Source: an uncultured bacterium
GTDB taxonomy: Bacteria > Lernaellota > Lernaellaia > Lernaellales > Lernaellaceae
Length of the DNA: 41,196 nt
NCBI GenBank assembly: GCA_964534375.1
Contig: CAZHPN010000033.1
Coordinates: 1 to 41,196 of the forward strand
Direction of reading: 5' to 3'
Shown here: positions 1 to 41,196 of the stretch, piece by piece
How positions within the stretch are numbered: position 1 is the stretch's first letter
Layout of the letters: each line of letters starts with the position of its first letter
Translations under genes and position numbers: made by a program
The notes under the pieces: generated by a model
Databases searched by the model: none
Told to the model about the DNA's origin: nothing
The model's input: only the letters and a program-made list of their open reading frames with translations

Positions 1-2
1 AC

Positions 3-1052
3 ACCGCGTACACGCCGTATCAGCCGGAAATCGCGCAGGGCACGCTGCAAACGATCTTCGAATTTCAAACGATGATCGCGCGCCTGCTGGCGATGGAGGT
101 CGCCAACGCGAGCATGTACGACGGCGCGACGGCCGTCGCCGAGGCCGCGCTAATGGCCGCGCGGCTCACGAAGAAAAACAAGTTCGTCGTCTCGGCCGGC
201 CTGCACCCGCAATACCTGGCGACGCTGCGCACGTACACCAAATGGACCGGCGCCGTTTTGACGCCCGCGCCCCTCGCCGCCGACGGCCGCACCGATATCG
301 CACTTCTCGCGGAATTGGTCGACGGCGAAACGGCGGGCGTGATCGTGCAATCGCCCAATTATCTCGGCGCGCTCGAAGACACCCGCCGCGTCGGCGAAAT
401 CGTCAAAGGCAAGCCGGCGCGCTTTATTCACGCATTCACCGAACCGCTGGCGTTCGGGGCGATCGTTCCGCCGGGCGAGGCCGGCGCGCACATCGCGGCG
501 GGCGAAGGCCAGTCGCTGGGCATTCCGCTGTCATTCGGCGGCCCGGGCCTGGGCCTCTTCGCCGTGACGCAGAAAGACATGCGCGCCATGCCCGGCCGGC
601 TCGTCGGCGAGACCGTCGACGCCGAGGGCAAGCGCGCGTTCTGCCTGACGCTCTCGACGCGCGAGCAGCACATCCGCCGCGAAAAGGCGACGAGCAACAT
701 CTGCACCAACCACGGCCTGATGGCCACCGCCGCGACGATGTACATGGCGCTGATCGGCCGCGAGGGACTGCGCCGCGTCGCGGAACTCAATCGCACGAAG
801 GCGGAATATCTCAAATCCAAGTTGGCGGCCTGCGGCGAGGTGCTGCCGGCGCCGACTTTCAACGAATTCGGCTGGACGCCGAAGCGGCCCGCCGCACGCG
901 TGCTCGCCGCCCTCGCCGACGCCGGCATTTTCGGCGGCGTGGCGCTCGCCGGCTTCGCGCCGATTGTCGATAACGCCATTCTGACGTGCGTCACCGAAAT
1001 GGTCACGCGCGAGGAGATCGACCGCTATGTCGAAATCGTACGGTCCGTGTGA
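3..1052 (+). CDS. gcvPA: Glycine dehydrogenase (decarboxylating) subunit 1, 5'-truncated by window edge
   Basis: Frame open from base 3: TAYTPYQPEIAQGTLQ, NASMYDGATA, GGPGLG, TREQHIRREKATSNICTN motifs. Confidence 0.96.
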   Translation, partial: TAYTPYQPEIAQGTLQTIFEFQTMIARLLAMEVANASMYDGATAVAEAALMAARLTKKNKFVVSAGLHPQYLATLRTYTKWTGAVLTPAPLAADGRTDIALLAELVDGETAGVIVQSPNYLGALEDTRRVGEIVKGKPARFIHAFTEPLAFGAIVPPGEAGAHIAAGEGQSLGIPLSFGGPGLGLFAVTQKDMRAMPGRLVGETVDAEGKRAFCLTLSTREQHIRREKATSNICTNHGLMATAATMYMALIGREGLRRVAELNRTKAEYLKSKLAACGEVLPAPTFNEFGWTPKRPAARVLAALADAGIFGGVALAGFAPIVDNAILTCVTEMVTREEIDRYVEIVRSV

Positions 1053-2526
1053 CGTTCCCGGCGCACGGGGCATCGCCCTGTGCGAGCCGACGCTGTTCGA
1101 ACGTTCGACCCCCGGGCGTATGGGGTGCAGTTTGCCCGAGTCGGGTTCCGGGTTCCGGGTTCCGGGTTCCGGGGATCCGCAATCCGCATTGCCGCCCGAG
1201 CTTCGCCGCACCTCCCCCGCCGGTTGGCCCGAACTATCCGAGGTCGAAGTCGTGCGGCATTTTGTGCGCCTGTCGCAGTACAACTACGGCGTCGACAGCG
1301 GCCTGTATCCGCTCGGCTCCTGCACGATGAAATACAACCCCAAGCTGGCCGAGGACGCCGCACGGCTGCCCGGTTTCGGCGGGGCGCATCCGGCGGCGCC
1401 GCACGCCGGCCTGCTGCGGCTGATCGGCGAGCTGTCGCGCGACCTGGCCGAGATCGCGGGCATGGACGCGGTCACCTGCCAGCCGGCCGCCGGCGCGCAC
1501 GGCGAACTGACCGGCATGCTGCTGGTGCGCGCCTATCACGAAGCGCGCGGCGACAACCGCACCACGGTGCTGATCCCCGACACGGCGCACGGCACGAATC
1601 CGGCCTCGGCGGCGATCTGCAATTATCAGGTGCGCGCGATCGCCTCGGGCCCCGACGGCATTCTGACGCCCGAGGCCGTCGCGGCGGCGATGGACGAAAG
1701 CGTCGCGGCAATCATGATCACCAACCCGAACACGCTGGGCCTGTTCGAAACGCACATCGAGCAAATCGCCAAGATCGTCCACGACAAGGGCGCCCTGCTC
1801 TACATGGACGGCGCCAACCTCAACGCGCTGCTGGGCGTCGCGCGGCCCGGCGATTTCGGCGTCGATTTGCTGCACTTCAATCTGCACAAGACTTTCGCCA
1901 CGCCCCACGGCGGCGGCGGGCCGGGCTCGGGGCCGGTCGGCGTGAAGAAGCACCTCGCGCCGTTTCTGCCGGCGCCGCTGGTTGTGGCCGACGGCGCGGG
2001 CTGGCGGCTCGACGAGGATCGCCCGCAAAGCATCGGCCGCGTGCGCTCGTGGTTCGGCAACGTCGGCATGCTGGTGCGCGCCTGGACGTTCATCCGCGAA
2101 CTCGGCCCGGCCGGCCTGCGCCAGGCGAGCGAGATGGCCGTGCTCAACGCCAATTATCTGCGGGCGCGCCTGCAGGATTTGTACGCCGTCGCCTACGACC
2201 GCCCGTGCATGCACGAGATCGTCTTCAGCGACAAGAACCTGCCCAACGGCGTGACGACGATGGAACTGGCCAAACGGCTGATCGACTACGGCTTTCATCC
2301 GCCGACCGTGTATTTTCCGCTGGTCGTTCACGGCGCGATCATGGTCGAGCCGACCGAAAGCTTCGAGCCCGAGGCGCTCGAAGGCTTCATCGCCGCCATG
2401 CGCGCGATTTACGCCGAAGCGGCCGACAACCCCGACTTGGTCAAGCACGCGCCGCACAACTCGTTCGTCAAAAAGGTCGACGAAGTGGCCGCCGCGCGCA
2501 AGCCGCGGTTGACGGCGGACATGTGA
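1027..2526 (+). CDS. gcvPB: Glycine dehydrogenase (decarboxylating) subunit 2
   Basis: YPLGSCTMKYNP, QPAAGAHGE, AHGTNPASA, PLP-lysine motif HFNLHKTFATPHGGGGPGSGP; overlaps gcvPA end; exact start uncertain. Confidence 0.96.
   Translation: MSKSYGPCDVPGARGIALCEPTLFERSTPGRMGCSLPESGSGFRVPGSGDPQSALPPELRRTSPAGWPELSEVEVVRHFVRLSQYNYGVDSGLYPLGSCTMKYNPKLAEDAARLPGFGGAHPAAPHAGLLRLIGELSRDLAEIAGMDAVTCQPAAGAHGELTGMLLVRAYHEARGDNRTTVLIPDTAHGTNPASAAICNYQVRAIASGPDGILTPEAVAAAMDESVAAIMITNPNTLGLFETHIEQIAKIVHDKGALLYMDGANLNALLGVARPGDFGVDLLHFNLHKTFATPHGGGGPGSGPVGVKKHLAPFLPAPLVVADGAGWRLDEDRPQSIGRVRSWFGNVGMLVRAWTFIRELGPAGLRQASEMAVLNANYLRARLQDLYAVAYDRPCMHEIVFSDKNLPNGVTTMELAKRLIDYGFHPPTVYFPLVVHGAIMVEPTESFEPEALEGFIAAMRAIYAEAADNPDLVKHAPHNSFVKKVDEVAAARKPRLTADM
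1142..1190 (+). repeat. 7-mer tandem repeats (CGGGTTC)x4 + (ATCCGCA)x2 inside gcvPB
   Basis: Read directly; translates as GSGFRVPGSGDPQSA. Confidence 0.85.
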
Positions 2527-2712
2527 ATTGCGGATTGCGGATTGCGGATTGCGGATTGAAGTGCGCTGAACGTCTCGGGCTTCGCACGGGGCCGCGGGAT
2601 GCGTCGGACCTGTCAGACGTGTCAGCCCCGCGGACAGGCTCCGCGTTCCGCGCGAAGCCCGGCAGAGGTTTGCCCGGAACATTCCGCAATCCGCAATCCG
2701 TAATCCGCAATC
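2526..2712. repeat. Inverted pair of 7-mer arrays: (GGATTGC)n at 2526-2558 and (ATCCGCA)n-type at 2682-2712
   Basis: Arrays are reverse complements of each other, ~120-bp spacer, between gcvPB stop and tRNA. Confidence 0.85.
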
Positions 2713-2717
2713 TCGTC

Positions 2718-2802
2718 GCCCTGGTGGAGGAATGGTAGACTCAGGGGACTTAAAATCCCCGGCCCTTTATCGGGCGTGCCGGTTCAAGTCCGGCCCAGGG
2801 CA
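2718..2802 (+). tRNA. tRNA-Leu (anticodon TAA), CCA not encoded
   Basis: Acceptor GCCCTGG/CCAGGGC+A, D-loop AATGGTAGAC, anticodon stem GGGGA/TCCCC with loop CTTAAAA, long variable arm, T-arm GCCGG-TTCAAGT-CCGGC. Confidence 0.95.
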
Positions 2803-3879
2803 ATAGAAACCCGGAATGGCGAATGCGGAATGAGGAGTCAGCCGTAGACTCGCCGGCGAAACATCGTCGTCGCCGGCTTCGTCGTCGTTGACATCGTCGT
2901 CGCTGGCGTCGTCGTCGTCATCGAGCGGCGGATGGCAATTCGCGGGCGTTGTGGCCGCGAGCAGAATCGGCGTCATCGTCATGGCATGCGCCCGGAGCCG
3001 CGGGATGTGGGCGGCGCCAAAGGTCGAGCTGCGGTCGATTTGCAGCGTCGCCTCAACGTCATACCCGCCGTTCTGGCCAACCGGCTCGTTGAAGGAATAA
3101 AACATCCCGTTGATTGGGTTGGTTCCCGAAAGCCCCGTCTCCGGCTGCGAGTGATTGCCGGCGTAGGTAAAATCTCCTGGCGGCGACGGCGGGTCAACGG
3201 TCACCTGAGCGCATCCCACGAAGCTGTGGTCCGTCGCCGAAACGACTTGGCCGAAAATGACGCCGGCGCCCTGATCCAGCGAGATTCCGGCAAGGCCCCG
3301 CACGGTCGCGACAAGGAAATCCCACGGCCAGGTTCCCACGCCCACAGAATCCCCCCACAAGGGGCTGACGTCGACGTTGTACACGAAGCTGTCAACGTAA
3401 AAATCGGGCGAAACATCGTCGTCGGAGGGGTAACTTCCTGCCGCGCTCGGGCTGGCCTTCACGCCCACCATTGACACGGGGGCCGAAGGAATCGCCAGCG
3501 CGAAACGCCCATCGGCGCCCGTAACGACGGGATCGGCGCCGTCCAGCGCGTCGCCGGTGGCGTTATTCAGCAATTGGACCTGCGCGACGATCGGCTGGTC
3601 GTCGTCCGCGCCGCCGGGCCACACCACCTGCCCGCAAACGTGGCCGGCGGGGCAAGTCGTGTCGTTGTCGTCGTTGTCGTTGTCGTTGTCGTCGTCAGCG
3701 ATGTCGTCGTCGGCGGGCGAGAGGTCGTCATCGGAAGTTTGGTCGTCGTCATTATCATCGTCATCGGCGATGGGATAATGGACATCGCTGCTGCTCGAAC
3801 CGCTGCCGCAGCCGGGCGCAACGGCGACGACTGCGAAGGCCGAAAAAACAAGGAGTGCGACGTGAAGAATCCGGGGAAT
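2767..3879 (-). CDS. Asp-rich lipoprotein with beta-sandwich-like (carboxypeptidase regulatory-like) cargo; probable ATT start
   Basis: Hydrophobic signal ending APG-C, Ser/Asp linker; GGAG 6 nt upstream of in-frame ATT at 3879; 3' end overlaps tRNA. Confidence 0.65.
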   Translation of the reverse strand: MPRILHVALLVFSAFAVVAVAPGCGSGSSSSDVHYPIADDDDNDDDQTSDDDLSPADDDIADDDNDNDNDDNDTTCPAGHVCGQVVWPGGADDDQPIVAQVQLLNNATGDALDGADPVVTGADGRFALAIPSAPVSMVGVKASPSAAGSYPSDDDVSPDFYVDSFVYNVDVSPLWGDSVGVGTWPWDFLVATVRGLAGISLDQGAGVIFGQVVSATDHSFVGCAQVTVDPPSPPGDFTYAGNHSQPETGLSGTNPINGMFYSFNEPVGQNGGYDVEATLQIDRSSTFGAAHIPRLRAHAMTMTPILLAATTPANCHPPLDDDDDASDDDVNDDEAGDDDVSPASLRLTPHSAFAIPGFYCPGPDLNRHAR

Positions 3880-4021
3880 GGTTGTCTCCGCCGCGTTCGA
3901 ATGACTATTTTCGCCGTCGGTCCGCTTTCCGCGCGGCCGGAAAAACGGCTGCGACCGGATTCCCCGCAGGCAACGAACCGGCGTCAAGACGGGCCCCGAC
4001 GCAGGCCGCGAGCATTGCGGA

Positions 4022-4318
4022 TTATTGGCAAGCGGCACTGATGACCGAAATGGCGTGGTTTCCACCGCAATCGTGCAGCGTCATCGGCTGCCATTCCGTG
4101 CCTTCGGTCGCGTAACACTCCGCCTGCGTTTCGTAGTCGGCCAGCCCGTTGGGCTCCCACCAGCAGCAGCCGCATTGATCCGCGTTGGCGGTCGCGTCAT
4201 CGTCGGCGGCCGCACTGCTGGAACTGCTGCTCGATTGGCTGCACGCGGCAAAGGCGAGAGCGAGTGCAACGGCCAAAACGGCGACGGTTACGAGCAAACA
4301 AACGCGCCTCATCGTCAT
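4022..4318 (-). CDS. Small Cys-rich lipoprotein
   Basis: MRR-hydrophobic-FAAC lipobox, Ser/Asp linker, CGCC..C..C..C; start may be 4312. Confidence 0.75.
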   Translation of the reverse strand: MTMRRVCLLVTVAVLAVALALAFAACSQSSSSSSSAAADDDATANADQCGCCWWEPNGLADYETQAECYATEGTEWQPMTLHDCGGNHAISVISAACQ

Positions 4319-4441
4319 CTCCCTCGCGTGGATCGAAATGGTCGCATCGTCCCGGCGTTCCGCCCGACCGGAATGCGGGATGCGGCATTACATGCCGACC
4401 GGTGCGCCGCGTCAAGACGGGCGGGCAACACTGGGCGCATT

Positions 4442-4798
4442 CTACCGCGCGAGGGCTTGCGCGATCGCCGCGCCAACGCCGCCGGCGATGCCGCCGCCGA
4501 CGATGCCCAGCAGCGCGGCCAACGATTGATCGCCGTAGAGCAGGCCGACGAGGATGCCGAGGTTGGCCGCCAGGGCTCCCACCAGCGCGCCGCCGCCGGC
4601 CGCCTTCGGATAGCCCCCTTCGGCGTTGCGGCCGTAGGCGAAGCCGACGATCAAGGCGACGATGGCGCCGAGCGGCGTCGAGGCCCTGAGCATTCCCGGC
4701 GAGTGATGGCCGATGATCGAGACGAGTATTCCCACCGCGCCGCCGATGGCGGCCCATTTCACAATTCGCGTGACGGCGTCGGGCTTCGCTTGGGCCAT
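4442..4798 (-). CDS. Small multi-pass membrane protein (Gly-rich helices)
   Basis: About 4 hydrophobic GxxxG-rich segments; GGGGAG RBS before ATG 4798. Confidence 0.75.
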   Translation of the reverse strand: MAQAKPDAVTRIVKWAAIGGAVGILVSIIGHHSPGMLRASTPLGAIVALIVGFAYGRNAEGGYPKAAGGGALVGALAANLGILVGLLYGDQSLAALLGIVGGGIAGGVGAAIAQALAR

Positions 4799-4909
4799 GA
4801 TTTCTCCCCGCTTGATGACGCCTTGAGTGTATTTTGAACGCGCTCGACATGTCAAACTGGGGTCGTCGTCGCCGGTGTGTGTTCTCGGACCGGATCGGCG
4901 CCGGCCTGA

Positions 4910-5959
4910 TTATTTCCCCGGTTTGTCTGCCGTCGCGACCAGACCCGCGGCCACATCGTGCGCCATGCCCGCACCCGTCAGGTAGTAGGCATACGCCGTG
5001 TCGCCGTCGAACTCGACCTTGTAAAAGGCGGCCAGATAGCGGTTCGCCAGTTCCCGGATTTGTTCGAAGTCGCCGCCGCCCGTCGGGCAGATGATCGCCG
5101 CGGCGTCGATGACCGCGTCGGGCAGGTCGCAAAACGTCAGGTGGCCGCTTTTCTCGATTTCGATTTCGATCGACGGCGGGTTCGCGTAGAGATAAAATTG
5201 GCGATAGTCGGCGTTCAGCGGCGCGCACAAACCGCCGTCGGAGCTGCCCAGCAGCAGGGTCGGGATGTGAATATCCGGCATCAATCCCGGCGTCACCGCG
5301 GGGTACGCGGGCGTGTTCAACGGGCTCGTGTCGACCGGGTCGATCGTCCCCGACGCCGTGACGCGTTTGTCGTCGTACGCCGTCAGCAGCGAAATCTTGC
5401 CGCCGAGCGAATGGCCCGAGGTTCCGATGCGCGTCAGGTCGACTTTGTCATAAAAAATCGACCCCGCCAGTTTGGCCTGGCTCTCGACCCAATCGATGAT
5501 GGCCGACGTCGTTTGCGCCAGGGCGAGGTGCGAAATAACATAATTGTCGCGCAGGACGACGATGTAGCCGTACGACGCGAGGTGCTCGGCGTAGGAAAAG
5601 TAGAGGCTCATCGGCAAGGCGAAACCGGGGCCGAACACGATCAACGGCCGCGGGCCGTCGGCGTCGTCGATGCCGGCGCCGGCGGCGGGATAATAGGCGC
5701 GCAACGGTTGGTCTTTGTTCGAACTCGGGTCGTGAAACGTCAAATCGGCGTAACCGAAATCGTAAGGCCCCGGTCGCGCCGGATCCGGCGGGGGCGAGGC
5801 GTCGTCGTTGTCGTCATCGTCGACCGGCGAGGCATCATCGTCCGGGGCGGCGTCGTCATCGGCCGCGCCCGACGTTTTGTGGCCCGCGGAACCGCAGCCG
5901 CCCATGGCCAACAGCAGGGCCGCGAGTACGCTTACGCCAATCAGGATCAGTGTTCTCAT
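4910..5959 (-). CDS. Lipoprotein alpha/beta hydrolase, chlorophyllase/dienelactone hydrolase-like
   Basis: MGG-C lipobox, Asp linker, PGF oxyanion loop, GHSLGG nucleophile elbow, DPVD, GHLTF His; GGAGG RBS. Confidence 0.85.
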   Translation of the reverse strand: MRTLILIGVSVLAALLLAMGGCGSAGHKTSGAADDDAAPDDDASPVDDDDNDDASPPPDPARPGPYDFGYADLTFHDPSSNKDQPLRAYYPAAGAGIDDADGPRPLIVFGPGFALPMSLYFSYAEHLASYGYIVVLRDNYVISHLALAQTTSAIIDWVESQAKLAGSIFYDKVDLTRIGTSGHSLGGKISLLTAYDDKRVTASGTIDPVDTSPLNTPAYPAVTPGLMPDIHIPTLLLGSSDGGLCAPLNADYRQFYLYANPPSIEIEIEKSGHLTFCDLPDAVIDAAAIICPTGGGDFEQIRELANRYLAAFYKVEFDGDTAYAYYLTGAGMAHDVAAGLVATADKPGK

Positions 5960-6104
5960 GATTCGCCTCCGCGTCGCGCCGTTCCGACCCGGTATCGTTG
6001 GAAGTTACTCGGGGCTTATTGCAAGATCAAGCGCGGAAGCGAACCGCGCGCCCTTACGAGGGGCATTCTCTACCCTCTGTTTTGCGCCGGGGCGACCGGA
6101 ACCG

Positions 6105-6180
6105 GAATGTAGAATGGTGAATGGCGAATGGCGAATGGCGAAATTCGCGCGGCATCGCCAATTCTTCATTCGCCATTCGG
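6105..6180. repeat. (CGAATGG)n 7-mer array with inverted CATTCGC copies
   Basis: gaatggtgaatggcgaatggcgaatggcgaa...cattcgccattcgg. Confidence 0.75.
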
Positions 6181-6263
6181 CGGCGGTGGGCTGCTCTACA
6201 CCCGGATTGCCCCGTCACCGCCGGCTGCCGGCTGAGCCTCTTGCAAAATTCCCTGTAGAGGTC

Positions 6264-7032
6264 AGCCCCGGAGGGGCGCAGGTAATTAGCCCAGCAATTT
6301 TATTGCTGGGACTTCGGACCGGTCCGAACTCTCCCATCCTTCCGCAACCCGTGGAGACGGGTGCAGGCGCCATTCCCGGAATTCATTCCCGGTCCCCGCC
6401 GAAGATCACAAATATCTATCGTCGAATTCGATGCCGTGTTTTCTCAAGATGGCCGCCAATTCCTCCTGAAAAGTCGTCCGTCGATGGTGCGTCTCCTGCT
6501 CGGCAATGTACGCCGTCGTCTTCGCCAATCCCGACGTGCCGACCGAAAATGCGCCGTAGCCCTCCTGCCACGCAAATCCCGCCCGAGTCGGAAACATTTC
6601 ATGAATCCACTTTGACGTTTTCGCCTTGACTGCGCGCATCATGTCCGCAAGTGAAATTTGCGGATGCAGCGAAATCAATAAGTGCACGTGATCTTCCGTG
6701 CCGCCTGCCGCCAGAAGCGCACATTTTCCTTCGCGTAAAATGCCGCCCATGAATGAAAACATATCGTCCCGGAGATCGGGCGATATCCACCGGTGGTTGT
6801 CGCGCGTGCGGAACACAACGTGAAAAAACGAAGCAGCGTAAGTGTGGCTCATCAGTGCATGTTACCCGCCTCGCCGCGATATTGAAATCGCGGCGGCGAC
6901 CGGGAATGAATTCCCGGGATGGCGCCTACACCCGTTCCACGGGTTGTGGACCACGCGCGAGAGACCCGGAGAGGCGCCCGAAACCCAGCAATGAATTGCT
7001 GGGCTAACCACCTACGCCCCGCCCACGGGGCT
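6264..7032 (-). mobile_element. Y1 transposase locus with ~140-bp imperfect inverted arms (REPtron/IS200-like)
   Basis: 6264-6400 and 6892-7032 are reverse complements, each with palindromes such as CCCAGCAAT-n-ATTGCTGGG and CCGGGAAT-GA-ATTCCCGG. Confidence 0.8.
6406..6852 (-). CDS. tnpA: IS200/IS605-family HUH (Y1) transposase, RAYT-like
   Basis: HVVFRT, DHVHLL (HUH), WQEGYGAFSV, YIAEQETHH (catalytic Tyr, YxxxQ). Confidence 0.92.
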   Translation of the reverse strand: MSHTYAASFFHVVFRTRDNHRWISPDLRDDMFSFMGGILREGKCALLAAGGTEDHVHLLISLHPQISLADMMRAVKAKTSKWIHEMFPTRAGFAWQEGYGAFSVGTSGLAKTTAYIAEQETHHRRTTFQEELAAILRKHGIEFDDRYL

Positions 7033-7162
7033 TCGACCGCCGCGAATCGCTTCGCGGCACGAAAGGAATTCGCAGATAGCGGTCCGGCATACCAGTACGA
7101 GAGCAGCCAATGCTTCGGGATCGATTCTGCAAGTGGCTCGACCGCCGGCTCTTCCCTGGCGC

Positions 7163-7204
7163 CTGCTAACTGCTGGCTGCTGCCTCCTAGCTACTGGCTA
7201 CCGC
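7163..7204. repeat. Degenerate 7-mer array (CTRCTRN)x6
   Basis: ctgctaa ctgctgg ctgctgc ctcctag ctactgg ctaccgc just past the kinase stop. Confidence 0.65.
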
Positions 7205-7210
7205 GGCTCA

Positions 7211-9361
7211 TCACGCCGCCGCGTTCCGGATCGCTTTCACCAACTCCTCGATCGGGCCGTCTTTGGCCAAATAACCGACGGCGCCGGCCGCGCGCATCTG
7301 CGCCGCCATGTCGGCCTCGGCGTAGGTCGACAGGCCGATCACCCGCACATCCGGCGCCTGGCACGAAATGATGCGCGTGGCGTCGATCCCGCTGACGAGC
7401 GGCATGCTGACATCCATCAGCAAGACCTGCGGCCGTAATTGCCGCGCCTTCTCGATCACTTCCCGCCCGTCGGCCGCCTCGCCGACGATCGCCAACCCCG
7501 GCGTGGTTCGGAGCAGTTCCACGATGACCTGACGAATCGCGGCGTGGTCGTCGGCGACCAGCACGCGGATCGGACCCGGCGCCGGCGATTTTGCTCTGGC
7601 GGCCGCCGGCGACGCCGCCTCGTCTGGCTCGGACTCGTCGCCCCGGGCGATCGGCGCCGTCACCGTCGCCCGCGTGCCGCGGCCCGGCGCGCTGTCGATT
7701 GCCAATTCGCCGCCGATGAATGCAAGCCGTTCGCGGATGCTTTGCAGCCCGAACGTGCTGCCGGCGTTCAGCGCGGCGTCGAAGCCGTGCCCCTCATCGG
7801 CCACGACGAGGCGCAGGTTCCCATCCGCGGTTTGCGCAACCGTCACCTGGGCGCGCTTCACGCCCGCGTGTTTCACCACGTTGAACAACAGTTCCCGCAC
7901 GGCGCGAAAGCTCACGAAGCGCAAGTCCTCGGGCAACGCGATGTCCGCTTCCGGCGCGGCCACCTCGATCTCGAGCCCATGCGTGTCGCGCATCCACTCC
8001 GCGAGCCACGTCAATGCGCCGAGCAGATTCTCATTGTGGAGCGCCGGCGGCGTGAGTTCGATCGTCAGCGAGCGGCTGGCCTCGATGGATTTGCCCAGCA
8101 GTTCGAAAAGGCGCTGGCTCTCCGCTTTGAGATCCGGCTCGGTCACACTCCGCGCGAGCGACGAGGCGCTGAACCGGGCCGCCACCAGAAACTGCTGCAA
8201 GTGGTCGTGCAGCACCTGCGCCAGCCGCTGCCGTTCACGGTCCTCGGCGTGCGCCACTTGCACCGCCAGCGTGCGCAATTGCGCCGCCCTGCGTTCCAAC
8301 TCGGCCGTGCGCTCCCCGACGCGCCGCTCGAGCGAAGCGTTGAGTTCGCGAAGTTCGTCCTCGGCCTTCCGCAAATCGGTGACATCCCCGATGGCCACGG
8401 TGCAACCGACGATCCCCTCGTGCGCATCGTGCACCGGCGCGGCGCTGTTGAGCACAAAGGCCCGGGCGCCGTCGAAGCGCTCGATCACCAGCAACTGGTT
8501 CTCGACGCGTTGCCGATTCTTCACGCACTGCGCCGCCGCCCATTCCTCCGGCTCGACGAGCCGGCCGGTGTCCGGCCACCAGGCCCGGAACGCGGCGTAA
8601 TCGGCGACGGACGCCATCGGCGGCACGGGGCCGCCCCAGACCCGCTCGAACGCGGCGTTCGCCTGCACGATCGCCCCCGCCGCGTCCACGATCGCCACGC
8701 CGACCGGCAGCGCGTTCATCACGGCTTCCAGGCGGCGCTTGGCGTTCTCGGTTTCGGCGTGCGCCTGCTCCAGTTCCGCGGTTCGCGAGCGCAGCGCCTC
8801 GGCCTCTTTGCGCGCCGTAACGTCGCTGACGGCCGCGCGGCACACGGGCGCGCCCTCGTCGTCCTTCGCGAGCGTCGCCTCGAAAGTCGCCCAGACGCGG
8901 CCCCCGTCGGCCGTGGAAAGCCGCAACTCGCAGGTCTGCGCGGCCCCGGTTTGGAAAAGCAATTCGCGATGCCCGCGATAGAGATCCAGGTCGTCGGCGA
9001 CGATGAAGTCGGTCAGTCGCCGGCCCGCCAAGGCGCCGCCGGCGACGCCAAGCAATATGCCGGCGGTGCGGTTGGATTCGACGATCAGGCCGCTTTCCGT
9101 CAGAATCAAATACCCAACCGGCGCATTCTCGAACAGATCGACATACGCGATGCGGCTGGCAGACAACTCGTCTTGCGCCCGACGCAACTCTTCGTTCTGC
9201 ATCTCCAGTTCAATTTGGGTGACCTGCATCTCATGCAGCAGCCGCTTTGCATCGGCATCTTCACTCGCTGGAGGCGCATTCGCTCTTTTTTCGAGGAGCT
9301 TTTCTTCCGCGCGATTACGCAAACCAGTGGGGTCCAAGCGGGAACGTTTGCTTTTTTCCAT
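7211..9361 (-). CDS. Hybrid sensor histidine kinase (coiled coil-PAS-PAS-HisKA_3-HATPase-REC)
   Basis: QIELEMQNEEL coil, PAS folds, ERQRLAQVLHDHLQQ H-box, ELLFNVVKHAG, DEGHGF, GLQSIRER, REC with DDH/D/K; GGAG RBS before ATG 9361. Confidence 0.92.
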   Translation of the reverse strand: MEKSKRSRLDPTGLRNRAEEKLLEKRANAPPASEDADAKRLLHEMQVTQIELEMQNEELRRAQDELSASRIAYVDLFENAPVGYLILTESGLIVESNRTAGILLGVAGGALAGRRLTDFIVADDLDLYRGHRELLFQTGAAQTCELRLSTADGGRVWATFEATLAKDDEGAPVCRAAVSDVTARKEAEALRSRTAELEQAHAETENAKRRLEAVMNALPVGVAIVDAAGAIVQANAAFERVWGGPVPPMASVADYAAFRAWWPDTGRLVEPEEWAAAQCVKNRQRVENQLLVIERFDGARAFVLNSAAPVHDAHEGIVGCTVAIGDVTDLRKAEDELRELNASLERRVGERTAELERRAAQLRTLAVQVAHAEDRERQRLAQVLHDHLQQFLVAARFSASSLARSVTEPDLKAESQRLFELLGKSIEASRSLTIELTPPALHNENLLGALTWLAEWMRDTHGLEIEVAAPEADIALPEDLRFVSFRAVRELLFNVVKHAGVKRAQVTVAQTADGNLRLVVADEGHGFDAALNAGSTFGLQSIRERLAFIGGELAIDSAPGRGTRATVTAPIARGDESEPDEAASPAAARAKSPAPGPIRVLVADDHAAIRQVIVELLRTTPGLAIVGEAADGREVIEKARQLRPQVLLMDVSMPLVSGIDATRIISCQAPDVRVIGLSTYAEADMAAQMRAAGAVGYLAKDGPIEELVKAIRNAAA

Positions 9362-9604
9362 GATGGGCAACTCCCTTTCCCGCCGGAGCCGCCCCGAACG
9401 CCGCACGTTCCGGAAAAAGCGGTTCTTGAGGTAATGGGTAAGTCGCCGGCGGCCCCGCGGCAATCTTGCTAATTTCCCGATGAATGCCGTCAGGGCGATG
9501 AAACAGAGCGCAATTTTTCCGTCACGCGACTGGCGTCGCGGCCGGCTATCCTCTAGCCCGAAAAAACCTTCCTTTTTTCGTCCGTTGCGGGTTCCAGCAA
9601 CAGC

Positions 9605-9633
9605 TTGACTTGCTGTTTTTGCAGCGGTATGAG
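9605..9633 (+). promoter_or_regulatory. Possible sigma70 promoter for kai operon
   Basis: TTGACT-17 bp-TATGAG about 60 nt upstream of kaiC ATG; weak -10. Confidence 0.3.
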
Positions 9634-9691
9634 TGAGTTCCATTCTCAAACATGCACGCAAGCGGAATTTCATTTTTTCGAGGAGCGCAAC

Positions 9692-11431
9692 ATGGCCCGG
9701 AAAAAGCCGGAAATCGATGCGGATCAGAAATCACTTCCCAAATGCCCTACTGGCATCGCCGGCCTGGATGCCGTGACCAACGGCGGGCTGCCGCGCGGCC
9801 GCCCAACGCTCGTTTGCGGCGAAGCCGGGTGCGGCAAAACGCTGCTGGCGATGGAGTTCCTCGTTCGCGGCGCGGCGATGGGCGAACCGGGCGTTTTCGT
9901 CTCTTTCGAAGAGCGGCCCGAGGACCTAATTCAGAACGTCGAATCGCTGCATTTCGACGCCGCCAAACTCGTCGCGGAGAATAAACTCGCTTTCGAGTAC
10001 GTCTACGTCGAACGCAGCGAAATCGAAGAAACCGGCGAATACGATCTCGAAGCGCTGTTCATCCGCCTCGCCGCGGCGATCGAAGCGGTGGGCGCCAAAC
10101 GCATCGCGCTCGACACGCTCGAGGCGCTGTTCGCGGGCCTTGGCAACGAAGGCATTCTGCGCGCCGAGTTGCGGCGGCTGTTCCGCTGGTTGAAGGAAAA
10201 AGGCCTGACCGCCGTGATCACCGCCGAGAGCGGCGAAAAGACGCTGACCCGCCACGGCATGGAGGAATACGTTTCCGACTGCGTGATCGTGCTCGACCAC
10301 CGCCTCGTCAACCAGATGGCCACGCGCCGCCTGCGGGTGGTCAAATACCGCGGCTCGGCGCACCAGACCAACGAATACCCGTTCCTGATCGACGACGCCG
10401 GCTTTTCCGTGCTGCCGGTCACGTCGCTGGGGCTCGATTACGCGGTTTCGAGCGAACGTGTCACGACCGGCCTGCCCCGGCTCGACACCATGCTCGGCGG
10501 CGGCGGGTATTACCGCGGTTCGAGCGTGCTGGTCTCCGGCACGTCCGGCACCGGCAAGTCTTCGATGGCCGGCTTCTTCGTCGACTCGACGTGCCGGCGG
10601 GGCGAACGCGCGCTGTATTTCGCGTTCGAAGAATCGCCGGACCAGATCATGCGGAACATGCGGTCCATCGGGCTCGACCTGAAAAAATGGGTCGATAAAG
10701 GCCTGCTTCATTTCCAGGCCGCGCGACCTACGTTGTACGGTATGGAAACGCACCTCACCGCCCTCTACAAAGCGATTCGCGATTATCAGCCCACTTGCGT
10801 AGTCGTCGACCCGATCACGAGCTTCCTGCACACGAGCGACGCGATCGAAACGAATGCCATTCTCCTGCGGCTGATCGGCCTCGCCAAAAGCGAGCAGATC
10901 ACCACGATGTTCACCAGCCTGACGCCCGGCGGCTCGGTCGCGGAAAGCACGCAGATCGGCGTTTCGTCGCTGATGGACACGTGGATCGGCATCGCCGTGC
11001 TCGAAGCCAACGGCGAGCGCAACCGCCTCATGTGGGTGCTCAAATCGCGCGGCATGGCCAATTCGAACCAGGTGCGCGAGTTCCTGATCAGCGACGACGG
11101 CATCGAACTCGCGGACGTGTACATCGGCGCGGGCACGGTCCTCACCGGGTCGGCGCGGGTGGCGCAGGCGGCGCGGGAAAAAGCGGAGGCGGAAGCGCTG
11201 AGCAACGAGTTGGCGCGCAAGAAACGCGACCTCGAAAGCGAGCGCGCGGTGACCGAGGCGAAAATTGCGGCGTTGCAGGCCAGATTTACGGCGCGCGAGT
11301 TGGAATTCCAACAATTCGCCGAGCAAGACCGGCTGCGCGAGGCTGCGGCGGCCGATGAACGCGATAAGCTCGCCGCCCTGCGGCGGGCGGACGCGCCGAC
11401 GTCAAAGCGCGGCGGGAGGAAGCCGAAATGA
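9692..11431 (+). CDS. kaiC: Circadian clock protein KaiC (double RecA domain; KaiC2-like)
   Basis: Walker A GEAGCGKT and [11 protein letters not shown] motifs, [25 protein letters not shown] phosphosite region, C-terminal coiled coil; GAGGAG RBS. Confidence 0.95.
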
Positions 11432-11784
11432 TTGCCGAGGCAACCGAAAAAGGGAAAAAGGCGAAGAGCAAGACCAAAGCCAAATCGGCCCGGCCGGCTG
11501 CACCAGACGAGGATTTCTGGGAATTGCGGCTCTACGTGGCGGGGAAAACCAGCCGCTCGGTCCTCGCGCTGGAAAACCTGAAACGGATTTGCAACGAGCG
11601 CCTCGCGGGGAAATACCGGATCGAAGTAATCGACCTGATCAAGAACCCCGCGCTGGCGAAAGGCGATCAGATTCTCGCCCTGCCGACGTTGGTGCGCCGG
11701 CTGCCCGAACCCGTGCGCAAGATCATCGGCGACTTGTCGAACGAAGAACGCGTGCTCGTGGGCCTCGACCTGCGCCCGCGGTAA
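11428..11784 (+). CDS. kaiB: KaiB protein (copy 1)
   Basis: [42 protein letters not shown] overlap with kaiC. Confidence 0.93.
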
Positions 11785-11796
11785 GGAGTTCCTACG

Positions 11797-12168
11797 ATGG
11801 CCAAGGCCGCCTCGACAGAAAAAAAGAAACTCGAAAAAGTCGTTGACGAAAGCGCGCCCGAGCAGGGCCAACCGCTGTGTTACGTCCTGCGCCTGTACGT
11901 CACGGGCATTACGCCCAACTCGCGTCGGGCGGTCGAAAATGTCCGCCGCATTTGCGAGGAGCACCTGAAAGGCCGTTATGAACTGGAAGTGATCGACATT
12001 TACCGTTATCCCGGCCTCGCCAGCGGCGAGCAAATTTTGGCGGCGCCGACGCTCATCAAAAAACTGCCTTTGCCCCTGCGGCGGCTGATCGGCGATATGT
12101 CCAACGAGGAAAAAGTGCTGTTCGGTCTGGATCTGCGCCCGGTCGCCGAATCCGGAGCGAAAAAATGA
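11797..12168 (+). CDS. kaiB: KaiB protein (copy 2)
   Basis: LRLYVTG.TPNS, LEVIDI, QILAAPTLIKKLPLPLRRLIGDMS; AAGGAG RBS. Confidence 0.93.
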   Translation: MAKAASTEKKKLEKVVDESAPEQGQPLCYVLRLYVTGITPNSRRAVENVRRICEEHLKGRYELEVIDIYRYPGLASGEQILAAPTLIKKLPLPLRRLIGDMSNEEKVLFGLDLRPVAESGAKK

Positions 12169-14258
12169 GCAAGGGCGACGGCCAACGGCGCGGCGCCGGC
12201 GACACCGCGCTTCGGGCGGAAAACGAGGAATTGCGCGCGCGTCTGGCCGAGGCGCGGGAAACGCTGCGGGCGATTCAGGAAGGCGAGGTCGACGCGCTCG
12301 TCGTCAACACGCCCGCCGGCCCGACGGTGTTTTCGCTCAAGACCGCCGACCTGCCCTACCGCGAGATCGTCGAAACGATGAACGAGGGCGCGCTGACGGT
12401 CGGCCGCGACGGCGCGATCCTATACGCCAACGACCGCTTTTTCGAGATGGTCAAAGCCGCGCCCGGCGGCGTGTTCGGCAAAACGTTCGCCGAGTTTGTG
12501 GCGGAAAAAGATCGCGAACGGCTGGCGGCGTTTCTGAGCGGCAGCGTCGATGCGCCGGCGCGCGAACGCCTCGAACTTTTGGCCGTAGACGGCTCCCGTG
12601 CGGTCGTCCAGGTTTCTTCGCGCGTCTTGCCCGAGCAAGGGCCGGCGGCCGTTTGCCTGATCCTCTCCGATGTTTCCTCGCTGGAACGGGCGCACGCCGA
12701 GATCGCCGATCGCCGCAAGCACGAAGCGGAATTGCGCGAGCAGCGCGAGTGGCTGCGGGTGACGCTGGCCAGCATCGGCGATGCGGTCCTGGCCGCCGAC
12801 ACCGAGGGGCGCATCACCTTGCTGAACCCGGTCGCGGCCGCGCTGACGGGCTGGACGGACGAAGAGGCGCGCGGACGGCCGCACGGTGAAGTCCTTCGAC
12901 TCATCGTTGAAGACACGCGCGAGCCCGGCGAGGATATCGTGGCGCGCGTGCTGCGCGAGAACAAAATCTTCATGCTCGCGAACCACTCGGCGCTGATCGC
13001 GCGCGACGGGCGCGTGATCCCGGTCGAAGACAGCGCGGCGCCGATCCGGGATGCCGCCGGGAAGACGGTGGGCGTGGTGCTGGTGTTTCACGACGTGACC
13101 GAAAAACGCCGCGCGATCGAAGCCCTCGCCGAGAGCGAGGCGCGATTCCGCCACGCCGAACAGGTCGCCAACGTCGGCCACTGGGAATGGGAGATTTCGA
13201 CGGGCGCGGTCCATTGGTCGGACCAGGTGTTTCGACAAGTGGGCGAAGAGCCCGCCTCGTTTGCGCCGACCTATGACGACCTGCTGCGGCGCATTCACTC
13301 GGACGACCGCGCGGTTTTTACGACAATCGTCGAGCGCGCGCTGGCCGACCATTTGCCGTACGAACTGGAGTTCCGCATCGTTCGTCCGGACGGAACGATC
13401 CGCGTCTTGCACGCGCGCGGCGAAGTCATTTGCGACGCCGAGGCGCGGCCGCAACGCGTGATCGGCGTCAGTCTGGACATCACGGAACGCCAGCGGGCCG
13501 AGGCGGCATTGCAGGAGATGAACGCCACGCTCGAACGGCGCGTGCAGGAGCGCACGGCCGAGTTGGAATTGCGGGCGCTGCAACTGCGGGCCCTGGCGGC
13601 GCAACTGGTGCACACCGAAGACCAGGAACGAAAACGGCTGGCGACGGTGCTGCACGATCATCTGCAACAATTGTTAGTGGCGGCGAAGTTCGGCGCTTCC
13701 TCGTTGCAGCAGGAGGTCGAGGAACCGACCCACAAAGACGCGGCGCAGCGCGTGCTCGATCTCATCGCGCAAGCGATCGACGCCAGCCGCTCGCTGACGG
13801 CGGAACTTTCGCCGCCGGTCCTGCACGATGCCGGCTTGGCGGCCGGGTTGCAGTGGCTGACCCGCTGGATGCGCGAAAAACACGGCCTGACGGTCGAGGT
13901 GACGGCCCCCGCGCAGCGGCTCCCGATGCCGGATGACTGGCGGCTGATGCTGTTCCAGGCCGCGCGGGAGCTCTTGTTCAACGTCGCGAAGCACGCGGGC
14001 GTGAACACCGCGACGGTCACGCTGACCCGCGACGGCGAGCGCTTGCGCCTGGTCGTCGCCGACCAAGGCCGCGGCTTCGACCCCGGCGCGGTCGCCGCCG
14101 CCGACGGCGGCGGCTTCGGCCTGTTCAGCGTGCAGGAGCGCCTCGCCCATCTCGGCGGCAGCGTGGAAATCGACAGCGCGCCCGGCCGCGGGACGCGCGT
14201 CGTCGTCTCGGCGCCGATTCTGCATCCGGTCGGCGCCGCGGCGGATGATGAGGGATGA
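12165..14258 (+). CDS. PAS x3 HisKA_3 sensor histidine kinase, cotranscribed with kaiCBB
   Basis: ATGA overlap with kaiB copy 2; PAS repeats, ERKRLATVLHDHLQQ, ELLFNVAKHAG, DQGRGF, GFGLFSVQER; no receiver. Confidence 0.92.
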   Translation: MSKGDGQRRGAGDTALRAENEELRARLAEARETLRAIQEGEVDALVVNTPAGPTVFSLKTADLPYREIVETMNEGALTVGRDGAILYANDRFFEMVKAAPGGVFGKTFAEFVAEKDRERLAAFLSGSVDAPARERLELLAVDGSRAVVQVSSRVLPEQGPAAVCLILSDVSSLERAHAEIADRRKHEAELREQREWLRVTLASIGDAVLAADTEGRITLLNPVAAALTGWTDEEARGRPHGEVLRLIVEDTREPGEDIVARVLRENKIFMLANHSALIARDGRVIPVEDSAAPIRDAAGKTVGVVLVFHDVTEKRRAIEALAESEARFRHAEQVANVGHWEWEISTGAVHWSDQVFRQVGEEPASFAPTYDDLLRRIHSDDRAVFTTIVERALADHLPYELEFRIVRPDGTIRVLHARGEVICDAEARPQRVIGVSLDITERQRAEAALQEMNATLERRVQERTAELELRALQLRALAAQLVHTEDQERKRLATVLHDHLQQLLVAAKFGASSLQQEVEEPTHKDAAQRVLDLIAQAIDASRSLTAELSPPVLHDAGLAAGLQWLTRWMREKHGLTVEVTAPAQRLPMPDDWRLMLFQAARELLFNVAKHAGVNTATVTLTRDGERLRLVVADQGRGFDPGAVAAADGGGFGLFSVQERLAHLGGSVEIDSAPGRGTRVVVSAPILHPVGAAADDEG

Positions 14259-14324
14259 TGGGTTATCGGTTTATCCGCAGATGACTTAGCGCTGCCTTCG
14301 GCCGCAACCAAATGATTTTTCTTT

Positions 14325-14441
14325 AGCCGCAGATTGCGCAGATTGGCGCAGATTTGCGGGCCGGGAAATCGAAATTTCGGCGGCCGAAATTTCGCCCCGG
14401 CCCGCCACGCTAATCTGCGTTCATCGGCGTAATCTGCGGTT
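14325..14441. repeat. Inverted ~9-mer arrays (CGCAGATT-type) around an internal palindrome
   Basis: agccgcagattgcgcagattggcgcagatt ... aatctgcgttcatcggcgtaatctgcggtt; GAAATTTCG-cggc-CGAAATTTC in between. Confidence 0.75.
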
Positions 14442-14647
14442 GTATTCAACTTTCCAAATTCTTCGCGCCGAGCGAAGAAATTCGCGGATAGTAGTACAGA
14501 TAGCACAGAGCTTTCTGATTTCCCATTTGATAAGTCAAGTTTCTCGAGAGGAGCGACAAGTCCGATAGAGACTGTCGACAAATTGCCCGCGCCCGCCGAC
14601 CGCCGATGGCTGCGAATTGGAAGTCTTTGGGGCGCGCAGACCGAAAT

Positions 14648-14718
14648 GTTGAATGGCGAATGGCGAATTTCGGGCGGCGTCGGCAATTCGGCATTCGCCA
14701 TTCGCCATTCGCCATTGA
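14648..14718. repeat. Inverted 7-mer arrays (GAATGGC)n / (CATTCGC)n
   Basis: gaatggcgaatggcgaat...cattcgccattcgccattcgccatt. Confidence 0.8.
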
Positions 14719-14736
14719 GCGGGCGACGAGTACGAC

Positions 14737-14780
14737 GGGCAGGCACGGGGGCCTCGGGCAGGCACGGGGCGTGCCCCTAC
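14737..14780 (-). repeat. GTAG-type REP-like palindrome with partial duplication
   Basis: Minus strand GTAGGGGCACGCCCCGTGCCTGCCC; GGGCAGGCACGGGG occurs twice. Confidence 0.6.
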
Positions 14781-14800
14781 GCCGGGCGCCGGCCACCCGG

Positions 14801-14831
14801 CTGTTCGCGGTTCGCTGTTCGCTGTTCACTG
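14801..14831. repeat. (CTGTTCG)n 7-mer array overlapping kinase stop
   Basis: ctgttcg cggttcg ctgttcg ctgttca ctg. Confidence 0.75.
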
Positions 14832-17800
14832 TGCTGCGTCGCGGATCGCCTTCAACAAGTCTTCCATCGGGCCGTCTTTGACCAGGTAACGCACGGCGCC
14901 GGCGGCGCGCATCTGCGCGGCCATGTCGGCCTGCGCATGCATAGACAGGCCAATGACGCGGACGCTGGGCATCTCGGCCAGGAGAACGCGCGTCGCGTCG
15001 ATCCCGCTCATGACCGGCATCGAGACGTCCATCAGCACGACATCGGGATTCAGCAGCCGCGCGAGGTCGAGCGCCTGCCGACCGTCTGCGGCCTCGCCCA
15101 CGACGGCGAGACTCGGCTCTTTGCGCAGCAATTCCACGAGGCCTTTGCGCACGACCGTGTGGTCGTCGGCCACGAGCACCCGAATCGCACCGGCCGCGGC
15201 CGGCGCGGGCTCGTGCGCCGTGGCGGCGGAAACCGCCGGCGACAAGGGGGGCGCCGGCAGCGGCGCGATAGGCGCGGTCAGCACGATGCGCGTGCCGGCG
15301 CCGGGAGCGCTTTCGATTTCGAGGCCGCCGTCGATGGAAGCGAGCCGCTCGCGAATATTGAACAAGCCGAAACTGCCGGGGGTGTTCCCGGCGGCCAGGG
15401 CGGCGGCGTCGAAACCCTTCCCTTGATCGGCCACGACGACCGTCAAATTCCGGCCGTCGTCGTGCGTCATCGTCACCCGCGCGCTCGTCACGCCCGCGTG
15501 CTTGGCGACGTTGAACAGCAATTCGCGAACGGCCTGGAAGGCCATCAACCGCAGGTCGTCGGGCAGATCGAAAGGCTCGTCCGGCGCCGCCACCTCCACG
15601 GTGAGGCCGTGCTTCTCGTGCATCCACCGCGCCAGCCACAGCAACCCGGCCCCCAAACCGCGGTCGTGCAAGATGGGCGGCGAAAGCTCGGCGGTGAGCG
15701 AGCGGCTGGCGTCGATCGATTGCCCAAGTAAATCCAGCACGCGCGCGGCCTCCGCGTTGAGGTCCGGCGCGGTCAGCCGATGCCGCAGCGACGAGGCGCT
15801 GAACTTCGCCGCCACCAGCAATTGCTGCAAATGGTCGTGAAGCAACGTCGCCAGGCGCTTTCGTTCACGATCTTCCGCCTGCCCCAGTTCCGCCGCGAGC
15901 GCCCGCAGTTGCGTCGCCCGCCGTTGCAATTCCGCCGTGCGTTCGCGGACGCGCTGTTCGAGCGAAACATTGACGTCGCGCAATTCGTCCTCGGCGGCGA
16001 ACTTGGACAGCGCGACGGCCAGATAATCCGCGAGCCGCTCCCATAGCGCGATGATTTCGGGAGAGAACCGGCCGGTTTGTTTGTCGTTCAACTGCAGCAG
16101 GCCCAGCGTCCGCCCGCCGGCCCGCAACCCGAGCAAAGCGACCGACTCGTAGCCCTCGCCGTTGCAGCGGTTTCGCGTGCGGGCCTGCCGATCGGCGTCG
16201 GTAGTGGTCGCCAACAACCGCGACGTGTTGTTGGACCAAAAGTCGCCGTTGGCCGTGAAGAAGGGCTGGGCCGGATCGAACCGGCCGCAAATGACGTTGC
16301 CGCACATGCATTCCAGAACCGGATCGCCCAGGCTGTCGAGAATCGGCTGCCCGTTTTCGTCGCAGGAGCAGAGATTGTTTTCCAAAAGAACGTGCTCCGG
16401 CGGGAAACCCTTGGTTTCGTAATAGGGATAATCGTGTTCGCGCCGGAGTCGGATGCCGACGGCCTCGCAACCCGATTTTTGCCGAAAGAATTCCGTGGCG
16501 GCGCGGATCAGCTCGCTCGTGCTTTTGCTCGCATTGATCAGCCGCAGGAACTCGGCGGCGGTTTCGCGCTCGGCCTCGGCGCGCTTCTGGTCGGTGATGT
16601 CGCGCGCATACAGATTCACGTATCCCCGCTCGGGAACCGGCGCCAGCAACACGGAATAGCTGCGGCCCGGCAGGTCGATTTCGTGCGCCATCGGCTGGCC
16701 GGCCGCCAGCGTTTCGGCGACCATGCGGCGCAACGCCTCCGGAACCTGCCGGCCGGCCGCGGGAACGCCCCAGTGCCGCAACATCTCCTGGCTCGCGTCG
16801 TTGCAATAGAGGATGCGGCCATCGTCGGCAAGGCGGCAAACGGGCTGCGGGTTTTCCTCCGGGAATCGCGACAAATCCTCGATCTGTTCGGCCGCGCGCT
16901 TGCGCTCGGTGATGTCCCGAACGATGGACACCGAGCCGATGATGTTCCCCGCCCCGTCGCGCACCGGGGCGGCGTTGACCTCGCGATGGCGCAGTTCGCC
17001 CGTGGCGGGCGTGCGCACAATCTCTTCCTGACCGCGGATAATTTCGCCGGCGAGAGCGCGCAGCGGCGGCGTTTCCTCGACCGGGCGCGGCGTGCCGTCG
17101 GGGCGCAGCACTTCGAGGCTCGCCGCGAACTTTTCCACATCGATGCCGCCGGCCACGCCGGCGCCGAATTCGCGCACCGCCGCCGGGTTGGCCAGCGTAA
17201 ATTGTTTATGGGAATCCGCGAACCAGACTTCGTCGCCGATGCTGTTGACCAGCGCCGAGAGCCGCTCTTTCTCGGCCTGCACGGCCGCCATCAAGCGTTG
17301 CGTCTCCTCCTCCGCCAGCTTGAGTTCGGTCCGGTTCACCGCGGCAATGCCGATGCCGGCGACGGCCCCGGCCGCGTCGCGCAACGGCTCCATGTAGAGG
17401 TCCAAGTAGATGCGTTGGCCGGCCGAGGTCAGCCACAAATTCTGCCGTACGGTCTCGCCCGCCAGCACGAGGCGCTTCGCCGCCGTCAGTTCGTCCGCCT
17501 CGTTGGGGAACAGGTCGAAATCGGTTTTGCCGATGACCTCGTCCGTGCGCCGGGTCTGCTGATTGTACGTCCAGGTGTAACGCAATTCGCGATCGAGCGT
17601 CGAAACGATCACCGGCGCAGGCGTCAACGCGAGCCGGAAGCGCTCCTCGCTCGCGCGCAAGGCGTCGGCCGCCAGCTTGCTGTCGGTGATGTCCTGCACG
17701 GTGCCGACGAAACTCGTCGCCCGCCGGCCGGCCCCTTCGCCGGCGAAGCTCGCGACCCCGTGCGCTTCGATCCAGCGCACGGCGCCGTCGGGCCGGCGGA

Positions 17801-20243
17801 TGCGGTATTCGGCGGCGTACGGCCGCGGATCGTGCGGATCCAGCGCCGCCTCGACCTTGGCCCACAGCGGCGCCAGGTCTTCCGGGTGGATAATATTCGC
17901 GAGAATTTCGTCGTTCAGCCGCTCGTAGCCGCGGACGCCGAAAATTTCTTTGTAAACGTCGTCCCAGTAGGCCATGCGCGTGAGCGGATCGTATCGCCAC
18001 CAGCCAAGATGCGCGGCGTCGAGCGCGAGTTGGCGCAATTCGACAGCGCGCTTGACCTCTTCCTCGGCGCGTTTGCGTTCGGTGATGTCGCGGTTGCTGC
18101 CGCGCGCGCCCAAATATTCCCCGTTCTCGCCGAACACGGGCTGGCAAACGTGGGCGATCCAGCGCTCGCTGCCATCCGGCCGTACGATGCGGAATTCCAC
18201 ATCGCCGGGCCGTTGCCGGTGGGTTTCTTCGGCCTGATGGCGTTGGAACGCGGGAAGGTCGTCCGGGTGAATCGTGCGGAACCACAGCTCGGGGTCGGCG
18301 AAAAACTCGGCCGGCTTGCGGCCGTACACGCTTTCGCAGGCCGGCGAAACGTACAGAAACTTTCCTTGCGGATCGAGCCAAAATTCGAAATCGAACGTGT
18401 GTTCGGCGACCGTGCGGTAGCGGAATTCCGCGTCGCGCAACGCCTCCTGAGCGCGTCGTTTCTCCGCCACGTCGTGAAAGACGACCACCACACCGATTAA
18501 CGAGCCGTCCGCGTCCCGGATCGGCGCCGCGCTGTCCTCAATGGGGATTTCGCGGCCGTCGCGGGCCAGAAGCGCCGTGTGGTTGGCCAATTGGACGATT
18601 TGCCCCTCGCGCAGGACCCGCGCGACGATGTCCTCCGCCGGTTGGCGCGTCTGCTCGTTGATGACGCGGAACAATTCGCCGATCGGCTTCCCCGCGGCCT
18701 CTTCCGGCGACCAGCCGGTCAAGGCCGCGGCCACCGGGTTCAGGAACACGACGCGGCCGTCGGCGTCCGCGGCCAGGACGGCGTCGCCGATGCTGGTCAG
18801 CGTCACGCGCAGTCGCTCTTCGCTGGCGCGCAACGCTTCCTGCGCGCGCCGCTTCTGCGTCACATCGTGAAATACAAGCACCACGCCGGCGATCTTGCCG
18901 TCGCCGTCTTTGATCGGCGCCGCGCTGTCCTCGATGGGGATCTCGCGATCGTCCGCCGTGACCAGCGCCGTGTGGTTCGCGAGCAGCACGACGCTGCCCT
19001 GGCGCAGCACGCGCGCGACGATGTCATCGGCCGGTTGGCGGGTCTGCTCGTTGATGATGCGGAAGATTTCCTGCACGGGCCGGCCTTGCGCCTCGTGCAG
19101 CCGCAACCCGGTGAGCGATTCCGCCACCGGATTGATGAAGGAAATTGCGCCCTGCGCATCGGTGGCGATGACCGCGTCGCCGATGCTCGCCAGGGTCGTC
19201 GCCCAGCGCTGCTCCTCCTGCACGTGGGCCACGTCCGTCGCTTCGGCCCACAGCGCGCGGCGCAGGCGCTCGATCACGAGGCACAGGCAAATATTGGTGG
19301 CGATGAAAGTCGCCAGCGCGAGCACATCGTTGGGGGCCGAAATGCGAAAAGTCCCAACCGGCTCGAAGACCCAATAATCGGTCGCCACCGCCGCCAGAAC
19401 GGTCGCCGCGATGCCGGGGCCGCCGCCGGCGACGGTCGCCACCAACAGCACCGCCGGGTAGACGGTGACGAACGCCGGCAGCGGGCCGAAATAGCGGACC
19501 AACCAGAGGCGCAAGCCGACGCCGATCGCCGCCGCGGCCGCGGCGAAAAGGTATTGCCAGGCGATGGTTCCCCAATTGCGGCCCGGGCGGGCGGGCTGCG
19601 CGCCGGGCCCGCCGAACCGCGTCCGGCGCATCACGACAATCGCGAAAACGGCCAGGATCAAGAGCGCGACCGGCGTCACGACGGCCGTGGTGAACAGCGT
19701 GCGTTTTGTCGCGATAGCGGCGGCGGCATTGCGCGCCGCGAGCTGTTCCCGATCGCGCGTTTCCATCTCCGCGACCACGCCGCGGATTTCATCCATGATC
19801 TGTTTGCCGCGATCGGTGCGAATCACGGCCAGGGCGGCGTCGAGCCCCGACTGCCGCCGCAGCGCAATGGTCTCGCGCAATACGGCGAGCTTGGCGTCGG
19901 CCAGATCGCGAACCCGGTGCAGGTCCGCCCGCTGGGCCGCGTCATTGCTGACCAGATTCTGCAACGAATCGAGTTCGCGCGGCAGCCGGCCGCCGGCGTC
20001 ATTGAAGGGCTCCAGGTATCGCTCTTCGCCGGTCAGGACGAAGCCGCGCTCACCGGTTTCGGCGTCCTTGAGCACGGAAAGAACGAGTTCCAGCTTCTCC
20101 ATGATCTGATGCGAACGCACGACGTCGCGATTGGCGGCGAGCAGGCGTTGCGAACTGAGGTACGAAGTGACGCTGACGGCCGACAGGAGCGCCAACACGA
20201 GGACGAAAGTGACGCCGAACGTTTTGACTCTGGCCATACTCAT
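14826..20243 (-). CDS. Large membrane hybrid histidine kinase: CHASE3-TM(DUF4118-like)-multiple PAS-Cys-rich GAF-HisKA_3-HATPase-REC
   Basis: DAETGERGFVLTG..YLEPF and GKQIMDEIR (CHASE3), TM block, about 7 PAS/PAC, LHDHLQQ H-box, ELLFNVAKHAG, C-terminal REC. Confidence 0.93.
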   Translation of the reverse strand: MSMARVKTFGVTFVLVLALLSAVSVTSYLSSQRLLAANRDVVRSHQIMEKLELVLSVLKDAETGERGFVLTGEERYLEPFNDAGGRLPRELDSLQNLVSNDAAQRADLHRVRDLADAKLAVLRETIALRRQSGLDAALAVIRTDRGKQIMDEIRGVVAEMETRDREQLAARNAAAAIATKRTLFTTAVVTPVALLILAVFAIVVMRRTRFGGPGAQPARPGRNWGTIAWQYLFAAAAAAIGVGLRLWLVRYFGPLPAFVTVYPAVLLVATVAGGGPGIAATVLAAVATDYWVFEPVGTFRISAPNDVLALATFIATNICLCLVIERLRRALWAEATDVAHVQEEQRWATTLASIGDAVIATDAQGAISFINPVAESLTGLRLHEAQGRPVQEIFRIINEQTRQPADDIVARVLRQGSVVLLANHTALVTADDREIPIEDSAAPIKDGDGKIAGVVLVFHDVTQKRRAQEALRASEERLRVTLTSIGDAVLAADADGRVVFLNPVAAALTGWSPEEAAGKPIGELFRVINEQTRQPAEDIVARVLREGQIVQLANHTALLARDGREIPIEDSAAPIRDADGSLIGVVVVFHDVAEKRRAQEALRDAEFRYRTVAEHTFDFEFWLDPQGKFLYVSPACESVYGRKPAEFFADPELWFRTIHPDDLPAFQRHQAEETHRQRPGDVEFRIVRPDGSERWIAHVCQPVFGENGEYLGARGSNRDITERKRAEEEVKRAVELRQLALDAAHLGWWRYDPLTRMAYWDDVYKEIFGVRGYERLNDEILANIIHPEDLAPLWAKVEAALDPHDPRPYAAEYRIRRPDGAVRWIEAHGVASFAGEGAGRRATSFVGTVQDITDSKLAADALRASEERFRLALTPAPVIVSTLDRELRYTWTYNQQTRRTDEVIGKTDFDLFPNEADELTAAKRLVLAGETVRQNLWLTSAGQRIYLDLYMEPLRDAAGAVAGIGIAAVNRTELKLAEEETQRLMAAVQAEKERLSALVNSIGDEVWFADSHKQFTLANPAAVREFGAGVAGGIDVEKFAASLEVLRPDGTPRPVEETPPLRALAGEIIRGQEEIVRTPATGELRHREVNAAPVRDGAGNIIGSVSIVRDITERKRAAEQIEDLSRFPEENPQPVCRLADDGRILYCNDASQEMLRHWGVPAAGRQVPEALRRMVAETLAAGQPMAHEIDLPGRSYSVLLAPVPERGYVNLYARDITDQKRAEAERETAAEFLRLINASKSTSELIRAATEFFRQKSGCEAVGIRLRREHDYPYYETKGFPPEHVLLENNLCSCDENGQPILDSLGDPVLECMCGNVICGRFDPAQPFFTANGDFWSNNTSRLLATTTDADRQARTRNRCNGEGYESVALLGLRAGGRTLGLLQLNDKQTGRFSPEIIALWERLADYLAVALSKFAAEDELRDVNVSLEQRVRERTAELQRRATQLRALAAELGQAEDRERKRLATLLHDHLQQLLVAAKFSASSLRHRLTAPDLNAEAARVLDLLGQSIDASRSLTAELSPPILHDRGLGAGLLWLARWMHEKHGLTVEVAAPDEPFDLPDDLRLMAFQAVRELLFNVAKHAGVTSARVTMTHDDGRNLTVVVADQGKGFDAAALAAGNTPGSFGLFNIRERLASIDGGLEIESAPGAGTRIVLTAPIAPLPAPPLSPAVSAATAHEPAPAAAGAIRVLVADDHTVVRKGLVELLRKEPSLAVVGEAADGRQALDLARLLNPDVVLMDVSMPVMSGIDATRVLLAEMPSVRVIGLSMHAQADMAAQMRAAGAVRYLVKDGPMEDLLKAIRDAAQ

Positions 20244-20376
20244 CTCCGGGTCATCAACTGAAGACCCCTCGCCCCGGGAAGGCCGCCCTGATGCCCGGTG
20301 AAGGCTCGGAAAAGGCGACCGTTGGCCACATTGCTACGCGAGCGGGGCGGGGCTGTCAAGACAACGGGCGGCCGGT

Positions 20377-20467
20377 CAGTGGTCAGTCGCCAGTGGCCGG
20401 TGGTCAGTGGGCAGTGAACAGTGAGCAGGGAGCAGCGAACAGCGAACAGCGAACAGCGAATAGTGCG
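20377..20467. repeat. 13-unit 7-mer array (CAGTGGT grading to CAGCGAA)
   Basis: Continuous 7-nt period; (CAGCGAA)x4 is complementary to the 14801-14831 array. Confidence 0.85.
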
Positions 20468-20821
20468 CAATCGGGAGCAAGGCGACCCGCGTGTGGCGCA
20501 GGCGCCCTCGCCTGTGCGGGCGCCGTTGCGGCGCATGCCTGCCGGTTCATTTCGCGGGGTTGTCGATGGGTTTCCAGCGGAATGCGGAGGACACCGGAGT
20601 GGGCTGACGCCGGTTCTCGAACCGCCGCATCGCTGCCCGGCGTCGCAAAAAAAGCCGCTTGCATTTATCAAGCAACGTGACGAAAATAAACACATCTCAA
20701 CGTGGATTTGACATCCGTGGCTGCGGTTGGACGCCGTTCTTTCGATTGCACTAATCCGAGCGGTCCGCTTGCGCCGATGGTCAGGCGGAGCCTCGGTTGA
20801 ACGAAGGCGGAGGATACGACA

Positions 20822-21790
20822 ATGAACGCCAAAATCGGGTTTTTGGTCGTCGGAATCACGCTGCTGGCCGCGTTTGGCTTCGCTTGGGCTGACCCGGACA
20901 GCCAAACCGGCGGAGCGGCGGAGCCGCTAGCCGCGGCGCCGTTGGCGCCGCCTCCGGGCGGCGACGGCCCGGCGCAGAACCCGGGCGACGCGCCGCCCGC
21001 CGAGGCGGCCGCCGCGCCCCCGAGTGCGCCGCCGTCGACGGACCCCGGCGCCGCTTTGCCGTCGGACCCCTCGTATCTATTCGTCGACCCCGCCCCGGCC
21101 CCCGGAGACCCCTGGTTCACCGGTTACGGCGGCGGCCCGGCGTATTACCCGGTTTACGAGCCGGTTTACTATTACGGGCCGGGTTTCTGGGCCCCCTGGT
21201 GGGATTGGTACGTGCCCCGCGTCGCCTGGGACTATTTCCCCGCCTATTATTGGCCGGACTGCGGACGCGGCTATGGCTATGCCGGGTATCCGGGATACGG
21301 CTACTCCGGATACGGCGGCAACGAGAATGTTGCGGGCGTTGTGAACAACTATTACGTCAACAACAATTACGGGTCCGGCAGCCAAGGCGCCGCGGGCGCG
21401 GGCCCGGCAGGACAGGGGATGGTGCGGCCGGGCGTCGGCGCCGGCGGCGAACCCGGCGAGCCCGCCCGCGGGGTGGCCGGAAATCCGGCCGGGACGAGAC
21501 TCGGCGTTGTGCCGGGCCAACAGAATCTCGCCAAGACGCCGGCCAATGGCGCGCCCGCAAAAAATGCAGCGATCGGGAAAGCCGTGAAACCGGCGGCGGC
21601 GGTCAACCGCACCGTGGTGAATGCGCCGCAGCGGCCTGCGGCCCCTGCCGCGTATCGCCCGAACAACGCCCCGCCCCGGCCGCCCGTGCACCCCGCGGCG
21701 AACCGCGGCATGCAAAACAACGCTCCTCGTGGCGCAGCCGCCGCGCCGCCGGTGCACAAGCGGACGACGCCGACCCCCGCCGGGAAATAG
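20822..21790 (+). CDS. Secreted Pro/Gly/Tyr-rich low-complexity protein
   Basis: Sec signal (AWA-D), Pro-Ala stretch, YYP/WW aromatic core, basic Pro-rich tail; GGAGG RBS. Confidence 0.75.
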   Translation: MNAKIGFLVVGITLLAAFGFAWADPDSQTGGAAEPLAAAPLAPPPGGDGPAQNPGDAPPAEAAAAPPSAPPSTDPGAALPSDPSYLFVDPAPAPGDPWFTGYGGGPAYYPVYEPVYYYGPGFWAPWWDWYVPRVAWDYFPAYYWPDCGRGYGYAGYPGYGYSGYGGNENVAGVVNNYYVNNNYGSGSQGAAGAGPAGQGMVRPGVGAGGEPGEPARGVAGNPAGTRLGVVPGQQNLAKTPANGAPAKNAAIGKAVKPAAAVNRTVVNAPQRPAAPAAYRPNNAPPRPPVHPAANRGMQNNAPRGAAAAPPVHKRTTPTPAGK

Positions 21791-21855
21791 GGCGGGACCG
21801 CACAGCCTCTTCCAATCCGCTCAGAAACTCGCGGGCTCGGCGAGGCCGCGCGACG

Positions 21856-22275
21856 TCACAGCCGCGCCCGGCCGCGAATGGCGGCGATAACGTCGTCGGC
21901 CGGGCCGTCCATTTCGAGGTACGCGACGGCGCCGGCGGCGCGCATGTCGTCGCCCACGTCGGCGCGGCTGTGCATGGAAAGCCCGATGATCGGCACATGC
22001 GGCATTTGCGCGGCGATGAGCTTGGTGGCCGCGATGCCGTTCATTCGCGGCATGTTGACGTCCATCAAGATGACATCCGGATTCAACAGGCGAATCTGGT
22101 CGAGCGCTTGCTGCCCGTCGCCGGCCTGGCCGACGACCTCGATGTCGCGCTCTTGTTCGAGACGCCGCGACAAGGCCTGGCGCACCACCGCCGAATCGTC
22201 CACTAGAAGGACGCGGATGCGCGGCGAGCCGCAAACGCGTTTGGACATACCCTGATTTTGCTGCTGCTCCTGCAT
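21856..22275 (-). CDS. Stand-alone NarL-type receiver domain protein (conserved Lys replaced)
   Basis: RVLLVDD, PDVILMDVNMPRMNG, IGLSMH; YLEMDGP instead of YLxKDGP. Confidence 0.85.
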   Translation of the reverse strand: MQEQQQNQGMSKRVCGSPRIRVLLVDDSAVVRQALSRRLEQERDIEVVGQAGDGQQALDQIRLLNPDVILMDVNMPRMNGIAATKLIAAQMPHVPIIGLSMHSRADVGDDMRAAGAVAYLEMDGPADDVIAAIRGRARL

Positions 22276-22594
22276 AAAATTCCCCCTGCCAAAGCCTGCG
22301 AATTCTTGCAACTACAATCAGAACTTATATCGCCGCCGCGGACGGCGCAGTCGGGGATTTCCCGGTATTGCCGGGCGAATTCCCGCGCGCCGCGCCCGCT
22401 TTTCGCGACTTGGGGTTTTTTGCGCGCCGGCGCGGGGGACGCCCCGATACACGCTCCGCCGCCGCATGCCTACGGTTGATTTGGGTGGCGCTTTCGGTCG
22501 AAATTTCAGCAATTCGTCAGGCAGGCGGGCGGCCGCACGCGCAACACTCGCAAAACGTAAATTATGACATCATTTCGGAAACGGAGGGGGACAA

Positions 22595-22840
22595 ATGGAC
22601 GTGCCGCACGAACAAACACAGCGTGATCTCGATGGAAAATCGGCGAAAACAATGACTTGCCCCGTTTGCAAGGGCGCCGGCGTCATCCGGCTGGCGACCG
22701 CGGAGGCGTTGCGCTGGAACGAACGCCCGATCTTGCGGCCCGAGCACCGGCCCGGATTCGTCGACCAACCGTGCTGGGCGTGCGACGGCGACGCGCGGCT
22801 GCCGGTCGTCGACTACGTGCCGCGCGTACCGACGTCGTAA
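22595..22840 (+). CDS. Small zinc-ribbon protein (two CxxCxG motifs)
   Basis: CPVCKGAG and CWACDGD; strong GGAGGGGG RBS. Confidence 0.7.
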   Translation: MDVPHEQTQRDLDGKSAKTMTCPVCKGAGVIRLATAEALRWNERPILRPEHRPGFVDQPCWACDGDARLPVVDYVPRVPTS

Positions 22841-22888
22841 GTCGGCGTCGCCCCGCGACGTGACCGTTTTTTAAGCAGCCGAATCACA

Positions 22889-23031
22889 TGTAAGAGCACC
22901 CCCCGCCTTCGCGGGGGGTCTCTTCTGGGTGCGATCCGTTAGATCGCGCCTGGAAAGGCGCCAAATCGTCTGTAAGAGCACCCTTCTGGGTGCGATCCGT
23001 TAGATCGCGCCTGGAAAGGCGCTCTTACAGA
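22889..23031. repeat. Duplicated structured intergenic element (40-bp exact direct repeat; second unit folds as a 4-way junction)
   Basis: CTTCTGGGTGCGATCCGTTAGATCGCGCCTGGAAAGGCGC at 22922-22961 and 22983-23022; TCTGTAAGAGC/GCTCTTACAGA closing stem. Confidence 0.85.
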
Positions 23032-23087
23032 GGAAAGAAATCGCTCCTGGATATGCGCTCGTAAAAGAACAAGTGGATCAATCCGCG

Positions 23088-23519
23088 TTAGAAAAACATG
23101 TGCGGCACGTGGGCGTGCCCGGCGCCGGCGCGCACGGCGGCGACAATCGCCTCCACCGGTCCGTCTTTGACCAGGTAGGCCATGGCGCCCGCGTCGCGCA
23201 TCGCCCGGGCCATGTCGGCCCGGTTGTGCATCGAAAGGCCGACCACGGCTACCCGCGGCATTTCCGCCCGGATCGCGCGCGTCGCATCCAGCCCGTTCAT
23301 CCGCGGCATCGTCACATCCATAATGACCACGTCCGGTTGGAGCAGGCGCGCCTGCTCGATAGCTTGCTGGCCGTCCGCCGCTTCGCCGATCACCTCCATA
23401 TCGAGCTCTTTATCGATCAGCGCCGACAACGTTTGACGCACAATCGCGTGGTCGTCGGCGACCAGGACGCGAATGCGCCAAGAATCGCGATCCATCGCGA
23501 CCGGATTTTGCGCGGGCAT
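23088..23519 (-). CDS. Stand-alone NarL-type receiver domain protein
   Basis: [44 protein letters not shown]. Confidence 0.88.
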
Positions 23520-23711
23520 GACGACTCCTTTCCAAGCGCCGCTTTCCCCCAATTTTCCTTGACAAAGAATAAGTCGAAGCCCCTCGAAGAAGCGATAAGG
23601 AAATACCTGAATCCGCGAGGGAAAAACCCTTATGGGGAAGAGCGCGCTTGACGCAGTGCGCAATAAGAAAACGCCGGAACCGCGCCGGGCGCCGTCAACC
23701 GCACGGCGGCG

Positions 23712-24671
23712 TCAACAGGGGTCGTCCGCGCAGACTTTTCCGTAGTGCCACGTGCCGGCGTCGGCGAGGCAATCGGCCTCGCGATAGTTGGCGCACCCGC
23801 CGCCTTTCAGGCAGCACGCGGCCGGGCATGGGTCGCTCCCGCAGGAGAAATCGACGAGAAACACGCCGCTGGCGGCCAAACACGCGGCTTCCTCGAGTTC
23901 CGCGCACGTGCCGTCGCTGTCGCAACAAGCGGGGACCAGATCGTCGTTGTCGTTGTCGTCGTTGTCGTTGTCGTCGTCGCACGCTTGCTCCGCGCAGTTT
24001 TGGCCGGGATACCACGTGCCGAACGAGGCGCAGTCCGTTTGCGAGTCGAAATAGCAGCCGTTGCTCTGCGAGCAGCAGGCGGACGGGCATGGATACGGGC
24101 TGTCTGTGCACTGCGCGCTGTCTAGAAACGTGCCGCCGGCGGCGGCGCACTCCGGGTAGCCGATGTCGTGGCAACTGGCGTCGTTGAAGCAGCAGGCGCC
24201 GCGGCAATAATTCGTCGTCTCGCAGGTCGACCCGTAGAGCCAGTAGCCGTTGTTGTACGTGCACTGGCTTTGCGAATCGTTCTGACAACTGCCGCCGCTG
24301 CCGCAACAGGCGGCGAGCGTCGTGTCGTCATCGTTGTCGTCGTCATCGTCGTTATCGTCGTCGTTGTCGTCATCGTTATCGTCGTTGTCGTCGTCATCGT
24401 CGCCGCCGCACGGCTCGGACGCGCAGAAGAGCGTTGGGAACCAGGCGCCTTTGTCCGCAGCGCATTCGCCCGCGGACTCGTCGACGCACGCGCCGTTCGG
24501 TTGGCAGCAGGCATGGTCGCCGCCCGGCGACGCATCGTCGTTGTCGTCATCGTCGGTCGCGCTCGGGGAGTGGCCGCCGCTGCTGCTGCTGGCGTGAGAA
24601 CCGCAGGCCATCGCGCTTGCCAAAACCGCCATCGTCAACAGCAGCAACCAGAACGAAGTGCAGTGTTTCAT
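23712..24671 (-). CDS. Lipoprotein with six ACC-type 6-Cys repeats and Asp/Asn linkers
   Basis: MKH..AMA-C lipobox; six ~36-aa ACC-x4/5-C-x7-C-x12-C-x4/6-C units; GGAGG RBS. Confidence 0.85.
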   Translation of the reverse strand: MKHCTSFWLLLLTMAVLASAMACGSHASSSSGGHSPSATDDDDNDDASPGGDHACCQPNGACVDESAGECAADKGAWFPTLFCASEPCGGDDDDDNDDNDDDNDDDNDDDDDNDDDTTLAACCGSGGSCQNDSQSQCTYNNGYWLYGSTCETTNYCRGACCFNDASCHDIGYPECAAAGGTFLDSAQCTDSPYPCPSACCSQSNGCYFDSQTDCASFGTWYPGQNCAEQACDDDNDNDDNDNDDLVPACCDSDGTCAELEEAACLAASGVFLVDFSCGSDPCPAACCLKGGGCANYREADCLADAGTWHYGKVCADDPC

Positions 24672-24730
24672 CGCTAATCCTCCGTTGCCACGCGCCGCAG
24701 CATCCCCCGCGCGCCGTTCGGCGCTTGTTG

Positions 24731-26581
24731 TCAGGGCATCGTCCGGGCGAGTCGGAAGCCCAACCACGCATCGCGAACAGCGGGCGCGCCCCAACCGCGC
24801 TTCGCCGACCGGAGGAATTGCGCGCCGCCGTCGGCGTAACTGCCGCCGCGATTGTCGCGATACTCGCCGCTGGCCGGCCCCTCGGGGTCGATCGCCGAAG
24901 CCGCGTAGGGGGCATACCAATCCCAGCACTGATCCCAGACGTTGCCGGTCACGTCGTAAAGGCCCCAGGCGTTCGGCTGCTTGCGGCCGACCGGATTGGT
25001 CACCGCCGCAGTATCGCCGCAATACCAACCGATGAGCTCCAGATTCGGATCGACGGGGGAGCAACCCGGGTAGGTAATGCCGCCGTCGTAGAATGCGGTC
25101 GTCGTGCCGGCCCGCGTCGCGTATTCCCGCTCCGCTTCCGTCGCCAAACGAAACCCGGCGCAATCGTAGACCGAGGTCACCCCGTGCAGCGTAATTGTTG
25201 CGGCGTCGACGCCGCCTTGGACCGAGTTTTCGCAAACCATGGGATCCGTCGGCGTCGAACCGTCATGGCATACAATGCCCGAAAAAATGAAGCATGGGGC
25301 GTATCCGTCGGCGGCGGAAAGTTCGTTCGCATACGCCAAGGCGTCCAACCACGACGCCGATTCCACTGGGCAGTCGCCGCAGCCGGCGAATTGGCTCGGA
25401 TTCCAACCCATCAACGACACAAATTGACTTTGCTGCGTTTCATAAACGCTCAGTTCGAAATTGCGAGTCAGCGTCACCGGGTGCTGGTTCTCGTCGTCGA
25501 AGCGGCCCAATTCATCGGCCGGGCTGCCCATGAGGAAGGCGCCGTGCGGAATAAACACGAACCCGGGATCCGCCGTTGTGTCGTCGTCGTCATCGTCGTC
25601 GGCGCCGCCGCGGGCGCAACGGAAGCCGACCGCGTCGAGGGCCGTTTCGGGCGAGAGCCAACCGCGCGCCGAGGTGCGCAACGTGGTCGCGCCGTCGCCG
25701 AAGCTGCCGCCGCGCACTACCCGATCCGTCCCGCTCGCCGGGCCTTGCGGATCTTGCTGCGGCGACAACGCGTAGTAGGTCGCGTCGTACCAATCGTTCA
25801 CCCATTGGTCGACGTCGCCGAGCACGTCGCACAGGCCCCACGCATTCGGCGATTTCCCGCACACCGCATGCGTGGCGCCGCCGGAATTGGCCGAATACCA
25901 GGCGAGGGCGCCCAGGCACGGCGGCTCATCGCAGCCGGCGTAGTAAATGTCGTTCGTCCCGGCGCGCGCCGCGTATTCCCATTCGGCCTCGGTCGGCAGG
26001 CGACCGCCGATCGCCGCGCAGAAACCGGACGCTTCGGTCCAGTTCACGGTCTCGACCGGGCAGTCGGCGCCGCAATTGGCAAAACCGCTCGGGTTTTGGC
26101 CGGCGACGCTTTGGTATTGGCCTTGGGTGACCGAGGTCTTCGTGATCTGGAACGCCGTGATCGTCACGACGTGCCGCGGGCTCTCATCCGCCGCGCAGTT
26201 CGGATCGCCGGGGATGCAACCCATGTCCGCGGTCCCGCCAGGAACCGGAACCCAGACGATCCCTGTCGAATCGTCGTTGTCGTCGTTGTCATCATCATCG
26301 TTATCATCGTCGTTGTCGTCATTATCGTTATCGTCGTTATCGTCGTCGTCGTCGTTGTCATCATCGTCATCGTCGGGCGAAGCGTCGTCGTCCGCGGGCG
26401 ACGCGTCATCGTCGTCCGGCGACGAGTCGTCGTCGGGAGATACATCGTCGTCGGGCGAGGAATCGTCGTCGGCAACCGGCCGACGAGCGGTATGGCTGCT
26501 GCCGCCCGAACTGCCGCACGCGATCGTGCAAGCCAGCAACATCATGACCGGAAGCAACCACCACAATCCGCAGCGTTTCAT
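24731..26581 (-). CDS. Lipoprotein with two FGE-sulfatase/SUMF1-like (CLec-fold) domains
   Basis: TIA-C lipobox; RLPTEAEWEYAARAG, PNAWGL.D..G.V, RGGS, GFR.AR occur twice. Confidence 0.9.
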   Translation of the reverse strand: MKRCGLWWLLPVMMLLACTIACGSSGGSSHTARRPVADDDSSPDDDVSPDDDSSPDDDDASPADDDASPDDDDDDNDDDDDNDDNDNDDNDDDNDDDDNDDNDDSTGIVWVPVPGGTADMGCIPGDPNCAADESPRHVVTITAFQITKTSVTQGQYQSVAGQNPSGFANCGADCPVETVNWTEASGFCAAIGGRLPTEAEWEYAARAGTNDIYYAGCDEPPCLGALAWYSANSGGATHAVCGKSPNAWGLCDVLGDVDQWVNDWYDATYYALSPQQDPQGPASGTDRVVRGGSFGDGATTLRTSARGWLSPETALDAVGFRCARGGADDDDDDDTTADPGFVFIPHGAFLMGSPADELGRFDDENQHPVTLTRNFELSVYETQQSQFVSLMGWNPSQFAGCGDCPVESASWLDALAYANELSAADGYAPCFIFSGIVCHDGSTPTDPMVCENSVQGGVDAATITLHGVTSVYDCAGFRLATEAEREYATRAGTTTAFYDGGITYPGCSPVDPNLELIGWYCGDTAAVTNPVGRKQPNAWGLYDVTGNVWDQCWDWYAPYAASAIDPEGPASGEYRDNRGGSYADGGAQFLRSAKRGWGAPAVRDAWLGFRLARTMP

Positions 26582-26621
26582 CAGCCACCTCCGCCGCTTA
26601 AACCCGGGACCGGCCGCCGGT

Positions 26622-27656
26622 TCAGGGCAACGTCCTGGCCAGCCGGAAACCCAACCACGGATCGCGCACCGCCGGCGTGCCCCAGCCGCGCTTCGCCGAC
26701 CGCAGATATTGCGCGCCGGCGTCGGCGTAACTGCCGCCGCGATTGACGCGATATTCGCCGGCGGCCGGCCCCTCGGGATTGACGACCGATCCCGCATAGG
26801 GGCCGTACCAGTCCCAACACTGGTCCCACACATTGCCGGTCACGTCGTAAAGGCCCCAGGCGTTCGGCTGCTTGCGACCGACCGGATTGGTCACCGCCGC
26901 GGTATCGCCGCAATACCAACCGATTAGCTCCAGATTCGGATCCACGGGGGCGCAGCCCGCGTCGGTGATGCCGCCGTCATAAAATGCCGTCGTCGTGCCG
27001 GCCCGCGTCGCATACTCCCGCTCCGCTTCCGTCGCCGGGCGAAAACCGGCGCAATCGTAAATCGAGTTCACGCCGTCGAGCGCCGCCGTCGCCGAATCGA
27101 TGCCGCCGGCCGTCGGGTTCTCGCAATTCATGTAATCGCCGGCGACCTGTGCGCCGTTCCGGCATACCGCCGCCGAAATGGCAAAGCACGCTGGGCGGCC
27201 GGCGCGGATCGAGAACTCGTTGGCGTAGGCGAGCGCGTCGTACCAGGAAAGCGATTCCACCGGGCACGTCGATCCGCAGTTCGCGAAGTGGCTCGGATTC
27301 CACGACATCAACGCGCCGAAATCGTTCTGGGTCACGGCGTAAACCTCCAGCTCGAAATCGTTCGTCAGCGTGACCTCGTGCTGGTTCTCGTCGTCGAAGC
27401 GGCCCAATTCATCGGCCGGGCTGCCCATGACGAAGGCGCCGTGCGGTATGCGGGCGAATCCGGGGTCGGCCGGCGCGCCGTCATCGTCGTCGTCATTGTC
27501 ATCGTTGTCGTTGTCGTCGTCGTCGCTCGGCGACCCGTCATCGTCGGTCGCGCTCGGCGCGTGACCGGCGCCGCCGCCGGACCCGCCGCAGGTGGTCGCG
27601 AACACGACGAGACAGGCCGTCACTACGATCGACAACAACCCGAACGTGTTCCTCAT
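26622..27656 (-). CDS. Lipoprotein with one FGE-sulfatase/SUMF1-like domain
   Basis: ATT-C lipobox, Asp linker, F.MGSP..E, TEAEREYATRAG, PNAWGLYDVTGNVW, GFRLART. Confidence 0.9.
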   Translation of the reverse strand: MRNTFGLLSIVVTACLVVFATTCGGSGGGAGHAPSATDDDGSPSDDDDNDNDDNDDDDDGAPADPGFARIPHGAFVMGSPADELGRFDDENQHEVTLTNDFELEVYAVTQNDFGALMSWNPSHFANCGSTCPVESLSWYDALAYANEFSIRAGRPACFAISAAVCRNGAQVAGDYMNCENPTAGGIDSATAALDGVNSIYDCAGFRPATEAEREYATRAGTTTAFYDGGITDAGCAPVDPNLELIGWYCGDTAAVTNPVGRKQPNAWGLYDVTGNVWDQCWDWYGPYAGSVVNPEGPAAGEYRVNRGGSYADAGAQYLRSAKRGWGTPAVRDPWLGFRLARTLP

Positions 27657-27804
27657 GATGCCGCCCGTTGACTTTCCGACTCATTTGCGATGTTCGAAAG
27701 TATAGTGCCCGCGCCTCGCGCCACGCAACTCCCGCCGACACGGCGCAAAATCGACTTTCGAGCCGGCGGGCCGGCGCATCCGTCTCGCGGCGGCGATGCG
27801 GCGC

Positions 27805-29766
27805 CTACGGCAAGGTCCTGGCGACGCGGAATCCCAACGCCACGTAACGGTGGTCGGGAACGTCGCTGCCTCGGCACGCGGATCGCACCCCGCCGGCGCG
27901 GTAGTTCCAGCCGCCGCCGCGATTCACGTGAAGCGAACCCGTGGTTGGGCCGACCGGGTCGGTGATGTCGCCGGGGTAATCGGCCAACCAATCCCAGACC
28001 CATTCCCAAACGTTGCCGCTCATGTCGTACAAGCCCCACTGGTTGGGGGTCTTGCCGCCGACGGGCATTGTGCCCGTCCCTTCGTTGCCGCAGTACCAGG
28101 CAATGGCGGTCACGTGATAAGGAACCTCGCATTCGTAATGGGCCTCATCCAGACCCTGGTTGTCGTAGTAGGCCGTGGTCGTGCCGGCCCGCGCCGAGTA
28201 TTCCCATTCCGCTTCGGTGGGCAACCGATAGCCCGCGCAGTCGTAGACGGTCGCCGCGCCGTTGAGCGTCACCGTCGCCGAGTCGATGCCGCCCTGCGTT
28301 GCGTTTTCGCAGGCCATGTAGTCTGTCCCGGCCTGTGTTCCATCGGTGCACACGACGTCGCCAAGTAGGTAACAAACCGCGAGCCCGGCCTGCTCCGAAA
28401 GCGTGTCCGCATACGCCAAAGCGTCGAACCAATCCACCCCCTCAACCGGGCAATTGTCGCAACCCTGATTGGTGCTGGGATACCAACCTGCCAACGCCGC
28501 GAATTGCGCTTGTGTCGCGTCGTAAGTGCTCATTTCGAAATTGCGGGTCAGCGTCACAGCGTGCAACGTCTCGTCGCCGCCCAAGTCGTGTCCGACCTCG
28601 TCAACCGGGCTGCCCATCTCGAACGTTCCCGCAGAGACGAAGATGAATCCCGGATCCGCCGAGGAATCGTTGTCGTCATCGTCGTTGTCGTTATCGTCAT
28701 CGTCGTTATCGTCGTTGTCGTTATCGTCATTGTCGTCATCGTCGTCGGCGCCGCCGCGGGCGCAGCGGAAGCCGACTGCATCAAGCGCCGTCTCCGGCGG
28801 GAGCCAGCCGCGCGCCGAGGCGCGCAACGTGGTCGCGCCGTCGCCAAAGCTGCCGCCGCGCACCACGCGATCCGTCCCGCTCGCCGGGCCCTGCGGATCT
28901 TGCTGCGGCGACAACGCGTAATAGGTCGCGTCGTACCAGTCGTTGACCCATTGGTCGACGTCGCCGAGCACGTCGCACAGGCCCCACGCATTCGGCGTTT
29001 TCCCACACACCGCATGCGTGGCGGCGCCGGAATCGGCCGCATACCATGCGAGGGCGGCGAGGCACGTCGGCTCGTCGCAGCCGGCGTAGTAAATGTCGTT
29101 CGTTCCGGCGCGGGCCGCGAATTCCCATTCGGCTTCGGTCGGCAGGCGACCGCCGATCGCCGCGCAGAAACCGGACGCTTCGGTCCAGTTCACGGTCTCG
29201 ACCGGGCAGTCGGCGCCGCAATTGGCAAAACCGCTCGGGTTTTGGCCGGCGACGCTTTGGTATTGGCCTTGGGTGACCGAGGTCTTCGTGATCTGGAACG
29301 CCGTGATCGTCACGACGTGCCGCGGGCTCTCATCCGCCGCGCAGTTCGGATCGCCGGGGATGCAACCCATGTCCGCGGTCCCGCCAGGAACCGGAACCCA
29401 GACGACCCCGGCCGAATCGTCGTCGTCGTTGTCATCGTCATCGTTATCATCGTCGTTGTCATCATTATCGTTATCGTCGTTATCGTCGTCATCGTTGTCA
29501 TCGTCGTCATCGTTATCGTTATTGTCGTCGTCATTGTCATCGTCATCATCATCGTCGGGCGAGGAATCGTCGTCGGCAGGCGACACGTCATCGTCGTTAG
29601 GCGAGGAATCGTCGTCGGCAGGCGACACGTCATCGTCGTTAGGCGAGGAATCGTCGTCGGCCACATGACGGACATGATCGCTGCTGCCGGAACTGCCGCA
29701 GGCGACTGTGCCGGCGAACAGCGCCGCCGTCAACACGAGAAACAGGAACAACGTAGCGCGTTTCAT
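27805..29766 (-). CDS. Lipoprotein with two FGE-sulfatase/SUMF1-like domains
   Basis: MKR..TVA-C lipobox; long Asp/Asn linker; two FGE-like domains; GGAGG RBS. Confidence 0.9.
   Translation of the reverse strand: MKRATLFLFLVLTAALFAGTVACGSSGSSDHVRHVADDDSSPNDDDVSPADDDSSPNDDDVSPADDDSSPDDDDDDDNDDDNNDNDDDDDNDDDDNDDNDNDDNDDDNDDDDNDDDDSAGVVWVPVPGGTADMGCIPGDPNCAADESPRHVVTITAFQITKTSVTQGQYQSVAGQNPSGFANCGADCPVETVNWTEASGFCAAIGGRLPTEAEWEFAARAGTNDIYYAGCDEPTCLAALAWYAADSGAATHAVCGKTPNAWGLCDVLGDVDQWVNDWYDATYYALSPQQDPQGPASGTDRVVRGGSFGDGATTLRASARGWLPPETALDAVGFRCARGGADDDDDNDDNDNDDNDDDDNDNDDDDNDSSADPGFIFVSAGTFEMGSPVDEVGHDLGGDETLHAVTLTRNFEMSTYDATQAQFAALAGWYPSTNQGCDNCPVEGVDWFDALAYADTLSEQAGLAVCYLLGDVVCTDGTQAGTDYMACENATQGGIDSATVTLNGAATVYDCAGYRLPTEAEWEYSARAGTTTAYYDNQGLDEAHYECEVPYHVTAIAWYCGNEGTGTMPVGGKTPNQWGLYDMSGNVWEWVWDWLADYPGDITDPVGPTTGSLHVNRGGGWNYRAGGVRSACRGSDVPDHRYVALGFRVARTLP
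29558..29661. repeat. 42-bp tandem repeat (about 2.5 copies) encoding ADDDSSPNDDDVSP
   Basis: GGCGAGGAATCGTCGTCGGC recurs at 29558, 29600 and 29642. Confidence 0.85.
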
Positions 29767-29822
29767 GATTTTGCCTCCATTTCTGAATTCCGCACTCCGC
29801 ATTCGCCGCCCCACCCTCGCTC

Positions 29823-30866
29823 TTAGGGCGCCGTCCGGGCGATCCGCAGTCCCAGCGCGACGTAGCGGTGGTCGGGCGTATCGCTGCCCCGGCACGCCGA
29901 ACGCACGCCGGCCGCGCGGTAGTTCCAGCCGCCGCCGCGATTTACACGCAATGAACCGGTCGTTGGGCCCACGGGGTCGGTGATGTCGCCGGGGTAATCG
30001 GCCAACCAATCCCACACCCACTCCCAGACGTTGCCACTCATATCATACAAACCCCAGGCGTTGGGCGTCTTGCCGCCGACGGGCATCGTGCTTGTCCCTT
30101 CCTCGCCGCAATACCAGGCGATCGCGGTCACGTGAAAGGGCACCTCGCATTGGTAATGGGCCTCATCCAAACCTTGACCGTCATAGAAAGCGGTCGTCGT
30201 GCCGGCCCGCGCCGCGTACTCCCACTCCGCCTCGGTAGGCAGCCGAAAGCCCGGGCAATCGTAGACAGTCGCCGCGTCGTCGAGCGCCACGGTCGCCGAG
30301 TCAATGCCGCCCTGCGCCGCGTTTTCGCAGGCCATATAATCCGTTCCGGCCGGCGTCCCGTCCGTGCAAACAGCGTCGCTCAACGCGTAGCAAGCGACAA
30401 GCCCGGCGGCGGCCGAAACCGCGTTTGCATAGGCCACGGCGTCGAACCAATCGACCTCCTCGACCGGACAGTTCTCGCACCCCTCATTCTTGCTGGGGTT
30501 CCAACCCATCGTCGCCGCGAACTGCGCCTGCGTCGCGTCATAGACGCTCATCTCAAAATCGTGCGTCAGCGTTACGGTGTGCAACGTCTCGTCGCCGCCC
30601 AAGTCGTGTCCGATCTCGGAAACCGGACTGCCCATGTTGAATGTGCCGTGCGGAACAAGAACGAAACCCGGCTCAGCGGTAGCATCGTTGTCGTCGTTAT
30701 CATTATCGTTATCGTTGTCGTTGTCGTTATCATCGTCGTCGCTCGGCGACGAGTCGTCGTCGCCCGACTTCAGCGTCGCCGCCCCGCTCGAACCGCCGCA
30801 CGCGATCGCGCAAACCAACGCCCCGAGCGCGAGCAGAACCGACAAAAACACATTTGTGCGCTTCAT
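29823..30866 (-). CDS. Lipoprotein with one FGE-sulfatase/SUMF1-like domain
   Basis: MKR..AIA-C lipobox; RLPTEAEWEYAARAG, PNAWGLYDMSGNVWEW; GGAGG RBS. Confidence 0.9.
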   Translation of the reverse strand: MKRTNVFLSVLLALGALVCAIACGGSSGAATLKSGDDDSSPSDDDDNDNDNDNDNDNDDNDATAEPGFVLVPHGTFNMGSPVSEIGHDLGGDETLHTVTLTHDFEMSVYDATQAQFAATMGWNPSKNEGCENCPVEEVDWFDAVAYANAVSAAAGLVACYALSDAVCTDGTPAGTDYMACENAAQGGIDSATVALDDAATVYDCPGFRLPTEAEWEYAARAGTTTAFYDGQGLDEAHYQCEVPFHVTAIAWYCGEEGTSTMPVGGKTPNAWGLYDMSGNVWEWVWDWLADYPGDITDPVGPTTGSLRVNRGGGWNYRAAGVRSACRGSDTPDHRYVALGLRIARTAP

Positions 30867-31232
30867 CGTGTTACCTCCCTCGCGCCCGGCTTTCGGACAT
30901 TCGATCAGAGGCACCGGAACGCGCTTGTTCGCCGAAAATATGCAGGTCCAAAGATTGGTCTCAGACATATGCCGGCCGGCCGCTTCTGTCAAGGCGCCCC
31001 TACTGGAGGACATACCCACTCGTTAACGCGGCCCGTTAAATGACAGTAGGACTGCATCTGTGAAACGGCGCGAACACGACCGTCCGCGAACACAACCTCG
31101 CCGCGCGCGGTACGCGGCGCCAGCGGCCGTTTCGTCGATAGAAAAACAACGGCGCAAACGACGGGCGACGAAGACGCCCCCGGGCGACTTTCGCAAATCT
31201 CGTCGCCGCGATATAAATGCGCCGGAGCAAAA

Positions 31233-32783
31233 ATGAGTTCAAATTTTACAGCGCACACAGCGCGCAACGACGGCGATTGGCGAAAGATCTGGCCGCTACG
31301 TCATGCGTCTACGATTTTTGTCGGGGCGATCGCCGCTATCCCGTTGATTTCATTCCTGTACGTCGCCTTTGCACGGTTGCGTTATCCATTGGATCTGGAG
31401 TGGCTCGAGGGAACGAGCATCGGCATGGCGCGGCGCTTTGCCGCGGGGCTGCCATTGTACCCGCCGCCGACCATCAACCACGTGTCGGTGCGTTATTTTC
31501 CCTTGTATTTCATCGCGGTCGGCTCGCTATTTAAGGGCACCGGCGTCAACTATTGGGCCGGACGGCTGGTCTCCATCTTGGCGACCGTAGGGACCGGCGG
31601 GTTGGCGTTTTGGACGGTTTGGCGCGTTACGCGAAAATCCTCGGCCGCATTAATCACCGCCGGAATGTGGTTTGCGGCGTTTGGGTTTTCCGGTTATTTC
31701 TACGACCTGAACCGCATCGATTCGTTCGCGGTCTTCTTGCTGATGGCGTCGTATGCCGCCGCGTTCCTTTATCCGGGAGCGCGCGGCGGGGCGCTCGCCG
31801 GGCTCCTGTTAACGGCGTCGGCGTTTACGAAACAGAATCACATCGCGTTTATCGCGCCAATTGCTTTCGCGCAAGTGCTGCGCCGAGACTGGCGCGGCGC
31901 ACTCGCCTGCGCCGTCGCGTTCATGACGTCGTTTGGCGCCGGCGCCGCTGCATGGAATTGGGCCAGCGGCGGCAGCTTTTGGCTGTTGACGATGCAGTTC
32001 ATCCCCTTCGGAGCGGTTCGTAGCCGCCTGATGTGGTTTCCGTTGGACTATCTGCGGTATTTCCCGGCAGCGTTGGTAGTCGTGATTTTCTACAGTGTCC
32101 GCTTGGCAAAGCGATGCGACGCGCTGGCGCTTTTCGGCGACCCGTGGCTCGGCTATTGGGCGGCATGCGTGGCGCTCGCCTGGGTATTTCGCGTTTCTGT
32201 CGGTTGTTACACCAACGTCTACATGCCGGCGGCGTTGGCGACTGCCGTTGCGACGGGTGTCATGCTGCCCACCGTAATCGAGGCGGCGCCCGAATGGCTG
32301 CGACGACAGAGGCTTTGGCTGGCGCCATTGGTGGCGGCGACGTTGATTTTCCCCGTGTTCATCTGGCCGAAGGGGCAGATTCCGCCACCGTCGCAGTGGG
32401 CCGCGGCGCGCCGTCTGCGCGACTTCGTGCGCGCGGAGCACGGCCAAGTGTTTATGACGGATTTTCTGTTATTCGAACCGAACGTGCTGCAATTTCATTC
32501 AATTAATTTTCAGGACATGAGAAAGCCCGGCGGCGCTTGGAAGGCGGTCTGGCGACAACAATTGCAAGCCGAACTGGACCGAGCGCGACCGTCGCTCGTC
32601 ATCCCCTTCGGAGCCACGAGCCGCGGCAAAGAATATGATCGAATGTTGGAGGGAATGGTTCGGGAACCGCTGCCGATGAACATGCGCCCGCGCACCGTAA
32701 CCGGATTTGACGCCTGTCCCGTTTACTTTTATCGCCGGCCGCCGCCGCCGCCCGGCGGCAACCGCGATCCTTCCGCCAACTGA
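31233..32783 (+). CDS. GT-C fold (ArnT/PMT-like) integral membrane glycosyltransferase
   Basis: Many TM helices; first loop YPLDLEWLEG, YFPLY, GRLVS, RIDS, FTKQ pattern. Confidence 0.7.
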   Translation: MSSNFTAHTARNDGDWRKIWPLRHASTIFVGAIAAIPLISFLYVAFARLRYPLDLEWLEGTSIGMARRFAAGLPLYPPPTINHVSVRYFPLYFIAVGSLFKGTGVNYWAGRLVSILATVGTGGLAFWTVWRVTRKSSAALITAGMWFAAFGFSGYFYDLNRIDSFAVFLLMASYAAAFLYPGARGGALAGLLLTASAFTKQNHIAFIAPIAFAQVLRRDWRGALACAVAFMTSFGAGAAAWNWASGGSFWLLTMQFIPFGAVRSRLMWFPLDYLRYFPAALVVVIFYSVRLAKRCDALALFGDPWLGYWAACVALAWVFRVSVGCYTNVYMPAALATAVATGVMLPTVIEAAPEWLRRQRLWLAPLVAATLIFPVFIWPKGQIPPPSQWAAARRLRDFVRAEHGQVFMTDFLLFEPNVLQFHSINFQDMRKPGGAWKAVWRQQLQAELDRARPSLVIPFGATSRGKEYDRMLEGMVREPLPMNMRPRTVTGFDACPVYFYRRPPPPPGGNRDPSAN

Positions 32784-32917
32784 CCCGCTCGTCTCAGTCC
32801 AGGGGCGCCTCGCAAGAGAAATGTGCGCCGCGGGCCTGCCTCGCGAGCCGGGGACGCGATCGTCGCGAATCGTCCCCGGCTCTAGTGGGTTTGGAATTTG
32901 ACTGAACTTTTTACGCC

Positions 32918-33364
32918 TCAATCGGCCGGCATGGGCGAAGCCTCCGGGGACGAATCGTCGTCATCGTCCGCCGTTGTGTCGTCGTCCATCGGGAACGTGT
33001 CGTCATCCATGGGGTACGAGTCGTCGTCCATGGGCGTCATGTCGTCGTCGCAGCCGGTGTCGTCGTCGTTGTCGTCGTTGTCGTCGTTGTCGTCGTCGTC
33101 GTCGACGCACGGGGAGGTGTCATTGTCGTCGTTGTCGTCGTCGTCGACGCACGGAGACGTATCGTTGTCGTCGTCCATCGGATAAGAGTCGTCGTTGTCG
33201 TCGTTGTCGTCGTTGTCGTCATCGTCCAGGGTCACCGCGTCGGTGCTGGACGTCGGAGTCGCCCCGGTGGGCGAGATCGGCCCGCACGCCCCCAGCGCCA
33301 ACAGTGCCGCCACCATGGCGGCCGCGGCGGCAAACGCCGCCGTCGATTTCCTCTTCGCAGTCAT
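32918..33364 (-). CDS. Very Asp-rich small lipoprotein without a globular domain
   Basis: LGA-C lipobox, then PMDDD and SPCVDDD repeats; GAGGA RBS. Confidence 0.75.
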   Translation of the reverse strand: MTAKRKSTAAFAAAAAMVAALLALGACGPISPTGATPTSSTDAVTLDDDDNDDNDDNDDSYPMDDDNDTSPCVDDDDNDDNDTSPCVDDDDDNDDNDDNDDDTGCDDDMTPMDDDSYPMDDDTFPMDDDTTADDDDDSSPEASPMPAD

Positions 33365-33549
33365 CTCGATTTTCCTCCTGATGCCAGTTTTGCCAACTTG
33401 AAAGACGGCGGCAACCGTCGCGAGATTGCCGCGCGCTTTCGCCGGCCTCCGTTTGTCCAGAGTGAGGCCATATGGGACGGATAACGACCGGACCGGGCGC
33501 GGTCAATGAATGCCGGGTTTTTCGAAGAGCGGCGCGGCGACGGCGACGA

Positions 33550-34095
33550 TCAGTCTTTGCGCGCGAGAATGGCGCTCAGGGTCGAATACACCGCCTGCTT
33601 GCTGATGCCGTTGCGCTTCGCGATCTGCGTCAGGCTCATGCCTTCGGCGTACAAGCGCGCCGTGTTCCGCTGGTTGTCGGAAAGCGTGGCGCGAAGCTTC
33701 TTTTCGAGGCGGCCGACCCGCCGGCGCTTGTTTTCGCGGCTTGCGATCCGGGCGCGAAAGGCGTTGCTCCGGGCGATCGCTTCGCGCCGCCGCAGGTCGA
33801 GATCGCGCTTCGTGGCGGCGAAGACGGCCAGATACATCGGCCAGATGGCGGCCGGTTTCGTTTTCAGCGTGCGGGCCAGCTTGACGGCCGAGGCATTGTA
33901 GCCGAGCCGGCTTTGGTTGGCGGCGCCGTTGATGCCGCGCTCCATTTTCGAAATGTGGTTGCGATACACGCCCGACAGCCGCGACAGTTCCGTCTGGCTC
34001 AAGCCGGCTTGCGTTCGCACCAGCCGCAGCGCCTTTCCGCCTTCGCGGATCACGCTCGGATGAATTTCGTTGATCGGCAATCTACCTAGTTTCAT
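33550..34095 (-). CDS. Basic regulator with N-terminal XRE-type HTH and C-terminal second HTH
   Basis: LRLVRTQAGLSQTELSRLSGVYRNHISKMERG; GMSLTQIAKRNGISKQAVY; start uncertain. Confidence 0.75.
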   Translation of the reverse strand: MKLGRLPINEIHPSVIREGGKALRLVRTQAGLSQTELSRLSGVYRNHISKMERGINGAANQSRLGYNASAVKLARTLKTKPAAIWPMYLAVFAATKRDLDLRRREAIARSNAFRARIASRENKRRRVGRLEKKLRATLSDNQRNTARLYAEGMSLTQIAKRNGISKQAVYSTLSAILARKD

Positions 34096-34223
34096 CGTTG
34101 TGCAGCCTGCTCCGACCACGGTCGAAAGTTCGCCAAACAAAATTGTCGAGTTCGATGCTACGCCGCCCGATTCACGCCGTCAAGCGAGCGCGGCGGCAGC
34201 GGTGACGCACGGGCCGCCCGACG

Positions 34224-35771
34224 TCACTTGCACGGCGCCACCAGACAGGCCCCCGGCGTCAAATTCTGGCCCGCCAAGCCAGGATAGTCGGGCGCGTAAC
34301 GGTAGGCGCGGAACGACATGTTGCCGTCGCCGCCGACGCCGGGCGGGATCACCTGGCCCTGCTTCATGATGCCGATTTCGGTGGCCGGGTTCACGTATTG
34401 CCAGACGAGGGCCCCGGCGGACGTCACTTCCATGAACACGCCCGTCTCGCCGACGCAGATCAAGGTGTTGCCGTTGGCGAGGCGCTGGACGCCGGACATA
34501 TTGACCGAATACATCTCGGTGGGCACGGGGTCGACGTACGTCCAGACCAGGCCGGCCGGGCCGTACATGGGATCAGGCGCCGGATAGCTGCCGTCGGCGT
34601 TCACCGCCGGCGCAAATTCGTCGATGGTCGAGTAATTGCCGGCCGGGCGGCCGACCCCGTTATTGTACGCGAGCACGTCGCCGGCGCCCGGCAGGCCGTC
34701 GGCGATCCACTGGCCGTTGTGCTGGAAATAAAAATCGCGGCCCGTGGTCTGCCGATAGGCGTCGGGATTGCCCCAACGGTAGAGCAGATCGCCGCCGCGT
34801 CCGCGCGCGCCGCCGCTGTGGCCCGCGGCTTCGGCCGTCGTCGTGCCGTGGTCGAGCATCCACACTTCGCTGAATTCGCGAACGCTCGCGAGAATCTGAT
34901 CGTACGCGGCGTTGTAATCGATGCTGTTGGTGTGCATCCAGTCGTCTTCTTTCGCCACGCCGTAATAGTTGACGTCGATCAATTCCGGGTGCGCCCCGAC
35001 CACGCCGTAATTCGCCTTTGTCGCGTCGAAATCCTGGATCAGGTGGTCCCACGCGTGCCATTCCCAGACCACGTTCGCGCCGTTCGTCCCCACCGGCGTG
35101 ATTTCCATGTAGAAATCGGACCACAAGCCGTCCGGCGCCAGATTGCTCGGGTCGCGGCCCGCCGCCACCGCCTCCGTGGGCGATTTCTTTTCCCAGCCGA
35201 TCGCCAACAGGTTGCCGTTGGGCAAACGATGGACGTCGTGGTGCAGGCACACGTCGGCGGTCGAGAGCGTGTAGCTCCATGTCACCGTGCCGTCCCAATT
35301 CTGGTACATGATGACGCCGCCCTGCCCGCCGCTGGCGAAATTCAGGTTGAGCGTATTGCCCGTGCGCAGCAGTTGGCCGTTTTCGAGCAAATAGACGACC
35401 TGTCCCGGCAGGTATTTTCCCGGCCAGGTGTTGATCAGGTAGCCATACATGTCGATCAGGTACACCGTGCTGGTCATCGTCGGCGCAAACAGCGTGTAAC
35501 CGTCGTAGGCGCCCGGCTGGCACGAAATCAGGCCGACGGTCGAACTCGGATGCGTGATGTCGCAGGTGAACGTGTCGTTGTCGTCGTCATCGTCCGGCGA
35601 TTGATCGTCGTCGGGCGAGGCGTCGTCGTTGTCGTCGTCGTCATCGGGCGACGCGTCGTCGTCGATCGCTTGTCCGCTGCTGCGGGAACTGCCGCCGCAA
35701 GAGAGCGCCGCGACCGCGACCATGCCCAGGAGCAGCGCCAGAGCGGCTGCCGAAAAAATGCTGGTTTTCAT
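34224..35771 (-). CDS. Aryl-sulfate sulfotransferase (ASST-like) lipoprotein
   Basis: ALS-C lipobox; GYTLFAP, LHHD..RLPNGN.L, WEWHAWDH, DWMHTNSIDYN, LYRWGNP, QHN, QRLANGNTLI. Confidence 0.88.
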   Translation of the reverse strand: MKTSIFSAAALALLLGMVAVAALSCGGSSRSSGQAIDDDASPDDDDDNDDASPDDDQSPDDDDDNDTFTCDITHPSSTVGLISCQPGAYDGYTLFAPTMTSTVYLIDMYGYLINTWPGKYLPGQVVYLLENGQLLRTGNTLNLNFASGGQGGVIMYQNWDGTVTWSYTLSTADVCLHHDVHRLPNGNLLAIGWEKKSPTEAVAAGRDPSNLAPDGLWSDFYMEITPVGTNGANVVWEWHAWDHLIQDFDATKANYGVVGAHPELIDVNYYGVAKEDDWMHTNSIDYNAAYDQILASVREFSEVWMLDHGTTTAEAAGHSGGARGRGGDLLYRWGNPDAYRQTTGRDFYFQHNGQWIADGLPGAGDVLAYNNGVGRPAGNYSTIDEFAPAVNADGSYPAPDPMYGPAGLVWTYVDPVPTEMYSVNMSGVQRLANGNTLICVGETGVFMEVTSAGALVWQYVNPATEIGIMKQGQVIPPGVGGDGNMSFRAYRYAPDYPGLAGQNLTPGACLVAPCK

Positions 35772-35795
35772 CGATCCTTCTTGGCGACCGGCCGG

Positions 35796-36599
35796 TCAGC
35801 GCACGCAGCGCACCGAGATGAAGTAATCGCCGTCGCCGTACCCCGTGACGCCGCCGTTGCCGAAACTGACGATCCAGGCGCCCTCGCCGTAATTCGCCAC
35901 GACCGACGACGACCAGTAAAAGTTGTCCACGCCCAGAACTTGCGGCGGCCAGTAGACGCCGCCCGGCCCAGGGCCGTTGTAGTCCGAGCAACTCTCGCAC
36001 AGATTACTCCAACAACTTTCCGCGAGGCAACTGTCGGTGACGCCGCAGGACCCGCCCGGGCTCGTGTCGTCGTCCGCCGGCGCGGTGTCGTCGTCGTATT
36101 CGGTGGCCGGGCAGCCGCGGATAAGGCTGCGCAAGGTGTCGATGTCGGGCAGCCGCCAGCCGGTGTAGCCGGCCCAGGTCAGCGCCGGGCAATAGGTCTG
36201 CGCGTCGGCCAGATAAAATCCCTGCAAGCCGACCGTCGCGCCATTCTGCCACATCGAACCGGACGTAGGATCGGTCCAGACGCTTTCCGCGGCGTCGCTG
36301 TCGTCGTCGGCCATCGTGTCATTGTCGTCGTCATTATCGTCGTCCGGCGATTGGTCGTCGTCGTCGGTCGTGTCGTCGTCGTCGGGCGATTGGTCGTCGT
36401 CGTCGGGCGATTCGTCGTCGCCGTTGTCATTGTCGTCGTCGTTGTCGTCGTCGTTGTCGTCATCGTCGTCGGCCGGCGATTGGTCGTCGTCGCCGCTGTC
36501 GTCGCTGGCGGCGGAGTTGGCCTTGCCGCCGCAGGCGAACGCGCCGGCGAGCAAAACCATCGCCAACAGAAGCATCGGAAGCAGATCGCAGCGTTTCAT
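35796..36599 (-). CDS. DUF1566 (Lcl C-terminal, CLec-like) lipoprotein
   Basis: AFA-C lipobox; WTDPTSGSMWQ, A..YC..L, GWRLP.I..LRSL, YWSSS, AW.VSF..G, VRCVR. Confidence 0.85.
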   Translation of the reverse strand: MKRCDLLPMLLLAMVLLAGAFACGGKANSAASDDSGDDDQSPADDDDDNDDDNDDDNDNGDDESPDDDDQSPDDDDTTDDDDQSPDDDNDDDNDTMADDDSDAAESVWTDPTSGSMWQNGATVGLQGFYLADAQTYCPALTWAGYTGWRLPDIDTLRSLIRGCPATEYDDDTAPADDDTSPGGSCGVTDSCLAESCWSNLCESCSDYNGPGPGGVYWPPQVLGVDNFYWSSSVVANYGEGAWIVSFGNGGVTGYGDGDYFISVRCVR

Positions 36600-36823
36600 C
36601 GCCAAACCTCGGACCGGCAACTCGACCGACCCGTTGTCGAGCAGCCCGAAAGCATAATCCTCAACTCAACAGATATTCCGCGCGCGCCTTGCCGTCAAGG
36701 TCGGCTCCCAGCCGCGACCCGACTTCTCGATTCCTTCAACGCTGCGTCCGCGCAGGCCGGCTTCCAGTTCCTCGCCTTTCGTTGCCTTCGTCCAGCTTCT
36801 GACTTCTGCCTCGCGGCTCCCCC

Positions 36824-39355
36824 CTACCATTGCGTGGGATCGAGAATCCGCTCACAGTCAAACAGCGGCGCGCTCGTTTCGTTGCGCAGCGGCGAATAGC
36901 AGTATTCGAGCGGGTACGTCATTTCGTGGAACCCGACGACGATCGGCGTGGAACCGCCGCCGCTCCCCGGAAACGACGGCAGCGAGCCGTCGGGCACGGT
37001 CTGCGCCCACGGGTCCCAGTATGCCCAGCCCGAATAATACGCGGCGCCGGCCAGGTACTGTTCCATCACCAAACGCGCCTCCTGCGAGGTCAGCGGCAAC
37101 CCGCCCGTCCCGGCGGCGAGCAAAAAGGCGGCCAAATCCACGTCCCAGCCCGGGTAATTGGCCGGCGGCGTGCGCGCCTCGTCGAAATTCACGCGCTGCG
37201 CCAGCCCTTGCAGCAGTGTGTACGCGAGATCGTTCCGGCCGATCATCAACGCGTTGGACTCGGCCGCCAGGTGAAAATACCGGGCAATGTTGTAGTCCCA
37301 GTAATTGCTCGACATGCCGACCTGTTCCCACAGCCAGCCGATGCCGTAGCCGCAGGCGGCGCCCAGCGGCGCGTCGTAGCCGACCAACCCGAGCGTCAGG
37401 CGCGCGTCGCATTCCGAATTCGGAAAGATGATCGTGTACAGCGTGAAACTCGACAGACTCAGCATCATATCGTTCGAATCGACGGGAACGTACGGGTTGC
37501 CCTCGGCGTCCTTCGTGCGGATGTTGTACGCCGCTTCGACCACGTCGCGCGCGAAGCCCTGCACATGCTGCAGCGCATCCGCCGCCGCCGCGCGCACGTC
37601 CGCGTCCGGCGCTTCGGCGGCCAGGCGCATGATCATCGGCACGGCGCGCATGATGTGCACCACGTCGTCCTGGCTGCGCGTCGTGCGGACGTAAATATCA
37701 TTCCAATAAGGATTGTGGGCATTTTCGACGGTTTGGACCTCGCCGCCCAAATCGAGCGCCCGCGCCGGCCCATAGTCCACGTACGCTTGCCGGCCCTCTT
37801 CGACGTAGCTGTGATTCTGCGCCCAAAACGCCCGCGGCAAAATGTATTCTTCCGGATCGTCCTCGCCCCATTCCATTCCCTTGAACAGCGCCGCCAAGCC
37901 TTTGCAAAATTGCTCCGCCAGCCGCGCCAATGTCGCGTCGCCGCTGGCCAGGTAGCCGGCGATGATATTCTCCATCAGGCGCGACATGATGCTGGTGAGG
38001 TTGTCCTCCGGGCCCGTGTGCTGAAAGGTGACGACGTCGCCGCTCTTGCTCGGATTCACATTCAGCCAGAACAGCTTGAAATCCGGCTCGCCGTACGGAT
38101 TCGGGTCGGCCATACCGTGGCAGGTCCACAACAGCCAGTGAAAAAACGGCGCCGTCTTCCAGAACGTGGTGATCGCGCTGGTGAGCGAGTCGATTTCCGC
38201 GGGAGTCAGCGGCTGGCCGACGTCCGGCCGCGTGAAAGGAAACGGCAGTTGGTTCGGCAGGTCGCGCAGCGGCGCCGCGGCGGCGGGCCGGCCGGCGGCA
38301 GGCGGATTGGCGGACGCCGGCGTGCCGGTCGACGGCAAGGTGCGCGCCAGCCGAAAACCGGTGTAATGAATGCGGTAATCAGGCGTGTGCCCCGCCCGGT
38401 GCGCGGCGCGGCACTCGGTCGCGCCGCTGAAGCGGACGTGGCAGCCGCGCACGACGCGGAACCAGCCGCTGTCCGGCCCGGTCGGATCGACGGCCGCGCC
38501 GCCGTAGTCCGGCGCGTACCAATCCGCCGTCCATTCGTCCACGTTGCCCAGCATGTCGTACAGGCCCCAAGTGTTCGGCTTCTTTTGGCCAACTTCTTGC
38601 GTGGCCCACTTGGCGTTGCCGCAATACCAACCGATCGCGTCCAGATTCGCGTCCAGCGGGTCGCAGCCCGGATTTGCGACATTTCCGGTATAGAAATCCG
38701 TGCCGGTTCCGGCGCGCGCCGCATATTCCCATTCGGCCTCGGTGGGAAGTCGAAAACCTTCGCAATCGTAAACGCTCGCGGCGCCGTTCAGCGCGACCGC
38801 GGCCGATTCGATGCCGCCGTGGCTGCGGCACGTCGCCGGATCGTCCACTGCCTGACCGTCGGCGCAGACGACCCCGGTCAACTCGAAGCAAGCGGCGTAC
38901 CCCTGCGCTGCCGAGAATTCGTTGGCGCAAAGCAGCGCGTCATACCAACTGACCGTCTCCACCGGCAATTGGGGTTTGCGCCCGACCAGCGGATAATGGC
39001 TCGGATTGAAGCCGGCCAGCGCCGCGAAATCCTGCTGCGTCACCTCGGTCGCGCCCATTTCCAGGTCGTGCGTGAGTTGCGCCGTGTGCTGGTTTTCGTC
39101 GGCGTTGTGGTACGGCGCGTCGGCGGCGCTGCCCATCGCGAACGAGCCGCGCGGAACCAAGACGAATCCGGGCGTTAACGCCGGCGGGCTGGCGTCGTCA
39201 TCATTGTTGTCATTGTCGTTATTGTCATCGTCGTCGTCATCCGGCGCGCCGTCGTCGTCGGTTGCCTGGTTGCCGCCGCTGCTTGTGTGGGCGCCAGCGC
39301 AGGCAAGCAGCGCCAGCGTCAACAAGAGAAGCAAGAACCAATGCCTGCGTTTCAT
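36824..39355 (-). CDS. Lipoprotein: FGE-sulfatase-like domain fused to an ~480-aa unrecognised C-terminal domain
   Basis: MKRR..LLA-C lipobox, Asp linker, RLPTEAEWEYAARAG, PNTWGLYDMLGNV, GFRLART, then Pro/Ala linker and long globular region. Confidence 0.85.
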   Translation of the reverse strand: MKRRHWFLLLLLTLALLACAGAHTSSGGNQATDDDGAPDDDDDDNNDNDNNDDDASPPALTPGFVLVPRGSFAMGSAADAPYHNADENQHTAQLTHDLEMGATEVTQQDFAALAGFNPSHYPLVGRKPQLPVETVSWYDALLCANEFSAAQGYAACFELTGVVCADGQAVDDPATCRSHGGIESAAVALNGAASVYDCEGFRLPTEAEWEYAARAGTGTDFYTGNVANPGCDPLDANLDAIGWYCGNAKWATQEVGQKKPNTWGLYDMLGNVDEWTADWYAPDYGGAAVDPTGPDSGWFRVVRGCHVRFSGATECRAAHRAGHTPDYRIHYTGFRLARTLPSTGTPASANPPAAGRPAAAAPLRDLPNQLPFPFTRPDVGQPLTPAEIDSLTSAITTFWKTAPFFHWLLWTCHGMADPNPYGEPDFKLFWLNVNPSKSGDVVTFQHTGPEDNLTSIMSRLMENIIAGYLASGDATLARLAEQFCKGLAALFKGMEWGEDDPEEYILPRAFWAQNHSYVEEGRQAYVDYGPARALDLGGEVQTVENAHNPYWNDIYVRTTRSQDDVVHIMRAVPMIMRLAAEAPDADVRAAAADALQHVQGFARDVVEAAYNIRTKDAEGNPYVPVDSNDMMLSLSSFTLYTIIFPNSECDARLTLGLVGYDAPLGAACGYGIGWLWEQVGMSSNYWDYNIARYFHLAAESNALMIGRNDLAYTLLQGLAQRVNFDEARTPPANYPGWDVDLAAFLLAAGTGGLPLTSQEARLVMEQYLAGAAYYSGWAYWDPWAQTVPDGSLPSFPGSGGGSTPIVVGFHEMTYPLEYCYSPLRNETSAPLFDCERILDPTQW

Positions 39356-39371
39356 CGCGCTGGCTTCCCCC

Positions 39372-41195
39372 TCAACACCCGCAACCGCCGGCCGCCTTGC
39401 TCGCGGCGCCGTGCGGCGACGGGCTCTCATCGTCATCCGCGGCGGCCGGGCTGCTGTCGTCGTCGGGCTCCTGCTCGTTGACGTAATCGCTCGGAACGGG
39501 GCCGAGGCCGCCGAATGCGAAGTACGGCGCATAGGCCTCGCGCAACGTCGCCGCCGCCGGTTTGAAGTCGACGCGGTCCATGTGGATCAGGCCCATCGCC
39601 TCCAAATACGGCGCGATTATGTTCGGCAAGCCGTTCTTGGTGAACCAGTTGAAGGTCGCGAAGCACGTCACGGCCGACAGGTATTTGCCGGGGCGAACGT
39701 TGCCTTTGTCGTCGAGCGTCGCCTCGTCGGCGAAGGCCTTGAACGTCGCCTCGACCGTCGCGACCTGCTCCTGCGCGCCGCTGTCGTTCGCCAGCGTGTC
39801 GTAGCCGTATTCGGTCGAGACGATCGGCGTGCCCGGCGCCGCCGCGGCGTGGTCGTCGATGAACTGGATCGTGCCGTTGTACATGTCCGCCGGGGTCGTG
39901 CCGTTATAGTAGACGCCGAAGTAGGTCGTCCAACCGGCGACGTCGAGCGGCGCTTCGGTCTGGTAGTTGAATTGCCATTCGTCCGCGGCCGGCGATTGCG
40001 TGAGCAGGCGTCCGTCGTCGATCAACGTGTGCGCGTCGGCGGCGAGACGCTGGTTGTATTTGAGATTCTCCGGCCAAAACAGGAACGGGCATTCGTTGGA
40101 CATCCCCCACATAATGATCGATGGCCGGTTCGCGCCGGCGAGCATCATTTCCTGGAACATCTGATCGGAAATGCGCCGGAGATCCTGGTCGTACCAATTC
40201 CAGCCCATGAACCAATAAACGGGGATCTCTTCCATCACCGCGATGCCGAGCCGGTCGGCGAGCATGTACGTGTACGGATGATTCGGATAATGCGCCGTCC
40301 GCAGAAACAGCGCGTTCAGGCCGCGGATGATTTGCAGGTCGTTGCGAATCTTGTCCCACGTCGCGGAACGGCCGGAGTCGGGCCATTCCTCGTGCCGCGC
40401 CACGCCCGGCAAAAACGCCACGCGTCCGCTGATCAAAAGCTGGTGATCGCCCCGCGTCACGGTGCGCAGGCCGAATTGGTTGTAATGCTCGTCCGTCAGC
40501 CGGCCGGCCGCGATCGACGTGCGCATCACGTACAGATTCGGCTCTTGCGGCGTCCAGCGTTGCGGCGCAATGATCCGCGTCGAAATGACAGCCGCCGCAA
40601 AGCCGTGCGCCGGAACCGTCGCCGTCGCCGTGCTGGGCCCGTCGAAGTAGGCCGTCTTGCCGGCGATCGCCAGCGGATGCGGATCGTTCAGAAACGCCGC
40701 GGCGTCCGGGTCCGCATGGAACGGCGCGAGCGCGATCTGCACGTCCTGCGGCTGCGCCGTGTTGTTGACCGCGACGACCTGCACGTCGATGCGGCCGTTG
40801 TAGTCGCGCGGGAAGATGTTGACGCGGGCGATGTTCAGCGCCGGCGCGCTTTCCAGGTAAATGTCCTGCACGATGCCCGGATAATCCCACCAGTCCATCA
40901 GGAACCACGACGGCACGGCGTCCTGCCGTTCGCCCGGGAACGGCGCGTCGATGCGGATGGCGAACACGTTGTCCGCGCCGTACGCGAGCTTGTCGGAAAT
41001 GTCGAACGCAAACGGCGTGTAGCCGCCCTCGTGCACGCCGACGTATTCGCCGTTGATCCACAGGTCGAATATGTAATTTGCCCCGAGGCAGAACAGCCGA
41101 TTCGTGTTCCCCTCCCACGAAGCGGGCACGTTCACCGTCCGGCGATACCAAATGCCGCCGTGGAACGGCTCGGGCGGGCTGGTTTCGTCGCCGGG
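39372..41195 (-). CDS. Glycoside hydrolase family 2 (beta-glucuronidase/galactosidase-like), 5'-truncated, with C-terminal Asp-linker-GGCGC
   Basis: WYRR, HEGGYTPF, GVARHE, RTAHYP, RPSIIMWGMSNE (acid/base), STEYG (nucleophile). Confidence 0.92.
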   Translation of the reverse strand, partial: PGDETSPPEPFHGGIWYRRTVNVPASWEGNTNRLFCLGANYIFDLWINGEYVGVHEGGYTPFAFDISDKLAYGADNVFAIRIDAPFPGERQDAVPSWFLMDWWDYPGIVQDIYLESAPALNIARVNIFPRDYNGRIDVQVVAVNNTAQPQDVQIALAPFHADPDAAAFLNDPHPLAIAGKTAYFDGPSTATATVPAHGFAAAVISTRIIAPQRWTPQEPNLYVMRTSIAAGRLTDEHYNQFGLRTVTRGDHQLLISGRVAFLPGVARHEEWPDSGRSATWDKIRNDLQIIRGLNALFLRTAHYPNHPYTYMLADRLGIAVMEEIPVYWFMGWNWYDQDLRRISDQMFQEMMLAGANRPSIIMWGMSNECPFLFWPENLKYNQRLAADAHTLIDDGRLLTQSPAADEWQFNYQTEAPLDVAGWTTYFGVYYNGTTPADMYNGTIQFIDDHAAAAPGTPIVSTEYGYDTLANDSGAQEQVATVEATFKAFADEATLDDKGNVRPGKYLSAVTCFATFNWFTKNGLPNIIAPYLEAMGLIHMDRVDFKPAAATLREAYAPYFAFGGLGPVPSDYVNEQEPDDDSSPAAADDDESPSPHGAASKAAGGCGC

Positions 41196-41196
41196 C

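Follow-up and report, generated by a model that had tools for sequence, protein, structure and literature searches.

A KaiA-free kaiC-kaiB-kaiB-kinase operon and its kaiB-linked helix+PAS module in an uncultured member of the Lernaellaceae

How far does a KaiA-free Kai system reach beyond its own operon? The question is raised by a contig from an uncultured bacterium of the Lernaellaceae (GCA_964534375.1, CAZHPN010000033.1), on which kaiC, two kaiB genes and a PAS histidine kinase gene (HK2) lie among further kinase and receiver genes. The original prediction for the window, i.e., the whole analyzed stretch of 41,196 nucleotides, was a KaiA-less Kai module that keeps time or senses energy state, has a PAS kinase as its output and is wired into a dedicated HisKA_3 phosphorelay island. 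The first part of this proposal is well supported by a full-length match to Rhodobacter sphaeroides KaiC and by a survey of 80 related loci. We read the core of the locus as an operon, kaiC-kaiB1-kaiB2-HK2, which represents the KaiA-free R. sphaeroides/R. palustris cassette and probably acts as an energy-state or hourglass timer read out by HK2. KaiA-free Kai systems are widespread, and this cassette type was already described in papers from 2011, 2016 and 2023 (PMC3164672, PMC4794148, PMC10076222); the four-gene cassette belongs to this widespread type, and nothing here is categorically new. Two points are sharpened by the survey: a helix+PAS module linked to kaiB and the fixed order of two old KaiB paralogues.

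Gene organization and Kai proteins

Pfam domain assignments agree with the gene arrangement read in the sequence (Table 1) and with what had been predicted, both for the kaiC-kaiB-kaiB-kinase operon and for the hybrid kinases on its two sides. Two ATGA overlaps join the operon genes, the kaiB1 start lying on the kaiC stop (position 11428) and the HK2 start on the kaiB2 stop (position 12165), and AAGGAG precedes kaiB2. The kaiC open frame extends from 9605 to 11431, and its true start is most likely the ATG at 9692, found behind GAGGAG. HK1 probably starts near 9361, at the methionine of MEKSKR, and not at the open-frame end at 9673, as judged from the Arg-rich N-terminal 104 residues. A promoter and terminator scan of positions 9200-15000 returned sites no commoner than in shuffled sequence. 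As predicted, neither KaiA nor SasA was detected: in the 94%-complete genome, PF07688 gave no match at E<=1, and the only three PF07689 matches genome-wide lie in open frames of 127-138 aa, none of them a SasA-like KaiB-kinase fusion.

Table 1. Features of the locus, with positions counted from the first nucleotide of the window.
Feature	Position	Strand	Description
IS200-type transposase gene	6406-6852		Pfam assignment
HK1, divergent hybrid kinase	7211..9361	-	Pfam PAS-PAS-HisKA_3-HATPase_c-REC
kaiC	9692..11431	+	579 aa; Pfam PF06745, 369 bits, two stretches
kaiB1	11428..11784	+	118 aa; PF07689, 91.3 bits (cut-off 27)
kaiB2	11797..12168	+	123 aa; PF07689, 85.5 bits (cut-off 27)
HK2	12165..14258	+	697 aa; Pfam PAS-PAS-HisKA_3-HATPase_c, without REC
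HK3, convergent hybrid kinase	14826..20243	-	1805 aa; Pfam CHASE3-DUF4118-PAS(x5)-GAF-HisKA_3-HATPase_c-REC
REC1, receiver-only	21856..22248	-	130 aa; PF00072, 85 bits; open frame 21856-22311
REC2, receiver-only	23088..23519	-	143 aa; PF00072, 93 bits; open frame 23088-23663

KaiC residues 15-564 align with residues 5-554 of R. sphaeroides KaiC (8DBA) at 644 bits; cyanobacterial KaiC reaches about 325 bits. The protein carries both Walker A motifs (GEAGCGKT, 43-50; GTSGTGKS, 283-290), both catalytic Glu pairs (FEE, 72-74 and 312-314), and a Ser-Ser pair, S425/S426 (GVSSLMD), in exactly the columns that distinguish 8DBA from its S413E/S414E mimic, 8FWI. The Walker A, FEE and SS residues are invariant among 23 homologues. 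The best KaiC homologue found anywhere is 64% identical, and homologues are spread over many phyla. The C-terminal tail comprises about 90 aa and is aligned with 8DBA up to residue 554 of the latter. By sequence, KaiC is of the Rhodobacter/KaiC2 type, with a predicted coiled-coil tail and Ser-Ser phosphosites. In the kaiC2 subgroup, a tail of ~50 aa and the SS sites have been tied to KaiA-independent phosphorylation and to an hourglass reset by the ATP:ADP ratio (Pitsawong 2023, PMC10076222).

The two KaiB proteins differ in their closest solved relatives, which are R. sphaeroides KaiB (8FWJ_M, 101 bits) for KaiB1 and 2QKE (95.6 bits) for KaiB2. In the KaiB tree, a branch with 99% SH-aLRT support sets all 42 second-position KaiBs apart from all 42 first-position KaiBs; KaiB1 is placed in the first-position clade, and KaiB2 in a 48-row clade (99% SH-aLRT) that includes every second-of-two KaiB. 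The tree thus assigns the two KaiBs to two old paralogue clades whose order is fixed. Both proteins retain the Gly and Asp that align, in comparison with PDB sequences, with Thermosynechococcus elongatus G89/D91, positions linked to fold switching (PMC5520375). AF2 models of KaiB2 and KaiB1 built from clade-specific alignments had pLDDT values of 51 and 56, too low for either to be assigned a fold. Among the open-access main texts searched, a tandem-kaiB system appears only as a passing 'kaiCBB' in a Thiodictyon genome paper.

The helix+PAS module of HK2 in related loci

HK2 consists of an N-terminal helix+PAS module (residues 1-190, DNA 12165-12734) followed by PAS, PAS, HisKA_3 (PF07730, 29.6 bits; cut-off 24) and HATPase_c (PF02518, 53.7 bits); it has no receiver domain, and no response-regulator gene lies behind it. 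The motifs LHDHLQQ with His497, NVAKHA, DQGRGF and FGL are present, and HK2, having the H-box His together with the N and G boxes, is a HisKA_3 (NarX/DesK-class) kinase. A classical NarX-NarL pair was not found, as the eight PF00196 matches of the genome all lie on other contigs, and the local receivers are without an output domain.

In the 80 surveyed loci, kaiC is followed by kaiB, present in two copies in 41 loci, one copy in 33 and three copies in one. The neighborhood survey proposed as a check on the original prediction bears out its core, the operon type being kept across the set. In alignment, the module stands directly behind the last kaiB in 62 of the 80 loci, and the same-strand order kaiC-kaiB(s)-module is also that of the locus studied here. 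What follows the module varies: HisKA_3 occurs in 23 of the 62 downstream genes, and a GGDEF-EAL output in L049, L050 and L113, while REC-GerE adjoins the kinase in L064, L087 and L104. It is this specific N-terminal helix+PAS module, and no particular kind of kinase, that travels with kaiB. Copies of the cassette are found in metagenome-assembled genomes (MAGs) labelled as more than 10 phyla, archaea included.

Against the module profile, HK2 reaches 197.9 bits. The module has no second copy in its own genome, where HK2 scores 193 bits and the next PAS domain 65. Among the 201 genomes searched, four contain the full module, every copy directly downstream of kaiB; at a score of at least 158 bits it was found in none of the 188 genomes without KaiB, and a weak full-length match of 51 bits (G069:C336) occurs in a genome in which KaiB was not detected. 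The module accompanies a KaiB1-type protein alone in 21 loci and a KaiB2-type protein alone in five, so its contact partner among the Kai proteins is not fixed by co-occurrence. Complex prediction with separate alignments for KaiB2 (25-120) and the HK2 module (1-190) gave a score of 0.23 against a mark of 0.32 and weighs neither way.

From the observed gene content, residues, conservation and module linkage, we infer the following biochemistry, docking and phosphotransfer targets. By analogy with R. sphaeroides, KaiC would assemble through its C-terminal coiled coil and autophosphorylate at S425/S426 without KaiA; KaiB on the CI ring would speed up ATP hydrolysis and dephosphorylation as ATP:ADP falls, and the resulting behavior would be that of an hourglass or energy-state timer, not of a free-running clock. 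HK2 would read the Kai state. Since the module always follows kaiB directly, regardless of the output, its most likely role is to dock on KaiB or the KaiB-KaiC complex and to gate the HisKA_3 autokinase (His497). HK2 most likely passes phosphate to NarL-type receivers from its own lineage-specific family, among which the orphan receivers REC2 and REC1 are the nearest candidates.

Flanking kinases, receivers and alternative readings

A wider reading takes the whole 16-kb stretch as one dedicated relay, in which Kai-gated HK2, HK1 and HK3 would pass time or energy state and environmental signals to the four local receivers. Several of its premises hold. The transmitters of the three kinases are closely similar, as predicted (58-67% pairwise identity), and the receivers of HK1, HK3, REC1 and REC2 align with the motifs originally quoted for them; the DHp helices of HK2 and HK3 are nearly identical, these two kinases also share a PAS domain, and three family transmitters lie inside 8 kb, compared with 22 in 6.3 Mb. 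However, these motifs are family-wide (22 transmitter and 37-42 receiver matches in the genome, which has 23 HisKA_3 matches), and the argument from co-location was made post hoc. HK1 and HK3 come from a family of 19 paralogues dispersed through the genome. Neither flanking kinase is the closest relative of the other, and for each kinase and receiver of the window a paralogue at least as close exists on a different contig. The nearest paralogue of HK1 is on contig C215 (60% identity) and that of HK3 on C107 (transmitter 76%, receiver 82.5%); HK2 is 68% identical to a paralogue on C107, and REC2 65% identical to the receiver of a hybrid protein on C31, with which REC1 also groups. Clusters of the family without kai genes exist on C215, C107 and C76.

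The receivers speak on both sides. Of four orphan receivers of the family in the genome, two are REC1 and REC2, only 7.6 and 8.8 kb from the receiver-less HK2, and on C215 a receiver-less family kinase directly adjoins an orphan receiver. REC2 keeps all conserved receiver residues, whereas REC1 retains Asp63 but has Met in place of the conserved Lys (YLEMDG, compared with YLVKDG in the other three receivers). Moreover, HK1, HK3, REC1 and REC2 are encoded on the opposite strand, in transcription units separate from the operon. Inverted heptamer arrays bracketing HK3 were rejected as element ends, as the same arrays occur on 19-40 contigs.

In related loci, the exact arrangement does not recur. 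A divergent upstream HisKA_3 kinase was found in none of 56 loci (a same-strand upstream one in 6 of 56), and a second HisKA_3 kinase downstream in 2 of 45. In the same-family genome G006, a 47-aa KaiC start at a contig end has a TPR protein, not a kinase, as its upstream neighbor. What did stand of the predicted co-occurrence is a general enrichment: histidine kinases of any type reach 0.84-1.0 per 10 kb within 2.5 kb of kai operons, about four times the density further out (0-0.26 per 10 kb at 2.5-10 kb). A parallel is the Nitrospira locus L088, where the kai operon lies between two hybrid HisKA_3 kinases, 1269 and 1451 aa in length; a KaiB2-kinase fusion in this locus was ruled out by a stop at 12150-12152. 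We therefore regard a dedicated relay as rather unlikely and the link of the extra kinases and receivers to the clock as possible. The family-wide motifs, the 56 loci and the kai-free clusters argue against the predicted island, and the position of receiver-less HK2 near REC1 and REC2, together with the kinase enrichment, argues for it.

With similar reserve we consider that the cassette could serve as a switch responding to stress or energy state, with the KaiC ATPase and KaiC phosphorylation reporting nucleotide status to HK2 and no useful hour-scale delay. The host is apparently an uncultured heterotroph, its housekeeping protein GcvPB having its closest matches (75-78%) in MAGs labelled Myxococcales and Candidatus Lernaella, and the cassette also occurs in methanogen, Bacteroidota and other MAGs from habitats assumed to be dark. 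The KaiBC system of Legionella is reportedly tied to stress response, not timing. The R. sphaeroides system, furthermore, is reset only by an external change in ATP:ADP (PMC10076222). Against a switch, all the residues of the slow cycle (both Walker A motifs, both Glu pairs, the SS sites and the tail) are kept, and in R. palustris, kaiC improves fitness when light and dark alternate in cycles (PMC4794148). Such a switch would depart from the timer read out by HK2 in degree, not in kind.

A more elaborate and distinctly improbable scheme would make the Kai hourglass one of three inputs to an integration node. HK2 (Kai), HK1 (cytoplasmic PAS) and HK3 (periplasmic CHASE3) would converge, through shared DHp specificity, on REC2 and the Lys-less REC1, and the second KaiB would serve as an adaptor from KaiC state to the PAS module. 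If this were true, external cues would be weighed together with elapsed time or energy state before the cell responds.

KaiB was found in none of the seven same-family and none of the nine same-class genomes, and the apparent absence of the cassette from close relatives makes a housekeeping role in the lineage unlikely. It is very improbable that the cassette arrived by recent transfer and is carried along without function: the failure to find it in 15 of the 16 genomes from the same family or class, the distance and many phyla of the KaiC homologues, and the nearby IS200-type transposase gene would fit, but the four frames are intact and translationally coupled, the catalytic residues are invariant, and the G+C of the cassette (0.63-0.67) matches that of its flanks. 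The Kai operon with HK2 as its readout is the reading we retain, and a receiver-less Kai-linked kinase beside two orphan receivers offers a simple system for output wiring.

Comparison with known Kai systems

The best-matching characterized system is the R. sphaeroides (Cereibacter) KaiBC hourglass (8DBA, 8FWI, 8FWJ; PMC10076222), with which the locus shares a collinear KaiC with its tail and Ser-Ser sites, the closest solved counterpart of KaiB1, the lack of KaiA and a PAS kinase in the operon. The studied R. sphaeroides system has no second-clade KaiB, whereas the present locus has one; its kinase is of the HisKA_3 class, its host is apparently no phototroph, and it is known from sequence alone. 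The R. palustris kaiC-kaiB-PAS/HK operon (Ma 2016, PMC4794148) agrees in gene order, strand and a signaling gene directly after kaiB, and the class 'kaiC-kaiB plus HK or GGDEF/EAL' (De Luca 2011, PMC3164672) is reproduced by our survey. The passages of these two papers on such operons neither split KaiB into two clades nor define a shared helix+PAS module.

The cyanobacterial KaiABC oscillator employs KaiA and a SasA-type kinase, neither of which was detected in this genome. HK2 resembles the kinase of the SasA-RpaA pair in being a histidine kinase with an N-terminal domain that, in HK2, presumably docks to sense KaiC state, but SasA uses a KaiB-like docking domain and a HisKA transmitter, and HK2 a helix+PAS module and a HisKA_3 transmitter. 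A further parallel is the multi-PAS protein KidA of Synechococcus elongatus, whose N-terminal PAS domains bind fold-switched KaiB (PMC9478674). KidA lies outside the kai operon and acts on the KaiABC oscillator, whereas HK2 is encoded in the kai operon, and the GGDEF-EAL output of KidA is also that of the related loci L049, L050 and L113.

The kai locus and its surroundings

The window is contig C33 in full (41,196 bp), from a 6.3-Mb genome (381 contigs, 94% complete), and genes were called from Pfam matches and sequence inspection. The kai/PAS-kinase gene set, its ATGA overlaps, and the flanking hybrid kinases of the original prediction were recovered by Pfam and in the sequence, and alignment bore out the similarity it had quoted among three transmitters and four receivers. 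The predicted lack of kaiA and SasA also held across the genome: neither a KaiA nor a SasA-like fusion was found, KaiB domains being confined to three small frames. HK1 probably starts near 9361 rather than 9673, and the G+C content of the operon is in line with that of its flanks.

Features of the kai locus and adjoining regions
Feature	Description	Position	Strand	Evidence
Transposase	IS200-type Y1 (PF01797, 89 bits), just past HK1 3' end	6406-6852	minus	Pfam
HK1	divergent hybrid kinase, PAS-PAS-HisKA_3-HATPase_c-REC	7211-9673	minus	Pfam
kaiC	579 aa, ATG preceded by GAGGAG	9692-11431	plus	Pfam, sequence
kaiB1	start overlaps kaiC stop (ATGA)	11428-11784	plus	Pfam, sequence
kaiB2		11797-12168	plus	Pfam, sequence
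HK2	PAS-PAS-HisKA_3-HATPase_c, no receiver, ATGA overlap at start	12165-14258	plus	Pfam, sequence
Heptamer arrays	(AATGGCG)n, (GCTGTTC)n/(GAACAGC)n	14645-14716, 14800-14832, 20412-20463		
HK3	convergent, 1805 aa, CHASE3-DUF4118-PAS x5-GAF-HisKA_3-HATPase_c-REC	14826-20243	minus	Pfam
ORF	322 aa, no family match, signal-like start, Pro/Ala/Gly/Tyr-rich body; between HK3 and receivers	20822-21790	plus	
REC1	receiver-only	21856-22248	minus	Pfam
ORF	81 aa, no family match, two CxxC pairs	22595-22840	plus	
REC2	receiver-only	23088-23519	minus	Pfam
FGE-sulfatase run	five genes (PF03781) in series, domain duplicated in two; arylsulfotransferase-like and Lcl_C genes interspersed	24731-39532	minus	

In REC1, methionine replaces the conserved lysine of the receivers (YLEMDG vs. 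YLVKDG in the other three), with the phospho-Asp and acidic pair retained; judged from these residues, it may be an atypical receiver. The heptamer arrays are tandem, hairpin-forming, and inverted on either side of HK3. They recur on 19-40 contigs (297 arrays with at least three heptamer copies in the genome) and look like a genome-wide intergenic repeat family.

The kaiC-kaiB-kaiB cassette and the N-terminal module of HK2

The closest KaiC homologues (570-590 aa, from many phyla) are just 64% identical to the window protein. Among 80 loci fetched from named genomes and searched by tblastn with the window proteins, kaiC is directly followed by two kaiB genes in 41, by one in 33 (several of them cut off by the contig end no more than about 150 nt later), and by three in one, while the five without a kaiB of at least 70 aa all lie at contig ends. 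When 120 KaiBs, a few with untidy alignment ends, were placed in a quick maximum-likelihood tree, a branch with 99% SH-aLRT separated 48 sequences (all 42 second-position KaiBs, five singles, and one other) from 72 (all 42 first-position KaiBs, 28 singles, and two others). No KaiB was found in seven same-family and nine same-class genomes, and no KaiC orthologue except a fragment in G006, a same-family genome. The window GcvPB is 75-78% identical to proteins from MAGs labelled Myxococcales and Candidatus Lernaella. A second Kai pair lies elsewhere in the genome (contig C80, 22.8-24.6 kb; L010:10806-12613, minus strand): its KaiC (504 aa, 38% identical to the window KaiC) keeps the serine sites (GFSSLVD) without the coiled-coil tail, its KaiB (98 aa, a weak match at 39.6 bits) overlaps the KaiC stop by 4 nt, and no helix+PAS gene follows.

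Residues ~16-180 of HK2, a helix followed by a PAS domain, have a counterpart at the N-terminus of the protein encoded after kaiB in 62 of the 80 loci. The 63-row alignment of this module gives the consensus L..EN..LR.RL.EAEETL.AIR.GEVDA.VV....G..VYTL.GAD.PYR.LVE.M.EGA.TL., with G40, D43, Y65, and N89 invariant. Within its own genome the module is unique (HK2, 193 bits in a single domain, vs. 65 bits for the next best, a generic PAS). Across 201 genomes, whole-profile matches of at least 158 bits occur in four (the source genome G000, plus G075, G099, and G102), each immediately behind kaiB in the same orientation; KaiB was found in 13 genomes, and none of the 188 KaiB-less ones has such a match. 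G069 has a single full-length match at 51 bits. As the genomes are variously related, this linkage is a pattern rather than a statistic. KidA (PMC9478674) is an example of fold-switched KaiB being bound by N-terminal PAS domains, and by this analogy we infer that the HK2 module is probably the docking part.

What follows the N-terminal PAS varies. A Pfam scan of the gene behind the last kaiB at 62 loci identified HisKA_3 (23) and HisKA (14, nine with a receiver) kinases, HisKA_2 kinases (3), kinases with an unrecognised DHp (2), GGDEF-EAL (3), HD_5 (1), and Sigma-54 activator (1) outputs, PAS-only proteins or no recognised output (13), and unrelated genes (2; OmpA, MlaE).

Flanking kinases and receivers

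The original prediction joined the operon, HK1, HK3, and the receivers into one dedicated HisKA_3 relay, a reading we regard as doubtful, although parts of it fit the locus. HK2 lacks a receiver, whereas 13 of the 19 kinases of its family carry their own, and REC1 and REC2 are two of only four orphan receivers in the family clade; on contig C215, too, an orphan receiver adjoins a receiver-less family kinase. The motif similarity on which the prediction relied is, however, from the sequences compared, a genome-wide family trait: the transmitter has 22 tblastn matches in the genome and the receivers 37-42. Pfam HisKA_3 has 23 matches, and a FastTree topology, without support values, comprises three classical NarX-like kinases and 19 family members. 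HK1, HK2, and HK3 fall inside one eight-member subclade, yet form no sister pairs among themselves: HK1 groups with C215 and HK3 with C107/C76, while HK2 stands alone, in agreement with identities of 76% (HK3/C107), 68% (HK2/C107), and 60% (HK1/C215). Contigs C215, C107, and C76 each carry two family kinases within 3-8 kb, without kai genes.

A survey of related loci likewise did not bear out co-occurrence of the flanking kinases. No divergent HisKA_3-type transmitter lies upstream in the 56 loci with at least 5 kb of upstream sequence (a same-strand one does in six), a second one downstream was found in only two of 45 loci with at least 8 kb downstream (L088 and, convergent, L104), and in G006, the only same-family genome in which the beginning of a KaiC was seen, its upstream neighbour encodes a TPR protein, not a kinase. 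In favour of a local link, kinases of any type (phmmer) are concentrated near kai operons: the first 2.5 kb hold 0.84 per 10 kb upstream and 1.0 downstream, against 0-0.26 per 10 kb at distances of 2.5-10 kb. Some of the nearest lie behind a PAS-only gene and so count as cassette members. The gene after a HisKA_3 output encodes REC-GerE in L064, L087, and L104 and a receiver-only protein in L067, L078, and L080, and thus provides precedent for a single-domain receiver as a Kai output. In a Nitrospira MAG (L088:5897-18425), a kaiC-kaiB-kaiB set with its PAS-HisKA_3-REC kinase lies between two large hybrid kinases encoded in the same direction, one of 1269 aa (DUF4118-PAS-GAF-HisKA_3-REC) and one of 1451 aa (HisKA and HisKA_3 cores, two receivers). 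The surrounding kinases and receivers may be connected to the kai cassette.

Relation to known Kai systems

Window KaiC residues 15-564 align with R. sphaeroides KaiC (8DBA) at 644 bits, C-terminal tail included, compared with about 325 bits for cyanobacterial KaiC. Both Walker A and both FEE motifs are present and invariant in 23 homologues, and the columns differing between 8DBA and its S413E/S414E phosphomimetic (8FWI) are exactly S425/S426 of the window KaiC. Among solved structures, KaiB1 best matches Rhodobacter KaiB, and KaiB2 T. elongatus KaiB. Pitsawong et al. (2023; PMC10076222) associate the tail and Ser-Ser pair with the kaiC2 subgroup, with KaiA-independent autophosphorylation, and with an hourglass in which KaiB, at low ATP:ADP, pushes KaiC towards dephosphorylation.

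The cassette type is already in print, the name 'kaiCBB' appearing once, in passing; in the main text of open-access papers, we found no publication defining two KaiB clades or an HK2-type module. The window cassette is an intact, ordinary example of this known, biochemically little-studied type. By alignment, its KaiC shares the tail and Ser-Ser sites of R. sphaeroides KaiC, and the surveyed downstream-gene pattern agrees with a context class that De Luca et al. (2011; PMC3164672) depicted and with the kaiC-B-PAS/HK operon described by Ma et al. (2016; PMC4794148).
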